Shown here: positions 1 to 64,000 of the stretch, in pieces
How positions within the stretch are numbered: position 1 is the stretch's first letter
How the letters are laid out: each line of letters opens with the position of its first letter
DNA from: Candidatus Binataceae bacterium
GTDB taxonomy: Bacteria; Desulfobacterota; Binatia; Binatales; Binataceae
Length of the DNA stretch: 64,000 nt
Assembly (NCBI GenBank): GCA_052145175.1
Contig: JBKQPD010000157.1
Span: 1,658 to 65,657 of the forward strand
Direction: 5' to 3'
Translations under genes and position numbers: made by a program
Notes under the pieces: model-generated
Databases searched by the model: none
What the model saw: the letters and a program-made list of their open reading frames with translations, nothing else
Told to the model about the DNA's origin: nothing

Positions 1-125
1 AAGCGGGGCACGCGATCATCGATCGTTTCGTGACCGGGACCGGCCGCGAAGAGGAATTCCTCGCCGAGGCGCGCTGTCTGGCGCATTTCTTCTGGAAGGG
101 CTTCGACTCGATGATGCAAGTCTGA
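1..125 (+). CDS. 3' end of an unidentified CDS entering from upstream of the window
   Basis: Open frame from the window edge (codon phase of nt 3) ending at TGA 123-125, with strong G/C third-position bias. The 40 visible residues (..FFWKGFDSMMQV*) are not diagnostic. Confidence 0.35.
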   Translation, partial: AGHAIIDRFVTGTGREEEFLAEARCLAHFFWKGFDSMMQV

Positions 126-167
126 TCGCCGGTGGAACTCCGGTTCACGATGAACGATTGAGGTCCG

Positions 168-965
168 ATGTCGCGTAATCCGTACGCAGGGGTTGAACAC
201 GGCGCGCCCGGCACGATTGGCTGGCGGATTCACTATTTCGACGAGGTCGGCTCGACCCAGAAGGTCGCCGCGGAGATGGTCGAGGCGGGCGCCGCGCCGG
301 GGACGGTGGTGATCGCCGAGCAGCAGACGGCGGGGCGTGGACGGCTGGGCCGCTCGTGGCACTCGCCGCCGGGCTTGAACCTTTACGCGACCTTTATCCT
401 GCGGCCCCGGATGCCGATCACGGAGGTGCCCCGCCTGAGCCTCGTGGCGGGGGTGGCGGTGGCCGACACTCTCGCGACCGTGGCGCCCGGCATGGTCGCG
501 CTCAAGTGGCCGAACGACGTCTGGCTCAAGGGGCGCAAGGCGGGCGGGATAATCGCCGAGGCGATCGCGGATAGCGCGCAGAATCTGGTCTGTGTCCTGC
601 TCGGAATCGGGCTCAACCTCAATCTCGCCATCTACGATATCCCGGAAGAGCTGCGCGACAAGGCGACCTCGGTACGGATCGCGACGGGGCACCGCTGCGA
701 TCGGATCGCGATCGCCGCAACGCTTTTTAATCGATTAAACTCCCGCTATATGGAGGCAGAGGCGCAGGGCTTTGCCGCGATGCGCCCGGACTATGAGAGG
801 TACTTCGCGTTGACCGGAAAAAACGTCACGGTGAGTGACGGGACCACCCAGGTCAGCGGTTGCGTTACCGGAGTTGACGCCGAAGGTGCTCTGATGCTGG
901 AGACGAACCAGGGCGCACAGAGGATTCTGGCCGGCGAAGTGAGCGTCGCCGGCGCCTATGACTAG
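168..965 (+). CDS. birA: Biotin--[acetyl-CoA-carboxylase] ligase, group I (no N-terminal HTH)
   Basis: 265-aa ORF with the biotin-protein-ligase signature GRGRLGRSWHSPPG and KWPNDV. The length fits a catalytic-only BPL. Confidence 0.85.
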   Translation: MSRNPYAGVEHGAPGTIGWRIHYFDEVGSTQKVAAEMVEAGAAPGTVVIAEQQTAGRGRLGRSWHSPPGLNLYATFILRPRMPITEVPRLSLVAGVAVADTLATVAPGMVALKWPNDVWLKGRKAGGIIAEAIADSAQNLVCVLLGIGLNLNLAIYDIPEELRDKATSVRIATGHRCDRIAIAATLFNRLNSRYMEAEAQGFAAMRPDYERYFALTGKNVTVSDGTTQVSGCVTGVDAEGALMLETNQGAQRILAGEVSVAGAYD

Positions 966-1059
966 GAGATAGAGAGCGTGGTCGAAGCCGGCAGCCACCC
1001 CGAGTGGCTGCCGCGAAGAGACCTTGCGCAAAGCTTGATTATGTAAACGTTACAGCGAG

Positions 1060-3177
1060 GTGACAGATATGCCAGTGGAGGAAGTCGGACGGCTCAGAAC
1101 CATCGCGATTGTCGGCCAGGGCGGCACGGGCAAGACCCAGTTGGCCGAAGCGATACTCTTCACCGCCGGGGCGACCAACCGCCTCGGTCATCCTGACGAT
1201 GGTACGGCGCTGATGGATACGGAGCCCGAGGAGCTCAGCCGGCATATTTCGATCAGCTCGTCATTCCATCATCTCAACTGGAAAAAGACCGAAGTAATCC
1301 TCGCCAACACCCCCGGTTACACCGCTTTTCTCGCCGACAGCCTGGCGACCATGGATGTGGTCGACGGCGTGGTTTTTGTGGCCTCGGCGGGCGGCGACCT
1401 GAAGGTCGAATCGCAAAAGATCTTCGATCAGATCAACAAGCTGAATCTGCCCCATATCGCCTTTGTTTCGCGGCTCGATCGCGAGCGGATGAGCTTTGCC
1501 AAGGCGATGACGGATCTCGAAAAGGCGCTGGCGGCCAAACCGATCGCGCTGACCCTGCCGATCGGCGATGAACTCGCGTTCAACGGCGTGATCGACGTGC
1601 TCGCGATGAAGGCCCTCGTTCATAGCGACGCTTCGGGCAAGGCGAAAGAAGTCGATCTGAGCGGTGAACTCAAGACTCGCGCGGACGAAGCGCGCGCCAA
1701 GCTGTGCGAGGCGGTAGCGGAGACCGACGACGCCTTGCTCGAAAAATACCTCGAGCAGGGGGATCTTGACGAAAGCGATCTGCGGCCGGCGCTGCGCGCC
1801 GCCGTGGTCGCCGGCAAGCTGACGCCGGTATTCTGTGGCTCCGGCGCCAAGGATATCGGCGTCGGCCCGCTGCTCGACGCGATCACGACCTTGATGCCCG
1901 CACCCAACGAACGGCCGGCGATCAAGGGTCAAACCGCCGGCAACGGGATTGTCGAGCGCCCGTCCGATCCGGCCGCGCCCTTCTCGGCGTTCGTTTTCAA
2001 GACCGTGATCGATCCCTTCGCCGGCAAGCTTTCGATCTTCCGGGTGGTTTCCGGCACCGCGCATAGCGACGCGACGGTGCTCAATTCCACCCATTCGGCG
2101 AAGGAACGCCTGGGGCAACTGCTGCGCCTGGAGGGCAAGAAGCAGACCCCGCTGGCGGTCGCCTTACCTGGCGAGATCGTCGCCGTCGCCAAGCTCAAGG
2201 AGACCACTACTGGCGATACGCTCTGTGACGAGAAGGCAGTGATTACCTTTCCCGTCGCCGAGAAGCCCCATCCGGTCATCTCGTTCGCGATCCGGCCCAA
2301 AACCCGGGGTGACGAAGAAAAGGCGTCACAGGCACTGGCGCGCTTGATCGAAGAGGATCCGGCGCTGGAGACCCATCGCGACCCGCAAACCCATCAGATC
2401 ATACTGTCGGGGACGGGCCAGATGCATATCGAGGTCACGGTCGAAAAGTTAAAGCGGAAGTTTAACGTCGATGTCGAGTTGACCGCGCCCAAGGTTCCCT
2501 ACAAGGAGACCATCAAGGGGCGCGCCGAGGCGCAGGGCAAATACAAGCGGCAGTCCGGCGGGCGCGGTCAGTACGGCGATTGCTGGCTCCGGATCGAACC
2601 GCTGCCGCGGGGCGGTGGGTTCGAGTTCGTCGATCAGATCGTAGGCGGCTCGATTCCCCGGAATTTCATCCCGTCGGTCGAGAAGGGCGTGCGTAACACC
2701 CTGGTCGAGGGCTTCGTCGCGGGCAACCCGATGGTCGACGTCAAAGTCACCGTCTTTGACGGCAGTTACCACGACGTCGATTCGTCGGATATGGCGTTTC
2801 AAATCGCGGCCTCGATGGGCTTCAAGAACGCGCTCGAAAAGGCTAAGCCGATTTTGCTCGAACCGATTATGGCGCTTGACGTCACTTGTCCGGACGAGTG
2901 CATGGGCGACGTGATCGGCGACCTGAACTCGCGCCGCGGCCGCGTGCTCGGGATGGACTCGAAGGGCGGGGGCCAGGTGATCAAGGCGCTCGTGCCGATG
3001 TCTGAAATTCTCAAATACGCCCCCGATTTACGCTCGATCACCTCGGGTCGCGGCGGTTTTGACGCACATTTCTCGCACTACGACGAAGTTCCGGCGCCGA
3101 TCGCCGAAAAGGTTATCAAGGAGGCCCGCGAGGCCAAGGAGGCGAACGGGCAACACGCGCACGCCGCGACGCATTAA
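1060..3177 (+). CDS. Elongation factor G paralogue with divergent G-domain motifs
   Basis: 705 aa. EF-G domains II-V are recognisable (FVFKTVIDPFAGKLSIFRV, DGSYHDVDSSDMAFQIAASM, LLEPIM). P-loop GQGGTGKT is present, but G3 reads NTPGY (canonical DTPGH) and G4 reads SRLD (canonical NKMD). GTG start at 1060; alternative ATG at 1069. Confidence 0.8.
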   Translation: MTDMPVEEVGRLRTIAIVGQGGTGKTQLAEAILFTAGATNRLGHPDDGTALMDTEPEELSRHISISSSFHHLNWKKTEVILANTPGYTAFLADSLATMDVVDGVVFVASAGGDLKVESQKIFDQINKLNLPHIAFVSRLDRERMSFAKAMTDLEKALAAKPIALTLPIGDELAFNGVIDVLAMKALVHSDASGKAKEVDLSGELKTRADEARAKLCEAVAETDDALLEKYLEQGDLDESDLRPALRAAVVAGKLTPVFCGSGAKDIGVGPLLDAITTLMPAPNERPAIKGQTAGNGIVERPSDPAAPFSAFVFKTVIDPFAGKLSIFRVVSGTAHSDATVLNSTHSAKERLGQLLRLEGKKQTPLAVALPGEIVAVAKLKETTTGDTLCDEKAVITFPVAEKPHPVISFAIRPKTRGDEEKASQALARLIEEDPALETHRDPQTHQIILSGTGQMHIEVTVEKLKRKFNVDVELTAPKVPYKETIKGRAEAQGKYKRQSGGRGQYGDCWLRIEPLPRGGGFEFVDQIVGGSIPRNFIPSVEKGVRNTLVEGFVAGNPMVDVKVTVFDGSYHDVDSSDMAFQIAASMGFKNALEKAKPILLEPIMALDVTCPDECMGDVIGDLNSRRGRVLGMDSKGGGQVIKALVPMSEILKYAPDLRSITSGRGGFDAHFSHYDEVPAPIAEKVIKEAREAKEANGQHAHAATH

Positions 3178-3180
3178 CAC

Positions 3181-3265
3181 GCTAGCGGAGTGAGGCTCTG
3201 CGAACGGAGCGAGCACAGGGGGCGGCGGAGTCCGCGACGCGCGGCCGAATAAGAGTCTGCGAGGC
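3181..3265. repeat. Copy of a dispersed intergenic repeat family (core GCTAGCGGAG ... GGAGTCCGCGA ... GAGTCTGCGA)
   Basis: Shares the cores ctagcggag, gagcgagca and gagtc(c/t)gcga with intergenic segments at 29191-29305, 38471-38527 and (inverted) 54421-54472. Confidence 0.5.
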
Positions 3266-3334
3266 GTTATGAACAGGTAACGGCGGTAATCGCCCGGGGC
3301 GGCCTGGATTGCTAGAGTGGGGCCTGATGCAGCG

Positions 3335-3556
3335 ATGGCCCCGCTCGGTAAATCCTTAATCGCGATCGGCGCTCTGATCGCGATGGTCGGCTTGGTGCTG
3401 TGGGCCGGGGCGGGAGTCCCGTGGCTTAATCGCTTGGGCCGGCTGCCTGGTGATATCTACGTTCGACGCGGCAACTTCAGCTTCTACTTCCCCTTGACCA
3501 GCGCAATCATCGTGAGCGTCGTACTCTCCCTGTTGCTGGCCTGGCTGAGACGTTAG
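3335..3556 (+). CDS. DUF2905-family small membrane protein
   Basis: Two hydrophobic helices and the typical GDIYVRRGNFSFYFPLTSAIIVSVVLSLLL segment. ATG 3335 preferred over the in-frame GTG 3317. Confidence 0.7.
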   Translation: MAPLGKSLIAIGALIAMVGLVLWAGAGVPWLNRLGRLPGDIYVRRGNFSFYFPLTSAIIVSVVLSLLLAWLRR

Positions 3557-3558
3557 CG

Positions 3559-5796
3559 ATGGCGGAAACAATCGACGATCAGTTGAGAAGCGTCGAGATG
3601 AAGCGGCGGCGGCGCGAGCTGATCGCGGTCGCGATCGCGAGCGTCACGCTCATCGCCTTCGTCCTGGCGCAGACCACGCTGCCGCCCCTCAGTTCGCACA
3701 CTTCGCTCGTGTCGAACCTCGTCGTTATCCTGCTGTTCGACCTGAGCTTCATCCTGCTGGGCCTGATGCTCATTCTGGTCGGGCGCAATCTCGCCAAGGC
3801 GTTCTTCGAGCATCGGCGCGGCCTGATCGGGTCGAAACTGCAGGCCCGGCTGGTCTTCGGTTTCAGCGCCGTCGCGCTGGTCCCCAGTGTCTTTCTGCTC
3901 TACGTCTCGGGCACCTTTCTGCGCGCCGATATCGACGCCTGGTTCAACCCGGAATACGAGCGCGTGCTGGACGATTCGCTGGAAATCGCGAAGGTCTACT
4001 ATCTGAATTCGGCCAACAATGCGGCGCATTTCGCGCGTGTCCTGGCTGGGCTGGTGGCGCAAAAGGATCTGCTGGGTCCGGACAAGCGCGACGAATTACG
4101 CAAATTTATCGAAAAGTCGCAGCAAGAGGACAATCTTGGCACGGTCGAGATTTTTTCCGCCAATCATAAGCTGATTATGCTCGTGCTGAGCCCGCGGACG
4201 CCGACCGGTATCGGCGTCTCACCCGACTCCGAGATGGTTGCAATGACCCTCAAAGGCCACGGCGAGACCAAGACCGATCGCTTCGGCAAATCGGACGTGA
4301 TTCGCGGCAGCTCGCCGATCTACCTCTCGCGCGATTCCGACCAGGTCGCCGGCGCGATCGTCGTCGACTACTACCTGCCGCGCAGCCTGGCGGATCGCGC
4401 CGCCGGTATCTCGCGCAGCGCGCAGGAGTACTTCCAATTGCGTATCCTCCGGCAGCCGATCATGCACAGCTATATTCTGGCGCTGGTGCTGATTGGACTC
4501 GCCGTGGTGCTGCTGGCGAGCTGGTTCGGGATGTATATCGCACGCGGCATCACCACGCCGATCAAGTTGCTTGCGCAGGGGACGCAGAGTATCGCGGCCG
4601 GCGACCTGAACGTGAAGATTCCGATGGTCGGTGACGACGAAATCGGCCGCCTGATCGGGTCATTCAATGCGATGACCGCCGACCTGCGCGCGTCGCGCGC
4701 CGAGATCGAGCAACGCCGCCGCTATACCGAAACCCTGCTGCGTAATGTTTCCGCCGGCGTGGTCGGGCTCGACGCCGCGCAACGTATCACCGCGATCAAT
4801 CCGTGCGCCGAGCGGATGCTGGCGTTGCGGGCCAACGAGGTGCTCGGCTACCCGTATAATCGTTGCTTCCGGCCGGCCCTGGCGCATCTTTTGGAAGAGC
4901 ATCTCGAAGACGGCCAGGGGCGACGCGAGACCCGCTTTCCGCTCAAGCTCGAGGTCGGGGGCGCCGAAACCGACCTGATGGTCACGGCTACGCCGCTTGG
5001 CTCGGAGAGCGAGCACGAAAGCCATGGGAACCTTGGGTGGGTGCTGTTCTTCGAGGACGTCAGCCAGTTGGCCAAGGTTGAGCGGATGGAGGCGTGGCGC
5101 GAAGTCGCGCGCCGGATCGCGCACGAGATCAAAAACCCGCTGACCCCGATCCAGCTCTCCGCCGAACGGTTGCGCCGCCAACTGGCGCCCCGTGCGGACG
5201 GCGACGCCCGCCTGCTCGACGAGTGCACCCGCACAATCATTGGCGAAGTGGAGGATCTGAAGCGGCTCGTCAACGAGTTCTCAGCCTTCGCCCGGATGCC
5301 GCAATTGAACCCGGTCCCGGGCGATCTCAATCCGCTCGCGGAGGAGGCGCTCAACAACTTCCGCGGCGCGTTTCCGGCGGTCGCTTTCAGCCTGACGCTG
5401 GCGCCCGGCCTGCCGACCGTCGCGATTGATCGCGAGGCGCTCAAGCGCGCGATGGTCAATTTGCTCGATAATGCGGTGGCCGCCGCGACCAGTATCGAGC
5501 ACAACGGCGAGGGTCCCGCGGTCAGTCTCGCGACCCAACTGGATGCCGCCAGCGGTATCGTGAAGCTGGAAGTGGCCGATAATGGCCCCGGGATTGACGC
5601 ACGGCTGCGCACCCGAATTTTCGAGCCGTATTTCTCGACCAAGAAGGGCGGTACGGGCCTCGGTCTCGCGATCGTCGCGGCGATCGTAACCGACCATCAT
5701 GGGTTCGTCCGCGTGCATGATCGCTGGCCTCACGGTAGTAGATTTGTGCTCGAATTTCCGATAAAAAACGAGCTTATACCGCAAGTTTCCGCCTGA
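3559..5796 (+). CDS. ntrY: NtrY-type sensor histidine kinase (TM segments, HAMP, PAS, HisKA, HATPase_c)
   Basis: 745 aa. N-terminal multi-TM region, HAMP (IAAGDLNVKIPMVGDDEIGRLIGSFNAMTADL), H-box HEIKNPLTPIQLSAERL, N-box LLDNAV, G-boxes DNGPGI and GGTGLGLAIV. Confidence 0.8.
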   Translation: MAETIDDQLRSVEMKRRRRELIAVAIASVTLIAFVLAQTTLPPLSSHTSLVSNLVVILLFDLSFILLGLMLILVGRNLAKAFFEHRRGLIGSKLQARLVFGFSAVALVPSVFLLYVSGTFLRADIDAWFNPEYERVLDDSLEIAKVYYLNSANNAAHFARVLAGLVAQKDLLGPDKRDELRKFIEKSQQEDNLGTVEIFSANHKLIMLVLSPRTPTGIGVSPDSEMVAMTLKGHGETKTDRFGKSDVIRGSSPIYLSRDSDQVAGAIVVDYYLPRSLADRAAGISRSAQEYFQLRILRQPIMHSYILALVLIGLAVVLLASWFGMYIARGITTPIKLLAQGTQSIAAGDLNVKIPMVGDDEIGRLIGSFNAMTADLRASRAEIEQRRRYTETLLRNVSAGVVGLDAAQRITAINPCAERMLALRANEVLGYPYNRCFRPALAHLLEEHLEDGQGRRETRFPLKLEVGGAETDLMVTATPLGSESEHESHGNLGWVLFFEDVSQLAKVERMEAWREVARRIAHEIKNPLTPIQLSAERLRRQLAPRADGDARLLDECTRTIIGEVEDLKRLVNEFSAFARMPQLNPVPGDLNPLAEEALNNFRGAFPAVAFSLTLAPGLPTVAIDREALKRAMVNLLDNAVAAATSIEHNGEGPAVSLATQLDAASGIVKLEVADNGPGIDARLRTRIFEPYFSTKKGGTGLGLAIVAAIVTDHHGFVRVHDRWPHGSRFVLEFPIKNELIPQVSA

Positions 5797-5844
5797 TTAC
5801 GGTGGTTGGCGCCGCCAGATTCACAGGTGTAACTAAAAGGCATA

Positions 5845-7137
5845 TTGAGCCAGGAAGGCTTGGAGGCGACAGCGATAGTGAACGAGACCGTTTTGGTGGT
5901 GGACGATGAGGAGCGGATTCGGTCGTCAATTCGCGGCATCCTGAGCGACGAAGGCTACCGGGTACTCGATACTGGCGACGCTCCACGCGCGATGGAGATT
6001 ATCGCGCAGGAGAACCCGGCGCTGGTGTTGCTCGACGTCTGGATGCCGGGCCTCGACGGTATCGAGCTGTTGCGTCAAATCAAACACGACAGTCCGCGCA
6101 CGCCGGTGATCATGATCTCCGGTCACGCGAATATCCAGAACGCGGTCGCCGCCACCCGGCTAGGCGCCGCCGATTTCCTCGAAAAACCTTTCTCGGTCAG
6201 CGGTCTGCTGGCGGCACTCGACCGCGTACTGGCGGGCGAGAGCGGTGGCACCGGAGCACCGGCCAGAGCGCTGAACGGCGCCGGGAACGGTGCGTCGCGC
6301 AAGGCGCCCAGCACGATCAGCCGTGTTCAGCGCACGGTTGCCCAATCGCTCGTAATCGGTGGGCAAGGGCTGCACTCAGGGCTCAAGAGCGGCGTCATCC
6401 TCCATCCCGCGCCGCCCGGGAGCGGAATCGTCTTCTCCTCGCTGGCCGATCACTCCGCGATCGGGGCGCGCCTCGAAAACGTCACCGAGACCGGCTACAA
6501 CACCACGTTGAGCGGCGGTGGCCATTCGATTCGCACCGTCGAGCATCTGATGTCGGCGTTCCACGGCCTCGGGATCACCAACGTGCTGGTGAAAACCGAT
6601 GATGAAGTGCCGGCGTTGGACGGTTCGGCCCTCGAGTTCTGCCGCCATCTACGCGAGGCCGGAATCAAGGATCAATTCGCGCGCATCGAGCCGATCAGCG
6701 TAACCCGCACGCTCCATGCCGGCGCCCGCGGCGAGGCTATCCGGATCGAGCCAGCGGACCGGCTGATCATCGAATACACGCTCGACTACCCCGCCCCGAT
6801 CGGCGTTCAGCACTTTCACTTTGAACTGGACTCGCCTGAGAGTTATGAACGCGAGGTCGCCCCGGCGCGGACCTTCGGCTTCGTCAGCGAATTCCATAAG
6901 CTGGCCGCGATGGGCCTGGCGCGCGGCGGCCGGCTCGACAATCTGATTCTGGTCGACGACGAAAAAGTGGTGAATACGTCGTTGCGCTTTCCCGACGAGT
7001 TCGCGCGCCACAAGGTCCTCGACCTGATGGGTGATCTCTATCTCTTGGGACGCCCGCTGGTCGGTCATATCACCGCGTCGAAAACCGGGCACTCGGACAA
7101 TCTGGCGTTGCTGCGGACCATCGCGGCAACTTTATAG
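5845..7137 (+). CDS. lpxC: Fusion protein: response-regulator receiver domain plus UDP-3-O-acyl-N-acetylglucosamine deacetylase (LpxC)
   Basis: aa ~12-120 form a CheY-like REC domain (VLVVDDEE, phospho-acceptor LLDVWMPGLDG, ISGH, EKPF). A Gly/Ala-rich linker follows. aa ~161-430 align with LpxC from its first residues (QRTV..GQGLHSGL; TVEHLMSAFHGLGI; EVPALDGSA; FARHKVLDLMGDL; KTGHSDN). Start is uncertain: TTG 5845 or GTG 5878. Confidence 0.85.
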   Translation: MSQEGLEATAIVNETVLVVDDEERIRSSIRGILSDEGYRVLDTGDAPRAMEIIAQENPALVLLDVWMPGLDGIELLRQIKHDSPRTPVIMISGHANIQNAVAATRLGAADFLEKPFSVSGLLAALDRVLAGESGGTGAPARALNGAGNGASRKAPSTISRVQRTVAQSLVIGGQGLHSGLKSGVILHPAPPGSGIVFSSLADHSAIGARLENVTETGYNTTLSGGGHSIRTVEHLMSAFHGLGITNVLVKTDDEVPALDGSALEFCRHLREAGIKDQFARIEPISVTRTLHAGARGEAIRIEPADRLIIEYTLDYPAPIGVQHFHFELDSPESYEREVAPARTFGFVSEFHKLAAMGLARGGRLDNLILVDDEKVVNTSLRFPDEFARHKVLDLMGDLYLLGRPLVGHITASKTGHSDNLALLRTIAATL

Positions 7138-7153
7138 GCGAGCCTTCCGCGTC

Positions 7154-7888
7154 ATGGAACTCAAGGGGCGCGTCGCGCTCGTCACGGGTGCCGGCAAGCG
7201 GGTAGGGCGCGCGATCGCGATGGCGCTGGCCGAACGCGGCACGACGATCGCGATTCATTACCGCAGCTCGCGGACCGAAGCCGAGGAAGGCGTTGCGCGA
7301 ATAACCGCGCAGGGCGGTCGCGCCCAAACCTTCGCCGCCGATCTCGAGAACGTCGCGGCAATCGAACAGATGGTCGCCCAGGTGCTCGCGGCTTTCGGGC
7401 GAATCGACGTTCTGGTAAATTGCGCGTCGGTTTTTTATCGCAAGCCGCTCGAGGAGCTGACCGAGCATGACTGGGACGTCAACCTCGACACCAATCTGAA
7501 GGCGCCGTTCTTTCTCGCGAAGTTCGCCGGGGCCGCGATGCGCCGTCAGGGCGCGGGTAAGATCGTCAATATCGGTGACTGGGCGGGTATCCGGCCGTAC
7601 AACAATTATTTGCCGTATACCGTTTCAAAGGCCGGGCTCATCGGACTCACCCGGGCGCTGGCCAAGGCGCTGGCGCCCCAGGTACAGGTCAACTGTGTCG
7701 CACTGGGTCCCGTGATGCCGCCGGAGGATTACGACGCAGCCGAGATCGAGCGTCTCAAGCAGGCGACTTTGACCAAGACCCTCGGGTCGCCGGAGGAGGT
7801 CGCGCGCGCGGTGCTGTACCTCTGCGAGGGTACGGACTTCGCGACCGGCTCGACCCTGATGCTGGACGGCGGCCGACTGCTTAACTGA
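7154..7888 (+). CDS. SDR-family oxidoreductase (pteridine reductase/FolM-like)
   Basis: MELKGRVALVTGAGKRVGRAIA Rossmann motif, NCAS, and catalytic YTVSKAG (YxxxK). Start placed at ATG 7154; the upstream in-frame extension overlaps lpxC. Confidence 0.75.
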   Translation: MELKGRVALVTGAGKRVGRAIAMALAERGTTIAIHYRSSRTEAEEGVARITAQGGRAQTFAADLENVAAIEQMVAQVLAAFGRIDVLVNCASVFYRKPLEELTEHDWDVNLDTNLKAPFFLAKFAGAAMRRQGAGKIVNIGDWAGIRPYNNYLPYTVSKAGLIGLTRALAKALAPQVQVNCVALGPVMPPEDYDAAEIERLKQATLTKTLGSPEEVARAVLYLCEGTDFATGSTLMLDGGRLLN

Positions 7889-7896
7889 GTGACCGC

Positions 7897-8622
7897 GTGA
7901 TGCGTATGGCGTCCCATCCAGAAGCCGCGGACCGCGACTACGCGATCAAGGCCGATCCGGACCTGATCGCAATCCTGGCGAGTGGCGGGCTCGACAGCTC
8001 GGTGATGCTGGGCTGGGTCGCGCGCACCGGACGCCGGGTTTTTCCCGTCTATATTCGCGCTGGACTCACCTGGGAAAAGGATGAACTGCGCACGCTGAAG
8101 CGCTTTGTCCGCGCGCTCGGGATGGACAATGTGGAACCGGTGACCGCGCTTGAATTGCCGATGGGCGATTTGGCCGGCGATCACTGGAGCATGACCGGGC
8201 GCAACGTGCCGGGCTATCGCGCCGCGCTTTCCTCCAACTACATCCTCGGGCGCAACCTGACTCTGCTCAGCAAGGCCGCCGTCTTCTGCGCGCGGCATGC
8301 GATCGGCGAGATTGCGATGGCGCCGCTCGAAAGTAATCCCTTTCCGGATGCGCGTCCGGAATTCTTTCGGGCGTTCGCCCGGGCGGTCGAAATCGGCGTG
8401 GGACTTAAGCTCAAGGTGCGGACACCCTTCGCCGGGTTGACCAAGGCGGATGTTGTAAAACGCGGCGCCGGGATGCCGCTGGCGCTGACGGTTTCGTGCG
8501 CGCGCCCCACCAAAGGCAACCTGCACTGTGGGGCGTGCACCAAATGCGCCGAGCGGGTCGAGGGCTTTGCGGCCGCTGGCGTCCCCGATCCGACGCCCTA
8601 CGCCCGCCGCCCGGGAAAATAG
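7897..8622 (+). CDS. QueC-like PP-loop ATPase (7-cyano-7-deazaguanine synthase family, divergent)
   Basis: SGGLDSSV PP-loop, NYILGRN (like YVPxRN), and a C-terminal Cys cluster SC..x..CGACTKCAER typical of the QueC zinc site. The central DYSGYPDC region is not conserved. Confidence 0.55.
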   Translation: MMRMASHPEAADRDYAIKADPDLIAILASGGLDSSVMLGWVARTGRRVFPVYIRAGLTWEKDELRTLKRFVRALGMDNVEPVTALELPMGDLAGDHWSMTGRNVPGYRAALSSNYILGRNLTLLSKAAVFCARHAIGEIAMAPLESNPFPDARPEFFRAFARAVEIGVGLKLKVRTPFAGLTKADVVKRGAGMPLALTVSCARPTKGNLHCGACTKCAERVEGFAAAGVPDPTPYARRPGK

Positions 8623-9918
8623 TCACTTCAGCGCGAGCGTGCCGCCTTTTGCCGGGCTAGCCGTGATCGTGCTGGCCTGCCAGACGGCCGGCGCGAGCGC
8701 GTTGAAGCTGGCGTCCTGCGGCCCGATGATCACGAGCACCGCGTCGCCGCGCGCCTCGATCCAGTGCTGGTGCCGCGGGCCTTTCTGATCGTCCAGAATC
8801 GAGAGGTAATCCAGCGCGAACTCGTGCGCCGACGCGTTGTCGTGAAACGCCAGCAGCCAGACCAGTGTGATCGCGCCGTCTTTATCGAGGGCGATCATCC
8901 GATCACCCCGCCAGGTCGCCGGAATTTTCAGCGCGGGCGAACCGGCCGGCAGGTTGCGGTCGAAGATAATTTTCAGCAGCAGCTCGCCGAACGTATCTTC
9001 ATCGACTTTTTTCCATCCGGTGAGTGGTCCCTCGTAGCCCTTGACCGCGACGTTGAGCGGCGGCGTGCGATGGTCGAAATAGAGCGCGGGCTCCATGATC
9101 TCCTGCGAGGAGGTCGGCGGATCGTGGTAAAGCGCGTCGACCGCCGCCCAGCCACCACGCTCCCAGGCCTCGGCGACAAAACGGGTCCCGTGCGTGTACT
9201 GGAACATCAGCGGGATACTGAGGGCGAGCGGCGTGCCGCTCGCTTCGGGTTCGAAATTGTCGGGCACCGCGGCAAAGTGATCGACGATATTTTTTTCTTC
9301 TTCGGCCGACATTCCTCCGCCGACATAGGCCAGACCGGCGAGGGTCGCGTCACCCTCGATCACCGAATGGATGGCGATCTCCTGGTCGTCGTTGTGCTTG
9401 ACGCCGTTCAACAGACGGTTGAGGCCAAAATGCTGATCCTGGAGCGCGTGGGTCAATTCATGCGCCTGCAGCAGTTCGGTGGAGAACACCGAGCGGCCGG
9501 CCAGCGTGCTGCCCAGAACGCTCTTGCCGCGCACCTCGACCATCACCTTGTCGCCCGGATCATAGAAGCCGGCGACCTGCTGGCGCATCAGCTTAAGCTC
9601 TTCGTCTTTGAGGTCGGTACCCGGTGGAAACAAGCCGGTCATCACGCCCGTCTGTCCACCGATGCGCAACTCTTCGTTGGTGTTGTCGCGCATCAGCTTC
9701 CCGAGCATCATCTGCTGGGCCTCGTCCGTGCTTTTGACCACGAACGGCACTTTCTGGGTGAAACTGAGATGGCGCAGTTGTTCGAGGCCGTTTTCGACGT
9801 CGTTCGCCGAACTCTGGTCGATCGCACCGCTGCATCCCGCCACGGCGAGGCCCGCCGCGATCGCCAAGCATCCCAGCAATGAGCATCTACGCCTGATGAC
9901 AGTCCCCATCGTCCCCAT
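8623..9918 (-). CDS. Lipoprotein, putative zinc metallopeptidase
   Basis: Signal peptide with lipobox (LAVAGC) and an HExxH motif (AHELTHALQDQHF). Family not identified. Confidence 0.55.
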   Translation of the reverse strand: MGTMGTVIRRRCSLLGCLAIAAGLAVAGCSGAIDQSSANDVENGLEQLRHLSFTQKVPFVVKSTDEAQQMMLGKLMRDNTNEELRIGGQTGVMTGLFPPGTDLKDEELKLMRQQVAGFYDPGDKVMVEVRGKSVLGSTLAGRSVFSTELLQAHELTHALQDQHFGLNRLLNGVKHNDDQEIAIHSVIEGDATLAGLAYVGGGMSAEEEKNIVDHFAAVPDNFEPEASGTPLALSIPLMFQYTHGTRFVAEAWERGGWAAVDALYHDPPTSSQEIMEPALYFDHRTPPLNVAVKGYEGPLTGWKKVDEDTFGELLLKIIFDRNLPAGSPALKIPATWRGDRMIALDKDGAITLVWLLAFHDNASAHEFALDYLSILDDQKGPRHQHWIEARGDAVLVIIGPQDASFNALAPAVWQASTITASPAKGGTLALK

Positions 9919-9944
9919 GCGCAGTCTTTATTAACGCAGAATAT

Positions 9945-10619
9945 CTACTCGGTTACAATCTTGGCGTGATACCCCTTCCGGGCGAGACTCGTGGCGCGCA
10001 GCTCCGCCTGATGCCGGTCCATATAGGCGCCCAGCCTGACCCGATAGCGCCGGTCACCGTCAATCCCGGCCTCCGTCACCCGGACCTCCGGGTAGCTGGC
10101 CGCGAGGTGCTTGCCGAGCTGGCGCGCGTTCGCGGCGTTCGCGAAAGACCCCACTTGAACGAAGTAGCGCTGGCCGAGCGCCGGGCCGCCGGCCGGAGTG
10201 GCGAGAACGTCCATGCGCACAGGGGCGGTACCGCGGCCGATCATCGCCAACTTGACCGCCGCCTTATGCGACAGGTCGATTCCACGACCCTTCACGTAGG
10301 GTCCGTGATCGTTGACGATGACGTTGACCGCACGGCCGTTGTCGAGATTCGTCACGCGAAGCTGGGTGCCAAGCGGAAAGCGCGTCGACGCCGCCGTCAG
10401 CCCCTCCCGATTGTAAGTAGCCCCGCTCGACGTGCGATGGCCGTCGAAACCCGGCCCGTACCACGACGCGACACCCACTACCGAAGCCCCGGACGAAACG
10501 GGCAGGGCAGGGGGACTGACCGGGCGCGGCGTCGAGCATGCCGCGAAAGTGCTCACGAGCACCATCAGCGAGACCGAACGGAATGCGATCCGCGTTGTCT
10601 CCACCACCAGCTCCCCCAA
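9945..10619 (-). CDS. rlpA: Septal-ring lytic transglycosylase RlpA family protein (DPBB plus SPOR domains)
   Basis: ASWYGPGFDGHRTSSGATYN..FPLGTQLRVTNLDNGRAVNVIVNDHGPYVKGRGIDLS is the RlpA double-psi beta-barrel. The C-terminal YFVQVGSFANAANA..YRVRLG is a SPOR domain. Confidence 0.85.
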   Translation of the reverse strand: MGELVVETTRIAFRSVSLMVLVSTFAACSTPRPVSPPALPVSSGASVVGVASWYGPGFDGHRTSSGATYNREGLTAASTRFPLGTQLRVTNLDNGRAVNVIVNDHGPYVKGRGIDLSHKAAVKLAMIGRGTAPVRMDVLATPAGGPALGQRYFVQVGSFANAANARQLGKHLAASYPEVRVTEAGIDGDRRYRVRLGAYMDRHQAELRATSLARKGYHAKIVTE

Positions 10620-10718
10620 TCGCGGCGATTATACACCATCCGCCTTCCGCCTGTGCATAGACCACGGGCGGCGAGTTCGGCGTTGTCAAGTGGCCGTGAT
10701 AGCATCAGTACATTACCG

Positions 10719-11873
10719 ATGTTACGCACGAGAGCCGACCTTGAAGATTTGGAAGCGCGGACTCTCGCATCCTACGCGATGCCTTCGCGCGCGAGCCAGG
10801 GACGGCAGGTCCCTGAGCTGCCGCATCCGATGCGCACCTGCTTTCAGCGTGATCGCGATCGGATTATCCACTGCGCGGCGTTCCGCCGACTCGAATACAA
10901 GACGCAGGTCTTCGTCAACCATGAGGGCGATTACTATCGCACGCGCCTGACCCATACGATCGAAGCCGCCCAGATAACCCGCACCGTGGCCCAGGCGCTC
11001 GGTCTGAACCGTGATCTGGCCGAGGCGGTCGCGCTGGCCCACGATCTCGGCCATCCGCCGTTTGGCCATGCGGGCGAGCGGATCCTGAATGATCTGATGA
11101 GGCCGCACGGCGGGTTCGACCATAATGCGCAGAGTCTCCGCACGGTGGATTGGATCGAGGTGCGCTATCCGGGCTTTCGCGGACTCAATCTGAGTTACGA
11201 AGTACGCGAGGGCATCATCAAGCATTCGGCCTTCAAAGGCCGCGCCGCCGCGCGTGAATTTGATCCGGCGCTCTATCCGTGCCTCGAAGCGCAGATCGTC
11301 GATCTCGCGGACGAAATTGCCTATCTCGCGCATGACGCCGACGACGGGGTGAAGGCCGGCATGCTCACGGTGGCCAATCTCGAAACCACGCAGATCTATC
11401 GCGACGCGCGCAGTTCGATCACGGCGCTCGATAGCGACCCGCGCCTCGCGCGCTACCAGATCGTCAACCGGATGATCGATCTGATGGTGACCGACCTGGT
11501 TGCCAATATCGATCACGAACTCGGCGCGGCCGACGTTGCCAGTGTCGACCAGGTGCGGCAGGCGGGCCGCGCGCTCGCGAGTTTCAGCCCGGCGATGGAC
11601 ACACGCGTCGCGGAACTCAAACGGCTGATGCGCGATCATCTGTACCACCACTATCGCGTAACCCGGATGACCGAAAAGGCGGGGCGCGTGCTGGGCCAGT
11701 TGTTCGAGGCCTACATGAGCGAGCCGCGCCAGATGCCGGATCACGTGCTGGGACGCGCCACGCGCGAGGGTGAGGCGCTGGCGCGCGTGGTCGCCGATTA
11801 TATCGCGGGGATGACCGATCGCTTCGCGCTCGACGAGTATCGCAAGCTGTTCGATCCCGACGAGCGGGTTTGA
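10719..11873 (+). CDS. dGTP triphosphohydrolase-like HD-domain protein
   Basis: FQRDRDRIIHCAAFRRLEYKTQVF and AHDLGHPPFGHAGE motifs of the Dgt family. Start at ATG 10719; the long upstream in-frame extension is antisense to rlpA. Confidence 0.85.
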   Translation: MLRTRADLEDLEARTLASYAMPSRASQGRQVPELPHPMRTCFQRDRDRIIHCAAFRRLEYKTQVFVNHEGDYYRTRLTHTIEAAQITRTVAQALGLNRDLAEAVALAHDLGHPPFGHAGERILNDLMRPHGGFDHNAQSLRTVDWIEVRYPGFRGLNLSYEVREGIIKHSAFKGRAAAREFDPALYPCLEAQIVDLADEIAYLAHDADDGVKAGMLTVANLETTQIYRDARSSITALDSDPRLARYQIVNRMIDLMVTDLVANIDHELGAADVASVDQVRQAGRALASFSPAMDTRVAELKRLMRDHLYHHYRVTRMTEKAGRVLGQLFEAYMSEPRQMPDHVLGRATREGEALARVVADYIAGMTDRFALDEYRKLFDPDERV

Positions 11874-12052
11874 GCATCCTGGCAGGGTGTTGAGAAAGGT
11901 CATCATGGCGAAATGATAACGCACACTGTCTCAACATCCTGCGTAAAAGTTGGCTTCCTTCCACCATCTTCTCCCCCTGACCAGGGGGAGATAAGAGAGA
12001 GGGAGCAGGCCGTGCGGACTTTCGCAACGGGCCTGCTAGGCGGAGGCGACCA

Positions 12053-12691
12053 ATGAAGCGGCTGGCCCAACGACGGCGAATCATTATCCTGCGGGACGAT
12101 CATATCGGCGACCCGTTAGGCGCCATCTTCCTGGAACCTTCGCTCGACAAAGAAGAATGGACGATCGGCCTCCTGCGCACTTATCTGGGCCGGCGCGTCC
12201 GCGTGTTGAAAGTCGAACTGATGGCGGAGCGCGCGGAGGTCGAGGTCGCGGTGCAGGCCTTGAGCGAGGAGGCGGGCCGCCTGGTGGCGACCGCCCGGGA
12301 TCTGAAGAACAAGGGTGCGCCGCGCAACGCGCTCGAGCTCTTCCGGCAGGCGCTCGAACTCGATCCCCTTAACCACACCGCCGCAGCCGAGCTGGGACTG
12401 CTCTTCGCCGAACTCGAGCGCCTTCCCGAGGCGCTCGCGATGCTCAAGCGGGCGCGTGAGACCGGGCCGGAGGACGCCGCGCTCCTCTATGCGCTCGGGC
12501 AAACCTCGTTGCAGTTGGAACGGACCGCCAGCGCGATCATCTACCTGGAACGTGCCTACGAGCTGGCGCCCGGACATTTCGGTGTGCGCCGGGCTTTGAC
12601 CGAACTCGGGCGCAAGCCCAAGCCCGTTCCGCGCGCCTCAGCGACCGCGCCCCGTCCGACGCCCGTCGTCACCGATAGCAAACGCGGCTAG
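12053..12691 (+). CDS. TPR-repeat protein
   Basis: 212-aa ORF with three or more TPR-like repeats (ALELFRQALELDPLNHTAAAELG.., AIIYLERAYELAPGH). Start uncertain. Confidence 0.55.
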   Translation: MKRLAQRRRIIILRDDHIGDPLGAIFLEPSLDKEEWTIGLLRTYLGRRVRVLKVELMAERAEVEVAVQALSEEAGRLVATARDLKNKGAPRNALELFRQALELDPLNHTAAAELGLLFAELERLPEALAMLKRARETGPEDAALLYALGQTSLQLERTASAIIYLERAYELAPGHFGVRRALTELGRKPKPVPRASATAPRPTPVVTDSKRG

Positions 12692-13035
12692 CAGAATCCT
12701 GCGTTGCGAATGCCTTAAATCGTATCCTTTTGTCGTGCCCCGCCTCCGACTGATTGTATTGAGTCAGAGCCACAGCACCATGCTCTCACCGGCGCGGAGG
12801 TAGTCTCCGTGACGAGCCGTAACGTTCGGATCGCCGTAACTCCAATGACAAGTCAGTAATGTTACCAAGTGGACAGATAGTGCTACTTGTTGATTAGGTG
12901 CACTAGTCTCGCTAACTGAAAGGGGCCTTCTGCGACCGCGATCGGCCATACCGTTGAGTTTTTGTCTGATTTGGCGCAAGTTCAGCTGTCCGCATAGCTT
13001 CATATAACATCTATTAGCAGCTCATTCACGTCGTC

Positions 13036-13300
13036 AAACTCATATTATCTTAGGTTTATCTAGGATCGACCTATTTACTCTTAGCCGGTGGCTTCTGTGC
13101 TAATCGATGATACTACGACGTAGGATAATCACACTTATCTCTTATATCACGCATAAGTAAAGCTTTCGACGCATCCGCAAGCTGTACTAATACCACGGCC
13201 TAAGTTGAGTGAACATCACTCTTATCTTGATTATAAGTATACCTTTCGACCTATATGCCGCTCTTTGACTTCATTAGTACCATCGCTAATTGATGTTTCT
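13036..13300. repeat. Three degenerate ~87-90-bp tandem repeats in an AT-rich non-coding region (iteron or operator-like)
   Basis: The pattern CAyWyTTATCT..(22-32 nt)..(A/T)TCGAC(C/G)YAT recurs, with TTATCT at 13045, 13135 and 13222 and CGAC at 13067, 13167 and 13247. Units 1 and 3 also share CTAAT(C/T)GATG. Confidence 0.5.
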
Positions 13301-13428
13301 CTGATCTTTAATAAGAGAAAGATCGTTTAGCTATGCCTAAACTGTTGCTTTTTTTCTTAACGATGCCACTATGCCCTTGCGGATTGGGCTCCGCACTCGA
13401 ATAACTTTCTGGGAGGAGTTCTAACACT

Positions 13429-14016
13429 ATGGGCAAAAGAGCGCTTCTAACCTTGGTCGCGTTGGCAGTGACGGCCTTTACGATGTCGGGAGTCGCGCTG
13501 GCTGCGTCCCCGACCGCAACCCCGACCCCAAAGGCGGCAGCGACGGCGGCGTTCTCGGTCGACTATTACTCGAATGCAGGAAGCACCGCGAGTAATGCCA
13601 TTCCCGCGTCAGTTCGGGTCTGCAACGTTTCAGGCGCGACAGAGTGGGGGTTGTTTTACGTGACCGATCAAGACCAGGAATTGAAGGAATGTTGCTCCTG
13701 TGAGTTCACCAACGGCGGATGCCGGACACTCACAGTGGATGGGGATCTAACCGCTAACCCGGCAAACGGCGAAGCGACGGTAGACGGCAGCATCGCGCTT
13801 ATCTCGGCGTCGAGCAGCAGCGATACCAAACCGGTGGCGTCTGGATCGCTTGCCGCGTGGTCGACTCACGACCAGAGCAACGGCTGGATGACGGAGACTC
13901 CGTTCACCGGTGAGGCGTTGTCTAGCACAGCTGAGAGCAATCTGGCAGCGGAGTGCTCAGCAGTCATCCTGGTCGGTAGCGGCACAGGCATCTGCTCCTG
14001 CGGTACTGGAGACTAG
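13429..14016 (+). CDS. Exported Cys-rich protein of unknown function
   Basis: GGAGG RBS 8 nt upstream, signal peptide (LVALAVTAFTMSGVALA/AS), PT-rich linker, and clustered cysteines (KECCSCEFTNGGC, GICSCGTGD). No family recognised. Confidence 0.6.
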   Translation: MGKRALLTLVALAVTAFTMSGVALAASPTATPTPKAAATAAFSVDYYSNAGSTASNAIPASVRVCNVSGATEWGLFYVTDQDQELKECCSCEFTNGGCRTLTVDGDLTANPANGEATVDGSIALISASSSSDTKPVASGSLAAWSTHDQSNGWMTETPFTGEALSSTAESNLAAECSAVILVGSGTGICSCGTGD

Positions 14017-14034
14017 GCCATGAGATGGGGCGCT

Positions 14035-14061
14035 GAGTTGGGTCCGGGAAGGTCCCAACTC
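14035..14061 (+). terminator. Hairpin downstream of the Cys-rich protein gene
   Basis: gagttgggtcc / gggaa / ggtcccaactc: 11-bp stem with one T-T mismatch, 19 nt after the stop codon. No U-tract. Confidence 0.3.
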
Positions 14062-14240
14062 ACGCCTCCGAATGCCAAAGCCCCTGATAGGGGTAGCGGG
14101 CGAACGTAGATTGCGGAGCCCAAACGCAAAACCAACTTTCATGAACCTCGAATTCTCTTAGGATAGACCGGCAGCAGGGCGGCAAAGGCAAAAGCGATCG
14201 GCTCGAATAGGCGGCTCCGGTGAATACCCCAGGCAGGCTG

Positions 14241-14420
14241 ATGAAGGTCGCGGAACTGGCTGATTACCTAAAGGTGCACCCCACAACGATCTATCGGTTG
14301 GTCAGGGTCGGCGCGATTCCAGCATTCAAGATTGGGAACAACTGGCGCTTCGATGCTGAGATAATCGATCGATGGCAGTCAAGCCAAAGCGCGGCAGTGC
14401 GCACAAGAGAACGCCGTTGA
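14241..14420 (+). CDS. Excisionase-family (MerR-type) helix-turn-helix DNA-binding protein
   Basis: MKVAELADYLKVHPTTIYRLVRVGAIPAFKIGNNWRFDAEIIDRW matches the excisionase/Xis-type HTH_17 pattern. In-frame GTG 14220 is an alternative start. Confidence 0.7.
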   Translation: MKVAELADYLKVHPTTIYRLVRVGAIPAFKIGNNWRFDAEIIDRWQSSQSAAVRTRERR

Positions 14421-14742
14421 GCCCAGAGGAGCGTCGGCCGTAGATGAAAGCGGCGCCTTGCGAGCCTAAAAGTCTCAGGTTCCACTTATCGTTCCCGAGA
14501 AACAGAGTTGATCGGAAGACGCTGCGCCGGAGCGTAAAAGCGAGCGCGGAACGGCTTGGGTATACGGCGAAAAATAACCCATGCTGAATCTTCGGAAGTG
14601 AAGATCGGACCTTCTTTCGCTTTCAGTAGACAATACGGGACGTGCGTTGTCACTCCCTGGCGCGGCTTTACGATGGAGGCCGCAGTTGTTGGCTGACTTG
14701 GTTCGCTACAACCCGCCTGACAAGGGCGAGCGAGGATACTTG

Positions 14743-15837
14743 ATGAAACTCCGAGGTTTTTCAGGGCGCGCATGGCTCAGCTCGATTCTGCGTGCGGCGA
14801 GTCTCGTCGCGATGGCCAGCGCGCTGGCGGGGCCAACAGGCATTGCACGGGCGGACCAGCGCGACGACGACAATGCCGTGTTCGCGACCGTTGGCGACCA
14901 CCAGATCACCAAGAAGGACGTCGATGACGCTATTATGCGCGGCGTCAGCCCCGCCCAACTCTACGACCTGCGCAAGCGCGCGCTCGATAAATTGGTCAAC
15001 GACTATTTGGTCGATCAGGCCGCGAAGAAGGCGGGTCTGTCGACCCAGCAGTATCTGGCCGCACAAGGCGCTCTGAGTAAAATCACTGACGCCGACGCGC
15101 GGAAGTTCTATGACGATCATAAGGCCGAGATCGACGCGAAAGCCAAGGGCCAGGGCTTTGAGCAACTGAAGAGCCGCATAGTCGCGGGGCTCGAGCACAA
15201 TCTCGCGCGGAAGAATCAAGAAGACCTCATGGCCAAGCTGCGCAACCAAAACAATGTCACGGTGATGCTCGAAGCCCCGCGCTTTAAAGTTGCCAGCGAT
15301 AACCATCCATGGAGCGGCGGTAAGGATGCCACCGTCACGGTGATCGAGTTCTCAGACTTTCAATGTCCCTACTGTCGCGCTGCGGAGGGCAGCGTCAAGC
15401 AGGTTCGCGCCAAGTACGGCGACCGTGTGAAATTTGTCTACGAGGATTTCCCACTGGGATTCCACGAACACGCAATGGATGCAGCGCGCGCCGCCCGCTG
15501 CGCCGGCGAACAGGACAAGTTCTGGCAATACCACGACGCGCTGTTTGAGGATCAATCCAAGCTGGCGGTCGCGGACCTGAAGGCCAAAGCGGCCAAGCTC
15601 GGGCTTGATAGCCATAAATTCGCGGCCTGCTTCGACAAACGAGCGCCCGATGCGGCTATCAAGGCCGATCAGGCTCAGGGGCAAGCACTCGGGATAACGG
15701 GCACCCCGACCTTCTATATCAATGGACGGCAGCTATCAGGCGCTCAACCTCCGGATAAATTTGCCGAGGTGATGGACGAAGAGCTCGCCAAGGGACCACC
15801 GCCCACCGCCCGGCAAGCCAGCAACAAGACGGACTGA
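14743..15837 (+). CDS. Exported DsbA-family thiol:disulfide oxidoreductase with SurA-N-like chaperone domain
   Basis: Signal peptide, N-terminal SurA_N-like helical segment (ITKKDVDDAI..LVNDYLVDQAAKK), and a thioredoxin fold with FSDFQCPYCR (CPYC active site) and GITGTPTFYING. Confidence 0.75.
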   Translation: MKLRGFSGRAWLSSILRAASLVAMASALAGPTGIARADQRDDDNAVFATVGDHQITKKDVDDAIMRGVSPAQLYDLRKRALDKLVNDYLVDQAAKKAGLSTQQYLAAQGALSKITDADARKFYDDHKAEIDAKAKGQGFEQLKSRIVAGLEHNLARKNQEDLMAKLRNQNNVTVMLEAPRFKVASDNHPWSGGKDATVTVIEFSDFQCPYCRAAEGSVKQVRAKYGDRVKFVYEDFPLGFHEHAMDAARAARCAGEQDKFWQYHDALFEDQSKLAVADLKAKAAKLGLDSHKFAACFDKRAPDAAIKADQAQGQALGITGTPTFYINGRQLSGAQPPDKFAEVMDEELAKGPPPTARQASNKTD

Positions 15838-15879
15838 GCGGCGCGATGGCGCGTACCTGCGAACCTCGCCGGCCACCGA

Positions 15880-16740
15880 TCAACAGTTCGGGGCTGTGCT
15901 GTAATCCACGCAGGCCGAGCTCCACAGAAGGTTGTTATTCGTATCGCTTAACGACCAGATCACGGACACGTCGGTCATGTTGGCGCGATGAGTGAACCAG
16001 AAGATATAGCCAAGCGTACCGAACGACTCGGGGGTGTCGGAGTCGTTGAGCTGGTCATTCTGATTGGCCGGAAGACAGCCGCTTCCGGTATACAGCTCGC
16101 CCTGGAGGATCAGGGTCGCCGGACTGGCCAGTTGGAAATCCAATGCCTGGTACTCGCTGCCGCCGGTCTCATACCAACACCCTTCGTAGGTGAGGTTTAA
16201 ACCCGATGGCGTCGAGGTTGCCGTGGGCGATGGCGTCGGTGTCTGGGTTACGCCCAGGAAGCTCATCGCGAACGCGGTCCCGTGAATGGGTTGAGAACGT
16301 GGATTCAGGATCGGCTGCACCAGAAACGACTCCACGACGGAATCCGAAGCAAAGAAGGTTTTCGAGTTGGTGCCCGCTCTCATCGTGAACCCTTTCTGCG
16401 GGTTGGAACAGGAAGAATTCGTCGAGAACATTACCGAGGCTGCGCTGGACAAATGCAAGACAACCAATTCATTCTGCGCAAGCGTGAATGGCGATCCGTT
16501 CTGGTTGATCGCTGTAACCGTATAGCGTGTGCATTGGTTTGTTGGTACGCTCGCCGGCCCGGATATTACCGCGCCCGACAGCACCGGCGTGGCAGCGGCC
16601 TCGGCGACCGCCTCGCTCGCGCCGTTGAGGACGTAGGTGAAGGAAGCTCCCGCTCTTGCCCGGTGCGGAGCATTCCACCACGAGCTCAGAGAAAAGAAAC
16701 AACCCGCCAGAGCCAGAAGACTGAACAATACCCGTTTCAT
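15880..16740 (-). CDS. Exported protein (possible lipoprotein) with Ig-like N-domain, PT linker and Cys-rich C-domain; function unknown
   Basis: MKRVLFSLLALAGCFF signal/lipobox, TPTPSPTATSTP linker, and six cysteines in the C-terminal half. Start moved to the internal ATG (16740). Confidence 0.55.
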   Translation of the reverse strand: MKRVLFSLLALAGCFFSLSSWWNAPHRARAGASFTYVLNGASEAVAEAAATPVLSGAVISGPASVPTNQCTRYTVTAINQNGSPFTLAQNELVVLHLSSAASVMFSTNSSCSNPQKGFTMRAGTNSKTFFASDSVVESFLVQPILNPRSQPIHGTAFAMSFLGVTQTPTPSPTATSTPSGLNLTYEGCWYETGGSEYQALDFQLASPATLILQGELYTGSGCLPANQNDQLNDSDTPESFGTLGYIFWFTHRANMTDVSVIWSLSDTNNNLLWSSACVDYSTAPNC

Positions 16741-17075
16741 TTCGATTCGCCCCCTTTGAAGCTGGCGCGCAACAGTTCTGTCCTGGAGAAGCTGTTGCAA
16801 CCACCGCCGTCGTTTAGATCGGTCTTGCGTCCCGGTACATTCCTGGCGTCTCTGACATTGACGACAAACTTACCCAATCCACTTTCGTGCTCCTGCGCGT
16901 GTCCACGCAACCCGGACGAGGCCTACAAGAAAGGTCAAACAAGATGAGGAAACACAAGATGCTATTTCAGGTGCTATTAAAGCAAAGTCGATCTTGGATC
17001 CAGGGCTCTTGCGCATTATATACGCCCTTCCAGCGGATGACACGGTGGTTTGCAATGACTTCATCGGGATCAATC

Positions 17076-18878
17076 ATGCGAGCAACAAAACCGGGATTCG
17101 TGCGGGCTGTCTTCGGTCTCCTCACGGTGGCTATCATCAGCTTGAGTGCTCACCCCCAAGCATTCGGTGGTGACGAGGCCGTCACGGGTCGGACGACCCC
17201 AACAGCGACCCCAACCCCTAGCGAGAGCATCCTCTGGAACTTTGGTAATGGCACCGACGGCCAATACCCCGCAGCCGGCCTGATCATGGATGCGAGCGGC
17301 AATCTATACGGTACGACCTCCCAGGGTGGGCCTTACGCTGGGCCTTACGGTACAGGATCTGGGACCGTCTTCATGCTGACTCCTCCCTCCACCAGCGGAG
17401 GGAATTGGGATGAGTCAATCCTCTGGGACTTTAACAACGGCGCCGACGGCGAAACTCCCTCGAGCGGCCTGATCATGGATGCGAGCGGCAATTTCTATGG
17501 CACGACCTCCCTAGGCGGGTCTTACATTGGGTCTAACGGCTTGGGCTTGGGGACGATGTTCAAGCTGACACCGCCGTCGGTCAGCGGCGGAAATTGGGAC
17601 GAGTCAATCCTCTGGAATTTTGGCGAGGGCACCGACGGCCAGGATCCCTCGGGCGGCTTGATCATGGATACAAGCGGCAACTTCTATGGCACGACCGTCG
17701 CCGGTGGGACTTACGGTGGCAGCGGGACCAGCGGCAGAGGCTTTGGGACGTTGTTCGAGCTGACCTCGATAGGAAACGAGTCAATCCTCTGGAGCTTTGG
17801 CAAAGGCGCCGACGGCCGCCACCCGGATGCGAACCTTATCATGGACAAGAGTGGCAATCTCTACGGCACTACCAACAAAGGCGGCGCTTACGGCGGGGGA
17901 ACGGTGTTCAAGCTGACACCCCCGTTGATTAGCGGTTCGAGCTGGACCGAGTCAATCCTCTGGAGCTTGGGCAACGGCGCCGACGGCGTAGCACCCCGCG
18001 CCGGAGTGATCGCGGATACGAACGGCAACCTCTACGGCACGACCTCCGACGGTGGAGCTTACGGCTCCGGAACAGTGTTCGAGCTGACACCACCCTCGAC
18101 CATTGGGGGAAATTGGACCGAATTAATTCTGTGGAGCTTTGGCAACGGCACGGACGGCAAATCCCCCCTTGCGGGCCTTATCATGGATAGGGCCGGCGAT
18201 CTCTACAGCACGACCACTTCTGGCGGGATTTCCGCGGCGGGGACGGTGTTCGCGCTGACCCCTCCCTCGACCATCGGGGGGAATTGGACCGAGTCAATCC
18301 TCTGGAACTTTGGCCGTGTCACCAGCGATGGCAGCGTACCTGTAGCTGGCCTGCTCATGGATGCGAGCGGCAATCTTTACGGCACGACCGCATACGGCGG
18401 GATTTACGGTTACGGCTTAGGGACGGTATTCGAAATATCCAACGTCTCATTCCCGACCGCAACTCCCACGCCGACCGCAACTCCGACGCCGACCGCAACT
18501 CCGACGCCGACCGCAACTCCTACGTCTACCCGTACCCCGACGCCAACTCCCACTGCCACTCCCGCTCCGAACATCCAAATAACCCCGACAAAGATAGTGT
18601 TTCCCAACACAGTGGTCGGGAACACCTCCACCGCCGAGCTGGTAGTGACGAACATCGGAACTGGTCGATTGGTCGGGACGGTGAATATGCCGCCCGCGCC
18701 ATTCGGGCTCAGCGGGACGGGGAGCTTCAGTCTGGGGCCCAAGGCTCAAACGATAATCACATTGAATTTCGCCCCGCTCACGACGGGAACCTCGTTGGCG
18801 TTCGACAACATTGTGTCGAACTCGGTGCAGCACAGCACTTTACAACTTGAGCTGGAAAGTACGGGTACGAGCCCTTAG
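17076..18878 (+). CDS. GloVer (Gloeo_Verruco) tandem-repeat exported protein with C-terminal Ig/ASH-like domain
   Basis: Signal peptide, then at least 7 repeats of ESILW(N/S)FG.G.DG..P.AGLIMD.SGNLYGTT..GG..G.GTVF.LTPP (the choice-of-anchor GloVer repeat), then a TPTPTA linker, then ITPTKIVFPNTVVGNTSTAELVVTNIGTG (ASH/choice-of-anchor-D-like). Start set at ATG 17076. Confidence 0.75.
   Translation: MRATKPGFVRAVFGLLTVAIISLSAHPQAFGGDEAVTGRTTPTATPTPSESILWNFGNGTDGQYPAAGLIMDASGNLYGTTSQGGPYAGPYGTGSGTVFMLTPPSTSGGNWDESILWDFNNGADGETPSSGLIMDASGNFYGTTSLGGSYIGSNGLGLGTMFKLTPPSVSGGNWDESILWNFGEGTDGQDPSGGLIMDTSGNFYGTTVAGGTYGGSGTSGRGFGTLFELTSIGNESILWSFGKGADGRHPDANLIMDKSGNLYGTTNKGGAYGGGTVFKLTPPLISGSSWTESILWSLGNGADGVAPRAGVIADTNGNLYGTTSDGGAYGSGTVFELTPPSTIGGNWTELILWSFGNGTDGKSPLAGLIMDRAGDLYSTTTSGGISAAGTVFALTPPSTIGGNWTESILWNFGRVTSDGSVPVAGLLMDASGNLYGTTAYGGIYGYGLGTVFEISNVSFPTATPTPTATPTPTATPTPTATPTSTRTPTPTPTATPAPNIQITPTKIVFPNTVVGNTSTAELVVTNIGTGRLVGTVNMPPAPFGLSGTGSFSLGPKAQTIITLNFAPLTTGTSLAFDNIVSNSVQHSTLQLELESTGTSP
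18453..18524 (+). repeat. 4 x 18-bp tandem repeat (ccgaccgcaactccgacg) encoding the (PTATPT)n linker
   Basis: Units at 18453, 18471, 18489 and 18507 differ by at most 1-2 nt. In-frame inside the GloVer gene. Confidence 0.9.
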
Positions 18879-18886
18879 CCGATGCA

Positions 18887-18919
18887 GGGCACTGGTGCAG
18901 TTTAACTGCACCAGTGCCC
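18887..18919 (+). terminator. Perfect 14-bp stem hairpin 9 nt after the GloVer gene stop
   Basis: gggcactggtgcag / tttaa / ctgcaccagtgccc. No downstream U-tract, so the terminator role is inferred from position only. Confidence 0.45.
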
Positions 18920-19176
18920 GATGCGGACATTTGAAACGGGCGACGTGAATCCGTTCAGTTGAGGCCTACCTTCCTTTGGGCACACGACGGCAACGTAGCG
19001 AGCGATTTGGCTGTACGTGATCGAAGCTCTCCGCACTGGCGGAGAGCGTTCCACCACGCCGCCCTCGAGTCCCGCCAGCAGTGGGCACCCCTGGGAACGC
19101 CGGCGACCGAAATTCGCGACACACCACGCGAACTCGACGGCTTGTCCGCCACTAGCGCGCGGCGTCCGTCATCTCT

Positions 19177-20130
19177 ATGATCGCTCGAATCATGAAACTG
19201 AAAAGACTGATTGTTGTCGCGGCCGGGATAGGTCTGCTGGCGTTTTGCGGTTATGATCGTAGTTTACATAATGTTTCTTATGCGAACTTGGCCGCCGACA
19301 TCGGGATCGCCCGGGCCGCCGATTCGGCACCCACCGACGCGCAACTCAAGGCCGCTCTGCAAAAGCGGCTGCTGATCGCCGACCCCTCCCGCCTGACTAT
19401 CGGTCCGCCCTCGCCCGGCCCCTTGCAAGACATGTCGCAGCGCACGATCACCCTGACTGGAGGCGAGGGTCAAAAGCTCGAGCTCAAGTACTTCACGACC
19501 GGCTCGGCGTACGACAAGGGTTTGATCACCCATGAATACGCGAATTTCGACATGGCCGACCCCTGGCAGCGGGTCGATCTGAAGGCGGAGCACCTCGACG
19601 ATCATGCGACGCTCGGGCCGTCCTCCGCGCCGGTCACGATTATCGAGTTCGCGGACTTCGAGTGCCCCTACTGCGCGCGTGCGTTCAACGAGATCGAAAC
19701 CCTGGTGACCACCACGTACAAGGACAAGGCGCGCCTGGTGTGGAAGAACTATCCGCTACCCATGCACACCTGGGCGCAGCAGGCGGCGATTGCGGCGGAG
19801 TGCGCACGGGAGCAGAATCCGAGCGCCTTCTGGGACTTCGCCCGGAGCTTTTATCGCGATCAGAGCGAGATCACGCCGCAAAACCTGCGCGACCACGTCG
19901 ATCAGTATGCGACCGCGGCGAAGCTCGACGGCAAGGCGCTCAACGCCTGCGTGCTCAGCGACGCGGCCGGGCAGCGGGTCGAGCAGGACAAGAAGGACGG
20001 CGACGCCATCCACGTGAGCTCGACGCCAACCTTTCTGATCAACGGGGTACTCGTGGTCGGGCTGCCGACCAGCAACGTCTTTGATTTTGTGATTACGTCG
20101 CAGCTCGAGGAGCAGCACGCGGCGCGCTGA
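19177..20130 (+). CDS. Exported DsbA-family thiol:disulfide oxidoreductase
   Basis: N-terminal hydrophobic signal or anchor, FADFECPYCA (CPYC) and SSTPTFLINGV thioredoxin-fold motifs. Paralogue of 14743-15837. Alternative start ATG 19192. Confidence 0.75.
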   Translation: MIARIMKLKRLIVVAAGIGLLAFCGYDRSLHNVSYANLAADIGIARAADSAPTDAQLKAALQKRLLIADPSRLTIGPPSPGPLQDMSQRTITLTGGEGQKLELKYFTTGSAYDKGLITHEYANFDMADPWQRVDLKAEHLDDHATLGPSSAPVTIIEFADFECPYCARAFNEIETLVTTTYKDKARLVWKNYPLPMHTWAQQAAIAAECAREQNPSAFWDFARSFYRDQSEITPQNLRDHVDQYATAAKLDGKALNACVLSDAAGQRVEQDKKDGDAIHVSSTPTFLINGVLVVGLPTSNVFDFVITSQLEEQHAAR

Positions 20131-20136
20131 TGCGCC

Positions 20137-20865
20137 CTAATTGGCGGGAAGGTCGATCGTTTTGGCGGTCGCGAACGGCGCCGCCGGAGCCATGCCGAGC
20201 TGGCTTAGCGCGTCCGTCACGACGCTGCGTTCCTGGTCAAACGGATGCTCGCGCAGGAAGCGCTGGTAGATCGCGATCGCGCCCGGCTTGTCGCCCTGGC
20301 GCAGCGTTAGACGGGCGAGTTCAAGTTCGGCCCTGCCCTGCGCGCCTTCCCTGATGGCCGCGGCCTGCTCATAGGCCTTGCGGGCCTCGGCCGGATTGCC
20401 GAGTCCTTCGTACGCAACTCCGAGCTGCAGCAGGGCCAGTTGCCGAAAGGTTGGCCGGTCATCCGCGTCGACGAACTTTTGCAGGGCGTCGCGCGCCGCG
20501 GCGAACTGATTCTGGGCCAGGTAGTCGTCGCCGAGATAGAGCAGCGCCAGGCGGCCGAGACTGGTCCCCGAGTATTCAGCGGCCAGCGTCGCGAATTGAC
20601 CGGAGGCCGTCTTGTAGTCCTTTTGATCGTAGACGTTGCCGGCGCTGGAGAAGGCTTCGGCCGCGGCTTGCTCCTGCTGATTGGAGTAGAGATGCAGGCC
20701 GACCCCCAGCAGGACCAGCATCAGCAGACCGATCGCGCCAGCGATTACCCGCGGCAGATGATCGATGACGTAATCGCCCGCCGCGTCGACCAGCGAGACG
20801 AACTCGTCCGGTTCGCGCAACTCTTTACGCGTGAGCCGATGATGAGGCGTGGTGGTTGTCGCCAT
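20137..20865 (-). CDS. Single-pass membrane TPR protein (YfgM-like)
   Basis: N-terminal cytoplasmic segment, one TM helix (VIAGAIGLLMLVLLGVGLHLY), then TPR-like repeats (ALLYLGDDYLAQNQFAAARDALQKF..). Confidence 0.55.
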   Translation of the reverse strand: MATTTTPHHRLTRKELREPDEFVSLVDAAGDYVIDHLPRVIAGAIGLLMLVLLGVGLHLYSNQQEQAAAEAFSSAGNVYDQKDYKTASGQFATLAAEYSGTSLGRLALLYLGDDYLAQNQFAAARDALQKFVDADDRPTFRQLALLQLGVAYEGLGNPAEARKAYEQAAAIREGAQGRAELELARLTLRQGDKPGAIAIYQRFLREHPFDQERSVVTDALSQLGMAPAAPFATAKTIDLPAN

Positions 20866-20912
20866 CGAGAGAAAAACCAGTCAGGCCGTGGAGAAAACTC
20901 CCGCGGCCCGAG

Positions 20913-21449
20913 TCACATCTTGTACTTGAAGTCTTCGGGCGACATCTTTTCGAGAATCTCGGCCCATTTGTCACGCGATACGCTGGCGAGATTCTGATCC
21001 GAGGCCCCACCACCCTGCTCCGCCGCCTCGTGCAGTTCGCTGGAACTTTCGAGCACCTGTTTGGCGACATAGATGGGTGATTTGGTGCGGAGCGCGACCG
21101 AGATGGCGTCGCTCGGCCGGGAATCGATTTGCACCGCGGCGCCCTCCCGGGTGCGCAGCTCGATCCGGGCAAAATAGGTGTTGTCGCGCAGTTCCGTGAT
21201 TTCGACCGCCTCGATCGACGCCCCCAGCTCCCCCAGCACGTTGCGTAACAGATCGTGCGTCATCGGCCGCTGCGGCTTGATCCCCTCGATCTCCGTGGCC
21301 ATCGACGCCGCCTCGAGCGGGCCGATCCATATTGGCAAATTCAGTTTGTTGTCGGGATCCTTCAGCACGACAATCGGCATCTTGGTGTTGGGATCGAGCG
21401 TCAACCCACCCACCACCATCAAAATAAAATCTTCTTTCGGACCAGTCAT
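20913..21449 (-). CDS. Bifunctional nuclease (BFN/DUF151) family protein
   Basis: LDPNTKMPIVVLKD..LPIWIGPLEAASMA..RPMTHDLL..VEITELRDNTYFARIEL..IDSRPSDAISVALR is the DUF151 pattern. Start placed at the internal ATG (21449). Confidence 0.7.
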   Translation of the reverse strand: MTGPKEDFILMVVGGLTLDPNTKMPIVVLKDPDNKLNLPIWIGPLEAASMATEIEGIKPQRPMTHDLLRNVLGELGASIEAVEITELRDNTYFARIELRTREGAAVQIDSRPSDAISVALRTKSPIYVAKQVLESSSELHEAAEQGGGASDQNLASVSRDKWAEILEKMSPEDFKYKM

Positions 21450-21574
21450 AGTTGGTCTCTGCGGAATCAGGCCAGCTCCTGCCGGGGATACGCGCAGAGC
21501 CTTCCTTTTAAGTTTGGACGAAAGCCGCTCAACCGTCAACCGGACCCCCCGCGTGAGACGCTCGGCGAGCCGCT

Positions 21575-22987
21575 TCAGCGCGGCACGAGCTGATCGATCA
21601 CGCGATAGAGCTGGTTCAGGTTGCGGCACTCCTCGACCAGGTCGCAGTGGACTGCGTACCGCTCCATTTCGCTGTCGCCGAATCCCCACGTGTTACGGCT
21701 TTCCGGGTTGAGCCAGATTACGCGACGGGCGCGCTGCTTCACTTCTTTCAAGGCCCAGTCGTGCGGCAGATTATAGTTGTTTCGCGCGTCACCGAGAATG
21801 ATCACCGTGGTGCGTTTATTCACCGCGGCCAGATGGTCGTTCGCGAAGTTGCGGAAGGAACGGCCAAAATCGGAGTGCGCGTAGACGTTGATAATATCGC
21901 CCTTGAGCGCGACGTCCAGCGCTTCCTTGACGTCGTTGGTGCGGAAGCTCTCGGTCACTTCGCCGATATCCGACACGAAGACAAAACTGCGCACCCGTGA
22001 ATACAGATCCTGCAGCGAATAGACGAACTGCAGCATGAAGCGCGACGCGTTGCGGACCGAATCGGACACGTCGCACATGATGAGAATCTGCGGCTTCTCG
22101 CGCTTGCGCCGTTCGAAGAACAGCTTGAACGGGACCCCGCCGTTGGACAGATTCTTGCGCAGCGTGCGCTTGATATCGAAGCGCCCCTTTTTCATCCGCT
22201 TGCGCCGGATCGCGATAATGTTCTTGAGCCGCTGCGCGAGCCGCGTCACCGCTTCGCGCATCTTGTCCAGCTCCTCGTCGCTCAGATAGTAGAAGCTCTT
22301 GTCGGCGAGCTGAGTCATCCGCTGTTCTTCGCGCGACTTCTGGTCGCGCTTCTCGCGCTCCTGGCGCACGTACTTGCGGATAATGTCGTCGAGCATCTTG
22401 AGGCGCCGGTCGAGGTATTCCTCCATCTTGGCGCGCATCGCCGAGCCCATGTCGAGCTTGGCAAGCTGCTCGCGCAGCTCCTTGATCTCCTGTTCGAGCT
22501 TGTCGAAGCCGAGCGCCCGGGCCATCGCGCGCGCGAAGTAGTTCTCCTCGATCGTGCGCTGGATTCCCTGCATCCGGACCGCCCGCGCCGCCTCGCGCAT
22601 CATCCGCTCGAGCTGGCCGTCGCGATTCTGGAGCAGCTCCTTGGCCAGGTCCGATAACTCCTGGCCATGCTCCTTCAGCATCTTCTCCATTTCGTCGAGA
22701 AAATTCTGGAAGTCCTGATCGGACATCGAGAGCGCGTCCTGCACGCCCTTGCTGGCGCCCTTGATAATCTCGCCGAGCCCGCTGAAATAGACGTCGAAGA
22801 GTTCGTCGAAGACCGGAATCTCGTTGGCGCGCTTGATCATCGTCGCGCGCAGCGCGGAGCGGAACAGATCGCGCTCGTTCAGTCCGGTCACGTCCGAGGC
22901 GCTAATCGCGTCGAGGGTTTCGGCCAGTGAGACCCGCACGCCATTCTGGCGCAACAGGTTCGCGAATTCGACCAGCTTCTCTTCCAT
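21575..22987 (-). CDS. VWA-domain protein, CoxE-like
   Basis: 470 aa. N-terminal LRQNGVRVSLAETLDA CoxE-type region and a C-terminal VWA domain with MIDAS-like CDVSDS. Directly downstream of the MoxR ATPase gene. Confidence 0.7.
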   Translation of the reverse strand: MEEKLVEFANLLRQNGVRVSLAETLDAISASDVTGLNERDLFRSALRATMIKRANEIPVFDELFDVYFSGLGEIIKGASKGVQDALSMSDQDFQNFLDEMEKMLKEHGQELSDLAKELLQNRDGQLERMMREAARAVRMQGIQRTIEENYFARAMARALGFDKLEQEIKELREQLAKLDMGSAMRAKMEEYLDRRLKMLDDIIRKYVRQEREKRDQKSREEQRMTQLADKSFYYLSDEELDKMREAVTRLAQRLKNIIAIRRKRMKKGRFDIKRTLRKNLSNGGVPFKLFFERRKREKPQILIMCDVSDSVRNASRFMLQFVYSLQDLYSRVRSFVFVSDIGEVTESFRTNDVKEALDVALKGDIINVYAHSDFGRSFRNFANDHLAAVNKRTTVIILGDARNNYNLPHDWALKEVKQRARRVIWLNPESRNTWGFGDSEMERYAVHCDLVEECRNLNQLYRVIDQLVPR

Positions 22988-23138
22988 TAGGTAATCCGCC
23001 AGTTCTGCCGCCCGCTCAAGCGGTGCGGCGCGCGCCTCTTAGTTTAGCAGGTCGTTACCAGTCGAACCGAATCTTTTCCTGTCGAACTGAATCTTTTCGG
23101 GTCGGACTGATGCTTGCCTGTCAGTTGAGCAGATCACG

Positions 23139-24128
23139 CTAATTGAGCAAATCCTTGTCGCTCGACGGTTTGCCCCCGGCGGCCGGCGCCGCCGCCTCGG
23201 TTCCTCCGCGGCGCGTGCGCACCCGGCGCATGTATTCCTTGAGCTCTTCCTGCGCCTTGCGCACGTCGCCCTCGTACTTGACGATCGTGTCGAGCGTCTC
23301 GTCGACCAGGGCGCTGTCCAGGTTCTGCACGTTGAGCAGGGTCAGCGCCTTGACCCAATCCAGCGTCTCGCTGATCCCCGGGGTCTTTTTAAGGTCGAGC
23401 TTGCGCAGCGACTGGACCACCTGCACGACTTCGTCCGCCAGCTTTTCCGCCGCTTCGGGAACCTTGATCTTGATGATCGCGAGCTCCTGCTCCTTGTCCG
23501 GGAAATCGATATACAGATGGAGGCAGCGCCGTTTGAGCGCGTCCGACATCTCGCGGGCGTTGTTGGAAGTCAGGATGACCAGCGGAATAATCTTGGCCTT
23601 GAAGGTGCCGATTTCCGGCACGGTCACCTGAAAATCGGAGAGCAGCTCGAGCAGGAAGGCCTCGAACTCCGCGTCCGCCTTGTCGATCTCATCGATCAGC
23701 AGCACGACGCGCTTCTCCGAGGTGATCGCCTGCATCAGCGGCCGCGGCAGCATGAAACGCTCCGAGAAGAAGACCTCGTCCTCGGCCGCGATTTTGTCGA
23801 CGGCCTCCTTCATACCCTTCGTGCCGGTCAGCACTTCGCTGACCTTGTCTTTGAGGATCTGCGTGTAGAGCAGTTGCTTGGCGTACTCCCATTCGTAGAG
23901 CGCCTTGCCCTCGTCGAGACCCTCGTAGCACTGCAGACGAATCAGGTCGAGCCCGAGCGACGTGGCAAGCACTTTGGCGAGATCGGTCTTGCCGACCCCG
24001 GCCGGTCCTTCGACGAGCACCGGCTTCTGCATCGCGTTGGCCAGATAGATGACCGTGGCGATACGCCGGCTCGCGATATAATTGCCCTTGGCGAAGCGCT
24101 CGATAACCTCGTCAATTGATGAGAACAT
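23139..24128 (-). CDS. MoxR/CoxD-like AAA+ ATPase
   Basis: Walker A GPAGVGKT, Walker B VLLIDEIDKA, and single AAA+ module length (329 aa) typical of the MoxR family. Confidence 0.8.
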   Translation of the reverse strand: MFSSIDEVIERFAKGNYIASRRIATVIYLANAMQKPVLVEGPAGVGKTDLAKVLATSLGLDLIRLQCYEGLDEGKALYEWEYAKQLLYTQILKDKVSEVLTGTKGMKEAVDKIAAEDEVFFSERFMLPRPLMQAITSEKRVVLLIDEIDKADAEFEAFLLELLSDFQVTVPEIGTFKAKIIPLVILTSNNAREMSDALKRRCLHLYIDFPDKEQELAIIKIKVPEAAEKLADEVVQVVQSLRKLDLKKTPGISETLDWVKALTLLNVQNLDSALVDETLDTIVKYEGDVRKAQEELKEYMRRVRTRRGGTEAAAPAAGGKPSSDKDLLN

Positions 24129-24372
24129 TCAGCCTCCTCGCTTGCTGCGGCGGGACACTCCTTTCCGCGCAATTCATGTTCATTATCAGAATGATGTAAC
24201 AGCGGTAAACCCATCAGCGGCAAATGAGCCGCAAATGAGCCGGAGGCCGGGCAAATTCCGCAACGGCTCGCTACGGGCGCTCCTGCCGCAGGGGGTCCGG
24301 CCCAAAGTATCCGACCGCCCGGTGGCGCCAGCTCTTGTGATCCGCCGGGACTATTTGGCAAGTTGGCAACTG

Positions 24373-25164
24373 ATGTGCACGCTGGCCGTCTACTATCGAA
24401 GCTTCGCCGACTACCCGGTCGTAATCGCCGCGAACCGCGACGAATACCTGGCCCGGCCGGCGCTGCCCCCTACCCTCCTCTGCACCGACCCGCAAATCGT
24501 GGGCGGCAAGGATCTGCAGGCCAGCGGCACCTGGCTCGGACTGAACGAGCACGGCGTCGTGGCCGGACTCCTGAATCGCCGCAATGGCGATGCGGCCAAC
24601 GACCCCAGCCTGCGGTCGCGCGGTCTGCTCTGCCTCGACGCGTTGAAGCAGCCGAGCGCCGCGGCGGCGGCGGCCTTCGTCGGGCGTCTGCGCGGTGGCG
24701 ACTACAATCCCTTCAATCTGCTGATCGCTTCGCGTCAGGCGAGCTTCGTCGCGTACAACCGCTTCGGCAAGATTGAAGTGGTCGAGCTTACCCCCGGCTT
24801 TCACCTGCTCACCAATATCGACGTGGACGACTTCGAATGTCCACGGATCAGCCGTTCGTATGGCCGTTTCGCCGAACTCGGCCAACGCGCGGATTTCGCG
24901 GGTAATCCGCTGGCGAATCGGGTACTGCTCGGCAACCTGCTGGCGGACCATTCGACCCAGCTCGATCCGCGCTCGGGTCGCCCCAATTCCCTCTGCATGC
25001 ATCTGGGCGACTACGGCACGCGGTCGTCGAGCCTGATCTTCATGGGACGCGAGGATTCGCAGGTCGAGCATTTTTTTGCCGCCGGCCCGCCCTGCGTCGC
25101 TTCGTATCAACCGGTCGCGGCCGGTCATCGCCGGGCGGAGCCGGGTGCCCAGCCCCCGCTCTAA
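24373..25164 (+). CDS. NRDE-family (TANGO2/DUF833-like) protein
   Basis: Begins MCTLAVYY.. with N-terminal Cys2 and contains the eponymous ANRDEYLARPA motif. Start at ATG 24373. Confidence 0.7.
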   Translation: MCTLAVYYRSFADYPVVIAANRDEYLARPALPPTLLCTDPQIVGGKDLQASGTWLGLNEHGVVAGLLNRRNGDAANDPSLRSRGLLCLDALKQPSAAAAAAFVGRLRGGDYNPFNLLIASRQASFVAYNRFGKIEVVELTPGFHLLTNIDVDDFECPRISRSYGRFAELGQRADFAGNPLANRVLLGNLLADHSTQLDPRSGRPNSLCMHLGDYGTRSSSLIFMGREDSQVEHFFAAGPPCVASYQPVAAGHRRAEPGAQPPL

Positions 25165-25240
25165 GGAAGCTCTGCACAAGTGATTTTTGCCATCCTTCAC
25201 GGAGTTCGGCCTGCAAGGCTGAGAAGCGAGGACGCAGATC

Positions 25241-25333
25241 CTTCGCTGCGCTCAGGATGACATTGCTACTTTTTGTAACCATAAGCCCCTTTTGTCATTC
25301 TGAGCGGAGTCTGCGCAGCGAAGAATCTAGCGG
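25241..25333 (+). repeat. ~93-nt dispersed intergenic repeat (GTCATTCTGAGCG/GAAGAATC type)
   Basis: Near-identical, in inverted orientation, to 38612-38706. Shared string: ttttgta..aagccccttttgtcattctgagcggagtctgcg.agcgaagaatctagcgg. Confidence 0.8.
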
Positions 25334-25493
25334 TCTCTGATGCACGATTTTCGTAATGCGGGATTTTCAGAATGACAGGATAAGCCTTGTGCATGGACTC
25401 CACGGTGGACGCCCCTCATTATTAAAGTAACACTTTAACTCAAGTTCCGCGCGTGCCATCGGCTGCGGCTTGACCGAACGGAGACATCACCAC

Positions 25494-26702
25494 ATGAGCA
25501 AGCCCCTTCAGGGAGTCCGGATTATCGAAATCGCGCAAGAGATTCAGGGGCCCTTCGCCGGGCTCTTTCTTGCCGACCTGGGCGCGGAAGTCACCAAGGT
25601 CGAGAACCGCGAGACCGGCGACTTGAGCCGCTGGCTGCTCGCCCAGTTGATCGGCGGTCCCGGCGTCAAGAACGCCAATGTCTCGCACTACTTCACCGCG
25701 ATGAATCGCGGCAAACGCAGTATCACGGCGGACCTCAAGCGGCCCGAGGCGATCGAGATCGTCCGCCGGATGGTCAAGATCCACGACGTTATCCTGACCA
25801 ACTATCGGCCCGGCGTGCTCGACCGGCTCGGCCTCGGCTACGACGATCTGAGCCGGATCAATCCGCGCATCATTTTCGCGCAGGCGAGTTCATGGGGCCC
25901 GATCGGACCATGGGCGATGCGTCCCAGCCGCGACACGCTGGCCCAGGCGGCGAGCGGCCTGATGTCGAAGACCGGGATGCCGGAGGACAACCCGTTGGCG
26001 GCGGGCGCGGCTATCGCGGACCAGACGGGCGCGCTGACGCTCGCGGGTGGCGTACTCGCGGCGCTGTTTGCCCGCGAACGTACCGGCAAGGGGCAGCGGA
26101 TCGACGCGTCGATCTACGGCACCATGATCGCGGCGCAGGGCTTCGAGTTGAATTACGCGTCGCTGACCGGCGTGGAGTCAGCCAAGGGCGGCCGCGGCCA
26201 TCCCTTCCTGCACGGGATCTGGGGCGCGTTCAAGACCAGCGACGGGTATGTGTGTATCGCGGGCGTCGACGATCCGCGCTGGCCGCGCTTCTGCAAGATC
26301 ATGGGAATCGAGGAGCTGCGGAACGATCCCGAGTGCGACAACGTTACCCGCAATTTCCATGGCACGAAGATTCAAAAGGTGCTCGACGGGATCTTCCCGC
26401 GCAAAACCACCGCTGAATGGCTCCAGGAGCTGACAGAGGCTGATATCCTCGCGACCGAAGTGGCGAACCATCAGCAGGTTCTGAGTAGCGAGCAGGCGCG
26501 CCTCAATGGCTATCTGCTCGATCTCGAGCATCCGGTCGCGGGCCGGATCACGGTCACCGGATGCCCGGTCACGCTCAATGGTGAAGTTGCGCATCAGGCC
26601 GAGCCGGCGCCGGAGTTTGGCCAGCATACCGAGGAAGTACTGCTCGAACTCGGCTACTCGTGGGAGGAGATCGGCACCCTGCGCGATACCGGGGTCGTGT
26701 GA
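25494..26702 (+). CDS. Family III CoA-transferase (CaiB/BaiF family)
   Basis: MSKPLQGVRIIEIAQEIQGPFAGLFLADLGAEV and NYRPGVLDRLGLGYD are typical CoA_transf_3 motifs. Confidence 0.8.
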   Translation: MSKPLQGVRIIEIAQEIQGPFAGLFLADLGAEVTKVENRETGDLSRWLLAQLIGGPGVKNANVSHYFTAMNRGKRSITADLKRPEAIEIVRRMVKIHDVILTNYRPGVLDRLGLGYDDLSRINPRIIFAQASSWGPIGPWAMRPSRDTLAQAASGLMSKTGMPEDNPLAAGAAIADQTGALTLAGGVLAALFARERTGKGQRIDASIYGTMIAAQGFELNYASLTGVESAKGGRGHPFLHGIWGAFKTSDGYVCIAGVDDPRWPRFCKIMGIEELRNDPECDNVTRNFHGTKIQKVLDGIFPRKTTAEWLQELTEADILATEVANHQQVLSSEQARLNGYLLDLEHPVAGRITVTGCPVTLNGEVAHQAEPAPEFGQHTEEVLLELGYSWEEIGTLRDTGVV

Positions 26703-26825
26703 GGCAGTGGGCGATTGCGCGCCGACATTAACCATCGCAAAGCGCCTGCAAGATCTGAATCTAACGACCGGCTCGGATGACCCGGCGTCTCTTAATACGA
26801 CCGGGCCATTTGCCGGAGCTTATCC

Positions 26826-28586
26826 GTGAACAACCGCGAAGAAGAGATCTGGGTAGCAATCGCGCGCACTCAGCGCCGCTTCGGGCAATGGTTGATCGAT
26901 CGGCTGAAGGGAGCAACCTTTTTCGGCGCCGTTGGGATTATCGGGACGCTGGTCATCGCAGTCCCTATCATAAATGAAACTTTTCGTTCCGTCGTACAAA
27001 TTGATCCATTCGCTGTGCCGGAGGAACTCGAAAAGCAGGGCTTCACGCCCCAGGTCATCAGTGCGAAAGTCGCAGACCAGCTTGAGAAAATCAAGCAAGG
27101 CATCAAACCGAAACGCTCCGAGAAAATTGAAGAAAGACTTTCCGCCACATCCAATGTCAACGCGGCTCGTCTTGAAATTCCAGAGATCCTGGAAAGATTC
27201 TCACTGACGAGCGTCGATGAGCTGCCCGATATCGAAATCCCCGAGACGAAGCTTTCACTCCGAACAATCGTGCATTTTCTGCAGGACTTTCTTCACCGTC
27301 AGCCACCTCGTGTAACCGGCGAGATAATACTTGCGAAGGATGCCCGTGAACAAGAAGTCTTCGCGGTCACGGTAAGAATCGTAAAAGGGGAAAAACGCTA
27401 TACGCAGAGTTTCATCCAGCATCCCGCGAATCCTGAGTCCATGATTCTAACTTTGGGGCAAGAGGTTCTGCGCCTGGTCGATCCTGCCTACCTTGCATTA
27501 TGGGCCTACAATCAAGACGACTCTGACCGCACCCAGAAGCTTTTGAGTGAATGCGAACAGTTAGATGAATGCCCGGAACACGCGTCAAAGTGGGTACCCA
27601 TTTTACGCGGAAACATCCTGATGAACGAAGATAGTCTTGCGGATGCGGAGTCTGAATACAGAAGCGCTCTATTGTCCAGAGGGGTTCCATGCGAAGGGCT
27701 ACTCATCAGATACCGCTTGTCGCGGAATAATTTGGAAGCTTGCACTATTGCTTATATCGATCTCCGAAACCTGCTCGATGTGCAGAAAAACTACGACCTC
27801 GCAATTAAACAGTACCAATCCGCACTAGCGCTCAATCCGAAGGAAGCATACGCGCATAACAACTGGGGTAACGCGCTTTCTGACGAGGGCGAATATGATG
27901 CAAGCATCGGACAATTTGAGGCCTCCATCAGCATCAAGCCTTCTCCTTATGCTTATGACGGCTGGGCCTCCGCGCTAAGTCACAAGCACGAGGATAAAGA
28001 GTCGATCGACAAGATTCAGAGAGCGATCGAGCTCGACCCGAAATTCGTCATGGCCTACAATGATTGGGGCAACGCCCTCAGCGACGAGAACGAAAACGAC
28101 GCAGCCATCGAAAAGTATCAGAAGGCGCTCGCGCTCGACCCGAAATTAGCCGTTGCTTACGACGGTTGGGGCACCGCCCTCTACTCCAAGAACGACTACG
28201 ACCCGGCCATCGAAAAGTTCCAGAAGGCGGTCGCGCTCGACCCGAAAGATGCCGTTGCTTACAACGGTTGGGGACATGCGCTCTACTCCAAGAACGACTA
28301 CGACGCGGCCATCGAAAAGTTCCAGAAGGCGACCGCGCTCGACCCGAAATTAGCCGTTGCCTACAACGGTTGGGGAAATGCGCTCTACTCCAAGAACGAC
28401 TACGACGCAGCCATCGAAAAGTATCAGAAGGCGGTCGCGCTCAACCCGAAACTCGCCGTTGCCTACGAAAGCTGGGGAATGGCACTGGAGGCGAAGGGCG
28501 ATGCTGAACACGCCACGGCGATGTACAGGAAGGCGTTCACACTCAACCCTACTGACGAGTTTTTGAAGTCGAAGCTTGGGAAATGA
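26826..28586 (+). CDS. Membrane-anchored protein with unknown ~330-aa N-terminal region and C-terminal array of at least 8 TPR repeats
   Basis: 586-aa ORF (GTG start), one TM helix (FFGAVGIIGTLVIAVPII), then 34-aa TPR units (AYNGWGNALYSKNDYDAAIEKYQKAVALNPKLAV). Clearly AT-richer than flanking genes. Confidence 0.7.
   Translation: MNNREEEIWVAIARTQRRFGQWLIDRLKGATFFGAVGIIGTLVIAVPIINETFRSVVQIDPFAVPEELEKQGFTPQVISAKVADQLEKIKQGIKPKRSEKIEERLSATSNVNAARLEIPEILERFSLTSVDELPDIEIPETKLSLRTIVHFLQDFLHRQPPRVTGEIILAKDAREQEVFAVTVRIVKGEKRYTQSFIQHPANPESMILTLGQEVLRLVDPAYLALWAYNQDDSDRTQKLLSECEQLDECPEHASKWVPILRGNILMNEDSLADAESEYRSALLSRGVPCEGLLIRYRLSRNNLEACTIAYIDLRNLLDVQKNYDLAIKQYQSALALNPKEAYAHNNWGNALSDEGEYDASIGQFEASISIKPSPYAYDGWASALSHKHEDKESIDKIQRAIELDPKFVMAYNDWGNALSDENENDAAIEKYQKALALDPKLAVAYDGWGTALYSKNDYDPAIEKFQKAVALDPKDAVAYNGWGHALYSKNDYDAAIEKFQKATALDPKLAVAYNGWGNALYSKNDYDAAIEKYQKAVALNPKLAVAYESWGMALEAKGDAEHATAMYRKAFTLNPTDEFLKSKLGK
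28053..28460 (+). repeat. 4 x 102-bp near-identical tandem repeats (one TPR unit each)
   Basis: Units start at 28053, 28155, 28257 and 28359, each beginning gc(c/t)tac.a(c/t)g(a/g)ttgggg. More diverged units lie on both sides. Confidence 0.9.
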
Positions 28587-28777
28587 CGCCCGTTCCGACG
28601 GTCGCCTGCTCGTTTGGAATCACGATCATCCTGAGTCGCGTTCGAAGGGAGCGAAAGGATCTCCTCAGTAGAGCGTCCGGCGCTTTGGCAATTCGCGGTC
28701 AACCGGATTAGAATCCGCCGTGCGGAAGAGATCGTGAGCCGCGCGGCCGAATAGATCAAAACGGAGGCTATCGAGCC

Positions 28778-29152
28778 ATGGCAAAAAAATACACTTTCGT
28801 CGTCCTGACCAACCCCACGCCCGGCAAGGATGCCGAGTTCAACCGCTGGTACAACGAACAGCATATCCCGGACGTTCTCAATGCGGCGGGTTTCGTTTGC
28901 GCGCAGCGTTTCCGGCTCGCCGAGACCCAAAACGGGCCAAAGACCGACCAGACGCACAAGTACCTCGCGCTCTACGAGATCGAAACCGATGACCTCGCGG
29001 CGAGTCTCAAGGACCTGGCGTCGCGCGGCGGCACGCCCGACATGATCATGAGCGACGCGATCGACCTCAAGGGCGCCAACGCACGAATCTTCGAGCCGGT
29101 CGCCGACAAGGTCTACGCCAAAGACGTCGCCCGTCCGCGCCGCGCCGCCTAG
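28778..29152 (+). CDS. Small protein, possibly dimeric alpha/beta-barrel (EthD/DUF4286-like)
   Basis: 124-aa ORF with good third-position GC bias. The N-terminus YTFVVLTNPTPGKDAEFNRWYNEQHIPDVL resembles EthD-like proteins; the assignment is weak. Confidence 0.4.
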   Translation: MAKKYTFVVLTNPTPGKDAEFNRWYNEQHIPDVLNAAGFVCAQRFRLAETQNGPKTDQTHKYLALYEIETDDLAASLKDLASRGGTPDMIMSDAIDLKGANARIFEPVADKVYAKDVARPRRAA

Positions 29153-29190
29153 CTGGCACTAGTGGAGCGCGGTTTCCGGCCCATTCCGGA

Positions 29191-29305
29191 AGCGGAGCGT
29201 CAGCGAGCATGGGGTGCGCGCCAGCGGAGCCGCAGGCGCAGCGAGCAGGTGAGTCTGCGAACTGCGTCCAAATAATGGAGTCCGCGAGCCGCGGTCAAGA
29301 TAAAG
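29191..29305. repeat. Copy of the dispersed intergenic repeat family (GCGAGCAGG(T/C)GAGTC(T/C)GCGA / GGAGTCCGCGAGCCGCGGTCAAGATA)
   Basis: Shares 20-30-nt strings with 3181-3265, 38471-38527 and 54421-54472. Confidence 0.5.
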
Positions 29306-29306
29306 A

Positions 29307-29345
29307 CGTAGCGGGCCGTTAGGATTTTCTTGACGGCCCGCTACG
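29307..29345. other. Perfect 13-bp stem hairpin 34 nt upstream of purD
   Basis: cgtagcgggccgt / 13-nt loop / acggcccgctacg. No U-tract on the + strand, so the role (terminator of the upstream gene or a regulatory element) is undetermined. Confidence 0.35.
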
Positions 29346-29378
29346 AATTGGCCGTCGCGGGCCGGTATAATCCCTCCC

Positions 29379-30695
29379 ATGAAAGTGCTGGTGGTGGGCA
29401 AAGGCGCCCGCGAGCATGCGCTCTGCTGGCGGCTCAATCAGAGCCCGAGCGTCTGGGGCATCTGGGCCGCGGGCGGCAATCCGGGGATCAATCAGATCGC
29501 CAAGCCCGTTCCGCTTGAACTGTCCGACCACGCCGGACTCGCGGCTTTCGCCCTGACAAACAAAATCGACCTCACTATCGTCGGACCCGAAGACCCGCTC
29601 GCGGCGGGTATCGCCGACGAGTTCAGGCGCCGTGGTCTCACGATCTTTGGTCCGTCGCAGGCTGCCGCCCAGCTTGAAGCCAGCAAGGCCTTCGCGAAAA
29701 GTGTGATGCGCGCGGCGGGCGTGCCGACCGCTGACGGCGAGCTCTTCGACGATGCGCGCCGCGCCCTCGATTACATCGCAAGTCATCAGGGGCCGCTGGT
29801 CGTCAAGGCCGACGGCCTCGCGCTGGGCAAGGGGGTCACGGTCTGCGACGACCCGGAGCAGGCGGCGCAGGCGGTACGCGACGCGCTCGAGCAGCATCGT
29901 TTCGGCGCCGCCGGCCAGCGGGTCGTAATCGAGGAGCGGCTGGCCGGCGAGGAGCTGTCCTTCTTCGCGCTATGTGACGGGCTGGAGGCGATCGCGCTCG
30001 GCTGCGTACAGGATCACAAGGCGGTCTTCGACGGCGATCGCGGCCCCAACACCGGCGGGATGGGCGCCTACTCGCCCGTGCCCCGCTATGACGCCGCGTT
30101 CGAGGACCGCGTGATGCGCGAGGTGATCCGGCCGACGCTGGCCGAGATGGCGCGTCGCGGCACGCCCTTCAGCGGCGTCCTGTTCGCCGGTCTGATGGTC
30201 GCGGGCGACCGGATCAAGGTGCTCGAGTTCAATGTCCGCTTCGGCGATCCCGAATGCGAAGCCCTGATGATGCGCTGCGAGGGCGACCTCGGCGAGGGCT
30301 TGCTGGCGGTGGCGCAAGGCCGTCCGCGCGACGCCGCGATCCGGCTGAGCGGCCGCAGCGCGGTCGCGATCGTGCTCGCGTCCGGCGGCTATCCCGGCGA
30401 CTACGCCAAGGGAATCCCGATCGACGGCCTCGCCCAGGTCGACGGCGCCGAGCCGACGGCGCTCAAGACGCAGTGGGCGCTGAACCGGGCGCGGGTCAAG
30501 GTCTTTCACGCCGGCACCGCGATACACGATGGCCACCTCGTGACCGACGGCGGCCGGGTGCTCGTGGTCACCGCCCTCGCCCAGACTCTGCCGGACGCCG
30601 TTGCAACTGCCTACCAGGCCGCGGACCTGATCCGCTTTGCGGGCAAGCATCTGCGCCGCGACGTCGCGTTTCGCGCGCTGGGTTCGTCGCGATGA
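29379..30695 (+). CDS. purD: Phosphoribosylamine--glycine ligase
   Basis: MKVLVVGKGAREHALCWRL.., ATP-grasp core (VVKADGLALGKGV, EERLAGEELSFFALCDG, GGMGAYSP, KVLEFNVRFGDPE). Confidence 0.9.
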   Translation: MKVLVVGKGAREHALCWRLNQSPSVWGIWAAGGNPGINQIAKPVPLELSDHAGLAAFALTNKIDLTIVGPEDPLAAGIADEFRRRGLTIFGPSQAAAQLEASKAFAKSVMRAAGVPTADGELFDDARRALDYIASHQGPLVVKADGLALGKGVTVCDDPEQAAQAVRDALEQHRFGAAGQRVVIEERLAGEELSFFALCDGLEAIALGCVQDHKAVFDGDRGPNTGGMGAYSPVPRYDAAFEDRVMREVIRPTLAEMARRGTPFSGVLFAGLMVAGDRIKVLEFNVRFGDPECEALMMRCEGDLGEGLLAVAQGRPRDAAIRLSGRSAVAIVLASGGYPGDYAKGIPIDGLAQVDGAEPTALKTQWALNRARVKVFHAGTAIHDGHLVTDGGRVLVVTALAQTLPDAVATAYQAADLIRFAGKHLRRDVAFRALGSSR

Positions 30696-31315
30696 CGCGC
30701 GCTGAGCGCGACGTCCTGCTGGCCGCGGCGGTCGCCGCGCTGCGCGCCGGCGAGCTGGTCATCTATCCGACGGAGACCTTCTACGGGATCGCGGCGGACC
30801 CCGCGTCGTCGCGCGCGATGGCGCGGATCTTCGCGCTGAAGGGGCGCGCGCCCGACCAGCCGATCGCGCTTATCGCGGCCGACCCGGCGGCCGCATTCGC
30901 GCTGGCCGATGAAGTCCCGCCGTTGGCGCGTCGTTTGGCGACTGCTTTTTGGCCGGGACCGCTGACGCTCGTACTCCCGGCCCGGAGGGGACTGCACGAG
31001 GCTGTCCTCGGCCCCGACGGCGTCGGCGTGCGCGTCTCCTCGCATCCGATCGCGCACGCCCTGGCGACGGCTTTCGGCCGCCCGATCACCGCGACCAGCG
31101 CCAACTTGAGCGGGCAGCCGCCGATCACCCGGCCGGCGGAACTCCGTGCGGTGTTCGGCGATAAAGTTAAAGTGATACTTGAAGATGGAGTGCTCGCCGG
31201 CGGCGCGCCCTCGACCATCGTCGCCGTGACCCGCACCGGCTACCGGACTATCCGTCGCGGCGCCGTGGCCGAGTGCGCGATCGCCGCGGTCGCCGCACAA
31301 AAGGAACCCGTATGA
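30692..31315 (+). CDS. L-threonylcarbamoyladenylate synthase (TsaC/YrdC/Sua5-domain protein)
   Basis: LVIYPTETFYGIAADP, GRAPDQPIALI, WPGPLTLVL and ITATSANLSGQPP are YrdC-domain motifs. ATGA start/stop overlap with purD. Confidence 0.8.
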   Translation: MTRAERDVLLAAAVAALRAGELVIYPTETFYGIAADPASSRAMARIFALKGRAPDQPIALIAADPAAAFALADEVPPLARRLATAFWPGPLTLVLPARRGLHEAVLGPDGVGVRVSSHPIAHALATAFGRPITATSANLSGQPPITRPAELRAVFGDKVKVILEDGVLAGGAPSTIVAVTRTGYRTIRRGAVAECAIAAVAAQKEPV

Positions 31316-32607
31316 ATGCCACTGTCCCGCGTCGCGTCGAACCCCTCGACGCGCTGCTCTTCGATCCCGCGCGCGTCGGTTCGCTTGACCGTGTCGTCGC
31401 GCCGCCGTACGACCTGATCGATCAGGTCCAGCAGGAGCAGCTTTACGCGCGGAGCCCGTTCAATATCGTACGACTCGAGCTGAGCCGTGAACCCGATCCG
31501 TACGCGAGCGCGGCGGCGACCCTGGCACAGTGGCGCGCCGAGGCGACCCTCGCGCGTGCTCCCAAGCCCGCGTTTTATTACTACACCCAACGCTTTAATT
31601 ACGCGGGACAAGGCATGGTGCGCAATGGTCTGATAGCGCGCGTCAGGCTCGAGGAGTTCGCCAGCGGACGGATTCTGCCGCATGAGCGCACGTTTCCCAA
31701 GGCGAAGGAGGATCGCCTGCGGCTGCTCGCCGCGACCCGGACCAATATCAGCTCGATCTTTGGGCTCTATCCGTCAGCGTCGCGTGACCTGCGCGAGCTG
31801 CTCGGCCGGACCGCGGAATCCGCGCCGCTGCGGTCGGCCACCGACGATCACGGGATTGTCAACGAAATCCGTGCGCTCGACTCGCCAGATGCGATCGCGA
31901 CCGTTCAGGAGGGGCTCGAAGCGCCGCGGATTCTCATCGCCGACGGACACCATCGATACGAGACCGCGCTCGAATACCGCCGCCAGCGGCTCGCCGCGGC
32001 GCCCGGCTTGTCCTCGCCGCGGCCCTTTGACTACGTGATGATGACCCTGGTCGCGTTCGACGATCCGGGTCTGGTGATTCTGCCGACCCATCGCCTGGTG
32101 CGGCGTCTGCCGGCGGACGCCGTCGCGCACTTTGGCGACCGCTGCCGTGAGCACTTCACGGTCGAGGAGTTTACGGCACCCGAGCAGTTCCGCGCAGCCC
32201 TGACCGCGCGGGGCCGGCGCGCCCTCGGGGTAGCTTTGGCCGGACAACCCGGATTCCTGCTGCTGGCCCTGCGCGACCCGGCGAGCCTCGCGATCGCGAT
32301 GCCCGACACGCCGGCCGCGGTGCGCGAACTCGAAGTCTCGCTTCTGCATACGCTTGTCCTCGACCGTATCTTCGGGATCAAGCCCGCCGAGGTCCGCCAG
32401 GGCGGCAATATCGAATACACGATCGACGGTCCGGCCGCGTTGGCCGAAGTCGCCGCCGGACGCGCCGTCGGGGCCTTCCTGATGAATCCGCCGAACGTCG
32501 CGGATATCGAGCGCGTGAGCAGCGCCGGGGCGACGATGCCCGAAAAATCGACCTACTTCTTCCCCAAGCTGATCACCGGGCTGGTGCTCAACCCGCTCGA
32601 CGATTAG
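31312..32607 (+). CDS. DUF1015-family protein
   Basis: VVAPPYDLID, ILPHERTFPKAKEDRLRLL and ILIADGHHRYETAL are characteristic of DUF1015. ATGA overlap with the upstream gene. Confidence 0.75.
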   Translation: MNATVPRRVEPLDALLFDPARVGSLDRVVAPPYDLIDQVQQEQLYARSPFNIVRLELSREPDPYASAAATLAQWRAEATLARAPKPAFYYYTQRFNYAGQGMVRNGLIARVRLEEFASGRILPHERTFPKAKEDRLRLLAATRTNISSIFGLYPSASRDLRELLGRTAESAPLRSATDDHGIVNEIRALDSPDAIATVQEGLEAPRILIADGHHRYETALEYRRQRLAAAPGLSSPRPFDYVMMTLVAFDDPGLVILPTHRLVRRLPADAVAHFGDRCREHFTVEEFTAPEQFRAALTARGRRALGVALAGQPGFLLLALRDPASLAIAMPDTPAAVRELEVSLLHTLVLDRIFGIKPAEVRQGGNIEYTIDGPAALAEVAAGRAVGAFLMNPPNVADIERVSSAGATMPEKSTYFFPKLITGLVLNPLDD

Positions 32608-32683
32608 CCGGACCGCCCAGGAAGCCGCACGCCGCGGAAGAGACTGGCGGCGCGGCGGCAGATGCGCCATAATATGGGGCAGA

Positions 32684-33142
32684 TTGCTCACGCTCGCTGG
32701 AGCTTCGATCGTGCAAGCATCACATGTAGCCAGGCTGCTCGGCGGCGAGCAGGTTCTCGGTCGCCGGATCGGCAACGACCTGGAGCTCGAGCGCTGCGCA
32801 CGCGAGGGTTTTCCCGTCGGCGTGCTCCGGGCCCTGCAGGACATGGCGGGCCTTACGCAAGACGACGTCTACGGCTGGATCATTCCGCGCCGCACGTTGT
32901 CGCATCGCGTGAAGAAGCATCAGCGTTTGAACCTGGACGAATCCAACCGCGTCTCCCGGATCACGCGGATTTTCGCGCTGGCCGCGGAAACGCTCGGCGG
33001 CGACGACCGCGCGAAGGATTGGATGCGCCGGCCACTCCGGCAATTTGCCGGACGCACGCCGGTCGCGATGCTCGCGACCGACCTTGGCGCTCATCAGGTG
33101 GAAGTTCTGCTCGGCAGGATCGCATACGGCCTCGCGGCGTGA
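32684..33142 (+). CDS. Xre/MbcA/ParS-type antitoxin (DUF2384) of a RES toxin-antitoxin pair
   Basis: C-terminal WMRRPLRQFAGRTPVAMLATDLGAHQVEVLLGRI is the DUF2384 toxin-binding domain. Stop overlaps the RES gene start (GTGA). Confidence 0.75.
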   Translation: MLTLAGASIVQASHVARLLGGEQVLGRRIGNDLELERCAREGFPVGVLRALQDMAGLTQDDVYGWIIPRRTLSHRVKKHQRLNLDESNRVSRITRIFALAAETLGGDDRAKDWMRRPLRQFAGRTPVAMLATDLGAHQVEVLLGRIAYGLAA

Positions 33143-33582
33143 AGGTGTGGCGCCTCGCCCGCCGGGCGTTCGCCGCGCTCGACGGCGCCGGGGCGCGTCT
33201 CTACGGCGGCCGCTGGAATCGGACCGGGCAGGCGGTCGTCTACACGGCGCAGAATCTTTCGCTCGCTGTACTCGAGGTGATCGTTCATCTGGAACTGGCG
33301 CCGGAACTCTTCCCGCCGGACTACGTGAAGATCGAAATCGACGTCCCTGACGAGGTTGCTATCGAACGCGTCGGGGTCGTGCCCCGCACTGCCACGGCTA
33401 CGCTCGAATTGGGTGCGCGCTGGTATGCACGTGGCGGGACGGCCGGTTTGCTCGTGCCCTCGGTAATCGTCGCCGAGGAGCACAATCTTTTGCTCAACCC
33501 GGGTCATCCCGACTTTGCGAAAATCCGAAGCCGGCGGCCCCGTCCGTTTGGTTTCGACGCGCGCCTGCTTGAGCGGAACTAA
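33139..33582 (+). CDS. RES-domain toxin (NAD+-degrading family)
   Basis: VWRLARRAFAALDGAGARLYGGRWNRTGQAVVYTAQNLSLAVLEVIVH and PSVIVAEEHNLLLNPGHPDF match the RES domain (R..E..S residues present). GTG start 33139. Confidence 0.75.
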   Translation: MKVWRLARRAFAALDGAGARLYGGRWNRTGQAVVYTAQNLSLAVLEVIVHLELAPELFPPDYVKIEIDVPDEVAIERVGVVPRTATATLELGARWYARGGTAGLLVPSVIVAEEHNLLLNPGHPDFAKIRSRRPRPFGFDARLLERN

Positions 33583-33627
33583 ACGCAGAGTTTGCGGATT
33601 TGGCGAACAGGTTCACGGGACGACCAA

Positions 33628-34662
33628 TCAGCGCGTGCAGAAGTTGGCGATGTCATTCGCGGTATTGTGGCTGATATCGGGGCAGCAGGTTGGGAAGATT
33701 TCCGTGCCGTGGATGGTTCCCATCACCTGCCGGCAGCGCGCGCGCACGCCATTGTGCATGAGGAGCCGGTAAAAGCTGATCCCTTCGTCGCGTAGCGGAT
33801 CACACTCATTGACGCTGATCACGGTGGGCGGGAACCCCGCGACGTCTTCGGCGGTGGCGAACGCCGGCCAGGCCAGCGGGTTGCGCGCGCGGAAGGCCTC
33901 GATCCCGTAACCCATCGCGCCACGATTGTTGTGCAAGTCGAGCAGAATCTCGTTGTTTTCGGTTGAGGACGGATATTGCGATTGAGGCCATTCACCCGCG
34001 ATATAGGGGCACAGAGCATACAGCCCCTTGATGAACCCGAGGTCGCCGTCGCGCTTCAGTTTCAGTCCGGTTGCGAGGGTGAGATTCCCGCCGCCGCTCT
34101 CGCCTGCGACGATAATTCGCGTCGGGTCGATATTGAGCGCCGCGCTGTTGGCGTGAACCCACTTCACGCCGGAAACACAATCATTGAGGCCTGCCGGAAA
34201 CGGCGCGACTTCGGGAACCGAAGAGGCGACCAGCGCATTGCGAAAGTCGACCATGGCCACGGCCACGCCGTTGGCGGCGATCATCTTGCCCCATGCCCGG
34301 TAATTTCCCGAATAGCACGACATGATGGTCATGCCGCCGCCGTGAATGTAGTAGACACACGGGACGGACGCGGAATTGTCAGGACGGATGAACTGGATAT
34401 TGATCGTGTTGCCATCGGGAGCCGACACGACGCGTTCGATGCGAATACTCAGTCCCGCCGATGGTGCGACGGTTTCATCGTCAAAGGCGTCGAGCATTGC
34501 CGCCATCGCCGCAGCCTGCTTTTTGCCGGAATCGCTATTCGCCGCGGCCAACATATCTTCGCGGCTCGCCACATCTCCGGTGGCGGTCAACACCCCAAGG
34601 CTGCCGAATACGGCTTTGAGACGCGGGTCGATGCGGGGATCTTCGGCAAGTTTCGAGGCCAT
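33628..34662 (-). CDS. Alpha/beta-hydrolase, hormone-sensitive-lipase-like esterase
   Basis: HGGG oxyanion motif (YYIHGGGM), nucleophile elbow GESGGGNL, and C-terminal DPLRDEG ... H. Confidence 0.75.
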   Translation of the reverse strand: MASKLAEDPRIDPRLKAVFGSLGVLTATGDVASREDMLAAANSDSGKKQAAAMAAMLDAFDDETVAPSAGLSIRIERVVSAPDGNTINIQFIRPDNSASVPCVYYIHGGGMTIMSCYSGNYRAWGKMIAANGVAVAMVDFRNALVASSVPEVAPFPAGLNDCVSGVKWVHANSAALNIDPTRIIVAGESGGGNLTLATGLKLKRDGDLGFIKGLYALCPYIAGEWPQSQYPSSTENNEILLDLHNNRGAMGYGIEAFRARNPLAWPAFATAEDVAGFPPTVISVNECDPLRDEGISFYRLLMHNGVRARCRQVMGTIHGTEIFPTCCPDISHNTANDIANFCTR

Positions 34663-34732
34663 AGCGTTTTACTCCGGGATTTCCCTTTTAGTTAAGGATG
34701 AACTCACTAAAGTTCGATTTCTTCAGAAACTC

Positions 34733-35749
34733 TCAATGCGGGAATTCGACCAGCACCTTGGCGCGGGAGCCGGGCCGCCGCAGCGCCTGGAACATTTCGG
34801 GCACCTGTTCGACCTTGATGATGTCGGTGACCATCGGTTGCGGCTTGATGCGGCCGCTCGCCAGCGCCTGGATCGTTTCGTCGAAATCGGCCGGGTCGTA
34901 GCCCAGCGAAAAATTCACGCTGATCTCCTTGAAGATGCATTGAACAGGCTGAATTTCGTCGGCCTCCATGCAGACCCCGACAACCACGATCTGGCCGCGC
35001 GGTCCGATCATGCTGACCGCGTTGCCGAGCGTGCCCTTGACCCCGACGCATTCGAAGATCAGCTCGGGCGTGTGTCCGGTCATCTCGCGCACCTGATCGG
35101 CGGGACTGCGCTCCTGCGGATTGACGACGACATCAGCGCCGAGCCGGCGGGCGAGCTCGCTACGCCCCGGCGCCATCTCCGAGACCACGACGGTCGCGCC
35201 CTTGCCCTTGGCCCAGGTGAGGGTAGCGAGCCCGATCGGTCCGGCGCCCATGATGATCACCGTCTCACCGGGCTTGACTCCCGATCGCTTGACCGCGTGC
35301 AGGCCGACCGACAACGGCTCGACCAGGGCGCCGTCGCGGGAGCTGACGTTGTCCGGCAACTTGAAGAGGCTCGTCGTGGCGCAGGCGACGTACTCGGCGT
35401 AGGCCCCCGGCAACTGGCCAAGTCCGAGACCCTTCAGCTTGTGACAATGAATCTCCATGCCGCGTTTGCAGCGCTCGCATTCACCGCACATCACGAAGGG
35501 CAGCGCGGCGACCCGCTGGCCGACCGTGTAGTTGCGCACGTCCGGGCCGACCTCGCAGATCTCGCCGCAGAATTCGTGGCCCATGATGGTATCCGGGCGC
35601 ATCCCGAAGCCGTACTGGCAGGCGTGCAGGTCCGAGCCGCAGATGCCGCAATTATGCACCTTGAGGACGACCTCGCCCGCGCCGGCCTTGGGGGTCGGCG
35701 CGTCGATCAGCCCCATCTCGTTCACTTTCTTGAATGCCACCGCCTTCAT
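34733..35749 (-). CDS. Zinc-dependent medium-chain alcohol dehydrogenase
   Basis: GICGSDLH, GHEFCGEI, structural-Zn Cys cluster CGECERCKRG, and Rossmann GAGPIGL. Confidence 0.8.
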   Translation of the reverse strand: MKAVAFKKVNEMGLIDAPTPKAGAGEVVLKVHNCGICGSDLHACQYGFGMRPDTIMGHEFCGEICEVGPDVRNYTVGQRVAALPFVMCGECERCKRGMEIHCHKLKGLGLGQLPGAYAEYVACATTSLFKLPDNVSSRDGALVEPLSVGLHAVKRSGVKPGETVIIMGAGPIGLATLTWAKGKGATVVVSEMAPGRSELARRLGADVVVNPQERSPADQVREMTGHTPELIFECVGVKGTLGNAVSMIGPRGQIVVVGVCMEADEIQPVQCIFKEISVNFSLGYDPADFDETIQALASGRIKPQPMVTDIIKVEQVPEMFQALRRPGSRAKVLVEFPH

Positions 35750-35894
35750 GATCTTCCTCTTGCTGATCGATCGGTTCGTATTCGTGACGCGGTTCGCCTC
35801 TTAACCCTCTCCTTGTCCAGGCCTGCCCTCGAGGAGCGAAGCGACGAAGGGGAGAGGGCGGCGTCTTCGCCGGGTGAGGGCAGCTTTTCGACGC

Positions 35895-36302
35895 TTATTC
35901 AAAGCTGAGGGCGGCGCTGTCCTTCTGCTGGACCAGCTCGATCTTGTAGCCGTTGGGATCCTCGATAAAGGCGATTTCCGGACCGCCGAACTTCATCGGT
36001 CCCGGCTCGCGCACGACGTTGACGCCACGCTGCTTGAGGTCCGCGCATTTCTTGTAGATATCGTCGACGCTGATCGCCAGATGACCGAAGGCGCTGCCCT
36101 GATCATAGCCTTTTTTGCCCCAGTTATGGGTGAGTTCGATCACGGCGCCGTCTTTTTCCTCATTGTAGCCGACGAAGGCGAGCGTAAATTCACCGCTTGG
36201 GAAGTCCCGTTTGCGCAGGAGCTTCATCCCCAGACCGTCGCAGTAGAACTTGAGCGTCTCGTCGAGGTCGTTGACGCGGATCATCGTATGGAGCAGGCGC
36301 AT
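35895..36302 (-). CDS. gloA: Lactoylglutathione lyase (glyoxalase I)
   Basis: MRLLHTMIRVNDLDETLKFY..LGMKLLRK..FTLAFVGY..IELTHNWG..GHLAI..GYKIELV: classic GloA pattern, 135 aa. Confidence 0.85.
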   Translation of the reverse strand: MRLLHTMIRVNDLDETLKFYCDGLGMKLLRKRDFPSGEFTLAFVGYNEEKDGAVIELTHNWGKKGYDQGSAFGHLAISVDDIYKKCADLKQRGVNVVREPGPMKFGGPEIAFIEDPNGYKIELVQQKDSAALSFE

Positions 36303-36478
36303 CGGTCATCTCCTTGCGGTCGCGGCCCGGCGACCGCGACAATTGTGGTTATGCGAGCAATTTCCCGCGATTCGCGGAGCCGTGTCAATCGAACCGACGA
36401 AAGCAGAACGCTGGTCCGTAAAGGTGCGTTGCAAATAACCCGGGAGATAAAGAATAATGACGATAAGGCAGAAAGCGG

Positions 36479-36733
36479 ATGGCACTGAACATCAAACATC
36501 CTGAAGCCGACCGGCTCGCGCGGGAACTGGCCGAGAAAACTGGCGAAACAATCACGGAAGTAGTGATCGAAGCCCTTCGGGAGCGCCTTGCGCGGGAGGA
36601 GGGGCGTTTGGCTCCTCAGACTTTGGCCGAGGAGATCCTCGCGATCGGGCGGCGATGCGCCGCATTGCCGGAGCTCGATTCGCGAACGCCCGACGAGATT
36701 ATCGGTTACGACAAACACGGCGCGTTTGACTGA
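36479..36733 (+). CDS. vapB: VapB-type antitoxin
   Basis: [37 protein letters not shown] is the Rv0623-like/PSK-type antitoxin N-terminus. Lies immediately upstream of a PIN gene. Confidence 0.75.
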
Positions 36734-36735
36734 CC

Positions 36736-37125
36736 GTGGTGATCGATACTTCGGCGTTGATCGCGATCCTGCTCGACGAGCCCGAAGCCGCGGCCTTTGC
36801 GAAGGCGATTAGTGCGGACTCCCGACGGCTGATATCCGCGGCTTCCGCACTGGAAACCGCGATAGTTATCGAGGCACGTCGGGGTCCCGCCGGGGGGCGG
36901 GAGCTGGATCTCCTGCTCCATCGCGCACGCATCGAGGTGGTGCCGTTTACGGCATCCCATTATGAGATTGCACGCGCGGCGTGGCGACGCTTTGGCCGCG
37001 GCAACCATCCGGCGCGCCTTAATTTCGGCGATTGCTGTGCCTACGCCTTGGCGCAGTCTTCGGGTGAAGCCCTTCTTTTCAAGGGAGACGATTTCGTCTT
37101 AACGGACGTCCGCACCGCCCACTAA
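36736..37125 (+). CDS. vapC: VapC PIN-domain ribonuclease toxin
   Basis: VIDTSALIAILLDEPE (first acidic residue), SAASALE, NFGDCCAYALA (PIN Asp). GTG start 2 nt after the vapB stop. Confidence 0.8.
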   Translation: MVIDTSALIAILLDEPEAAAFAKAISADSRRLISAASALETAIVIEARRGPAGGRELDLLLHRARIEVVPFTASHYEIARAAWRRFGRGNHPARLNFGDCCAYALAQSSGEALLFKGDDFVLTDVRTAH

Positions 37126-37244
37126 TCCACACTGACAGGCCCGCCGCGCACTGCTTGAGTCTCCGTCGGGTTAAGTCTAAGTCTGGGACCTGAGAACGCG
37201 ACGCGCCGGATTGGCTTAGCGACCGGCCGCAGGTGACCACGCAG

Positions 37245-38432
37245 ATGGACTTCAACTACAGCGCCGAGGATGAAGCTTTTCGCCGCGAGTTCCGCACCTG
37301 GCTTACGGCCAACGCCCCGCGCGAGGGGATGCAATCGCTGGCCGGCGGCTTCGAGCAGGACGAAGCCGACTGGAAGCGCAAGCTCGCCTGGTATCGCAAG
37401 CTCGCGAGCGGCGGCTGGACCTGCGTCGACTGGCCGCGCGAGTACGGGGGGCGAGGGCTCGGTATCCTCAAGACCGTCATCTATCACGAGGAGTTGCAGC
37501 GCGTTAACGCCCCCTTTCCGTTCATCGGTTCGGGTCCCTCGCTGGTGGGACCGACCCTGATGCAATGGGGCACGGCGGAACAGAAGCAACGCTTCGTCCC
37601 GAATATCATCAGCGGTGCGGAGGTCTGGTGTCAGGGCTATTCCGAACCCAACTCGGGCTCGGACCTCGCATCGCTGCAGACCCGCGCGGTGGAAGAAGGC
37701 GACTACTACGTAATCAACGGGCAGAAGATCTGGACCTCGCAGGCGCAATACGCCGACTGGGCATTCGTGCTCTGCCGGACCGATCCGACCGCCCCGAAGC
37801 ATCGCGGGATCAGCTACATCCTGGTCGACATGAAGACGCCCGGCATCACGGTGCGTCCGCTGGTGCAGATGAGCGGCACGAGCGGCTTCAACGAGGTCTT
37901 TTTCGACGACGTGCGCACGCCTAAAAAATTGCTGGTCGGCGAAAAGAACAACGGGTGGCAGGTCGCGATCGCGACCCTGATGTTCGAGCGGGGCGTGAGC
38001 GGCGGCGGTCAGCCCTTAGTCGCGGTCATCGACGAGCTGGTGAGCCTCGCGCAGCGGATCAAGCGCAACGGACATCCGGCGTGGGAGGACGCGAGCGTGC
38101 GGAATCGAATCGCGGAGTTCAAGTGCGAGGCCGAGGCGCTCAAGTACACGAACCTGCGCCAGTTGACGCGGCGGCTGAAAGGACTACCGCCGGGGGCGGA
38201 GGGCTCGATCATGAAGCTCTGCGCGACGGAGCTGAATATGCGGATCGAGCTGTTCGCGATGGAGCTGCTGGGACCGTGGAGCCAGCTCGAATTCATGTCG
38301 CCGCATGCGATCGACGAGGGCCGCTGGTCGTATCGGATGCTGAGTGCGCGTGGCGGCACGATCGCGGCGGGCACGAATCAGATTCAGCACAACATTATCG
38401 GCGAACGCGTCCTCGGCTTACCCAAGGGGTGA
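37245..38432 (+). CDS. Acyl-CoA dehydrogenase family protein
   Basis: WCQGYSEPNSGSDLASLQTRA, INGQKIWTS, C-terminal GGT..IQHNIIGERVLGLPKG. Paralogue of 43796-44995. ATG 37245 preferred over GTG 37233. Confidence 0.8.
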   Translation: MDFNYSAEDEAFRREFRTWLTANAPREGMQSLAGGFEQDEADWKRKLAWYRKLASGGWTCVDWPREYGGRGLGILKTVIYHEELQRVNAPFPFIGSGPSLVGPTLMQWGTAEQKQRFVPNIISGAEVWCQGYSEPNSGSDLASLQTRAVEEGDYYVINGQKIWTSQAQYADWAFVLCRTDPTAPKHRGISYILVDMKTPGITVRPLVQMSGTSGFNEVFFDDVRTPKKLLVGEKNNGWQVAIATLMFERGVSGGGQPLVAVIDELVSLAQRIKRNGHPAWEDASVRNRIAEFKCEAEALKYTNLRQLTRRLKGLPPGAEGSIMKLCATELNMRIELFAMELLGPWSQLEFMSPHAIDEGRWSYRMLSARGGTIAAGTNQIQHNIIGERVLGLPKG

Positions 38433-38439
38433 AGAGTGC

Positions 38440-39045
38440 GGATCCCCTTTGTCATTCTCGCGCGTCTGCCACTAGCGGAGCCGAAGGCGAAGCGAGCAGG
38501 CGAGTCCGCGAGCCGCGTCAAATATTTGTCTGGCGCGCGAGAGCCTGCCCTGAGTCCCTCGAAGGGAATCCCGGTTCCGGATGTCTAGTGCGCCGGGTAC
38601 CGCATAAGATACCGCTAGATTCTTCGCTTCGCAGACTCCGCTCAGAATGACAAAAGGGGCTTGTCATACAAAAAGGAGCAGGATCATGCTGAGCCGCGCT
38701 CACAAGTCATCCTGAGAGTTTGTGAAATTTTCGATTCGTGCAAGAGAGCCCTCAATTGTCATCCTGAGCCGGCGAGCAACGCGAGCCGTGTCGAAGGACC
38801 TTCGCGCAGCGGGTTCCTTGCCCTCTTACGTTTATGTCATGTCCAATCGTACGCATGTTTGTCTGTCGAGTTGACCAACTCGATCGCACCAGGCAGGTCG
38901 CTGCGCGCAGGTCCTTCGACACGGCTCGCGTTGCTCGCCGGCTCAGGATAACAAAAGGTATTTTTCAGTACAAAAAGTAGCAATGTCATTCCGAGCCCTT
39001 CGTCGCTCGCGCTCCTCAGGGCCAGGCTCCGTCTCCGGGATCGAA
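38440..39045. repeat. Composite intergenic repeat array built from at least three dispersed repeat modules
   Basis: Contents: a GTCATTCT..CTAGCGGAG..GAGTCCGCGAGCCGCG module (38445-38527); an inverted copy of the 25241-25333 repeat (38612-38706); 40-bp perfect inverted repeats (38761-38800 / 38910-38949); a further GTCATTCCGAGC module (38968-39045). Confidence 0.8.
38827..38874 (+). pseudogene. Possible remnant of a GIY-YIG nuclease gene N-terminus
   Basis: Translates (L)PSYVYVMSNRTHVCLSS*, resembling the YVYI(L/M)(A/S)(N/S)R start of small GIY-YIG (COG2827-type) proteins. It is truncated after about 16 codons and enclosed by the 40-bp inverted repeats. Confidence 0.3.
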
Positions 39046-39110
39046 GAGTACCCGCCAGCCGACGACTTATTAATTAACTTAATCAATGGGCAGCGCACTA
39101 AATAATGCTT

Positions 39111-40646
39111 TCACCTGATGCGGTTAATATCGCCGGGGTTGATCAAATCCGGGGCGAGCCAGCCGTCGAGGTCATACTCGGCCATGAAGCCGTCGACGAA
39201 TTTGCGCAACCGGTCCGCGTCGCCTGTCGCGATCGCGGTCGGCAGATTCTCGAGCCGGATATTCTCGTAATTGCCCGCGTAGTTGCGCTCGTAGAGCTCG
39301 TGACGGCCGCCGAATTCCGTGCCGACCGCGTCCCACAGGATTTTGAGCAGCTTGACCCGTTCGAGGGCGTCGTAGCCATTTGAGCCACGCAGGTATTTAT
39401 CCAGGTACGGGCGCAGTTCCGGAGTCTTGAAATCGATCGCGTGCGAATTGAGGTAAATGAGCCCGCTCGAAATCGTCTGCTCGGCGATCTCCTTGACCCG
39501 CGGATAGGCGATCGTCGCGAGAAAGCGGTACGCCATCCCGTAGTTCATATTCGGCTGGACGGCGCCGTTGACCCACTGCTCCGGCGACTTGACCATCGCG
39601 TCGGATATCGCCCAAAAGATATTGCGCCAGGCGAGCACCTCGCCGACCTGTACCTGTCCCGCCCGCATCTCGCTGACGCCAATCGCGTCGGCCGCCTTGA
39701 GCATCAGGCCGGCCAGAAAATCGAGCTTGACGGCGAGCCGCGTGCATCCGTGCAGTGTGAAGCGCGGAATGAAGCCGGAGCGCGGAAAAAAGGTGTTGGC
39801 CTTTTCGAGGTCGCGATACGCGAACAGGTTTTCCCAGGGCACCAGCACCTTGTCCATGATAAAGATGGCGTCGTTCTCGTCGACCCGCGAAGACAGCGGG
39901 TAGTCGAACGGACTACCCATCGTCGCCGCCGTCATCTCGTAAGAAGCGCGGCAGATCAGCTTCACGCCGGGACTATCCATCGGGATCATGGCGAACAACG
40001 CCATCTCGGGCCGGCCGAGCGGGGTCGGACCGTAAAAGCCGATGAAGTTATGATGAGTGAGCGCGGAGCCGGTCGCGACCACCTTGGCGCCGCTGACGAT
40101 CACCCCGGCGTCGGTCTCCTTCTCGACGTGAACGTAGACGTCCATCACGTCGCCGGGCGGCCGTCCCTTGTCGACGGGCGGGTTGATGATCGCATGATTC
40201 AGGAAAAGGCAGCGCTCCTGAACTTTGCGATACCAGTTCAAGGCGTTTTGCTGATAGGGCGCGTAGAACTCCGGGTTGGCGCCGAGCGTGCCGGTCAGAC
40301 TCGCCTTGTAATCGGGCGAACGGCCCATCCAGCCGTAGGAGATTCGCGCCCACTCCGCGATCGCGTCACGCCCGGCGACGAGCTCGTCACCGCTCCTTGG
40401 TACTTTGAAGAACTTGTGGGTAAAGCCGCCATTGCCCGTATCGGTCGGCGTGGTCAGCACGGCCTGACGGGCCGGATCGTGCAACGCGTCGTACATCCGC
40501 GCGATCATCCGCGCCGAGTTGCGAAAGGCCGGATGGACCGTCACGTCTTTGACGCGCTGGCCGTAGATCCAGACTTCGCGCCCGTCGCGGATACTCGCGA
40601 GGAACTCGGCGCCGGTGAAGGGTCGATCGGTCGAGGGTTGATTCAT
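39111..40646 (-). CDS. 4-hydroxyphenylacetate 3-monooxygenase oxygenase-component family (HpaB-like) flavin-dependent monooxygenase
   Basis: 511 aa. N-terminal [34 protein letters not shown] and the overall HpaB_N/HpaB_C pattern. Substrate unknown. Confidence 0.7.
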
Positions 40647-41680
40647 CCGGCATCTCGCTTTGCGCGCGGAAGGGTCCGCGCCCGGGTGGGGCTGACGCTC
40701 TCCCCTCTGGTCATCGATCGTTGGGGTGGACGCAACTCGCGGACGCCGCGTCCAAGGCGGCGGCGCAGCAGTACGCGCAAGGTGACACCGTCCGCATAGC
40801 CGACGCTGGACGCGATCTGGTCCACGGTCTCATCGCTCGTTTTCAACAGATGCACCGCGCGTTCGACGCGTAAATCCTGGAAGTACGACAGCGGGGACTT
40901 GCCTAAGACCTTGTGCATGCGGCGCGTCAGCGTACGTGTGCTCGTTCGCGTGGCCCGCGCGGCTTCCTCCAGGGAGAAACCCTTCGCCAGCCGCTCACGG
41001 GCCCAACGCTCGAAACGCTCGACCGCGGGATCGGCATGGGCCAGATGACTCGGGATCATATACGCCGCCTGCGATGGACGAATATCGACGACAAGGTACT
41101 TCGCCGTCAAGGCGGCGAGATCCGGACTGGCCTGCCGAATTATCCACAACGCGAGATCAAGGTGACTGAGCGCCGCGCCGGCGGTCACGAATCGACCGGA
41201 GGGTACGAGGATGCGCGATTCATCCAGGCGGACCTTCGGATACCGTTGACGAAACAGCGGCGCCAGCCACCAGGTCGTGGTCGCTTCATGGCCGTCCAGC
41301 AACGTCGCCTCGGCGAGCACGAAGGTACCAATACAAGCGGCCGCGATCAGGGCACCCTGGTTCGCCCAGCGCCGCAGGGTCGCCCCGGCGTCACTCACGT
41401 CGGGCCGCGCCAAGGCGGCCAGTAAAGGTTCGGGCATCTTGTAACCGAGTGCCGGCACGACGACCAGGTCCGGCGTCGCCCGATCAGTAGCCGGGTCAAC
41501 CGGCACACTCATCCGGTGAGCGGTATGCACGGTCTCGCGGACAGCAACGGTACTGACTTCAAAGCGACTCGCGGTGACGCCGAAGAGTTCGGCCAGTTCG
41601 TTGGCAGTGCCCAAGGTGTCGAGCACGATCGCCAGACCGGTGTCGAATACGCCCTCGAGGGCTAGAACATTGACTTTCAT
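40643..41680 (-). CDS. GlxA-family transcriptional regulator (DJ-1/PfpI-like domain plus AraC HTH)
   Basis: N-terminal DJ-1-like domain (VVVPALGY.., [12 protein letters not shown]) and C-terminal AraC-type HTH ([34 protein letters not shown]). 4-nt overlap with the HpaB-like gene. Confidence 0.75.
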
Positions 41681-41788
41681 GGCGAGAATAATACCGAAAT
41701 TGTCAATATCGCCAATAGACGATCCCGTCGGGCAAGCTTATTTTGATGTCCGAAGAACGAAAAACCGTTCTACGAGGAGAACCAAGCA

Positions 41789-42430
41789 ATGAAGTTGTAC
41801 GGCATAGATCTCAGTAACTTCGCGTCAAAGTGCCGGATCGTGATCTACGAGAAGGGGTTGAGCATCGAGAAGGTCAACCCTCCGGGCGGGATGGGCTCGG
41901 CGGAATACAAGGCGGTGAACCCGCTGGGCAAGATTCCGGCGCTCCAGCTGGACAACGGACAGGTGATCGCGGAATCCGAGGTTATCAACGAATACCTCGA
42001 AGACAAGTTTCCCGAAAAGCCACTACTGCCAAAAGATGCGGAGAGTCGCGCCAAGGTCCGGTCGTTCAGCCGCTTCCATGATCTGTATCTGGATCCGCCG
42101 TTGCGCGCGCTGTTGCCGCAGGTCTTTGGCAAGAAGCTCGACGACACGTTTGTGCACGACAGGCTGGCGGAGATTAGTGGACGCCTGGATCAGCTGGAAG
42201 GGATGATCGGCCGTCCATGGGCGGCGGGGGACGCGTTTACCATGGCGGACGCGGCATTGACGCCGACGATCTTCCTGATGACCAACCTTCTGCCGCTGTT
42301 TGGCGCCAAAAGCCCTCAGGAAAATCGGCCCAGATTGACCGCCTGGTGGGCGCAGGTACAAGAACGCCCCTCGACCAAAAAGACGCTCGGTGAGCAGCAG
42401 GCCGCGATGGCCGCATTGATGAAGAAGTAG
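41789..42430 (+). CDS. Glutathione S-transferase
   Basis: MKLYG..S.F..KCRIV..EKGL, NPLGKIPAL, ESEVINEYLEDKFPE (thioredoxin-like N-domain) plus a helical C-domain. Confidence 0.75.
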   Translation: MKLYGIDLSNFASKCRIVIYEKGLSIEKVNPPGGMGSAEYKAVNPLGKIPALQLDNGQVIAESEVINEYLEDKFPEKPLLPKDAESRAKVRSFSRFHDLYLDPPLRALLPQVFGKKLDDTFVHDRLAEISGRLDQLEGMIGRPWAAGDAFTMADAALTPTIFLMTNLLPLFGAKSPQENRPRLTAWWAQVQERPSTKKTLGEQQAAMAALMKK

Positions 42431-42508
42431 GCACGCCTCGTGCGCGGGGCGAAATATTCGCTCCGCGCACGAGCGAGTCCTGAAGTCGCTTTCGCATACG
42501 AGATCGCC

Positions 42509-42895
42509 ATGCCTGTTCACGTTGTGCAGCTCGGAAGTCCGCGTCTTCCCGGGGAGGGATTACGCATCGGCACGGTGCGGCGGCCGCCCCGCGGCGTGCC
42601 CAAGACCGCGTTCGCTTCGCGCAACTACTACGACGTCTGGCTGCCCGCGCTCGCGCCGAGCGAGGAGTTGCGCAAGTTCGGAGTAGCGGCCAAGAGCGAA
42701 AAAGACTGGCGCACTTTCGTCCGACGCTACCGGACTGAAATGAATCAGCCGGAGAAGCGCTGCCTGCTTGACCTGCTGGCGGCGCTATCGCGCCAGACGA
42801 GCTTTGCGGTCGGATGCTATTGCGCCGACGAGCATCGCTGCCATCGCTCCATCCTGCGCGAGCTCCTTGCCGAGCGTGACGCAGTCTTCGGCTGA
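42509..42895 (+). CDS. DUF488-family protein
   Basis: LRIGTVRRPPRGVPK...YDVWLPALAPSEEL..F..RY..EM...LL.L......ALGCYCADEHRCHRSIL fits DUF488. Start at ATG 42509. Confidence 0.7.
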   Translation: MPVHVVQLGSPRLPGEGLRIGTVRRPPRGVPKTAFASRNYYDVWLPALAPSEELRKFGVAAKSEKDWRTFVRRYRTEMNQPEKRCLLDLLAALSRQTSFAVGCYCADEHRCHRSILRELLAERDAVFG

Positions 42896-42920
42896 TGAAC
42901 GAAATGACGAGGAGAATACG

Positions 42921-43673
42921 ATGGCGGAACGAGTGCGGATCATTGGCAGTTATCTGTCACCCTATGTTCGCAAAGTCCTGGTGGTTCTCGATCTGAAGGA
43001 CATTCCTTACGAAATCGACCCCATTGTCCCGTTCTTCGGCAACGATCATTTCTCGCAAATCAGCCCTGTGCGGCGTATTCCCGTACTTCTCGATGATCAG
43101 ATCACGCTGGCCGACTCGACGGTCATTTGCCAATACCTGGAAGACCGCTATCCGGAGCCGACGCTCTATCCCGCCAAAATCGTTGACCGCGCCCGCGCCC
43201 GCTGGCTCGAAGAGTACGCCGATTCGCGCATGGGCGAGGTGTTCATCTGGCGACTGTTCAACCAGGTCGCGATCAAGCCGAGCGTGTGGGGCGAAAAAAA
43301 GGATACGGCAGTGGTCGAAAAAACTCTCCGGGAAGATGTGCCGCAAGTGCTCGACTATCTGGAGACGGAAGTTCCAACTCAAGGTTTCATCTTCGGCAAT
43401 GTCTCCATTGCTGACATCAGTATCGCCTGCTTCTTCCGGAATGCGGCATTCGCGAGGTTCGAGGTCGATGCTGCGCGATGGCCGCGCACGGCGGCGTTTG
43501 TCGACCGGGTATTGAAGCTGGACAGTTTCGCGAAACTCAGACCGATCGAGGAGCGGTTGCGACGCACGCCGCTCGCCCAGCATCGGGCGGTCCTGACGGC
43601 GGCCGGCCTGCCGGTGACGCCGGTCACCTGCGGAACGACGGAGCCGCGCCGCGGTGTCATGAACATCGATTAA
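42921..43673 (+). CDS. Glutathione S-transferase family protein
   Basis: IIGSYLSPYVRKVLVVLDLKDIPYEIDP, RRIPVLLDD, ADSTVICQYLEDRYPEP. Start at ATG 42921. Confidence 0.7.
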   Translation: MAERVRIIGSYLSPYVRKVLVVLDLKDIPYEIDPIVPFFGNDHFSQISPVRRIPVLLDDQITLADSTVICQYLEDRYPEPTLYPAKIVDRARARWLEEYADSRMGEVFIWRLFNQVAIKPSVWGEKKDTAVVEKTLREDVPQVLDYLETEVPTQGFIFGNVSIADISIACFFRNAAFARFEVDAARWPRTAAFVDRVLKLDSFAKLRPIEERLRRTPLAQHRAVLTAAGLPVTPVTCGTTEPRRGVMNID

Positions 43674-43795
43674 CCCGCCACCACTTTCGCAACGGCGCTC
43701 CATTGATCCTGCTTAACTGCTCGGCGGCCGATGTGATTACATTACGATAGCGGGTACCCGCCAATTATGGGTGGGACTCGATCAGGGGAGAAGCG

Positions 43796-44995
43796 ATGGA
43801 CTTCAAATACAGTGAGGAAGCCGAGGCCTTTCGCGCGGAGTTCCGTGCATGGCTCGAGGCCAACCCGGCCGGCCACGACAGTGCCGACAATCTGGTCGGC
43901 GAGTTCATGGACGCGGGCAGCGCGGGCTGGCAGCGCCATCTCGCGTGGCATCGCAAGATGCACAGTGGCGGCTGGGTCGGGATCACATGGCCCAAGGCCT
44001 ACGGCGGGCGCGGGGCCAAACTCGAACAGAGTATCGTGTTCGGCGAGGAACTGGCCCGGGTCAAGGCGCCGACGCTGGTCAACGGTCTGGGGATCGCGCT
44101 GGTCGGGCCCACCCTGATGCATTGGGCGACCGAGGAGCAGAAGAAGCGTTATTTGCCGAAGATTCTCTCAGCGGAAGAGATCTGGTGTCAGGGCTATTCG
44201 GAGCCGAATGCCGGTTCGGATGTCGCCGCCTTGCAGACCCGGGCGGTCGAGGATGGCGACGACTTTATTGTCAACGGCCAGAAGGTCTGGACCTCCGGGG
44301 CGCATCAGGCCGACTTGTGTATCCTGCTCGCACGCACGGACCCAGCCGCCCCCAAGCATAAGGGGATCAGCTACCTGCTGGTGGATATGCATACGCCCGG
44401 CGTGACGGTTAAGCCCTTGGTGCAGATCACCGGCGATCGCGGCTTCAACGAAGTCTTCTTCGAAGATGTTCGCGTGCCCAGGAAGAATCTGGTTGGCGAG
44501 AAGAACCAGGGATGGCAGGTGGCGGTGACCACGCTCGCCTTCGAACGCAGCAGTATCGGGTCGGGGTCGGCGCGCGACACGCTCACGGCGGTGCGCGAGC
44601 TCGCGGCCCTGGCGCGACAGATTCCGCGCAACGGTGGGACGGCATGGGACGACGCGAGCGTCCGCCAGCAGATCGCGAGCTTCGCCTGCCAGGCGGCGGC
44701 GTTGCGTTACACCAATCTGCGCCAGTTGACCCGCCGCCTGAAGGGGCTGCCGCCGGGGCCGGAGGGTTCGGGCGCGAAGCTGGTCGTGAGCGACCTGATT
44801 CTGGGTACCGCCAAGTTCGCGATGGAGTTGCTGGGTCCCTTCAGCCAGTTCGAGCAGGACGCGCCCTTCGCCCTCGATGGGGGCAAGTGGAGCTACCGGA
44901 TGCTCGGATCGCGGATGATGACGATCGCAGGCGGTACCAGCGAAATCCAGCGCAATATAATTGGCGAGCGCGTGCTGGGATTGCCCAAAGGATAG
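43796..44995 (+). CDS. Acyl-CoA dehydrogenase family protein (paralogue of 37245-38432)
   Basis: Collinear with the first copy from MDFKYSEEAEAFRAEF to IQRNIIGERVLGLPKG, with the same WCQGYSEPNAGSDVAALQTRA motif. Confidence 0.8.
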   Translation: MDFKYSEEAEAFRAEFRAWLEANPAGHDSADNLVGEFMDAGSAGWQRHLAWHRKMHSGGWVGITWPKAYGGRGAKLEQSIVFGEELARVKAPTLVNGLGIALVGPTLMHWATEEQKKRYLPKILSAEEIWCQGYSEPNAGSDVAALQTRAVEDGDDFIVNGQKVWTSGAHQADLCILLARTDPAAPKHKGISYLLVDMHTPGVTVKPLVQITGDRGFNEVFFEDVRVPRKNLVGEKNQGWQVAVTTLAFERSSIGSGSARDTLTAVRELAALARQIPRNGGTAWDDASVRQQIASFACQAAALRYTNLRQLTRRLKGLPPGPEGSGAKLVVSDLILGTAKFAMELLGPFSQFEQDAPFALDGGKWSYRMLGSRMMTIAGGTSEIQRNIIGERVLGLPKG

Positions 44996-45188
44996 GCGCA
45001 TTCGGATAGCCGATCCGGGGTCCCGAATCGATGCGGGCCCTGTTTTCATCGTGGCGAATCGATTAGCTGAATAAATTCGCGATCGCCGCCGTCGAATAAA
45101 TCAAGAACGGTAGCTTCCCCTGCCGTTCTAACGGCTGCCATCCTCCCTGGCAGTCGGAAAGGCTGTTCGTGCCAGACGGGCAGCCTCC

Positions 45189-45243
45189 CGGCGGGTGCTG
45201 GTCAAGCCTTTCCCCCCTTGATCAAACGCCCGCCGCTTTTTTT
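45189..45243 (+). terminator. Rho-independent terminator
   Basis: Stem cggcggg..tggtcaag / loop cctttcccc / cttgatca..cccgccg, followed directly by c-ttttttt (T-run 45237-45243). Confidence 0.65.
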
Positions 45244-45340
45244 CCATCCGCTGAAACCGGCGCCGTCGATCGACGTATAAGGGTTGCGCGAGGGGCGCTG
45301 CTTGACACCGCGACTCCGCGTCGGCATCGTGCAAGGCTCA

Positions 45341-45946
45341 ATGGTTTGGTTGCGCAGGTCTTTGGTGCTCGTCCCCGTCGTCGCTTTTCTTTCGGCGGCG
45401 CTGCTCTTGAGCTGTGGCGGTGGCAGCAGCAGCACGACCCCTACGGGGCAGCCATTCTCGCTGATGAGCGTCGCGATCTGCCCCGGGCCGCCTCCGACCG
45501 CGAGACCGACGCCATCGCCGACCAAGGGCGCCTCACCAACCGCCACGCCGACCCCGCAATGTACGCCAACCGCGGAAGCTTCGATTGCCGGCTTGAGCGC
45601 TCCTGATAACACGGTTCAATTCAACGTGCAGGGCACCTACCAGACCAGCCCAAGCAGCAAAAAGAAGCTCTACTTTGATGATACCAGCGACCTGTCATTG
45701 CGCTGGAATTCTCAGCCGGCCGGGCTCGCCACCAGCGGCGTTGTGCCCGGTGAGTTCGTCGGGGTGGCGCCCGGCTGCGTCTGCCTGACCGCGGAAATCG
45801 CGCCGGCGATTAGTTGCCCGGTCAGCGTGTCGATTGCGACCACTGGATGTACGCCGTGTCCGACGCCTTCGCCTTTCAACCTCTGTCCGGGACCAACGCC
45901 GACTGTGACCCCGTCGAAGACGCCGAAAGCGACGCCATCGCCGTAG
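45341..45946 (+). CDS. Lipoprotein with P/T-rich linkers and a bacterial Ig-like (Big_2-like) domain
   Basis: MVWLRRSLVLVPVVAFLSAALLLSCGG lipobox, PTPSPT-type low-complexity segments on both sides of a ~90-aa beta-rich domain. Confidence 0.55.
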   Translation: MVWLRRSLVLVPVVAFLSAALLLSCGGGSSSTTPTGQPFSLMSVAICPGPPPTARPTPSPTKGASPTATPTPQCTPTAEASIAGLSAPDNTVQFNVQGTYQTSPSSKKKLYFDDTSDLSLRWNSQPAGLATSGVVPGEFVGVAPGCVCLTAEIAPAISCPVSVSIATTGCTPCPTPSPFNLCPGPTPTVTPSKTPKATPSP

Positions 45947-45990
45947 CGCACCGCCGGCCAAGATTGCGACTTCGATTTTTGCGTTTTGCC

Positions 45991-46009
45991 TGTTAACAAA
46001 CGGTTCACA
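45991..46009. promoter_or_regulatory. Imperfect palindrome, candidate TetR operator
   Basis: TGTTAAC-aaacg-GTTCACA (6 of 7 positions symmetric), 68 nt upstream of the TetR gene that heads the lipid operon. Confidence 0.3.
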
Positions 46010-46076
46010 CGGCTGCGCTGGCGATTTGACTCCCGGCGCTCCTGATCAATAGGCTGGCGAGTCGGGACCGGGGGGA

Positions 46077-46724
46077 ATGGAAAAAGAAGCTCGGCGCGAG
46101 CAGGTGTTGCGTCACGCGAAGCGGATTTTCGCGCGCAAAGGTTACCATCACACCAACATATCCGACATTATCGCGCGGGCGCGGATCGCGCGCGGCACCT
46201 TTTACCTTTATTTCGAGAATAAGCGCGAACTCTTCGAAGAGTTGCTCGCCCAGGTCCTTGGCGAGCTACGGCTGCGCATCCAACGGCTGCGCGTCGGACC
46301 GGGCGAGCCCGATCCGGTCGAGCAACTGCGCTCCAACCTGCGGCGGGTGCTCGGCCTGGTGCTGGCGGAGCGCGAATTGACCGATATCCTGCTAAACCAT
46401 GCGATGGGGTTCGATCGGGAGCTCGATACCCGGATCATCGACTTTTACGAGCAGGTCGTTGATCAGATTCAGCGGTCGTTGGACCTCGGGATTGAGATGA
46501 ACCTGGTCCGGCGATGCGACACGCGCGTTGCCGCCTATTGTATCCTGGGCGGGATCAAGGAGGTGGTGGCGCAAGCCTCGCGCGCCCGGCGGCGCGATAT
46601 CGCGATGCTTGCTGAGGAGATTCTCGGCTTCGGGTTGCGCGGTGTGGCCCGTCCGGAACTGATCGCGGGAATCCTGAGCCAGCACCGCCCGGAGGACGCT
46701 GTTTTGACGCGTGAACTAGACTGA
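46077..46724 (+). CDS. TetR/AcrR-family transcriptional regulator
   Basis: N-terminal HTH: FARKGYHHTNISDIIARARIARGTFYLYFENKRELF. Confidence 0.85.
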   Translation: MEKEARREQVLRHAKRIFARKGYHHTNISDIIARARIARGTFYLYFENKRELFEELLAQVLGELRLRIQRLRVGPGEPDPVEQLRSNLRRVLGLVLAERELTDILLNHAMGFDRELDTRIIDFYEQVVDQIQRSLDLGIEMNLVRRCDTRVAAYCILGGIKEVVAQASRARRRDIAMLAEEILGFGLRGVARPELIAGILSQHRPEDAVLTRELD

Positions 46725-46725
46725 C

Positions 46726-47517
46726 ATGTCAGTACATCGTCCGGCAAAGACGCGCGGTGCGCGCCCGGCGGCAGCGGGGGCGGCCTTTTACGACCTCGAC
46801 GGCACGCTCGTCGCTCTCAACCTGATTCACACCGCGCTCTATCTGTTCTCGAATCTCGGCGAATGGACCGGGCGCGCGAGCTATCTGCTGAACTTCGCCG
46901 CGCGCATTCCGTCGTTGTATTTCGCCGAACGCCGCGACCGGTATCTGCTGAATGTCGTGCTCTTCGAGATGTTTAAAGGGGTCTCGCGCGATCGCCTCGA
47001 GGAACTGGGCGACGAATATTGCGAACGCGTGCTGATGGAAAATCTCTACCCGCAGGCGCGCGACATGATCGAATCGAATCGCGCCGCCGGACTCGAACCG
47101 GTGTTGGTCACCGGTTCGCCGGACTTTATCGCCGCGCCCCTCTCGCGGCGCCTCGGGATCGGTGACTACGCCGCCAACCGGCTGGCCTTCGTCCGCGGCC
47201 GCGCGACCGGACGCCTGGTGTCGCCGATCATGGCCGGTGACGAAAAGGCGCGCTGGTGCGCGGACTATGCGGCGGCGCGCCAGCTCGACCTGGGCAAATG
47301 CTGGGGCTATGCGGATTCACATTACGATTTACCGTTTCTCGCGGCCCTGGGCCATCCGGTGGCGGTCAACCCCGATCAGCGCCTGAGCGCGACCGCCCAA
47401 AGCCGGCAATGGCCGATTATTCACTTCAACCGACAGGGCCCACGTACCACCCTCGCGCGCGCGATGCGGGCGCAGGCCGAAAGCTGGATTTGGAGGTGGC
47501 TCGATGGCGCGGCCTGA
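46726..47517 (+). CDS. HAD-IB family hydrolase (SerB-like phosphatase fold)
   Basis: Motif I FYDLDGTLV, motif II VTGSP, motif III/IV K...YADSHYDLPFL. Starts 1 nt after the tetR stop. Confidence 0.75.
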   Translation: MSVHRPAKTRGARPAAAGAAFYDLDGTLVALNLIHTALYLFSNLGEWTGRASYLLNFAARIPSLYFAERRDRYLLNVVLFEMFKGVSRDRLEELGDEYCERVLMENLYPQARDMIESNRAAGLEPVLVTGSPDFIAAPLSRRLGIGDYAANRLAFVRGRATGRLVSPIMAGDEKARWCADYAAARQLDLGKCWGYADSHYDLPFLAALGHPVAVNPDQRLSATAQSRQWPIIHFNRQGPRTTLARAMRAQAESWIWRWLDGAA

Positions 47518-49144
47518 AGCCCGTCTGAAGGAGCTCAAGTCGTCCGATCTCAAACACGAGATCGACGCGCGCCGCGATCTCGTCGTTACGCTCAACCGGC
47601 GCTCGGAGAACCGCCTGATCGCCTATGGCGAAGACTTCATGTTCGAGAAGCTGCCGGTCGGAACCCGGGTGGTCTATCCGCCCCCGCCGCTCGATCCCCT
47701 GCCCGACCCCGACACGGCAATCCGTTACGCCCTGCTCCATCCGCTGAATGCTGATCCGCTGTTCGCGCAGCTCAATCCGAACATGCGGGTCACGATCGCG
47801 ATCGACGATATCAGCCTCCCCCTGCCGCAGATGCGCCGTCCGGATCTGCGCGAGCGGATGCTCAATTCGATCCTGCAGACCCTCGCGGATTACGGTGTGG
47901 ACGACGTTCATCTGGTTGTCGCGACCTCGCTCCATCGCCGCATGACGGAGCGCGAAATTCGCCGGATGGTCGGCGAACGCGCGTTTCGGCAATTCTGGCC
48001 CGAGCGGCTCTACAACTTCGACGCCGAAAACCGCGCCGAGATCGTTATGATGGGCAAAACCGATCATGGCGAAGAGGTCTGGCTCTCGCGCCGTGCGGCG
48101 GAGTCCGACCTCGTCATCTATCTGAACATCAACCTGGTGCCGATGGACGGCGGTCACAAGTCGGTCGCGGTCGGGCTCGCGCCTTATCAGAGCCTGCGTC
48201 ATCACCACAATCCGGCGACCCTGCGCGACAGCCATTCCTACATGGACCCGAACCGCTCGGCCCTGCACAACTCGGCGAACCGGATGGGCAAGCTGATCAA
48301 TCAGCAGCTCAACGTCTTTTCAGTCGAGACCGCCGTGAATACCCAGATGTACGGCGGGATGCTCGATTTTCTGCAGAAGAACGAGGATCGCTTTTCCGAT
48401 TGGGACCGGATGCGGCTCAAGGGTTTCCGCTGGACGCTCGGTTCGGTCTCGAATGACCTGCGCCGCCAGATGCTGCATCAATATGCGGCGCCCTATGGCC
48501 TGACCGGCGTCTGGGCCGGTGAGACCGAGACCGTGCATCGGCAGGCGCTGGCGAAGGTCTTCCAGCAGTACGCGGTACCGGTCAAAGGGCAGTCCGATAT
48601 CCTGATTGTCGGCGTGCCGTATATCTGTCCCTACAACGTCAATTCGATCATGAACCCGGTCCTCGTGCAGTGCACGGGCATGGGCTACCTGTTCAACATG
48701 TATCGCAACAAGCCGCTGGTGAAACCCGGCGGCACGATGATCATCTGTCATCCGCTGCGCGACGAATTTCACCCGGAGCATCATCCGAGCTACATCGAGT
48801 TTTTCCATCGATGCCTGAGTGAGACCACCGACGCCACGGAGCTTGCCAACAAGTACGAGCACGAGTTCGCGCACAACCCGACCTACACGCACATGTACCG
48901 TTACGGCCACGCCTACCACGGCGTGCATCCGTTCTACATGTGGTACTGGGGCGAGCCTGCGCGCCAGCATTGCGGGCGGGTGATCGCGGCCGGTTGCGAG
49001 GAGCCGGAGGTTGCCGCGCGGCTCGGCTGGGAGGCGGCTGACACGCTCGATGAAGCAATCGCGATGGCGACTGCGGATCACGGGCGCTCGGCCAGCATAA
49101 CTTATCTGCACCTGCCGCCACTGGTTATAGCCGATGTCGAATAA
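47504..49144 (+). CDS. LarA-like (DUF2088, lactate-racemase N-terminal domain) protein, extended 546-aa form
   Basis: VTIAIDDISLPLP, DLVIYLNINLVPMDGGHKSVAVGL (resembles the region around the cofactor-tethering Lys of LarA). GGAGGTGG RBS 6 nt upstream. 14-nt overlap with the HAD gene. Confidence 0.6.
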   Translation: MARPEARLKELKSSDLKHEIDARRDLVVTLNRRSENRLIAYGEDFMFEKLPVGTRVVYPPPPLDPLPDPDTAIRYALLHPLNADPLFAQLNPNMRVTIAIDDISLPLPQMRRPDLRERMLNSILQTLADYGVDDVHLVVATSLHRRMTEREIRRMVGERAFRQFWPERLYNFDAENRAEIVMMGKTDHGEEVWLSRRAAESDLVIYLNINLVPMDGGHKSVAVGLAPYQSLRHHHNPATLRDSHSYMDPNRSALHNSANRMGKLINQQLNVFSVETAVNTQMYGGMLDFLQKNEDRFSDWDRMRLKGFRWTLGSVSNDLRRQMLHQYAAPYGLTGVWAGETETVHRQALAKVFQQYAVPVKGQSDILIVGVPYICPYNVNSIMNPVLVQCTGMGYLFNMYRNKPLVKPGGTMIICHPLRDEFHPEHHPSYIEFFHRCLSETTDATELANKYEHEFAHNPTYTHMYRYGHAYHGVHPFYMWYWGEPARQHCGRVIAAGCEEPEVAARLGWEAADTLDEAIAMATADHGRSASITYLHLPPLVIADVE

Positions 49145-52100
49145 CAACGGCGTACTCAACGGGGCTGTCGCGGCCCACCGCACGATGCCGCCGCTCGAAA
49201 CGGTGCTGCGCAAGCGGCGCCTGCTCATCACGGGAGGCACCGGCTTTCTCGGCAAGGTGCTGCTCTCGATCCTGTTGCGGCATCATCCCGAAATCGGGCG
49301 TATCTTTCTGCTGATCCGCGGTGATCGCAAATCGAGCCTCAACCGTTTCCAGCGCGAGATTCTCGACTCGCCCGCCCTCGGCCCGGTACGCGAGTACCTC
49401 GGCGCCAGCTTCGACCGGTACGTCGAGGAACGGGTCGTGGTGGTCGCCGGCGATATTACCGAACCCGGTCTCATCACCGACGGCGCCGAGCTGCTGGGCG
49501 AGGGCGCGCTCGACGCGGTGATCCATTGCGCCGGGCTGGTGAATTTCGAGGCCGCGCTCGAAAAGGCGCTCGCGATCAACGTCACTGGCGTACAGCACGT
49601 CATCGAGTTCTGCCGCCGGCATCAAGCCGCCCTGCTGCACGTCTCGACCTGCTATGCGGCCGGCGCCGCCGATGGCCATCGCTACGAAGACGACGTGCCG
49701 ATCGATTGGGCGCCGCTCAACCAGCGGAACTTTAATCTACAGCGGGAAATTCGCGACGCGCTCGCCGCGTGCCAGCGGGTCGAAGTGGAATCGCGCGATC
49801 AGGCCCATCAGGCGGAATTTCGTGCGACGATTGAGGACGGCGCGGAAGGCTTCGCCGCCAATGACGGCCATGAGCACGCGCAGGAGTCGCGCCGCAAGCA
49901 GTGGGTCGAGGAGCGCCTCAAGCAGATCGGCCGCGAGCGCGCGCTCGGCTGGGGCTGGCCCAACACCTACAGCTACACCAAGAGCCTGGGCGAGCAACTC
50001 GTGCTGGCGGCCGGCGACACCCTGGCGGTGACGGTCGCGCGTCCTTCCGTGATCGAAGGCGCCCTGCGCGATCCCCTCCCCGGCTGGAATCAGGGGGTCA
50101 ACACCAGCGCGCCGCTGACCTACATGGCGGGCCGCGGCTACCGCTTCTATCCCGCCAAGGGCAAGCTCGTCCTCGACGTCATCCCGGTTGATCTGGCCGC
50201 GCACGCGATGATTCCGATTCTCGCGGCGCTGCTGCTCAAGCGGCAGCAGCCCATCTATCAACTCTGCACCTCCGACGTTAATCCCCTGCCGATGCGCCGG
50301 TTGGTCGAGCTCACCGCGCTCGGCAATCGCCTGCAGCATCGCCGCGCGGGTGGCGGTCCGATGGGCAAGCTGGCGCCCCATCTGGAAGCCGTGGTGGTTT
50401 CGCAGAACACTTATGAACTGGCGAGCCAGACTTTGCCCGCGATGCTCAAGCACGCGGCGGTGCTTGGTAAAACGCTGCTCGGGGACGAGTCCACGGCGGC
50501 GCGCGGCTTCGAGCGGCGGATCAACAGTATCGCGGATAACGCGGAGCTCGCACGCTCGCTGGTCGACGTCTATCGGCCGTACATCCAGGAGTTGGTCTAC
50601 ACCTTTCACGGCCGCAATATCCGCGAACTGTACGCGCAGCTCGCCGACGCCGACGTCGCGCGTCATCCGTTCCGCCCGGATCGGATTGATTGGAAGGACT
50701 ATTGGATAAACATCCATCTGCCCGGTCTGCGCCAACATATTTTTCCGCAGCTCGACCTGCATACACGGACCCGGCCGCGCGCCCTGCTGCGCCACAAGAC
50801 CCTGCTGGAGATGCTCGAGCGCGGGGCCGAGCGCTACGGCGCCCGGGTCGCGCTGGAAGCCCGCACCCCTTCCGGCCAACGCACCGCGATGACCTATCGC
50901 GAGTTGCGCGACGCCGCCCATCGCGCCGGACTGCTCCTGCGCACGCGCGGTATCAAGCCCGCGGACCGGGTTCTGCTGATTAGCGAGAACTCGCCGGACT
51001 GGGTAATCGCCTACTTCGCCATTCTTTATGCGGGCGCGGTCGCGGTACCGCTCGATCATCTGATTGCCCTCGAGGAGCTGCTGCCCATCTGCCGCATCGC
51101 GGAACCGCGGGCCGCCCTGCTCTCCTCCGGCTGCCAGAATCGTCTCGACCGGGCCCTGCGCGACGCGCTCGACGGTATCCTCGAAATCGAGCTCAGCGAG
51201 TTGCATCGCCCTTTTATTCTGCGCGACCCGGCCGCCGCCACGGTGAATGTCGAACGCAAGACGCTCGCGTCCATCGTCTTCACGTCGGGCACGACCGGCA
51301 CGCCCAAGGGCGTGATGCTCAGTCACGGCAATTTCACCGCCGAGGTGATGATGCTGGGCCGGGTCTTCGCGCTCGACGGCAACGACGTGGTGCTCTCGCT
51401 GCTGCCGCTGCATCATACCTTTGAGTTCACCTGCGGGATGTTGCTGCCGCTCGCCAGCGGCGCCCGCATTGTCTATCCGCTGGGAATCGACGCGGCCAGC
51501 CTGGCGCGTACGCTGGCCGACGTGCGGCCGACCGCACTGATCGCGGTGCCGGCGCTGTGGGAAGCCGTCCATCGCCGGATCACCGACGAGATCGAAGCCC
51601 GGGGGCCGTTCTTCGCGGCGGCCTTCGCCCGCTTGCGCGATCTGCATCGGCTGCTCGACGGCGACTACCACCTGAATCTCGGTCATCTGATTTTTCGGCA
51701 GGCGCATAACGCCCTGGGCGGCCGGCTCAAGCTGGCGGTGAGCGGCGGCGCCGCGCTGCCGCAGCGGGTCGCGCAATTCTTCAATGACCTGGGGCTCAAG
51801 CTGCTCGAAGGTTACGGCCTTACCGAAACGGCGCCCGTGCTATGCGTGGCGCGGCCCGACGACCCGCTGATCCCGGGCTCCGTGGGCAAGCCGCTCGGCG
51901 GCGTCGAAATCCGGCTGGACGGCGCGGACGAAAGCGGCGTCGGCGAAGTGATCGCGCGCGGCGCGAACGTGATGAGCGGCTATTATCATAATGCGGCCGC
52001 CACCGCGGAAGTGCTTCGCGACGGCTGGCTGCATACCGGCGACCTCGGCCGTTTCGACGCTGACGGCGCTCTCTCCATCGTTGGGCGGGCCAAGGATGTC

Positions 52101-53501
52101 ATCGTCGACTCCGGTGGCAACAACGTCTATATCGACGAGATCGAGGAGACTTACGGCCACTCACCGTACATCAAGGAGATGGCGGTGGCGGGACTCAAGG
52201 TGGCGCAGGGCGAGCAGGTCGCGGCACTCGTGGTGCCGGCCTACGCACGGGGCGAGAGCCGCCGCGCGGTCGAAGATCGGCTGCGCGAACATTTCGATAA
52301 AGTCGGCGCCGGACTGAGCGCGCACAAGCGCATCAGAATCCTCCGCTTCACCGATACCGAACTGCCGCGCACCCGCACCCGCAAGGTCAAACGCGCCGAA
52401 GTCGCGGCCGCACTCGAACGGATGATCCAGAATCAGCCGGGCGCGCGGACGCGCGGCGGCGACGAGATCGTGCCGTGGCTGGCCCACGCGCTGGAGCAGG
52501 TGGCCGGGGGCGCTACGGAAATTACGCCGGCGACCCGCCTGATCGAGGACCTCGGGCTCGACTCGCTCGCCCTCGCCGAACTGGCCGAAGCGATCGCGGT
52601 CAGGGCCGGGGTCGAGCTGAGCGGCGAGCAGCTCGCCAACGTCAGCACGATCGCGGACCTGCAAAAGCTGCTGACCGCGGGACAGAATCGCCCGCGACTA
52701 CCCTCTTACGCCCGCTTCGCCCGACCCTATACCTTCGAGCTGCCCGGCCCGCTCAAGCGTCTCGGCGAAGCGGCGGTGCGCCGCACGTTGCAGGCCGCGC
52801 TGGACGGATGGCTTAAGCCGCGCATCATGGGACGCGGCAATATCCCCGCGAATCGCAACGTGCTGGTGGTGGCCAATCATTCGAGCCACGTCGACTTCGG
52901 TCTGGTGAGCCATGCGATGGCGGCGCACGGCCGCGAGCTGATCGTGTTGGCGGCGAAGGATTACTTTTTCAACAACGGTATTCGGCGCTTCATCGCCATC
53001 AATTTCACCCGGCTGATTCCGTTTGATCGCGAGCGCGCGCAACTCGAGTCGCTCGAAGAGGCCCTCGAGCAACTGCGCGCGGGCCGTAGTGTGCTGATGT
53101 TCCCCGAGGGCACCCGTTCGCCCGATGGCGCGATCCATGATTTCAAGAGCGGCGCCGGCTACCTCGCCCTGCATAGCGGATGCGACGTGCTGCCGATCCA
53201 TATTCGCGGCTCCTACGACGTGCTCGGCAAGGGCAGTCTCATTCCCCGCCGCGCCCCCGTCGAGGTGCGGATCGGGTCGGTGCTCACGAGCGCCACCCTG
53301 CGCGCGGCGGCTCATGACACGGAAGGCCCGGGCGCGTATCGCAAGCTCGCCGATCTCATGCGCGACGCGGTCGTCGGGTTGACCGAGCAAGGGCGTAAGC
53401 GTGGCCGGTTGAGCCCGTCGTCGGCGGTGCCCTCGACGCCACGGACCGTGGCCGAAAAGCCCGGCACGGGACGCGCGGCGCGCAAGCAGGCCAAGGGGTG
53501 A
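49134..53501 (+). CDS. Four-domain lipid megasynthase: fatty-acyl reductase (NAD_binding_4), acyl-AMP/CoA ligase, carrier protein, PlsC-type acyltransferase (ElbD-like)
   Basis: aa ~25-330: ITGGTGFLGKVLL .. YSYTKSLGE (FAR/thioester reductase). aa ~545-1075: FTSGTTGTPKGV, EGYGLTETAP, TGDLGRFDADG, PRTRTRKVKR (AMP-binding). aa ~1095-1175: LGLDSLALAEL (phosphopantetheine Ser). aa ~1195-1400: ANHSSHVDF (HX4D) and FPEGTRSPDG (PlsC). Confidence 0.85.
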   Translation: MSNNNGVLNGAVAAHRTMPPLETVLRKRRLLITGGTGFLGKVLLSILLRHHPEIGRIFLLIRGDRKSSLNRFQREILDSPALGPVREYLGASFDRYVEERVVVVAGDITEPGLITDGAELLGEGALDAVIHCAGLVNFEAALEKALAINVTGVQHVIEFCRRHQAALLHVSTCYAAGAADGHRYEDDVPIDWAPLNQRNFNLQREIRDALAACQRVEVESRDQAHQAEFRATIEDGAEGFAANDGHEHAQESRRKQWVEERLKQIGRERALGWGWPNTYSYTKSLGEQLVLAAGDTLAVTVARPSVIEGALRDPLPGWNQGVNTSAPLTYMAGRGYRFYPAKGKLVLDVIPVDLAAHAMIPILAALLLKRQQPIYQLCTSDVNPLPMRRLVELTALGNRLQHRRAGGGPMGKLAPHLEAVVVSQNTYELASQTLPAMLKHAAVLGKTLLGDESTAARGFERRINSIADNAELARSLVDVYRPYIQELVYTFHGRNIRELYAQLADADVARHPFRPDRIDWKDYWINIHLPGLRQHIFPQLDLHTRTRPRALLRHKTLLEMLERGAERYGARVALEARTPSGQRTAMTYRELRDAAHRAGLLLRTRGIKPADRVLLISENSPDWVIAYFAILYAGAVAVPLDHLIALEELLPICRIAEPRAALLSSGCQNRLDRALRDALDGILEIELSELHRPFILRDPAAATVNVERKTLASIVFTSGTTGTPKGVMLSHGNFTAEVMMLGRVFALDGNDVVLSLLPLHHTFEFTCGMLLPLASGARIVYPLGIDAASLARTLADVRPTALIAVPALWEAVHRRITDEIEARGPFFAAAFARLRDLHRLLDGDYHLNLGHLIFRQAHNALGGRLKLAVSGGAALPQRVAQFFNDLGLKLLEGYGLTETAPVLCVARPDDPLIPGSVGKPLGGVEIRLDGADESGVGEVIARGANVMSGYYHNAAATAEVLRDGWLHTGDLGRFDADGALSIVGRAKDVIVDSGGNNVYIDEIEETYGHSPYIKEMAVAGLKVAQGEQVAALVVPAYARGESRRAVEDRLREHFDKVGAGLSAHKRIRILRFTDTELPRTRTRKVKRAEVAAALERMIQNQPGARTRGGDEIVPWLAHALEQVAGGATEITPATRLIEDLGLDSLALAELAEAIAVRAGVELSGEQLANVSTIADLQKLLTAGQNRPRLPSYARFARPYTFELPGPLKRLGEAAVRRTLQAALDGWLKPRIMGRGNIPANRNVLVVANHSSHVDFGLVSHAMAAHGRELIVLAAKDYFFNNGIRRFIAINFTRLIPFDRERAQLESLEEALEQLRAGRSVLMFPEGTRSPDGAIHDFKSGAGYLALHSGCDVLPIHIRGSYDVLGKGSLIPRRAPVEVRIGSVLTSATLRAAAHDTEGPGAYRKLADLMRDAVVGLTEQGRKRGRLSPSSAVPSTPRTVAEKPGTGRAARKQAKG

Positions 53502-54379
53502 CTAACGTCGCTGAGGGCCAGGGACGACGTACCTCGTCCGCCGGTATGACCTTGTCCTTCGCCCAGTTGCTCGCCGCCCTCGCCCAGCCCGCCTGGTGCT
53601 GGGACTCGCGCACGCATGAACTGATTACCCGGCTGGCCATCGCTGCTTTGCCCGCGACCCCGCTCAAAACGGGCTTTGAGCGCAACACGGCACAACTGGA
53701 AGAATACTCGATCGAACCGGATACGGTGCTCAAGCACATGTATGGCGAAGCGGAAGCGCATCGTCATTACATCGACCTCGAATATTTTGGCGCCGATCCG
53801 TTTGCGAATCTGAATCCGGATTTCAACGCGATGGAACGTCGCTTCGGGATCAGAACGCTCGATCGCTCGGGCGTTCTGCCCTGGGCGATCGAGGCCGAAG
53901 CCGCGGCTACCGCTGGAGCCATGCGCGCCGGCGACTGTGCCGGACTCCTGCGCCATGCCGGCTATCTCGCGCACTACGTCGGCGACGCGAGCCAACCGCT
54001 CCATACGACACGCTTTTATGATGGCTTTACGGCGGAGGACCGTGGGATGCACGCGCGGCTCGAATGGTCGGTCGATCATCGAGTCAATGAGATCGAAGCG
54101 TTGGCGTCCGCCCAGGTGCGCTTGCAGCCGATTGTTTCGGTGTGGACCCCGGCGATCGCCGAGCTCAAGGAATCGAATGCGCTGGTTCAACAGGTCGTGA
54201 CCGCCGACCGCACTGCGCGCGCGGAAGCCGGTCGCAGCCACGCGGAGTACACTCGCGCGCTAATGGGAATCGAGCAGGACATGATCATCCACCAGATCGC
54301 CGATGCGGCCTCCGTCCTGACCTCAATCTGGATCTATGAAGCCGATCAGGCCGGCACCCCGAGCATCTGTTCACCCTAG
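53498..54379 (+). CDS. Zinc-dependent phospholipase C / S1-P1 nuclease superfamily protein with probable Tat signal
   Basis: GTGA start/stop overlap with the megasynthase gene. The GRRTSS..LLAALAQPA/W signal leaves an N-terminal Trp (WDSRTHELI), the Zn ligand of this fold. Further H/D-rich motifs: HRHYIDLE, GYLAHYVGDASQPLHTT. Confidence 0.6.
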   Translation: MTNVAEGQGRRTSSAGMTLSFAQLLAALAQPAWCWDSRTHELITRLAIAALPATPLKTGFERNTAQLEEYSIEPDTVLKHMYGEAEAHRHYIDLEYFGADPFANLNPDFNAMERRFGIRTLDRSGVLPWAIEAEAAATAGAMRAGDCAGLLRHAGYLAHYVGDASQPLHTTRFYDGFTAEDRGMHARLEWSVDHRVNEIEALASAQVRLQPIVSVWTPAIAELKESNALVQQVVTADRTARAEAGRSHAEYTRALMGIEQDMIIHQIADAASVLTSIWIYEADQAGTPSICSP

Positions 54380-54420
54380 CGGGTCTCCCTAAAGCGTGGT
54401 CGGGTTTAAGATTCTTGACG

Positions 54421-54472
54421 CAGCTCGCAGACTCGCTTGCTCGCTCCGCGCGGCAGCGCGCTCCGCTAGCTT
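54421..54472. repeat. Inverted copy of the dispersed intergenic repeat family
   Basis: Its reverse complement reads gctagcggagcgcgctgccgcgcggagcgagcaagcgagtctgcgagctg, matching the cores at 3181, 29191 and 38471. Confidence 0.5.
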
Positions 54473-54506
54473 CCTTAATGCGGCGGCCACGCGATAATAT
54501 TCCTCG

Positions 54507-55043
54507 ATGGACTGGTGGACGAAGAGACCCGACAACGAAGCGCGTTCAATCCGGGGCCGCTACTCGCGCCCCTCGGTGAGCGAGATTATGGACGATCTGC
54601 TGGTGGGCGAGTATCCGCGCCTGGGCGATCTGGACTGGCTCAAGGACGAGTATCGCATCAGCGCGATCCACAATCTGCAGGACGACATCGACCTGCATAT
54701 CAATGGGCTCGACGAGCTTGAGCTGCGCGACGAGTGCAGCCGGCTCGGGCTGACGTTTGTTCGCACCCCGATTCACGATGGCAGTGCCGACGACATGGCC
54801 GCGCGGCTGGTGCATGCGCTGGACGCCCTCGGCAACCTGATCGAGGACGAGCAACGCGTCTTTCTGCACTGCAACGGCGGGCTGAATCGCGCGCCAACTG
54901 TCGCGATCGGCTGGCTGCACGCCCAGCGCGATATGTCCCTCGACGAAGCGATGTACTACTTCAAGCAGCGCCGGCCGTGCGGTCCCTTCATGACGGTGCT
55001 CGAGGGTCATTTTGGCCCGCGCGATCAGAAGCCCGCACGCTAA
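54507..55043 (+). CDS. Cys-based dual-specificity phosphatase (DSP/PTP-loop)
   Basis: Active-site signature HCNGGLNRAPT (HCx5R(S/T)) with upstream general-acid region IHDGSA. 178 aa. Confidence 0.75.
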   Translation: MDWWTKRPDNEARSIRGRYSRPSVSEIMDDLLVGEYPRLGDLDWLKDEYRISAIHNLQDDIDLHINGLDELELRDECSRLGLTFVRTPIHDGSADDMAARLVHALDALGNLIEDEQRVFLHCNGGLNRAPTVAIGWLHAQRDMSLDEAMYYFKQRRPCGPFMTVLEGHFGPRDQKPAR

Positions 55044-55053
55044 GCCCGATGGT

Positions 55054-55833
55054 GTGACGGAGGGCGGCGTCGCGGGCGTATCGGCCGCGGGCAGTCTGTC
55101 GCGCGCAAATCCGCTGCGAGAAAATCTGCTCAGATTTTGCGCCTGGCTGATTCACCTCTATACGGCTTCCGGCGCGATCATCGGCCTGCTGGCGATGCAC
55201 TTTACCGCCCATGACGACTTTCGCACGGCCTTCGTCCTGATGGCGGTCGCGCTCTTTATCGACGCGACCGACGGACCGCTGGCGCGCGCCGTCGCGATCC
55301 GCAAGCGCGTGCCTGAATTCGATGGCACCACCCTGGACAATATCGTCGATTTTCTGAATTATGTCGCGGTGCCGGCCTTCCTGATGGTTCGCGCCGGGCT
55401 GCTCGTCGTGGGCAACGCAGGGCTCGCGAGCGCGGGGTTCGTGATGCTCGCGAGCGCCTACGGCTTCTGCCGGGTCGACGCGAAGACCGCCGATCTCTAT
55501 TTCCGCGGTTTTCCCTCGTATTGGAATCTTGTCGCGTTTTATCTCTTCTGCCTGGGCTGGGCGCCCGCCTTGAACACCCTGATCGTCATTGCGCTGGCGA
55601 TCCTGGTTTTTATGCCGGTGAAGTTCATCTATCCCAACCGCACCGTGCGGATGCGAGCGTTGACGCTCAGTCTGATCGCCATCTGGGCGATCGTGACCGC
55701 GACGCTGCTGATTGAACTCCCGCGCATCAATCCTGTTTTGCTTTACTCCTCGCTGGCGTTCGTCGTTTACTACTTTGTTATGTCGGCCGTCTTGCAAGTA
55801 ACATCGCCGGGACCCGGTTCGCTGCGGGTCTAG
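55054..55833 (+). CDS. pcs: Phosphatidylcholine synthase (CDP-alcohol phosphatidyltransferase family)
   Basis: IHLYTASGA, FIDATDGPLAR (D-G-x2-A-R), FDGTTLDNIVDFLNYVAVPAF, YFRGFPSYWNLVAFYLF and FMPVKFIYPNR parallel rhizobial Pcs as I recall it. Start uncertain: GTG 55054, or ATG 55012 overlapping the phosphatase gene. Confidence 0.7.
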   Translation: MTEGGVAGVSAAGSLSRANPLRENLLRFCAWLIHLYTASGAIIGLLAMHFTAHDDFRTAFVLMAVALFIDATDGPLARAVAIRKRVPEFDGTTLDNIVDFLNYVAVPAFLMVRAGLLVVGNAGLASAGFVMLASAYGFCRVDAKTADLYFRGFPSYWNLVAFYLFCLGWAPALNTLIVIALAILVFMPVKFIYPNRTVRMRALTLSLIAIWAIVTATLLIELPRINPVLLYSSLAFVVYYFVMSAVLQVTSPGPGSLRV

Positions 55834-55843
55834 TGGGTCAACT

Positions 55844-57643
55844 ATGGCCGCTGATGTAATCCCCGCGACGCCCGCCTGGCTCGAGATACTAAGGGGCAAC
55901 GCCCCGGTATTGTTGATCGCGCCGCATGGCGGCCGCGCCGGGGCGGCGGCCCGTGCGACGCTCCATCCCAAGGTCAACGACCTCGAGACGGCGGCCATCA
56001 CCCGCGAACTCGCGGAGCGGCTCGACGCCACCGCGCTCGTGAACTCGGGCATGGACCGCAATGATCTCGATTGCAACCGGCTGTCGCAGGTTATGGAGCG
56101 CGAGCCCTGGCTGCTCGAGACGATCGCGGACGAAGTCGCGCGTATCACGGCCCGCCACGGCCGCGTGACCGTCCTGCTGATCCACGGCTGGAACATTATC
56201 GAACCCCGGGTCGATCTCGGGCTGGGCCTGAAGGAGCGCAACGGCCGGCTGCATCCGACGCGCGGCGCGCATATCGCGGCCGACGACGAATTCATCCAGG
56301 ATACCGCCCACGCGCTCGCGACCCGTTTGCGTCAGGCCGGGATCGTGACGACCTTCGGACTGCGCTATCCGGGGGGCGCCGCACAAAATCTGTTGCAGGC
56401 CTTCACGCCGCGTCACGCCGCGAGCGATCATCCCGCGGTGCGCCGGCTCGCCAATTTGGCGGCGACCGGCGTGATCAATGCCTTGCAGCTCGAGCTTTCG
56501 GTTGCGGTGCGGCTCGCCGGCGACGTGCGGCGGAACATGATCGACGCGGTCGTCGCGACTTTCGGCCCGCCTCGGGGTGACGGCGCCAGCCGGTCCGCGA
56601 TCGCCGTCGTGCGCGACGCACCGCCGAAGCCGGCGCGTAAATCCGTAGCCAGCTCGGCTAACCTTCCCCCTTTTCGCATCGGGGTCGAATTCTACGACCC
56701 GGCAATCGGTCTCGGCGGCATGGCCAGCTTTGATTTTGGACCGAACGCCGCGGGCGGGCGCATCATGATGCTGTTCGAACGCCGCCGCGTCGCGCTTTTC
56801 ACGGGCGAGGGCGGAGCAGTGCGAATCGGCGACAGCGTCGCACTGGGGCCGTTGACCCTGGACGGCGGTGCGGGCAGCAGCGGCCTGCGTTTCCACGGTC
56901 CCGCCGTGGTCGTCGACGACGGTACGGCCTATCTGAGCGTCGAGGGGGCGCTCGCCGGGGGACGACTCGATCCCGCGATGGAAGTCGACACGACGCTCGA
57001 GTTCGCAGATGGTGCGCCGCGTTTTGGCGACGTGCTGGGCCGGCTCGAAGCAATCATCGCGCAGCTCGCCCAGGCTCGGGCCGGCGCCGACGAAGTCGCG
57101 CCGATCATCGTGCCGCGCTCCAGCTTCGGCCGCTTACGCGGCGCAGTCAGCTTCGACGGTGCGCGCCACCGGCTCGACGCGATCGCGCGGGTCGGCGTTT
57201 CGTTCACCGGGCTCGGGACGCGGAACTTCGCTCAGCGCCGGATGGTCTGGGCCTGCCTCGATGGCGTACAACCGCACGAGGCCCTTGAGCTGAGCGCGCT
57301 GGAATTTGACGCTTCGCCGACCCATCGTAGTGCCGCGCTGCTCGCTTGCGGCGCCTGGCAGCAGGCCCAACTTTGCGGCCTCGAGCTTGAGGCGGCGTCG
57401 CCCTACGTGCCGCCGGACAAGATCGCCGCGTCAATCATCGACGCCTCGCGCGTAATTGCCCTGGAGGGAGTTCCCGACACCTTCATGACCCTATCCCGGC
57501 CCGGACCTGACGGCAGCCGAATCCACACGTCTTTAGGCTTCGCCCGTTATCGAATCGACGGCCGCGAGAGCGCCGGCATGTACGAATACTCGCGCCGCGC
57601 GGGAACTGCGACGCTCGACGGAGCGTCCAGTACAGGGGATTAG
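55844..57643 (+). CDS. Hypothetical 599-aa protein; N-terminal third weakly N-formylglutamate-amidohydrolase-like
   Basis: Longest ORF with strong GC3 bias, 10 nt after pcs. The N-terminus (VLLIAPHGGRAG .. NDLDCNRL .. VLLIHGW) recalls the FGase fold. The remainder is unrecognised. Confidence 0.5.
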   Translation: MAADVIPATPAWLEILRGNAPVLLIAPHGGRAGAAARATLHPKVNDLETAAITRELAERLDATALVNSGMDRNDLDCNRLSQVMEREPWLLETIADEVARITARHGRVTVLLIHGWNIIEPRVDLGLGLKERNGRLHPTRGAHIAADDEFIQDTAHALATRLRQAGIVTTFGLRYPGGAAQNLLQAFTPRHAASDHPAVRRLANLAATGVINALQLELSVAVRLAGDVRRNMIDAVVATFGPPRGDGASRSAIAVVRDAPPKPARKSVASSANLPPFRIGVEFYDPAIGLGGMASFDFGPNAAGGRIMMLFERRRVALFTGEGGAVRIGDSVALGPLTLDGGAGSSGLRFHGPAVVVDDGTAYLSVEGALAGGRLDPAMEVDTTLEFADGAPRFGDVLGRLEAIIAQLAQARAGADEVAPIIVPRSSFGRLRGAVSFDGARHRLDAIARVGVSFTGLGTRNFAQRRMVWACLDGVQPHEALELSALEFDASPTHRSAALLACGAWQQAQLCGLELEAASPYVPPDKIAASIIDASRVIALEGVPDTFMTLSRPGPDGSRIHTSLGFARYRIDGRESAGMYEYSRRAGTATLDGASSTGD

Positions 57644-57755
57644 CCGCGTCGCTTAGAACGGACATTGCTATCCTTCTATAGCAAGTGTACAAGCTCTATT
57701 TTGTTGGCTCCGTATCCGCCAAACCGAAGCGTCCCCCTGTCTGGAGGTAAGCCAA

Positions 57756-58358
57756 ATGAACCGATTCGCACAACTGGGCTGTGTGGTAGTTCTTAGCTTT
57801 TTGGGCGGCTGCGGCGGCTTAACCAACGCGGCATCTAGTGGTGATGCGCCTGCAGTGCAGGCGCTGATAGACAAGGGGGCCGACGTCAATGCCAAGAACC
57901 TCGCTGGAACGACGCCGCTCATATGGGCCTCGCAGAATGGTCACCTTGATGTGGTGCAGCTGCTGCTCGACAAGGGAGCCGACGTTAACGCCAAGCAGAA
58001 TAACGACGGTGCGACCGCGCTGATGATAGCCTCCTACTTCGGTCACGTTGACGTGGCGCAGGCGCTGCTCGCCAAGGGGGCCGACGTCAATGCTATGGCG
58101 AATACCGGCGAGACCGCGCTGACAGGGGCCTCCGCAAACGGCCACCCTGAGGTGGTACAGGCACTGATCGAAAGCGGGGCCTCTAGCCAGGTTGCCGTCA
58201 ACGGCACGTCCCCGGCGTTCGCGCCCGGCGTTGGCTTTGCTCAGCCTTTGCCTTATGGTGAAACTGCTATGGGCATACAGTCGGACCTTAACCAAGCGGC
58301 CGTCCAGAATCAGATCAATAACCGGTGGGACGCCGCCGTCATGAACCGGATGCGCTGA
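57756..58358 (+). CDS. Ankyrin-repeat lipoprotein
   Basis: Lipobox VLSFLGGCGG, then four ANK repeats (G.TPLIWASQNGHLDVVQLLLDKGADVNAK..). GGAGG RBS. Confidence 0.75.
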   Translation: MNRFAQLGCVVVLSFLGGCGGLTNAASSGDAPAVQALIDKGADVNAKNLAGTTPLIWASQNGHLDVVQLLLDKGADVNAKQNNDGATALMIASYFGHVDVAQALLAKGADVNAMANTGETALTGASANGHPEVVQALIESGASSQVAVNGTSPAFAPGVGFAQPLPYGETAMGIQSDLNQAAVQNQINNRWDAAVMNRMR

Positions 58359-58449
58359 GGAAAACTGGGACGGAGATTCTGCGCACCCCGAGATGTTGAG
58401 AGTTCTCGTCAGAAACTGGTTTTCAAGCCCAGAAGATTGGTCGCGACCG

Positions 58450-59370
58450 TTAGATGGCCGTTGATTGAGCGGAGACCTTAGGCCTGGTGGCGTGATCGAT
58501 CGCCTGCGCGATCGCTGAGAGCTGCTTGGCCAGGGGCGTATCGGGATATTCGCGCACGAAGAGGATACCGCGATCGGTGCTTTCCGCGAGGTGGGGATCG
58601 AAGGGCAACCGCTCGATCAGTGGAATACCCAGATCGTGCGCGACCGGGGCGACGGACCCCTGCGGCATCAGCGGCCGCACCGAGTGACAGCCCTCGCAAC
58701 TGAACCCGGCCATATTTTCGATTACGCCGATCACCGCGGTGGCATTCGCCGCCGCCACCTCGCCCATAGTGCGCGCGGCCCGGGCCGACAATGCCGAAGG
58801 ATGTGTCAAAATCATAAGGGCGGCCTGCGGCACGATCCGGTTGAGGCGCGCCACGGCCTCGATCCCCGGCGGCAGGTCGACCAGCAGCAAATCGAGCGCA
58901 CCCAGCCGGGTCTGCTCAAACAGTTGCCGCAGCGTCTTCGCATAACCAACTTCGACCACTCTCCGGCCGTTACTCTGGGGCGGCGGCTGGTCGTCGAACT
59001 CGATAAAGCTGACGGGCGTGGAATCGACGTCGGGTACCAGCTCGACACTCACCACGCGGATGCCGAGCGGTCCCGCACCGGGTTCGATCCACTCGGTCAC
59101 GGCCGGTCGGCGCGGCGCCCTAATCCCGAGCATCGCGTGGATGCTCGGCGAATTGAGATCCGCGTCGATGATACCGATTTTGCGGCCGGACTGGGCGAGC
59201 GCCGCGGCCAGATTGACCGTAATGGCGCTCTTTCCCACCCCGCCGCGCGCACTGCCGAAGGCGACGACCGCCTTGACCGCCGCGAGGTTGGCCGCCAATT
59301 GCGAGGCCGCGTCGCTCGCACCCGCAAGTCCGTTACGGGTGGAGTTCTCGCCGTCCTTGAAAACTCTCAT
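58450..59370 (-). CDS. Mrp/NBP35/ApbC-family P-loop ATPase (Fe-S cluster carrier-like)
   Basis: VVAFGSARGGVGKSAITVNLAAALA..IIDADL and ENMAGFSCEGCHS (CxxC). The deviant Walker A reads ARGGVGKS rather than GKGGVGKS. Confidence 0.7.
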   Translation of the reverse strand: MRVFKDGENSTRNGLAGASDAASQLAANLAAVKAVVAFGSARGGVGKSAITVNLAAALAQSGRKIGIIDADLNSPSIHAMLGIRAPRRPAVTEWIEPGAGPLGIRVVSVELVPDVDSTPVSFIEFDDQPPPQSNGRRVVEVGYAKTLRQLFEQTRLGALDLLLVDLPPGIEAVARLNRIVPQAALMILTHPSALSARAARTMGEVAAANATAVIGVIENMAGFSCEGCHSVRPLMPQGSVAPVAHDLGIPLIERLPFDPHLAESTDRGILFVREYPDTPLAKQLSAIAQAIDHATRPKVSAQSTAI

Positions 59371-59563
59371 GTAAATGGTGTAACGCTCGCTCCGCGGCGA
59401 CCGCTTGCTTCCCTCTTTAACGGCCCAGCCGCCGCCGGCCTAAGCCCGGCCAGCGCGGTTCTCCCGCCTGGAATGTGCAGTCAACCCCTTCGACAAATCG
59501 CTCACGGGCGCGGCGACGACCCTGGTGCGCAGACGCTCGCCGCGCGGATGCCTGGCTGCTCGC

Positions 59564-60028
59564 TCAAGCACTCTCCTCGTCGGCGTCCGTCGAACCCAGC
59601 TTGCGGTACGTATTGCGGCCGTCATCGAAGCGCCGTTGCGAGCGCGCCTCGCGCTCCTGATCGTGCTGACAGTCGCGACACAGCCGCGTGAACGGCAGCG
59701 CGCGCAGGCGTTCTTCGGCGATCTCGAGTCCGCAGGACTCGCAGACCCCGTAACTGCTATCAGCGATACGGGCGAGCGCATCGTCGATCGACACGCTTTT
59801 GACGCGCTCCCGATCCGACAGGATAAAGTTGATTTCGCGATCGCGCTCCTCCGACGCAAGGTCATAGGTATCCATGCCCTCGTCTTTGTTGCTTTCGCGC
59901 TCCGCCTTGACCTCAGCGTCGATCTCAGCCACCAGCTTGTTCTTCATCTCGAACAAAGCCGCCTGCTGGTCGGCCAGAAACTTCTTCCGGTTTGCCGCCG
60001 CGGTTTTCTTTGGCATCGTTCGTTCCAC
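59564..60028 (-). CDS. DksA/TraR-family C4 zinc-finger protein
   Basis: Coiled-coil N-terminal part and CESCGLEIAEERLRALPFTRLCRDCQ zinc finger. Confidence 0.75.
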   Translation of the reverse strand: MERTMPKKTAAANRKKFLADQQAALFEMKNKLVAEIDAEVKAERESNKDEGMDTYDLASEERDREINFILSDRERVKSVSIDDALARIADSSYGVCESCGLEIAEERLRALPFTRLCRDCQHDQEREARSQRRFDDGRNTYRKLGSTDADEESA

Positions 60029-60037
60029 CCTTTCGCG

Positions 60038-61378
60038 CTAGGCGATCGCGCCGGTGATTTCGCCCACCAGATCATAGGTGCGCGCGCTTTTGATCCGCGC
60101 GCGGACAAACTCACCGGCACGCGCCTCGCCGCGCAGTATTACCATCCCGTCGATCTCCGGCGCCTGCACCGGGGTTCGCCCGCGCATCCGCGTCGCGCTT
60201 CCGGCCAGTTCACCTTCAACCAACACTTCAAGTTCATGTCCAACCAGCGCGCGATTCTTCCGCAATGCGATTTCCGCCTGCAGCTCCATCAGCGCGCGCC
60301 GCCGCCGACGTTTGATCAGCTCCGTCACCTGGCCGGGCATCTCGCCCGCCGCGGTGTTCTCCTCACGCGAGTAGGTAAACACTCCGACCCGATCAAATTG
60401 TTCCCGGCGGATGAAATCGACCAGCCGTTCAAAGGCCTGATCCGTTTCCCCGGGGAAACCGACGATAAACGAGGTGCGGATCGTCACGCCCGGGATCGTC
60501 TCCCGAATTCGTTCGAGCAACGCACTCAGCGCGGTGCCTGACCGTTCACGCCGCATCGCGCGGAGCACGCCATCATCGGCGTGTTGCAGCGGCATATCAA
60601 TATACTTAACCACTTTCGGCAGACCAGCCACCGCATCGAGCAATTCGTGGTTGACGAAATTCGGATAGCAATAGAGCAATCTTATCCAGCGCAAGCCGTC
60701 GATCCGATCAAGCTGCTCGAGCAAGCGCGCGAGCGAGGCGGCAGGCTTGAGATCGCGCCCGTAGGCCGTCAGATCCTGCGCGATCAGATTGATCTCGCGC
60801 ACCCCGCCTGCGACCAACGTCCGCGCTTCCGCGACGACATCGTCGACCGGCCGGCTTTCGTGCGGCCCACGAATCTTCGGGATGATGCAAAAGGCGCACT
60901 TGTGATTGCAACCCTCCGAAACCTTGAGATACGCCGAGAAAAAATCGCCGGTCCGGATGCGGGGCAGATCCGCCCGCGGTACGAGATGCGCCGCGCCCGC
61001 ATACGGGATTGGCCGGTTTTCCGGCGCTTCCGACCGCCTGAGCAGCTCCGGCAGCTCAAGGAAATTGCCCGTGCCGACGAAGATATCGACTTCCGGCAGC
61101 TCGGCACGAAGTTCAGCGCCGTAGCGCTGCGCCATACATCCGCTGACCACCACCCGCCGGCCCACGCCACGATTCTTGACTTCGACGGCTTGCATCACCG
61201 CATCAAGCGACTCTTTTTTCGCGGCCTCGATAAAGGCGCACGTGTTCACCACCAAGACGTCAGCAGCCTCGGGATCGGTGGTCAACTCGAATCCCGAGTG
61301 TGCCAGGACACCCAGCATCAGCTCGCTGTCGGCGAGGTTCTTGGGACATCCCAGCGTCAAGAGGTGAACTCTCTCCAT
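60038..61378 (-). CDS. rimO: Ribosomal protein S12 methylthiotransferase
   Basis: LTLGCPKNLADSE (UPF0004 domain), radical-SAM CNHKCAFCIIP, and a C-terminal TRAM domain. 446 aa. Confidence 0.85.
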   Translation of the reverse strand: MERVHLLTLGCPKNLADSELMLGVLAHSGFELTTDPEAADVLVVNTCAFIEAAKKESLDAVMQAVEVKNRGVGRRVVVSGCMAQRYGAELRAELPEVDIFVGTGNFLELPELLRRSEAPENRPIPYAGAAHLVPRADLPRIRTGDFFSAYLKVSEGCNHKCAFCIIPKIRGPHESRPVDDVVAEARTLVAGGVREINLIAQDLTAYGRDLKPAASLARLLEQLDRIDGLRWIRLLYCYPNFVNHELLDAVAGLPKVVKYIDMPLQHADDGVLRAMRRERSGTALSALLERIRETIPGVTIRTSFIVGFPGETDQAFERLVDFIRREQFDRVGVFTYSREENTAAGEMPGQVTELIKRRRRRALMELQAEIALRKNRALVGHELEVLVEGELAGSATRMRGRTPVQAPEIDGMVILRGEARAGEFVRARIKSARTYDLVGEITGAIA

Positions 61379-61465
61379 AATTTACGGATACCTAAAGGTG
61401 TATATCTGTACCCCTTGGGCGCAGGTGGCGCAATCCATCTATTGTTGCAGAATACTCGGCGCAGC

Positions 61466-62122
61466 CTAGTGCCCCGGCGCGGCATTCACGATATCCGCAC
61501 CCGGCGGCACGGTGAAGCTGAAGATTGACGCTTGCAGCGTCACATTGCGTTGAATATCCGAGAGCTGCAGGTCGGTTGCGTTACCGAGCGCGTCGGCCGT
61601 TCGCAACCTGGTGATATTCAGTGTTTTACTATCCACTCCCAGCTCAATCTTGGCCCCGCCGTCTTTAGGCGTCAGCATCAGATGATCCAGTTCGTCATTC
61701 GCGCCGTCACTGACGGGTTGGCCGTCAAAGTCGCGTTCCAGATCGCCCGCGCCCAGAATGAATGCCGCGATACTGCGATTCTTGAAGGCGCTCCGCTCGG
61801 ACATTTCGACGACCTGATTGAGCCCCGGGTCGTAGTCGTAAAGCGTGGCGCCGTCGGCGACGATCGTTTCAGGTTGGGGCGCGTCGAATTCCCAGCGAAT
61901 CATCCCGGGCTTGCGATACGCGACCTTCCCGCTCCGTTGGCGGGGTGCGCCGCCGGGACTGGTCAGCGTTTCCACGAAGTGCGCCGTAAAGGAGTCGGTC
62001 GAGCGATAATGATGCTGCAGGCGGCCGACCAGCGAAGTTGGATCGCTGACCTGCGCCCAGCCGGCAGCCATCAGGGCCAGCACCAGACCTGAGGCCAACC
62101 TCACTTTCATACCTGACTTCAA
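61466..62122 (-). CDS. lolA: Outer-membrane lipoprotein carrier protein LolA
   Basis: Signal peptide, F.A.F.Q and the YRKPGMIRWEF pattern of LolA. Conserved position downstream of ftsK. Confidence 0.75.
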   Translation of the reverse strand: MKSGMKVRLASGLVLALMAAGWAQVSDPTSLVGRLQHHYRSTDSFTAHFVETLTSPGGAPRQRSGKVAYRKPGMIRWEFDAPQPETIVADGATLYDYDPGLNQVVEMSERSAFKNRSIAAFILGAGDLERDFDGQPVSDGANDELDHLMLTPKDGGAKIELGVDSKTLNITRLRTADALGNATDLQLSDIQRNVTLQASIFSFTVPPGADIVNAAPGH

Positions 62123-62124
62123 CC

Positions 62125-64000
62125 TTAACTTGCCCGAATCCGCAGTTCGCGTGGTCGGCCCCCGTCGGCTGGCAGGACCAGACCGTCCCGTTCCATCTCT
62201 TCAACCATCCGCGCCGCCCGGTTGTAACCGATACGCAGGCGGCGCTGGATCATCGAAATCGAGGCTTGGCCGCTATCGGTCACGAGCCGCACCGCTTCGT
62301 CGTACAGCGGATCGCGCTCGCCGCCAGCTTCGCCCTCGTTTTCGCCCGCCACCGCGGTCTCAAGAATCTCCATCTGATAATCCGGCGAACCCTGCGCACG
62401 GATGAAATCGCAGACGTCGCGGATCTCGTTCTCGGAGACGAAAGGCCCGTGCAGACGACGCAGCTTGGCAGTTCCCGGCGGCATGAACAGCATATCACCG
62501 GCGCCCAGCAAACGCTCGGCGCCAATCGAATCGAGGATCGTGCGCGAGTCCACTCGCGAGGTCACCTGCAGCGAGATACGAGCCGGCAGATTGGCCTTGA
62601 TCAGTCCCGTCAAGACGTCGACCGACGGCCGCTGGGTGGCCAGAATCAGATGGATTCCCGAGGCGCGCGCCTTCTGCGCCAGCCGCGTGATATCGCGCTC
62701 GACCGTCTTGCCTTCGCTCAGCAGCAAGTCGGCCAATTCGTCGATCACGATGACAATTTTGGGCAGCCGGCGATGGCGGATGACCTCCTCATCGTCGCCG
62801 GCGGCCGTCGTCACCGCCGCCGGATCGCCCGTGCGCAACTGGATCAACTCGCCGCTTTCGCCCAGCGTGTGATTGTAGCTGTCGATATTGCGCACACCGA
62901 GATCGCGCATCATCCGGTAACGCGCTTCCATCTCGCGCGTTGCCCACAGCAGCGCGGCCGCCGCCTTCTCGGGATCGACCACCACCGGCACGAGCAGATG
63001 AGGGAGCGCGTCGTAAACCGACAGCTCGAGCATCTTCGGGTCGATCAGGATGAAGCGCACATCGTCGGGGCTGGCGTTGAAAAGAATCGACGCGATCATC
63101 GTGTGGATCGAGACCGACTTGCCGGTGCCCGTCGCGCCGGCGATCAGCAGATGCGGCATCGCGGCCAGGTCCGCAGCCATCGGCCGTCCCGCGATATCCT
63201 TGCCCAGCGCGATCATCAGGCGGCTCGACGACGCGGCGAACTGCTCGGCTTCGAGAATCTCGCGCAGAAAGATCTTCTCGCGCTTGCGGTTGGGCACCTC
63301 GATACCGACTACCGCCTCGCCCGGGACGGGGGCTTGAATCCGGATCGTCGCGGCTCGCAGCGCCATCGAGAGGTCATCCGCCAGATTCACAATCTGGCTC
63401 ACCTTGATTCCCGACCCTGGCTCGAGCTTGTACATGCTGACGACCGGGCCGGGCTGCACTTCGACCACCTTCCCCTCGACGCCGAAATCGGCGAGCTTCA
63501 ATTCGAGCATCCGCGCGCTGCGTTCGAGTTGCCCTTCGTCGACCTGGTCGTGCTCGAGCGGCGGTACGTCGAGCAATGTGAGCGGTGGAATCTTGTAGTC
63601 ACCATTGATTGCGGGCCGGGGCGGCGGCGCTGCGTGCGTAAAGCTGCGGGCGGGCTCGCTCGGGCGCACTAGCGGGGCTTCTGCCTGCGGCCGGGTGACC
63701 AGTGGAGTCGGTGCGGAAGCCGCTTCCGGCGCCAGCCCGGTGTCGTCGAAGGCGGAGCCGGCCTCGTGGGCGGGTTCCGGAGGACGCCGGAGCGTCCGCC
63801 AGACGGACGAGACGAGCTCGGTCGGCGCGCGTCCCGCCATCAGGACCGTGCCGCCGGCCAACGCGAGCATTACGACAATCGCGCCGCCGCCGAGGTTAAG
63901 GTAGGCGCGCAACTGCTCGGCGAGTAAGCCGCCGATAAGCCCGCCGCGCCGCCCGTCCGGATCGCATAGGGCAACGGCCGTACACAGACCGGCCAGCATG
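62125..64000 (-). CDS. ftsK: DNA translocase FtsK (5'-truncated by the window edge)
   Basis: Motor domain (LIAGATGTGKSV Walker A, IVIVIDELADL Walker B, HLILATQRPSVDV) and C-terminal gamma winged-helix (SISMIQRRLRIGYNRAARMVEEME). The visible N-terminal residues are the last TM helices, so the gene continues beyond nt 64000. Confidence 0.9.
   Translation of the reverse strand, partial: MLAGLCTAVALCDPDGRRGGLIGGLLAEQLRAYLNLGGGAIVVMLALAGGTVLMAGRAPTELVSSVWRTLRRPPEPAHEAGSAFDDTGLAPEAASAPTPLVTRPQAEAPLVRPSEPARSFTHAAPPPRPAINGDYKIPPLTLLDVPPLEHDQVDEGQLERSARMLELKLADFGVEGKVVEVQPGPVVSMYKLEPGSGIKVSQIVNLADDLSMALRAATIRIQAPVPGEAVVGIEVPNRKREKIFLREILEAEQFAASSSRLMIALGKDIAGRPMAADLAAMPHLLIAGATGTGKSVSIHTMIASILFNASPDDVRFILIDPKMLELSVYDALPHLLVPVVVDPEKAAAALLWATREMEARYRMMRDLGVRNIDSYNHTLGESGELIQLRTGDPAAVTTAAGDDEEVIRHRRLPKIVIVIDELADLLLSEGKTVERDITRLAQKARASGIHLILATQRPSVDVLTGLIKANLPARISLQVTSRVDSRTILDSIGAERLLGAGDMLFMPPGTAKLRRLHGPFVSENEIRDVCDFIRAQGSPDYQMEILETAVAGENEGEAGGERDPLYDEAVRLVTDSGQASISMIQRRLRIGYNRAARMVEEMERDGLVLPADGGRPRELRIRAS

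Follow-up and report, generated by a model that had tools for sequence, protein, structure and literature searches.

The window analysed here is a 64-kb stretch of DNA (64,000 nt) from Candidatus Binataceae, a soil bacterium. A sensor histidine kinase gene in this window is followed on the same strand by a gene in which a receiver (REC) domain is fused to LpxC, the UDP-3-O-acyl-GlcNAc deacetylase (Table 1). Both open reading frames were recovered at exactly the coordinates given in the initial annotation, and a terminator/promoter scan of the region between them identified no terminator-like site. The longest reading frame of the fusion extends uninterrupted from TTG 5845 to 7137 (+) and encodes 430 aa. 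Because the homologues are 419–420 aa long and tblastn matches mostly begin at residue 12 of this reading frame, the true start is likely GTG 5878. Residues are numbered according to the 430-aa ORF; subtraction of 11 gives the 419-aa numbering (D64 = D53). The top match of the downstream SDR gene was pteridine reductase, with a score below the cut-off of that model, and the product of the next gene scored below the QueC equivalog cut-off. These two genes were kept as neighbours within Binataceae only.

Table 1. Features of the kinase–fusion region of the window (nt, positions in the window; aa, residues of the respective protein)
Feature	Position (nt)	Strand	Residues or detail	Basis
NtrY-type sensor histidine kinase, 745 aa	3559..5796	+		Pfam, motifs, hydropathy
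Kinase TM-like segments 1–3			aa 21–116	hydropathy
Kinase predicted extracytoplasmic loop, ~190 aa			aa 117–305	hydropathy
Kinase fourth TM-like segment			aa 306–324	hydropathy
Kinase HAMP			aa 327–377	Pfam
Kinase PAS			aa 391–485	Pfam
Kinase HisKA			aa 513–580; H522 in HEIKNPL, nt 5122–5124	Pfam, motif
Kinase HATPase_c			aa 624–736	Pfam
Kinase–fusion intergenic region	5797..5877	+	GGAGG 5862–5866, 11 nt before probable GTG start 5878	
REC–LpxC fusion gene, 419 aa from likely GTG start 5878	5878..7137	+		ORF, homologue lengths, tblastn
Receiver (REC) domain	5890..6219	+	aa 16–125 of 430-aa ORF	Pfam Response_reg
Flexible Gly/Ala/Arg/Ser-rich linker (predicted)	6220..6327	+	aa ~126–161, ~35 aa	
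Full-length LpxC (UDP-3-O-acyl-GlcNAc deacetylase) domain	6328..7134	+		Pfam, TIGR00325, Foldseek
SDR-family oxidoreductase	7154..7888	+	17 nt 3' of fusion gene	
QueC-like ATP-pyrophosphatase-family protein	7897..8622	+	9 nt after SDR gene	

The kinase is of the NtrY type, with an NtrY membrane region at its N-terminus and then HAMP, PAS, HisKA and HATPase_c domains. The NtrY_N match (PF19312) passed its cut-off of 23.2 with 35 bits and covered profile positions 11–142 of 291 only, and the other four domains all exceeded their Pfam cut-offs. No NtrY model was among the 25 best NCBIfam matches listed. The Pfam domain series and the four TM-like segments bear out the initial annotation, which had placed an NtrY-type kinase beside the fusion. 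Wherever upstream DNA was present in a Binataceae locus, a kinase gene lay directly 5' of the fusion on the same strand. These upstream kinases were 65–77% identical to the window's kinase within Binataceae and 43% within Binatia, and others were found in MAGs labelled Thermodesulfovibrionia (36%) and Nitrospinaceae (30–33%). As one subgroup of short fusions (L062–L067, L071, L074) and one of the long fusions described below (L079, L081) have no adjoining kinase gene, we conclude that the pairing is frequent but not universal.

The N-terminus of the fusion protein is a complete CheY-like receiver. Response_reg (PF00072) matched it with 107.5 bits over profile positions 1–110 of 111, and its AlphaFold model had an alternating β/α pattern. 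The acidic pocket (D20/D21), the phospho-acceptor (D64, nt 6034–6036), S92 and K114–P115 were all present; D20, D21, D64, S92 and K114 were each kept in at least 137 of the 138 short fusions. NtrX was the top regulator model for the receiver in NCBIfam (NF051870, 125 bits), and its top PDB matches were the Brucella NtrX structures 4d6x and 5m7n, with 4d6x the best. Assignment of the whole protein as NtrX was rejected, as Pfam found REC and LpxC only, with no AAA+ or Fis-type HTH domain. The segment between the two domains is predicted to be disordered, AlphaFold pLDDT being <50 over ~24 linker residues (122–145 in the 419-aa numbering). Linker identity among close relatives was 35%, compared to ~80% for the REC and LpxC domains, and linker length ranged from 27 to 117 aa across the fusion family.

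LpxC (PF03331) matched residues 162–427 over profile positions 1–267 of 268 with 284.5 bits, the score for the NCBIfam lpxC equivalog TIGR00325 was 240.4 bits, above its cut-off of 187.25, and the comparison with P. aeruginosa LpxC gave E = 5.9e-51. The motifs TVEHL, HKxLD and GH aligned with those of the P. aeruginosa enzyme. The predicted Zn ligands are H234 (TVEHL), H389 and D393 (both in HKVLDLMGD), and the predicted catalytic residues are E233 (TVEHL) and H416 (GHS); H177, T343, F344, K390 and D397 were also present. Foldseek comparison of the AlphaFold model with A. aeolicus LpxC gave a TM score of 0.95 and an rmsd of 1.6 Å, and TM scores with P. aeruginosa LpxC were 0.84–0.90, confirming the LpxC fold at the level of the predicted structure. 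The PDB matches included many crystal structures of LpxC with inhibitors. The tail after H416 comprises 14 residues, with no long C-terminal extension. Invariance or near-invariance of the Zn and catalytic residues in 270 fusions (138 short, 132 long) argues for a working deacetylase. A second LpxC-like sequence was found neither in the 64-kb window nor in any 21-kb locus examined; if an unfused lpxC is also present, the fusion may not govern bulk lipid A synthesis.

Most of the initial description of this protein was upheld by these data. Pfam, TIGR00325 and the motif alignment agreed with the claim of a full-length LpxC containing all of the named Zn and catalytic residues, and the Gly/Ala-rich linker was found (~35 aa). 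Residues D20/D21, D64 and S92 of the receiver had been assigned correctly, whereas the lysine given as K113 is K114.

All 120 of the closest protein clusters and ~78 of 80 GTDB species loci contained the same intact fusion. Because the same intact ORF occurs in independent assemblies, we conclude that the fusion is not an assembly artefact; more than 100 such assemblies exclude a stop or frameshift between REC and LpxC. It occurs in MAGs and metagenomes under several phylum-level labels and has been kept across lineages down to ~35–45% identity. Purifying selection acts on both halves, since their residue sets are near-invariant in the 270 fusions and domain identity is ~80% versus 35% for the linker. 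Of the proviso in the initial annotation that the fusion might be common and already characterised, the first half applies: it is widespread among MAGs and metagenomes. The literature search turned up neither a description nor a characterisation of it. Receiver-fused LpxC is absent from a 2025 review of lipid A regulation (PMC12444477), and envelope or LPS terms are absent from a Binatota genome survey.

A large sister family of 720–745-aa proteins consists of an NtrX-like REC, a GAFTGA-less AAA+ domain and an HTH fused to LpxC. These long fusions matched the NtrX model NF051870 over positions 2–452 of 452 with 274–334 bits against a cut-off of 600, and GAFTGA was missing in all 132 of them. 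At two loci (L082, L083) the long fusion follows a ~750-aa kinase with the order NtrY_N–HAMP–PAS–HisKA–HATPase_c, and kinases beside long fusions were 38–42% identical to the window's kinase over ~700 aa. REC–HTH–LpxC intermediates were also found (P0134, P0136). In an NJ tree the fused LpxC domains formed one clade, whose only three 'stand-alone' members were fragments or came from a frameshifted assembly. Taken together, the long relatives, the intermediates and the single LpxC clade indicate that the window's protein is very probably a trimmed NtrX::LpxC, i.e. a reduced descendant of an older fusion from which the AAA+ and HTH modules would have been lost in several lineages. The remark in the initial annotation that the fusion stands where NtrX normally follows ntrY is in keeping with the NtrX-like receiver and with the long NtrX–LpxC relatives behind an NtrY-type kinase.

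We think it probable that the locus is a two-component system that ends in an enzyme and not in a transcription factor. The sequences themselves show how the domains are built, which residues are kept, how the genes are paired and which evolutionary series the fusions form; phosphotransfer, a response of LpxC to it and the sign of that response are inferred. The membrane-bound NtrY-type kinase would sense a signal, probably envelope- or redox-related, autophosphorylate on H522 and pass the phosphoryl group to D64 of the receiver (D53 in the 419-aa protein), which the disordered ~35-aa linker ties to an LpxC with a complete catalytic residue set. The most likely mechanism would be docking of the receiver on the LpxC domain or its release, i.e. 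CheB-like occlusion or relief; alternatively, within the same proposal, the receiver may drive dimerisation via its α4–β5–α5 face. The AlphaFold pTM was 0.85 despite the disordered linker, a value that is weighted towards the larger LpxC domain and that would be compatible with a defined docked arrangement. The kinase–LpxC arrangement suggests a so far undescribed two-component switching of outer-membrane synthesis.

Recruitment in place of allostery is an unlikely though credible explanation. Phospho-dependent binding, to the kinase DHp or to another partner, would bring LpxC to the inner membrane, so that the enzyme's location shifts while its intrinsic activity stays constant. The linker is long, flexible and poorly kept in sequence and length, as would suit a tether; the kinase paired with the fusion is itself integral to the membrane, and the N. 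meningitidis LapB homologue Ght has been proposed to localise LpxC to the inner membrane (PMC12444477). However, the pTM value hints at an intramolecular docked state, and orphan fusions without an adjoining kinase exist. We give little credence to the idea that receiver phosphorylation decides degradation by Lon, FtsH or ClpXP, replacing the enterobacterial C-terminal degron/LapB route. In E. coli proteolysis sets the LpxC level, and for the alphaproteobacterial enzyme Lon has been implicated (PMC12444477); the short C-terminal tail of the fusion fits such a replacement. One long fusion (L081) has lon and clpX in its vicinity, which was seen at that locus only and may be a coincidence. No degron or adaptor was identified, and nothing in the sequence specifically favours proteolysis.

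The chance likewise appears slim that the housekeeping enzyme is something other than the fused LpxC, which would instead be an accessory paralogue beside a normal lpxC or an occupancy sensor. As a sensor, and this too we doubt, LpxC would signal to the receiver or NtrX whether substrate or product is bound, and the long forms would feed back to transcription; their LpxC is carried on a complete DNA-binding NtrX-like regulator, which fits occupancy-tuned transcription. Against both versions, the LpxC parts of the window's protein (240 bits) and of the long forms (235–271 bits) pass the TIGR00325 cut-off of 187.25, the Zn and catalytic residues are nearly or fully invariant, and the window and the 21-kb loci contained no second LpxC-like sequence. 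Finally, it is highly improbable that the fusion serves co-expression only or is a neutral accident with a receiver that has no effect on LpxC, a null hypothesis for any domain fusion that nothing specific favours here: one would expect a receiver without use to decay, whereas the fusion has been retained across distant lineages with its full phospho-acceptor residue set and an adjoining cognate-type kinase conserved.

The preferred reading, a kinase acting on LpxC through the fused receiver, would place two-component control on the enzyme that commits the cell to lipid A synthesis, is under tight regulation where studied and is toxic in excess (PMC3333781). We also put forward, tentatively, that NtrY/NtrX is at root a system for outer-membrane (lipid A) homeostasis, an ancient module that couples an NtrY-type envelope sensor to LpxC. 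If this is true, the long forms would combine transcriptional regulation and LpxC in a single polypeptide, whereas Binatia and several further lineages would have shed the part that regulates transcription, leaving a pure phospho-switch on a possibly sole LpxC. LpxC would then be regulated in a way not recognised so far, which would also explain the envelope and LPS phenotypes of alphaproteobacterial NtrYX mutants. The fusion family offers a natural 'Rosetta stone' tying NtrY-type sensing to LpxC in MAGs of several phylum-level labels, in a simple system of one kinase and one enzyme. It also gives a definite proposal for what NtrYX does at its core, a function that is poorly understood. Because the Binatota genome survey contains no envelope or LPS terms, it would in addition give the first insight into how this uncultured lineage regulates its envelope.

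CheB (a receiver–methylesterase), PleD, RpfG and RssB are receiver–enzyme response regulators, in which phosphorylation is expected to alter docking or oligomerisation and thereby enzyme output. By analogy, the fusion would share with them an N-terminal CheY-like receiver, a flexible linker and a catalytic domain; it differs in that its output is a lipid A biosynthetic Zn-deacetylase instead of a signalling or second-messenger enzyme. LpxC also occurs naturally joined to a second domain in LpxC–FabZ (NF009667), but there the partner is a C-terminal metabolic enzyme rather than an N-terminal signalling domain. The window's protein was itself rejected as a bifunctional LpxC/FabZ (190.8 bits against a cut-off of 465), the match covering the LpxC part only.

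Known routes of LpxC control are proteolysis, which in E. coli involves FtsH/LapB/YejM, protein partners and indirect transcription (PMC12444477). These systems have the same target and committed step as the fusion, and presumably meet the same need of balancing LPS against phospholipid and cell-wall synthesis, but none has a receiver fused to LpxC. The title of a reference in PMC3333781 (B22) places the FtsH degron of E. coli LpxC at its C-terminal end; the fused LpxC, in contrast, ends 14 residues after the catalytic His. In D. vulgaris lpxC is the single target of DVU2934, and in S. fumaroxidans it adjoins an orthologous regulator operon of the DVU2931–DVU2934 type (PMC3333781). By its description that system likewise is a two-component regulator dedicated to lpxC, although it acts by transcriptional control and from separate genes.

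The closest comparison is with alphaproteobacterial NtrY/NtrX (Brucella, R. sphaeroides, C. crescentus), which shares the NtrY kinase architecture and the kinase-then-regulator order. The receiver of the fusion has its best matches among NtrX receivers, and the long relatives carry an entire GAFTGA-less NtrX-like module. NtrYX influences the envelope and keeps lpxC expression and LPS down (PMC7240162, PMC12444477). In R. sphaeroides ΔntrYX, lpxC mRNA rose 8.8-fold and LPS about 2-fold (PMC7240162), and NtrYX represses lpxC in C. crescentus (PMC12444477). Repression of lpxC transcription by NtrYX is thus already known in two alphaproteobacteria, whereas for the fusion itself no published description was found. 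As the R. sphaeroides study located no site for NtrX binding upstream of lpxC, its authors regard LPS control as indirect (PMC7240162). With neither an AAA+ nor an HTH domain, the window's regulator is unable to bind DNA; LpxC itself is its output, and the link between sensor output and LpxC is covalent.

The initial annotation placed an NtrY-type kinase and a fusion of a receiver to LpxC (REC-LpxC) at 3559-7137, and two open reading frames (ORFs) on the same strand were recovered at exactly these coordinates (see the table). The kinase contains four TM-like segments, three within residues 21-116 and one at residues 306-324, which enclose a loop of ~190 aa. Its Pfam NtrY_N profile match is partial; the H-box is canonical, with H522 in HEIKNPL, and the N and G boxes are present. 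The LpxC domain of the fusion is complete (profile positions 1-267 of 268 matched in Pfam) and scores 240.4 bits on the NCBI lpxC equivalog model (cut-off 187.25). All of the residues named in the initial annotation are present, except that the receiver lysine is K114 rather than K113. As homologues are 419-420 aa long and tblastn matches mostly begin at residue 12, the true start of the fusion is probably the GTG at 5878, which follows a GGAGG at 5862-5866; residue numbers used here are those of the 430-aa ORF, such that D64 corresponds to D53 of the 419-aa protein.

The kinase and fusion genes are separated by 48-81 nt. A promoter/terminator scan identified no terminator-like site between them, with such sites occurring overall at chance frequency, and no sigma-70-like promoter was found when the sequence was scanned. 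Synthesis of free LpxC from an internal translation start was rejected because neither a start codon nor a Shine-Dalgarno (SD) sequence is conserved at the domain boundary, where any start codon occurs in 16 of 77 loci and an SD-like motif in 2 of 77. We conclude that the window protein belongs to two families, LpxC and the receivers. Lacking AAA+ and HTH domains, it does not qualify as an NtrX, and identification as an LpxC/FabZ fusion was also rejected.

Features of the window and of selected fetched loci
Feature	Position	Strand	Description
NtrY-type kinase, 745 aa	3559-5796	+	Pfam NtrY_N, HAMP, PAS, HisKA, HATPase_c
REC-LpxC fusion, 430-aa ORF	5845-7137	+	Response_reg aa 16-125; LpxC aa 162-427
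SDR and QueC-like pair	7154-8622	+	After fusion, gaps 17 nt and 9 nt
Predicted lipoprotein, 431 aa	8623-9918	-	Sub-threshold archaeal 'Hvo_1808 family surface protein' match, 125 bits (cut-off 200)
DsbA-like proteins (two)	14647-15837; 19177-20130	+	Thioredoxin fold
ORF, 663 aa	16887-18878	+	No Pfam match at E <= 1e-5
VWA/CoxE and AAA gene pair	21575-24128	-	MoxR-like
Multidomain protein, 1455 aa	49134-53501	+	Fatty-acyl reductase (NAD_binding_4 + Sterile), AMP-binding, PP-binding carrier, PlsC-type acyltransferase
ORF, 599 aa	55844-57643	+	No Pfam match at E <= 1e-5
Long fusions, 720-745 aa	L079:1309-3546; L082:7001-9190; L083:7001-9184; L081:7001-9229		REC, GAFTGA-less AAA+, HTH, LpxC
Short fusions at L062-L067, L071	~10001-11350 each		Conserved 342-aa radical-SAM protein upstream, small HTH_17 protein downstream
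Broken kinase and REC-LpxC locus	L084:3400-6900		ENA ERZ25039586 contig_25414; split over several frames

Both Pfam domains were found in 120 of the 120 best protein clusters, which share 70-99% identity with the window protein and carry the source name Candidatus Binataceae, and the fusion was intact in about 78 of the 80 loci that came from scanning a single genome for each GTDB species, establishing that a single REC-LpxC ORF is real. Mapping the window proteins on the 80 loci indicated that the order BirA, EF-G, kinase, REC-LpxC, SDR, QueC-like is kept in Binataceae. The kinase gene also lies directly upstream of the fusion in Binatia beyond Binataceae (kinase 43% and fusion ~51% identical), in a metagenome-assembled genome (MAG) labelled Thermodesulfovibrionia (kinase 36% identical) and in MAGs labelled Nitrospinaceae (30-33%), bearing in mind that taxonomic labels of MAGs may be imprecise. 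The short fusion was also present in one Spirochaetota genome. At L062-L067, L071 and L074 (labelled delta, Syntrophaceae or Thermodesulfobacteriota) the short fusion has no adjoining kinase, and is flanked by a radical-SAM gene on one side and a small HTH_17 gene on the other. At L067 and L071, the fusion is separated from the radical-SAM gene by an extra ORF of 495 aa that carries no annotation.

No other lipid A gene was identified among the ~30 ORFs scanned in the window. The SDR and QueC-like pair is conserved across Binataceae, and only there. The best match of the SDR is pteridine reductase (224 bits, cut-off 288) and the QueC-like protein scores 77 bits on QueC (cut-off 150); the two may constitute a pterin or deazapurine-type pair, and no functional link of these genes to the fusion could be drawn. 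The gene for the predicted lipoprotein is conserved beside the operon in some Binataceae loci. The two DsbA-like proteins are encoded among TPR proteins, one with a SurA_N-like segment, and the VWA/CoxE and AAA gene pair lies downstream. This DsbA-like/TPR region is an envelope-folding-related neighbourhood, with no established link to the fusion. The 663-aa ORF failed the codon-position GC filter and hence may not be a real gene. The domain set of the 1455-aa protein presumably resembles that of the myxobacterial ether-lipid enzyme ElbD, a likeness that, if true, would suggest that this bacterium has unusual membrane lipids.

When 1.84 billion representatives were searched exhaustively, 15 clusters of 650-736 aa with an N-terminal receiver and a C-terminal LpxC were obtained; at L079 the middle region corresponds to a Sigma54_activat AAA+ domain and lid. 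The same long architecture was present in 120 of 120 top matches of a dedicated search, under the JGI names 'NtrX' or LpxC. The NCBI NtrX model is the best match for the first ~450 residues of the long forms and is covered end to end (2-452 of 452), with scores of 274-334 bits (cut-off 600). The GAFTGA loop was found in none of 132 long forms, and Walker A is retained in 121 of them. Judged by sequence, the long forms are NtrX-like and not sigma-54 activators. It is unusual in its own right for a DNA-binding regulator to carry a biosynthetic enzyme. At L082 and L083 a ~750-aa NtrY_N-HAMP-PAS-HisKA-HATPase_c kinase, 38-42% identical to the window kinase over ~700 aa, directly precedes the long fusion; no kinase gene adjoins it at L079 or L081.

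A neighbour-joining tree of LpxC domains grouped all of the 44 fused domains in a single clade, which holds only 3 of 60 stand-alone representatives. As the tree is without support values, it makes a single origin of the fused LpxC domains likely without proving it. Its branches intermix short and long forms, which suggests that the AAA+/HTH modules were lost repeatedly. The database proteins P0134 and P0136, whose 'linker' of 98-117 aa still contains a Fis-type HTH-like segment, and L080, a truncated long form with an HTH followed by LpxC, are intermediates between the long and short forms. The stand-alone LpxCs P0165, P0215 and P0160 inside the clade were rejected as such. P0165 is a spurious product of the kinase and REC-LpxC locus at L084, whose broken frames are apparently frameshift errors of a long-read assembly, and the contigs encoding P0215 and P0160 are only ~900 bp. 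These three proteins therefore provide no evidence for fission or second copies.

The acidic pair, phospho-acceptor Asp, Ser/Thr and Lys-Pro of the receiver, together with LpxC residues H177, E233, H234, T343, F344, H389, K390, D393, D397 and H416, are invariant or nearly so in 138 short and 132 long fusions. Identity among close relatives is 80% for the receiver, 78% for LpxC and 35% for the linker, which is Ala/Gly/Arg/Ser-rich and spans 27-117 aa across the fusions. The best solved-structure matches were P. aeruginosa LpxC, over its full length (E = 5.9e-51), and the Brucella NtrX receiver 4d6x (E = 4.8e-28). An AlphaFold model of the two domains built from a 70-sequence alignment had a pLDDT of 86.3 and a pTM of 0.85, with disorder confined to the linker, and its LpxC half superimposed on A. 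aeolicus LpxC with a TM-score of 0.95 (1.6 A). Such a pTM, obtained despite the flexible linker, is consistent with the two domains being docked in a defined way.

We conclude that a complete kinase, receiver and LpxC are genetically coupled and co-conserved. The fusion is confirmed, and the initial interpretation of the locus is partly supported. The kinase would phosphorylate D64, and LpxC output would change as a result. Given that all receiver switch residues are kept, that the tether is flexible and that the model is compact, we favour a mechanism in which the receiver docks on LpxC or undocks from it depending on phosphorylation, or one based on dimerisation. An alternative is that the kinase recruits LpxC to the membrane. 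Another is phosphorylation-dependent proteolysis of the fusion; in its favour, the chain stops 14 residues past the catalytic His and hence lacks a long C-terminal extension. The LpxC domain might instead be a paralogue or have a sensor role; a tblastn search with this domain detected no second LpxC-like sequence besides the fusion in the 64-kb window and the 80 fetched loci. The last alternative is that the fused receiver exerts no regulation at all.

Regulators that join a receiver to an enzyme are a known kind, as in CheB, PleD and RpfG. No description of REC-LpxC or NtrX-LpxC was found in the searchable literature, where LpxC as a receiver output domain, and the phospho-control of lipid A synthesis that we infer from it, appear to be undescribed. 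The proteins themselves are plentiful in databases, where they bear automatic names. Envelope and LPS topics are absent from the Binatota genome paper, and a 2025 review in JBC on the regulation of lipid A (PMC12444477) makes no mention of response-regulator fusions. That review describes inhibition of lpxC transcription by NtrYX for R. sphaeroides and C. crescentus, and emphasises that it belongs to a large regulon and is not specific LpxC control. Deletion of ntrYX increased lpxC mRNA 8.8-fold and led to more LPS, with no NtrX site at lpxC (Lemmer et al., PMC7240162), and lpxC is the single target of the D. vulgaris regulator DVU2934 (PMC3333781). Although Alphaproteobacterial NtrYX lowers lpxC expression, this sign is not automatically transferable to the REC-LpxC fusion. 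The fusion family makes the link from NtrY to LpxC a physical one.

Follow-up and report, generated by a model that had tools for sequence, protein, structure and literature searches.

The window analysed here, 64,000 nt of DNA from Candidatus Binataceae (Binatota), an uncultured soil bacterium, contains a run of eight closely spaced genes on the + strand and raises the question of whether these constitute a single, uncharacterised system for specialised phospholipids, as a sequence-only reading had proposed, or a known system joined to other parts. The eight ORFs lie where that reading had placed them and every junction was reproduced: a 1-nt gap is followed by overlaps of 14, 11 and 4 nt (GTGA), a 127-nt gap between the genes for the phospholipase C-like protein (PLC) and the dual-specificity phosphatase (DSP), a 32-nt overlap between DSP and Pcs (or a 10-nt gap, if Pcs starts at the in-frame GTG at 55054) and a 10-nt gap between Pcs and the 599-aa protein that we call U599. 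The GC3 of all eight ORFs (0.73-0.83) is of the coding type, the catalytic motifs are intact in each enzyme of the set and all of the domain assignments proposed earlier hold in profile searches with Pfam and NCBIfam models.

Gene order and the regulatory gene

Conservation was counted over the 47 loci of Binataceae species in which the sequence extends 5 kb or more beyond elbD. The full eight-gene order is found in 19 of these loci and the same order minus the PLC gene in 21. Co-localisation in related genomes, proposed earlier as a check, was found: DSP and U599, with or without Pcs, lie directly 3' of elbD in 41 of the 47 species (87%), a linkage that is kept across divergence down to 59% identity for ElbD and 42% for U599, with the contiguous modules on one strand and gaps of 69-143 nt, those between elbD and DSP measuring 69-109 nt. 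The eight-gene arrangement is real and conserved, far beyond chance.

The first gene of the cluster at all Binataceae loci encodes a TetR-family regulator (46077..46724, +; TetR_N 55.6 bits, TetR_C_24 28.7 bits), which is absent from the elb loci of other phyla compared across Acidobacteriota and Myxococcota. Among named regulators it most resembles FadR, which controls fatty-acid genes in Bacillus, although the score falls far short of the cutoff (NF053878, E 3e-17, 62.9 vs 200 bits). The region at 45991..46054 (+) might be the promoter/operator of this gene, as judged from consensus matches only: a palindrome, TGTTAACA, at 45991-45998 and a -35-like TTGACT at 46026-46031. Of 63 unique loci of relatives, 31 have a TTGAC[ATC]-N16-18-TAnnnT pattern 45-56 nt 5' of the TetR start and 9 have a TGTTGACA-type box some 80 nt upstream.

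The elb core

Genes 2 to 4 are assigned, on their sequences and order, as orthologues of the elbB-elbC-elbD ether-lipid core. The ElbB equivalent is a HAD-IB phosphatase (46726..47517, +; TIGR01490 115.7 bits, cutoff 98.3; DLDGT motif at residue 23), whose gene lies directly 5' of that for a LarA-like protein in more than 100 loci from three phyla. The ElbD-type enzyme of 1455 aa (49134..53501, +) combines a fatty acyl reductase, an adenylating ligase, an ACP and an AGPAT-type acyltransferase, matched by Pfam in the order NAD_binding_4 (+Sterile), AMP-binding, PP-binding and Acyltransferase, and all of its motifs (GGTGFLG, YxxxK, TSGTTGTPKG, LGLDSL, HSSHVD and FPEGTR) were found; its full-length homologues are 59-98% identical within the Binataceae and 36-39% identical in other phyla. 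Pontiella also carries an ElbD homologue and ether lipids were not detected there, so that such a homologue is no guarantee of ether lipids. The elbB-elbC-elbD order is common to Binataceae, Acidobacteriota and Myxococcota, and HAD-LarA-ElbD-ElbE occurs in more than 60 non-Binataceae loci. No elbE is present in the 64-kb window or at any Binataceae locus and, in agreement with the sequence-only reading, no gene for an alkyl-DHAP synthase (AGPS) or PlsA/R occurs anywhere in the window.

The reference cluster is elbABCDE of M. xanthus (MXAN_1531-1527, MIBiG BGC0000871, Lorenzen et al. 2014; PMC9131029, PMC13012113). According to PMC9131029, disruption of the cluster removes ether lipids and ElbE is needed for their full production. 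In M. xanthus, elbB (HAD phosphohydrolase), elbC ("unknown function") and elbD have the same order and strand as in the window, the four domains of ElbD (FAR-ACS-ACP-AGPAT) follow the same order, and the ether-forming step, for which the enzyme is not known, needs no AGPS. The Binataceae locus differs in lacking elbE (NAD-dependent epimerase/dehydratase) and elbA, in its upstream TetR gene, in having DSP-Pcs-U599 (with or without PLC) in the elbE position and in its host (Binatota vs Myxococcota); the M. xanthus lipids carry ethanolamine as head group. The likeness of the 1455-aa protein to ElbD had been seen correctly and understated, since HAD, LarA-like and ElbD together reproduce the published elbB-elbC-elbD order. 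The locus is not a wholly new system, because it consists of a known, genetically characterised core plus a lineage-specific head-group set; the earlier description of it as uncharacterised is at most partly supported, half of the locus being this known core.

The protein in the elbC position (47504..49144, +; NF052592 837 bits, cutoff 740; Lar_N) is a LarA-family homologue of group LarAH14/15/16. Of the three core proteins it is the best conserved, with 56-60% identity between phyla compared with 37-39% for ElbD. In alignment with L. plantarum LarA, H144 corresponds to His108, K219 to Lys184 and HHH233-235 falls at His200, with Asn210 in place of His174; on these residues we classify the protein as a single-histidine nickel-pincer (LarA) homologue. 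Its nearest solved structures, 9q2u and 9q3j, are single-His LarA-like enzymes (PMC12611868). With the single-His members of groups 14/15/17 (Blautia wexlerae, Streptococcus plurextorum; 9q2u, 9q3k, 9q3j; PMC12611868, PMC7583248) it shares the Lar_N fold, the NPN-tethering Lys, the nickel-binding His region and one catalytic His, the second being likewise replaced (by Asn in the Binataceae protein), and its extra C-terminal region aligns with 9q2u. It is only distantly identical in sequence to the enzymes of known structure (two aligned segments, E 5e-31) and its cofactor loading is a prediction; its genomic context is one of lipid biosynthesis rather than carbohydrate metabolism, and LarAH14 has no known racemase substrate (PMC12611868, PMC7583248). 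The equation with M. xanthus ElbC is by gene position in other Myxococcota and in Acidobacteriota, not by the M. xanthus sequence, and we found no paper in the literature linking ElbC to LarA.

An optional exported phospholipase C-like enzyme

The fifth gene (53498..54379, +), which overlaps elbD by 4 nt in the window, is present in 20 of the 47 Binataceae loci (about 45% of species) and encodes a zinc phospholipase C-like enzyme with a marginal Pfam score (Zn_dep_PLPC 26.9 bits, cutoff 26.8). All nine residues that bind zinc in B. cereus PC-PLC (here W35, H40, D75, H90, H159, D163, H169, H185 and E189) are invariant in 40 homologues, and the AF2 model (pLDDT 91.5) comes closest in fold to PC-PLC and Listeria PlcB (TMt 0.73-0.79), which rank over S1/P1 nucleases. 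In common with these enzymes and the N-domain of C. perfringens alpha-toxin, the protein has all nine ligands, including the mature N-terminal Trp, an all-helical fold and a cleaved signal peptide for secretion; it differs in its low identity (14-16%), in the lack of a C-terminal PLAT domain and in its Gram-negative-type uncultured soil lineage, and its role as a lipase rather than a nuclease is predicted. Export, which had been proposed to proceed through Tat, is supported by a signal peptide that, in every homologue, closes with AxA immediately ahead of the ligand Trp, but the Tat route is not: only 18 of 36 homologues contain a twin arginine, never in a canonical Tat context.

The DSP-Pcs-U599 module

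The remaining three genes appear, from the loci compared, to be a second, separable module, confined to Binatia, in the position that elbE occupies in other phyla; neither they nor the PLC gene were found at any of the elb loci compared outside the Binataceae. A candidate internal promoter is the -10-like box GATAATAT (54493..54500, +), whose end lies 6 nt upstream of the start codon of DSP. Of 88 unique orthologous sequences, 57 have a TANN[AT]T ending 4-12 nt before the DSP start, whereas six control windows gave counts of 1-7 among the 88, and the module probably has its own promoter. The single translationally coupled operon proposed earlier is accordingly disfavoured relative to two modules by this box, the optional PLC gene and the separability of the modules.

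The cytoplasmic DSP (54507..55043, +; DSPc 55.3 bits), the invariant partner of U599, has the HCx5R signature HCNGGLNR at residue 121, is closest to the glucan phosphatases LSF2, LSF1, laforin and SEX4 (PDB 4kyq, LSF2: E 1.4e-20 over residues 26-167) and has neither a predicted signal peptide nor a predicted TM segment. The Pcs-family CDP-alcohol phosphatidyltransferase (55012..55833, +) gives full-length matches to five NCBIfam Pcs models (E 1e-42 to 4e-59, with PssA at E 1e-9), yet falls below all of their genus-level equivalog cutoffs; its homologues align only from residue 31-43 onward. It shares with the Pcs of Sinorhizobium, Legionella, Pseudomonas and Borrelia (about 240-270 aa) the motif DGx2ARx12Gx3Dx3D, here at residue 87, and a polytopic character (six to seven hydrophobic segments), and differs in being flanked, with near overlap, by DSP and U599; its alcohol and lipid substrates are predictions.

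U599 (55844..57643, +) was assigned to no family in profile searches, with weak Pfam matches to FGase and DUF7064, and no signal peptide is predicted. Its AF2 model (pLDDT 81, pTM 0.83) suggests a formylglutamate-amidohydrolase-like N-terminal domain (FGase 2q7s, E 1.4e-4) and a C-terminal AttH/CrtC-type lipid-binding double beta-barrel, for which Foldseek returned AttH 2ich, 25-phosphosteroid lyase 9fzn, the pericyclases Fsa2/Phm7, CghA and kievitone hydratase 7a0q (E 1e-7 to 1e-4). These likenesses are at the level of predicted fold (7-17% identity), and catalytic residues could not be mapped; H28-G-G and H114-G-W-N are invariant. Homologues form 340 clusters among 1.84 billion representatives, and the two-domain fusion is seen only in Binatia and a few hundred distant metagenomic clusters.

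Possible function and alternatives

We consider the chances about even that two evolutionary modules, encoded on the same strand, here make up a lipid locus of the Binataceae, with ether-linked phosphatidylcholine as its possible product. Extrapolating from the genetics of M. xanthus, ElbD would adenylate a long-chain fatty acid and load it on its own ACP, its reductase domain would convert part of the acyl pool to aldehyde or alcohol and its AGPAT domain would acylate a glycerol-phosphate acceptor, to give a 1-O-alkyl-2-acyl glycerolipid as the end product of the first module. The single-histidine LarA-type enzyme might employ a nickel-pincer cofactor for the temporary removal of a hydride from a hydroxyl carbon of the glycerol intermediate, creating a transient keto/DHAP-like state for ether-bond chemistry that would replace the missing AGPS and reductase steps, and the HAD enzyme would remove phosphate. 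Pcs would then join choline to CDP-activated diradylglycerol to form phosphatidylcholine, including the ether-linked form if the first module supplies the backbone; the LSF2-like phosphatase might act on a phosphomonoester that is not part of a protein, for example in phosphocholine or a phosphorylated lipid; U599 might bind lipid in its barrel, its amidohydrolase-like domain hydrolysing an amide or ester bond; and PLC, where present, might act on choline phospholipids outside the cytoplasm. The homologies, domain architecture and order of the elb core across phyla, the short gaps and conserved linkage between the modules, the Pcs-type motif, the zinc site, fold and signal peptide of PLC, the likeness of the U599 folds to lipid-handling enzymes and the retention of the NPN-binding Lys and His together with one catalytic His count in favour of this lipid-locus reading. 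Counting against it are the lack of larBCE (nickel-pincer cofactor genes) in the 64-kb window and of a CDP-diglyceride synthase, lipid kinase or choline transporter in the cluster; the missing ElbE and the Pontiella case weigh against its ether-phosphatidylcholine part.

It is possible, if somewhat doubtful, that a TetR-elbBCD(-PLC) operon and a separate DSP-Pcs-U599 unit situated by mrp-dksA-miaB are merely neighbours through ancestral family synteny, the latter serving housekeeping phosphatidylcholine synthesis, or another role, on diacyl substrates. The probable promoter before DSP and the occurrence of the second module free of elb mean that the linkage may be inherited synteny. DSP-Pcs-U599 is found without adjacent elb genes in 5-7 species, in four loci (L130, L170, L183, L190) alone, with unrelated genes or an IS1595 transposase upstream; five elb loci have no such module downstream; at L019 the trio stays with mrp-dksA-miaB rather than elb; in a divergent lineage, PLC-DSP-U599 occupies this anchor position with no elb genes; and non-Binataceae elb loci never carry DSP, Pcs or U599. 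Moreover, since DSP-U599 occurs without Pcs (L001, L277/L278), the core function of the module may not be phosphatidylcholine synthesis. Against mere neighbourhood stand the contiguity of the modules on one strand in 87% of species across deep divergence, the ElbD/PLC overlap, the lipid-related functions predicted for all components and the TetR orthologue that directly heads the second module where elbBCD is missing (L164, L142; at L164 it is 74% identical and directly 5' of PLC-DSP-Pcs-U599), which also counts for the lipid-locus reading. A further point for that reading is that genomes with unlinked modules still retain both, as at L053/L190 (one contig), L067/L183 (one MAG) and L019.

We regard it as unlikely that the first module makes no ether lipids here and that ElbD is instead an Aas-like synthetase/acyltransferase or a producer of fatty alcohols or wax esters, the locus serving phospholipid turnover and re-acylation without ElbE. 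Beyond the lack of ElbE and the Pontiella case, this would suit the turnover theme of PLC and the phosphatases, the partial matches of ElbD to the Aas models PRK08633 and PRK06814 (acyl-[ACP]-phospholipid O-acyltransferase) and the lack, according to PMC9131029, of an in vitro demonstration of its acyltransferase and reductase activities. The Aas matches, however, are far under the cutoff (219 vs 1221 bits) and cover the ligase part only, the reductase motifs are intact, and in both its full four-domain architecture and its gene order the module agrees with the M. xanthus cluster, which is required there for ether lipids. Scavenging of choline and phosphate by the second module seems very improbable. 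The exported PLC would cleave environmental phosphatidylcholine or sphingomyelin, DSP would free choline and phosphate from phosphocholine, U599 would hydrolyse the remaining amide lipid and Pcs would recycle the choline, a logic resembling that of PlcH, PchP and Pcs in Pseudomonas aeruginosa. The PC-PLC type and export of PLC, the amidohydrolase-like and lipid-binding domains of U599 and one distant U599 homologue adjoining phoU-phoBR and a phosphodiesterase fit such a scheme, but the Pho context comes from that single locus, PLC is missing in more than half of the species, the cluster has no choline or phosphocholine transporter, and DSP and U599 have no signal peptide and therefore cannot act where PLC acts.

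Related clusters in other phyla

At 10 pooled non-Binataceae loci, the recurrent neighbours are Lar_N, HAD, an ElbE-type epimerase, a YegS-type lipid kinase and an extra acyltransferase, and never a Pcs-type transferase, DSP, zinc PLC or U599 homologue. The earlier statement that no coupling of an elb core with pcs, PLC and DSP was known stands, in that we found none described in the literature, but elb genes next to head-group genes as such have been reported. Homologues of elbB and elbD occur outside myxobacteria in Acidobacteriota subdivision 4/6 and in sponge symbionts, and in some clades the elb-like genes lie next to CDP-alcohol phosphatidyltransferases, DAG kinases, G3P acyltransferases or a phosphatase (PMC9426513; bioRxiv 10.64898/2026.06.23.733905). 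In the sponge symbionts, according to the latter (a 2026 preprint), they adjoin CDP-alcohol phosphatidyltransferases and a phosphatase.

Relation of the cluster to the elb operon of Myxococcus xanthus

The eight ORFs of the cluster all lie on the + strand, with positions and junctions that agree, on ORF checking, with those proposed in the earlier sequence-only reading, and every one of the domain calls made there was reproduced by Pfam and NCBIfam profile searches. In all eight the GC3 is of the coding type (0.73-0.83; the window as a whole has ~63% GC), and motif inspection found the catalytic motifs intact throughout the cluster's enzymes. The first four ORFs, which we refer to as module 1, encode a TetR-type regulator (46077-46724, +; Pfam and NCBIfam TetR), a HAD-IB phosphatase of the ElbB type (46726-47517, +; above cutoff for TIGR01490, with DLDGT intact), a LarA-like protein in the position of elbC (47504-49144, +) and a 1455-aa ElbD-type protein (49134-53501, +). 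The HAD and LarA-like ORFs overlap by 14 nt, and the LarA-like and ElbD-type ORFs by 11 nt. The 1455-aa protein matches NAD_binding_4(+Sterile), AMP-binding, PP-binding and Acyltransferase, that is, a FAR-like reductase, a ligase, an ACP and an AGPAT-type acyltransferase in this order, and carries the motifs GGTGFLG, YxxxK, TSGTTGTPKG, LGLDSL, HSSHVD and FPEGTR.

In the elb operon of M. xanthus, elbA is a dispensable NAD epimerase gene, elbB encodes a HAD phosphohydrolase, elbC is of "unknown" function, elbD encodes a FAR-ACS-ACP-AGPAT enzyme and elbE an NAD epimerase/dehydratase (PMC9131029, PMC13012113); without elbE, M. xanthus does not reach its full ether-lipid content (PMC9131029). The domain order published for M. 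xanthus ElbD (PMC9131029) is that of the 1455-aa protein, and the HAD and LarA-like genes stand immediately upstream of the ElbD-type gene, as elbB and elbC do of elbD. An elbE downstream of elbD is what the window does not have: a tblastn query with an ElbE-type protein (14408-15421 of L016, a comparison locus with canonical elbBCDE) found no such gene in the window, nor in a single one of the Binataceae loci, and its sole match in the window was a 22-residue Rossmann stretch inside ElbD. By the ElbB, ElbC and ElbD features of its sequence the locus is assigned to the elb-type clusters, and not by the ElbE feature. Neither AGPS nor PlsA/R was found across the whole 64-kb window, as the sequence-only reading had claimed.

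Synteny was surveyed by tblastn of the window proteins against 273 loci of species-representative genomes, together with precomputed gene calls, and the genome scans seeded with LarA-type proteins covered the best 80 of more than 500 matches, all of them MAGs. At 65-98% identity, the full-length homologues found for the 1455-aa protein come almost entirely from MAGs labelled Candidatus Binataceae or "delta proteobacterium" (unclassified), which places the window in the Binatota. In tblastn the order HAD, LarA-like, ElbD is present in every Binataceae locus, and also in Acidobacteriota (Vicinamibacteria, Pyrinomonadaceae, Blastocatellia and Marinacidobacterium) and Myxococcota (Polyangia and Myxococcales MAGs), for a count of more than 100 loci in three phyla. 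At more than 60 loci outside of the Binataceae the triad continues into an ElbE gene, which is the published elbB-C-D-E order with a LarA-type gene in the elbC slot; the Binataceae loci differ from these in having a TetR gene ahead of the core and no ElbE-like gene. Identity across the phyla is 56-60% for the LarA-type protein, 40-44% for HAD and 37-39% for ElbD, and no other member of the core is conserved to the same degree as the LarA-type protein.

A Pfam scan of the ORFs in 10 pooled non-Binataceae elb loci found Lar_N and HAD domains in all 10, an ElbE-type epimerase in 8/10, a YegS-type lipid kinase in 4/10 and an extra acyltransferase in 3/10. A YegS-type lipid/diacylglycerol kinase gene adjoins canonical elbBCDE genes in L016 (15447-16373, -) and in Pyrinomonadaceae loci such as L114, L224, L239 and L264, and its recurrence hints that the Elb pathway might proceed via a dephosphorylated intermediate that is later re-phosphorylated.

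The LarA-type protein in the elbC position

The LarA-like protein of the window scores 837.4 bits against NF052592 ("LarAH14/15/16"), well past the family cutoff of 740, in a match that spans positions 2-520 of the 520 in the profile. When its residues are mapped by alignment to L. plantarum LarA (8ezf/5huq), the catalytic His108 is kept as H144, Lys184, which tethers the nickel-pincer cofactor (NPN), is kept as K219 within an invariant GGHK, and the His200 region is kept as HHH233-235; the position of the second catalytic histidine, His174, is occupied by Asn210 (8ezf alignment). The equivalents of H144, Asn210, K219 and H233-235 are invariant from the Binataceae to L016. Loss of His174 is a hallmark of LarA-superfamily groups 14 and 15 (PMC12611868), and LarAH14 has shown none of the racemase activities assayed. 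The closest solved structures, 9q2u and 9q3j, are single-histidine LarA-like enzymes.

Because the position of this gene is conserved in elb loci, we infer that ElbC itself is a LarA-type protein, and the reported occurrence of LarA homologues in 80-100% of Myxococcota is consistent with such an assignment. Within the collection of papers that was searched, none pairs ElbC with LarA, lactate racemase or a nickel-pincer. Genes for larB, larC or larE are not present in the 64-kb window and do not recur beside elb clusters in the 10 pooled loci.

Proteins encoded behind the elb core

Module 1 is followed by an ORF for an exported zinc phospholipase C-like protein (PLC-like; 53498-54379, +) and then by a trio, referred to here as module 2, of an HCx5R phosphatase (DSP; 54507-55043, +), a putative phosphatidylcholine synthase (Pcs; 55012-55833, +) and a 599-aa protein, U599 (55844-57643, +). 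Pcs has an alternative start at an in-frame GTG at 55054, 10 nt past the DSP stop codon. It is matched over its full length by all five Pcs models (E 1e-42 to 4e-59), with scores that are all below the genus-level cutoffs (the best is 200.2 bits vs a cutoff of 440, for the Legionella model), and scores 38.5 bits against PssA and 14.2 bits against Pfam CDP-OH_P_transf. The CDP-alcohol phosphotransferase motif, with the spacing typical of Pcs (DGx2ARx12Gx3Dx3D), occupies residues 87-113, and the six to seven hydrophobic segments are those of a polytopic membrane protein.

The PLC-like protein, with the motif HYVGDASQPLH, has marginal Pfam matches to both Zn_dep_PLPC (26.9 bits) and S1-P1 (23.8 bits). 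By motif alignment to 1ah7, the nine residues that bind zinc in B. cereus PC-PLC (here W35, H40, D75, H90, H159, D163, H169, H185 and E189, of which W35 is the mature N-terminal Trp) are invariant in 40 sequences. All of the homologues have a signal peptide, with an AxA end just before the ligand Trp, and a twin arginine occurs in only 18/36 of them. Foldseek comparison of a predicted model (pLDDT 91.5) ranked PC-PLC and Listeria PlcB first (TMt 0.73-0.79), ahead of the S1/P1 nucleases (0.55-0.65), and this ranking, together with a last ligand pair of the His...Glu kind, would make a P1/S1 nuclease less likely than a phospholipase C.

DSP has a DSPc domain, the motif HCNGGLNR and no signal peptide. 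Among solved structures, a PDB search placed it nearest to LSF2 (E 1.4e-20, spanning the domain) and LSF1, with laforin and SEX4 after them. LSF2 and LSF1 are plant glucan phosphatases. An identity as a PTPMT1-like PGP phosphatase was considered and set aside, since the PDB matches were to these four and to protein DSPs, with no PTPMT1 among them. The substrate of DSP is presumably a non-protein phosphomonoester.

U599 falls into no Pfam or NCBIfam family, and a sequence-profile search against the PDB sequences gave no match, which left the comparison of folds as the only informative approach. In a confident model (pLDDT 81, pTM 0.83) the N-terminal domain appears formylglutamate-amidohydrolase-like (2q7s) and the C-terminal domain an AttH/CrtC-type double barrel, a fold common to 25-phosphosteroid lyase, kievitone hydratase and the Fsa2-type pericyclases, all of which bind hydrophobic ligands. 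The genomes of 123 species, virtually all of Binataceae type, contain a homologue, and out of 1.84 billion representative proteins the family accounts for just 340 clusters. As a rare new family that always travels with a bacterial LSF2-like phosphatase, U599 may point to a lipid-processing step.

Distribution and separability of module 2

Module 2 is a separable and lineage-specific unit. In counts centred on U599, which took in loci with enough flank only, ElbD is followed by DSP-Pcs-U599 at 29 loci, by PLC-DSP-Pcs-U599 at 25 and by DSP-U599 at a single locus, and the trio has no ElbD upstream at 5-7 loci. Counts centred on LarA, over the 47 Binataceae loci with at least 5 kb past ElbD, gave the full eight-gene layout with PLC-DSP-Pcs-U599 in 19/47, DSP-Pcs-U599 in 21, DSP-U599 in one, PLC only in one and none of these genes in five; where nothing follows ElbD, unrelated genes of the opposite strand are found there instead. 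PLC is missing in 21 of the 41 loci with module 2 behind ElbD. The trio is always convergent with mrp-dksA-miaB and remains with these genes even in the rearranged locus L019.

Upstream of the stand-alone trios there are unrelated genes or an IS1595 transposase, as in L190, where an IS1595-family transposase (3882-4814, +) lies ~3 kb upstream of DSP-Pcs-U599 in a manner consistent with IS-mediated separation of the modules. In two other loci (L164 and L142) elbBCD is missing and module 2 comes directly after a TetR orthologue (74-75% identity). Both modules can be retained though unlinked: L053, the elb core of the L190 genome, lies ~57 kb from L190 on one contig, and L067 and L183 belong to one MAG. 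A divergent lineage of Binatia (L277, 4497-7728, and L278; GCA_015470965.1 and GCA_027317185.1) also has a PLC-like gene, DSP and U599 (39% identity) next to mrp-dksA-miaB-lolA-ftsK, and lacks both Pcs and the elb genes; since DSP and U599 overlap by 4 nt in this lineage, DSP-U599 is the tightest pair.

The most distant homologues of U599 (32% identity) occur in unrelated gene contexts. One of them, of 576 aa (L280, 7001-8731), divergently adjoins two thymidylate-kinase-like genes, a type I phosphodiesterase gene, phoU and a phoBR-type two-component pair, so that a link of U599 to phosphate starvation is possible from this one locus.

Transcription

A candidate promoter of the TTGACA-N17-TATAGT type lies 45-56 nt before TetR in 31 of the 63 unique loci, and the pattern occurs in 0/120 DSP upstream regions. 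What precedes DSP is a -10-like hexamer that ends 4-12 nt before the start codon in 57 of the 88 unique sequences (control windows, 1-7/88), represented in the window by GATAATAT at 54493-54500 (+). Its recurrence points to a probable internal promoter, from which the mRNA may be leaderless, and such a promoter fits the existence of stand-alone trios. The gaps ahead of DSP measure 69-109 nt from ElbD and mostly 54-143 nt from PLC. No TetR operator turned up that would be common to TetR and DSP: a TGTTGACA-type box occurs upstream of TetR in 9/63 regions and upstream of DSP in 0/120. Generic scanning of the region for sigma-70 promoters and terminators did no better than on shuffled sequence, and Rfam gave no match in the window.

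The proposal that the eight genes form a single translationally coupled operon is not sustained in the face of the box before DSP in 57/88 sequences, nor is their co-occurrence obligatory, given the 5-7 species that have the trio by itself, the 5 with just the elb core and the optional nature of PLC. In view of the probable internal promoter and the stand-alone trios, a more fitting description of the cluster is TetR-elbBCD(-PLC) followed by DSP-Pcs-U599, between which read-through could occur; module 2 is probably transcribed from a promoter of its own and can be kept without module 1.

A possible pathway and its significance

From the genetics of M. xanthus, module 1 would make the backbone of an alkyl-ether glycerolipid. 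The single-histidine LarA-type enzyme would then act on the glycerol backbone by a hidden-redox (hydride-borrowing) step, and this would replace the DHAP/AGPS/reductase logic, for which the window has no AGPS or PlsA/R. Pcs would add choline to give a phosphatidylcholine that may be ether-linked, and DSP, U599 and PLC would contribute accessory steps on phosphate, amide/ester and head groups. In its most specific form, the proposal is that the elbC-slot protein is a nickel-pincer enzyme that performs the AGPS-independent ether-forming or ether-enabling step of the aerobic bacterial Elb pathway via transient hydride abstraction from the glycerol backbone, that the Binataceae pathway is wired to Pcs for the production of ether-linked (plasmanyl) phosphatidylcholine, and that the Binatia-specific DSP and amidohydrolase/AttH-fold protein are new head-group/backbone processing enzymes. 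We regard this combination as improbable as it stands. As a lipid class, plasmanyl phosphatidylcholine is considered essentially eukaryotic. The main caveats for the ether-lipid mechanism are the absence of ElbE, the fact that an ElbD homologue in a genome does not guarantee ether lipids, the independence of module 2 and the occurrence of DSP-U599 without Pcs.

The description of the cluster as an "uncharacterised", unitary system was overstated, since the elbB-C-D core was already known, but its layout is real. Elb-like clusters have been described beside CDP-alcohol transferases and phosphatases in sponge symbionts (bioRxiv 10.64898/2026.06.23.733905), and the coupling of elb to head-group genes is therefore not new in principle. 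As far as we have found, the occurrence of elb in Binatota, the DSP-Pcs-U599(±PLC) module in the position of elbE and the U599 family are new, as is the explicit assignment of the elbC slot to a single-histidine nickel-pincer homologue. The main genomic survey of the Binatota makes no mention of phospholipids, ether lipids or choline. For the Elb route to the alkyl ether bond in aerobic bacteria (PMC9131029), joining orphan LarA groups that have no substrate with an orphan ether-lipid gene yields a hypothesis of ether-bond formation that can be tested directly, namely that ether-lipid synthesis depends on nickel and larBCE. Elb genes also serve as markers in the search for the producers of ether lipids and of the brGDGTs used as palaeoclimate proxies. 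The Binatota, a widespread and uncultured soil phylum, appear to carry an elb variant without elbE that is joined to Pcs, from which one would expect choline lipids with ether linkages, to be looked for in soils.

Other features of the window

Just upstream of TetR is a 220-aa ORF rich in Pro/Thr/Ser (45284-45946, +) with a lipoprotein-like signal; it has no Pfam match and is weakly conserved (38-52%) in the closest relatives. The gene between U599 and mrp (57756-58358, +) encodes an ankyrin-repeat protein of 200 aa whose N-terminus (LSFLGGC) is lipoprotein-like, and it looks like a recent insertion, since tblastn found no counterpart at the same position in ~100 related Binataceae loci. An antitoxin of the Xre/MbcA/ParS type, with an Xre-like HTH and a toxin-binding C-terminal domain, is encoded at 32684-33142 (+) and is overlapped by an ORF (33094-33507, -) for which Pfam gave no match. 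Stretches of lower GC (0.56-0.59 vs ~0.63 elsewhere) at 12.7-19.1 kb and 26.7-28.7 kb are associated with a 663-aa ORF with at most a weak Tachylectin match (16887-18878), two DsbA-like thioredoxin proteins (14647-15837 and 19177-20130) and a 586-aa TPR protein (26826-28586). Directly downstream of a gene for an NtrY-like HAMP-PAS histidine kinase (3559-5796, +) lies a 430-aa fusion (5845-7137, +) of a response-regulator receiver (residues 16-125) to a complete LpxC deacetylase (162-427, 284 bits), an arrangement which suggests that the committed step of lipid A synthesis might be controlled by phosphorylation.

Follow-up and report, generated by a model that had tools for sequence, protein, structure and literature searches.

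The analysed window, a 64,000-nt stretch of Candidatus Binataceae DNA, contains a single ORF at 49134–53501 which starts with ATG, has no internal stops and encodes a protein of 1455 amino acids (AA). This ORF and all genes described below lie on the forward (+) strand. Pfam analysis revealed four domains, each above its gathering cut-off, in the N- to C-terminal order FAR-type reductase, acyl-AMP ligase, carrier and PlsC-type acyltransferase. A previous sequence-only reading of this DNA had described a single polypeptide with these four domains and proposed an HMM check of each; both the ORF and Pfam bear this out, and every motif it had quoted could be located within the nucleotide range given. 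No transmembrane segment was found in the protein by a simple hydropathy scan.

The first domain (49191–50768; approximately 20–545 AA) could be delimited by Pfam and by alignment to the structure 7EOZ as a complete FAR-type NAD(P)H reductase, consisting of a Rossmann fold and the FAR C-terminal domain. NAD_binding_4 matched 32–359 AA (E = 1.5e-49), the FAR C-terminal "Sterile" family gave a weak match at 473–537 AA, and residues 26–537 aligned to residues 14–507 of 7EOZ, a fatty acyl-CoA reductase (E = 3.7e-49). The motifs TGGTGFLG (33–40 AA; nt 49230–49253) and YSYTK (279–283 AA; nt 49968–49982) were present. Residues G34, G37, F38, Y279, and K283 were invariant in an alignment of 31 diverse sequences (29–65% identity), as were the active-site residues in all four domains. 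A low-confidence linker at 546–548 AA of the AlphaFold2 (AF2) model marks the end of the reductase domain.

The second domain (50799–52433; approximately 556–1100 AA) was assigned by Pfam, motifs, and Foldseek as an ANL-family acyl-AMP ligase, with AMP-binding at 561–951 AA (E = 4e-78) and AMP-binding_C at 1002–1084 AA; Foldseek grouped it with ANL ligases such as 3CW9 (TM 0.84). Its motifs are TSGTTGTPK (717–725 AA; nt 51282–51308), GYGLTE (893–898 AA) and TGDL (968–971 AA), in which G719, G893–E898, and T968–D970 were invariant among the 31 sequences and T717 and P724 nearly invariant. The third domain (52461–52679; approximately 1110–1182 AA) is a carrier protein recognised by a PP-binding match at 1115–1176 AA (32.9 bits against a cut-off of 20.8) and by GLDSL (1141–1145 AA), which contains the predicted phosphopantetheine-attachment residue Ser1144 (nt 52563–52565), invariant in all 31 sequences. 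The fourth domain (52821–53333; approximately 1230–1400 AA) is a PlsC/AGPAT-type acyltransferase, for which the Pfam Acyltransferase match covers 1230–1357 AA (E = 2.6e-25) and the best solved relative is PlsC 5KYM (9.3e-19). It contains HSSHVD (1249–1254 AA) and FPEGTR (1323–1328 AA), and residues H1249, D1254, and P1324–R1328 were invariant in the same alignment.

The AF2 model, which covers residues 1–1200, showed confident domains (mean pLDDT 82), low-pLDDT linkers on either side of the carrier (1102–1109 and 1183–1200 AA), and an inter-domain arrangement that was not fixed (pTM 0.55). The model is compatible with a swinging carrier that may visit the other three domains in cis, and it neither demonstrates nor rules out dimer chemistry. 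The earlier statement that the reductase can only work in trans or in a dimer goes too far, since sequence distance alone gives no such conclusion.

Three genes precede the ORF. The first gene of the Binataceae cluster (46077–46724) encodes a TetR-family regulator (Pfam TetR_N, 4.4e-15; TetR_C_24), which occupies the same position in the Binataceae-type loci L001 and L002 with 69–75% identity; tblastn (E ≤ 1e-8) gave no TetR match in any locus of other phyla. It is followed by an ElbB-like HAD-IB phosphatase gene at 46726–47517 (Pfam HAD, 6.5e-30; NCBIfam TIGR01490, 115.7 bits against a cut-off of 98.3), whose counterparts in loci of Myxococcota and Acidobacteriota are 38–43% identical and likewise adjoin elbC and elbD. 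The Myxococcus xanthus elbB is likewise described as a HAD-like phosphohydrolase in PMC9131029. The third gene (47504–49144) encodes an ElbC-like enzyme of the nickel-pincer nucleotide (NPN) LarA superfamily (Pfam Lar_N, 3.7e-36); it scored 837 bits against a cut-off of 740 with NCBIfam NF052592, "NPN-dependent hydroxyacid isomerase, LarAH14/15/16". The protein is 49–59% identical to those encoded 5' of elbD in three phyla, and among solved structures it is nearest to 9Q2U and 9Q3J, both single-histidine LarA-like enzymes. By-hand mapping onto the 9Q2U alignment and the residues named in PMC12611868 located the putative residues for cofactor binding (Asp), covalent linkage (Lys), nickel binding (His) and catalysis (at least one His). 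Residues D101/D102, H144, K219, and H234/H235 were invariant across 12 sequences from three phyla, and Val212 stands where a second catalytic histidine would be. The ether-lipid literature lists ElbC under "unknown function"; the protein is here predicted to be a nickel-pincer enzyme of the LarA type that has one catalytic histidine.

The end of elbC overlaps the start of the 1455-AA ORF by 11 nt, and an identical 11-nt overlap is present in the Polyangia locus L010; in 10 of 12 loci, elbC either overlaps the elbD start or ends within 10 nt of it. The order HAD, LarA-like, ElbD is kept in nine loci of other phyla and in all three Binataceae-type loci, and in two additional loci of other phyla the LarA-like gene alone adjoins elbD. 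Because this coupling of elbD to elbB and elbC is conserved across phyla, the cluster could be recognised as an elb cluster.

Downstream, the gene at 53498–54379 encodes a Zn phospholipase C/P1-nuclease superfamily protein, probably exported, with a Zn_dep_PLPC match of 26.9 bits against a cut-off of 26.8 and an S1-P1_nuclease match of 23.8 bits, under its cut-off. Its N-terminus appears to resemble a signal peptide followed by W-D-S-R-T-H. The gene is a variable cluster member, present in L001 and absent from L002 and L003, and it sits where elbE stands in other phyla. The three following genes are a dual-specificity-phosphatase-fold (DSP) phosphatase gene (54507–55043), a phosphatidylcholine-synthase-like gene (55012–55833), and a conserved gene for a 599-AA protein (55844–57643), the last of the Binataceae cluster; the first two are kept in L001–L003. 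The phosphatase (Pfam DSPc, 7.8e-15) has the glucan phosphatases LSF2, SEX4, and laforin as its closest solved structures (E = 1.4e-20). The phosphatidylcholine-synthase-like product was assigned by NCBIfam and motif as an integral membrane CDP-alcohol phosphatidyltransferase: phosphatidylcholine synthase models scored 145–200 bits, under their equivalog cut-offs of 300–440, and the translation contains several hydrophobic segments and DATDGPLAR-x12-G-x3-D-x3-D. The real start of this gene is probably near 55100. The 599-AA protein matched no family in Pfam or NCBIfam, and its named homologues are on Binataceae or "Deltaproteobacteria" contigs, with the single exception of an "Acetobacteraceae" contig. 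In Foldseek analysis of its AF2 model (pLDDT 81.5, pTM 0.83), the N-terminal half resembled an N-formylglutamate-amidohydrolase-like fold and the C-terminal half an AttH/25-phosphosteroid-lyase barrel fold.

The elbE gene (NAD-dependent epimerase/dehydratase) was absent from the window and from L001–L003 by tblastn (E ≤ 1e-3, five elbE queries), and it lies directly 3' of elbD in five loci of other phyla (L008, L009, L010, L014, and L016). It is a trait of the cluster and not of the ElbD protein. In M. xanthus, elbE is reported to be necessary for ether lipids to reach their full levels. Neither elbA nor genes for a phosphopantetheinyl transferase, AGPS or CarF could be found in the 64-kb window.

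More than 100 full-length homologues with 64–98% identity and the same Pfam set could be collected, each from independent contigs which, where named, are Candidatus Binataceae; the closest is a 1456-AA protein with 98% identity. At the 50%-identity level, approximately 65 full-length clusters of about 1350–1700 AA were 31–46% identical to the 1455-AA protein. Full-length distant relatives (30–46% identity) occur in Myxococcota, Acidobacteriota, and Planctomycetota, with Polyangiaceae, Kofleriaceae, Bradymonadaceae, "Myxococcales", Pyrinomonadaceae, other Acidobacteriota and Planctomycetota as hosts. Per-domain identity was 34–45% over the full length to elbB-C-D-E cluster proteins of Polyangia, Kofleriaceae, and "Myxococcales" metagenome-assembled genomes. 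The literature searched contained no link of Binatota/Binatia to ElbD or ether lipids.

Because of its domain order, the elbB-elbC-elbD core and the identity to the myxobacterial cluster proteins, the 1455-AA protein could be placed in the ElbD family, to which its motifs and homologues also point. This orthology is based on myxobacterial metagenome-assembled genomes and gene order rather than on the sequence of MXAN_1528, the M. xanthus ElbD of Lorenzen et al. 2014 as given in PMC9131029 and PMC13012113. The ORF probably encodes a Binataceae member of the family, a multifunctional enzyme of the oxygen-compatible elb route to 1-O-alkyl (ether) glycerolipids. The sequence-only reading had presented it as an unusual fusion, with ElbD merely for comparison, a view that the homology, domain order and gene core correct: the four-domain combination is the published ElbD architecture, as reported in PMC9131029 and PMC9426513. 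As described in PMC9131029, genetic analysis revealed that M. xanthus depends on ElbD for its alkyl and vinyl ether lipids, fatty acid adenylation and carrier loading could be demonstrated in vitro, i15:0 aldehyde was lost in elbD mutants, and acyltransfer was not demonstrable in vitro. Binataceae are uncultured bacteria, and ether lipids in them are predicted from genes. The reductase and acyltransferase activities of ElbD proteins in general are likewise predicted ones.

In the proposed pathway, the ligase domain would adenylate a free long-chain fatty acid and attach it through a thioester to the phosphopantetheine carried by Ser1144, which would depend on a phosphopantetheinyl transferase encoded outside the window. 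The carrier, placed between flexible linkers, may pass some acyl chains to the FAR-type reductase at the N-terminus for conversion into fatty aldehyde, possibly alcohol, with NAD(P)H, and other acyl chains to the PlsC-type domain, which would esterify a glycerol-phosphate-type or lyso-alkyl acceptor. The activation, tethering, reduction and acylation steps had been anticipated from the letters, and they are essentially the proposal made for ElbD in PMC9131029 and PMC9426513. ElbC and ElbB are conserved candidates to assist the ether-bond step. In Binataceae, the product may then receive a head group and be remodelled, to judge from the phosphatidylcholine-synthase-like, phosphatase, and phospholipase C-like genes downstream, and the TetR gene suggests lipid-responsive regulation. 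A tentative extension, which we regard as unlikely, gives the missing catalytic role in the ElbD pathway to ElbC, whose gene is translationally coupled to elbD in all of Binataceae, Myxococcota, and Acidobacteriota loci. Transient oxidation at the C2 hydroxyl of a glycerol phosphate bearing an acyl or alkyl chain ("hidden redox") might allow AGPS-like ether-bond chemistry with no free DHAP intermediates; alternatively, ElbC may set the stereochemistry of the glycerol backbone. If ElbC were this catalyst, elbB-elbC-elbD with the phosphatidylcholine-synthase-like and phosphatase genes, and without elbE, would form a compact, self-contained route to ether phospholipids.

An Aas-like function, in which free fatty acids would be activated and lysophospholipids re-acylated, with the FAR domain only providing fatty aldehyde or alcohol to neutral lipids such as wax esters and no ether lipid being formed, is improbable. 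The Pontiella isolates, in which an elbD homologue is present and ether lipids were not detected (PMC11868695), would fit such a function, and an elbD homologue is therefore no guarantee of ether lipids; however, the four-domain form is genetically required for M. xanthus ether lipids according to PMC9131029, and the elbB/elbC coupling is conserved over phyla. NCBIfam Aas-type "acyl-[ACP]--phospholipid O-acyltransferase" models match the ligase and acyltransferase regions, and forms of approximately 900 AA that lack FAR and consist of ligase, carrier, and acyltransferase occur commonly across many phyla. Nevertheless, the Aas models scored 219.6 bits against a cut-off of 1221 (NF006386) and 183.5 bits against 1349 (NF005291). 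The order in Aas also differs, being acyltransferase-ligase, and Aas is not known to contain a built-in carrier.

It is very unlikely that the protein instead feeds a free aldehyde into a secondary metabolite, in the manner of a carboxylic acid reductase (CAR) or NRPS, with the acyltransferase as an accessory tailoring domain. Genome-mining tools do class elbD homologues as NRPS-like cores (PMC9426513), and weak NCBIfam matches to thioester-reductase TIGR01746 (87.9 bits) and to CAR were obtained. However, the CAR model NF041592 scored 166.3 bits where its cut-off is 1300, the reductase has the full FAR make-up down to the C-terminal domain, unlike a terminal NRPS-type reductase, and the neighbouring HAD phosphatase, phosphatidylcholine-synthase-like and phospholipase C-like genes are phospholipid-related. 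CAR has the order ligase-carrier-reductase, whereas here an N-terminal FAR-type reductase is followed by ligase, carrier and acyltransferase.

An assembly error or frameshift joining separate genes, a fault that the sequence-only reading had raised, has practically no chance of explaining the long ORF and is effectively refuted, for although split elbD variants with reductase and ligase as separate ORFs are known in other lineages (L023, L029, and L033), the present ORF is unbroken, conservation in the 31-sequence alignment runs across the domain junctions, and the more than 100 proteins of the same length and domains, one with 98% identity, are from independent contigs.

As an ElbD-family member, the protein could be compared with known systems. 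It resembles CAR in the ligase, carrier and reductase logic of free-acid reduction and Aas in coupling ATP-dependent fatty-acid activation to a PlsC-type acyltransferase; however, both have domain orders unlike ElbD, and neither joins all four activities. Like the mammalian and myxobacterial FAR1-GNPAT-AGPS pathway, including the M. xanthus FAR-acyltransferase fusion MXAN_1675, it has a FAR-type reductase and an acyltransferase for glycerolipids, the two activities that supply ether-lipid synthesis in that pathway; its N-terminal 540 residues align end-to-end with the fatty acyl-CoA reductase 7EOZ. In contrast, the AGPS flavoenzyme is absent from the Binataceae cluster and window, and the substrate, acyl-CoA in that pathway, is here predicted to be activated by ATP on a built-in carrier. 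The closest correspondence of layout is to M. xanthus ElbD, one polypeptide of reductase, acyl-CoA-synthetase-like ligase, carrier, and AGPAT-like acyltransferase preceded by elbB (HAD) and elbC, and the catalytic motifs are whole in all four domains. The Binataceae-type cluster differs from that of the myxococcotal host in missing elbA and elbE, in adding TetR upstream, and in its downstream phospholipase C-like, DSP phosphatase, phosphatidylcholine-synthase-like and 599-AA genes. The elb-like clusters of Acidobacteria subdivision 4 and of the sponge symbionts Poribacteria and Acidobacteriota (PMC9426513; bioRxiv 10.64898/2026.06.23.733905) share the four domains in an NRPS-like elbD core, which is flanked by an elbB homologue. 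In the Acidobacteriota loci compared, elbE immediately follows elbD, unlike in the Binataceae cluster. Some of the subdivision 4 and sponge-symbiont clusters adjoin phospholipid head-group genes, including CDP-alcohol phosphatidyltransferases, and subdivision 4 ether lipids bear phosphocholine, which agrees with the phosphatidylcholine-synthase-like gene of the Binataceae cluster. The locus thus carries a probable ElbD of an uncultured Binataceae bacterium among somewhat different neighbouring genes.

The ORF at 49134–53501 (+) was a single unbroken reading frame of 1455 codons with an ATG start. Pfam analysis of its product revealed an NAD_binding_4 domain ('male sterility' / FAR reductase; aa 32–359, E 1.5e-49) and a weak match to the 'Sterile' FAR C-terminal domain (aa 473–537), followed by AMP-binding (aa 561–951, E 4e-78), AMP-binding_C (aa 1002–1084), PP-binding (aa 1115–1176, 32.9 bits against a gathering score of 20.8) and Acyltransferase (aa 1230–1357, E 2.6e-25) domains. 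The four domains claimed in the sequence-only reading, and their order, were thereby confirmed above the gathering scores. The motifs it had quoted could all be found within the nucleotide ranges it gave: TGGTGFLG (aa 33–40) and YSYTK (aa 279–283) in the reductase, TSGTTGTPK (aa 717–725), GYGLTE (aa 893–898) and TGDL (aa 968–971) in the ligase, GLDSL (aa 1141–1145) in the carrier, and HSSHVD (aa 1249–1254) and FPEGTR (aa 1323–1328) in the acyltransferase. An end-to-end alignment of residues 26–537 was obtained with 7EOZ, a fatty acyl-CoA reductase of solved structure (E 3.7e-49), and the solved structure nearest to the acyltransferase domain was the PlsC 5KYM (E 9.3e-19). A simple hydropathy scan revealed no convincing transmembrane segment. 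The frame had no internal break, and proteins of the same length were present on independent contigs, in agreement with a single polypeptide. One homologue (1456 aa, 98% identity) and more than 100 others (1400–1490 aa, 64–87% identity), the latter with the same Pfam set, were all encoded on independent contigs; misassembly is therefore not the origin of the ORF. The named close homologues all belonged to Candidatus Binataceae or to contigs labelled 'Deltaproteobacteria'. This points to a Binataceae-type bacterium as the source of the window, whose G+C content was approximately 62%.

ElbD is encoded in the elbA–elbE operon of Myxococcus xanthus. It consists of an N-terminal FAR1-like domain followed by acyl-CoA-synthetase, carrier and AGPAT-like domains (PMC9131029), and by this description its domain order is the reductase–ligase–carrier–acyltransferase order of the window protein. 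When residues 1–1200 were searched against one representative per 50%-identity cluster, approximately 65 clusters of about 1350–1700 aa matched the whole query at 31–46% identity, and many forms of approximately 900 aa without the reductase were also found. In an alignment of 31 ElbD-type proteins (29–65% identity to the window protein), the invariant residues included G34, G37, F38, Y279 and K283 of the reductase, core motifs of the ligase such as G893–E898 and T968–D970, the carrier serine S1144, and H1249, D1254 and P1324–R1328 of the acyltransferase, so that all four activities appear to be under selection family-wide. Among the matches listed from species-representative genomes, full-length relatives occurred in Polyangiaceae, Kofleriaceae, Bradymonadaceae and 'Myxococcales', and further ones in Pyrinomonadaceae, other Acidobacteriota, Planctomycetota and Phycisphaerae; M. 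xanthus and Binataceae genomes were not among the matches listed. A homologue search from the protein of the 'Myxococcales' locus L010 returned Polyangia-type proteins only.

Two other multidomain enzymes were considered. Aas was rejected at 219.6 bits against an NCBIfam cut-off of 1221, and a carboxylic acid reductase scored still lower (166 bits against 1300); the domain order was also against both. The 1455-aa protein agreed with ElbD in architecture, catalytic motifs and gene order, and its cluster had no adjacent elbE; it is likely to be an ElbD-family ether-lipid enzyme. A more distant ElbD clade (28–33% identity) was represented by L013 (Acidobacteriota) and L015 (Phycisphaerae), at about 10001–16200 in these loci. 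There, genes for a HAD protein and for an alcohol dehydrogenase of the zinc type followed downstream, and neither a LarA-like gene nor elbE was nearby.

The ElbD-type gene was located within a same-strand run in which most gaps were 10 nt or less, or the genes overlapped. It was preceded by genes for a TetR regulator (46077–46724, +), a HAD-IB phosphatase (46726–47517, +) and a 546-aa LarA-like protein, ElbC (47504–49144, +). Two other Binataceae-type contigs carried the same arrangement. The HAD (elbB) and LarA-like (elbC) genes were upstream of the ElbD gene in at least nine loci from other phyla, and in L004 and L011 the LarA-like gene alone was kept there. In at least five loci from other phyla (L008, L009, L010, L014 and L016), the elbB-elbC-elbD-elbE order of M. 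xanthus was reproduced, with elbE proteins of 45–62% mutual identity; thus, the elbB-elbC-elbD core is common to these loci and the window cluster. Homologues of elbE were absent from the whole 64-kb window and from the Binataceae-type loci. The window ORFs scanned included no phosphopantetheinyl transferase, AGPS, CarF or larB/C/E, and the loci from other phyla had neither a conserved gene upstream of elbB nor Lar cofactor genes. A promoter and terminator scan of 45000–58600 was uninformative, because shuffled sequence gave as many sites.

The region upstream of the cluster (37233–44995) carried catabolic-type genes: those for two acyl-CoA dehydrogenases, for two glutathione S-transferases, and for a hydroxylase of the HpaB type together with an AraC/DJ-1 regulator. 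The other Binataceae-type loci did not share this neighbourhood. A further ORF at 5845–7137 (+; putative TTG start), directly after an NtrY-like histidine kinase (3559–5796), combined a response-regulator receiver domain (aa 16–125) with a complete LpxC deacetylase (aa 162–427), and looks like an unusual fusion tying lipid A synthesis to two-component signalling. Unrelated to the ElbD finding, the stretch 31273–33582 (+) encoded a DUF1015 protein and, after it, a protein with a RES domain that is possibly the toxin component of a toxin-antitoxin pair of the RES-Xre type. The window ORFs scanned had housekeeping and catabolic functions.

The ether-lipid literature assigns no function to ElbC (PMC9131029). 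The window ElbC scored 837 bits against a cut-off of 740 for NCBIfam NF052592 ('NPN-dependent hydroxyacid isomerase, LarAH14/15/16 family'), and its nearest solved structures were the single-histidine LarA-like proteins 9Q2U and 9Q3J (E 5e-31). Besides the window, LarA-like elbC genes occurred in loci L001, L002, L005, L007–L011, L014, L016, L017 and L019. The LarA residues named in PMC12611868 were placed by hand on the alignments. In the 12 ElbC sequences compared, which came from three phyla, D102 (ribose-binding), H144 (catalytic), K219 at the position of the lysine linking covalently to the cofactor, and the H234/H235 pair at the nickel-binding position were invariant. The second catalytic histidine position was occupied by Val212, and this histidine is likewise absent from LarA groups 14 and 15. 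ElbC thus belongs to the LarA superfamily and is predicted to be a nickel-pincer-type enzyme with a single catalytic histidine. A group-14 enzyme was inactive on the hydroxy acids tested, and the authors of that study suggested that one-histidine homologues might not racemise the substrate and instead shift a hydride from one place in it to another. Among the matches listed, elbC was more conserved than elbD, the LarA-like proteins being 49–59% identical to that of the window and the ElbD proteins 30–41%. In 10 of 12 loci the elbC stop overlapped the ElbD start or was no more than 10 nt away, and the 11-nt overlap of the Polyangia locus L010 was identical to that of the window. This layout indicates probable translational coupling of ElbC to ElbD in three phyla.

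Downstream of elbD, the gene at 53498–54379 (+) encoded a putative zinc phospholipase C / P1-nuclease superfamily protein, either a phospholipase or a nuclease, with borderline Pfam scores; the product is probably exported. If its GTG start is used, the overlap with the elbD stop is 4 nt. It occupied the place of elbE in other phyla, and one of the two other Binataceae-type clusters carried such a gene. A DSP-fold phosphatase (54507–55043, +), closest to the plant glucan phosphatases LSF2, SEX4 and laforin, and a divergent phosphatidylcholine-synthase-like CDP-alcohol phosphatidyltransferase (55012–55833, start taken at approximately 55100, +) formed a pair kept downstream of elbD in Binataceae. 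The latter had DGx2AR-x12-G-x3-D-x3-D, which we take to be the synthase-type variant of the motif. The pair recalls, by analogy, the synthase-plus-phosphatase pairs of phospholipid head-group pathways; phosphocholine ether lipids are found in Acidobacteria subdivision 4, which has elb clusters. The last gene (55844–57643, +) encoded a protein of 599 aa that fell in no family of Pfam or NCBIfam and had no match in a sequence search of solved structures. Its AF2 model (pLDDT 81.5, pTM 0.83) revealed, by Foldseek, an N-terminal domain resembling N-formylglutamate amidohydrolase and a C-terminal barrel resembling AttH, 25-phosphosteroid lyase, fungal pericyclases and kievitone hydratase; the protein possibly acts in lipid binding or lipid modification. 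With one exception, its named homologues were from Binataceae or 'Deltaproteobacteria' contigs.

The ligase and carrier activities of M. xanthus ElbD have been shown in vitro; elbD deletion led to the loss of most alkyl and vinyl ether lipids, i15:0 aldehyde was absent from the mutants, and the vinyl bond is made by CarF, not ElbD (PMC9131029). In the window protein, a free fatty acid would be adenylated and loaded on Ser1144. The carrier would bring acyl chains to the FAR domain, which would reduce them with NAD(P)H, and to the PlsC-type domain, which would use them to esterify an acceptor of the glycerol-phosphate type. ElbC and ElbB are the conserved candidates for the step forming the ether bond, and the downstream genes particular to Binataceae point to head-group chemistry. 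An AlphaFold2 model of residues 1–1200 (40-sequence alignment) gave confident domains (mean pLDDT 82.4, pTM 0.55) separated by low-confidence segments at aa 546–548, 1102–1109 and 1183–1200, and placed the carrier between flexible linkers with no fixed docking position. Foldseek of this model returned mainly ligase-domain matches, with low-TM hits to a few multi-domain NRPS modules. The earlier interpretation was partly supported: it stood for the domains and their order, and an obligatory action of the reductase in trans was neither supported nor contradicted by the flexible linkers and the pTM.

How oxygen-tolerant bacteria form the ether bond via ElbD is unsolved in the field, and ElbC as a putative nickel-pincer-type enzyme offers a concrete, testable candidate for this step. 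No link of ElbC to LarA or DUF2088 was found in the literature searched, and the assignment is a side observation that might be of use to specialists. Bacterial ether lipids bear on the 'lipid divide' debate and on lipid-based environmental proxies, and the Binataceae, an abundant uncultured soil lineage, join the likely producers. By analogy with the counter-example Pontiella, in which an elbD homologue is present and ether lipids were not detected (PMC11868695), the presence of elbD is no proof of ether-lipid production.

ElbD homologues have been reported earlier from Myxococcota, Acidobacteriota, Poribacteria, Latescibacterota, Chloroflexota, Planctomycetota and others, and the literature searched tied neither ElbD nor ether lipids to Binatota/Binatia; therefore, a probable member is added to a known enzyme family. 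The locus shows elbB-elbC-elbD, rather than elbD-elbE, to be the conserved cluster core. The composition of the window cluster is a variant of the known elb clusters, and the 1455-aa protein itself is probably an ordinary ElbD family member, a classification that the cluster and ElbC points leave unchanged.
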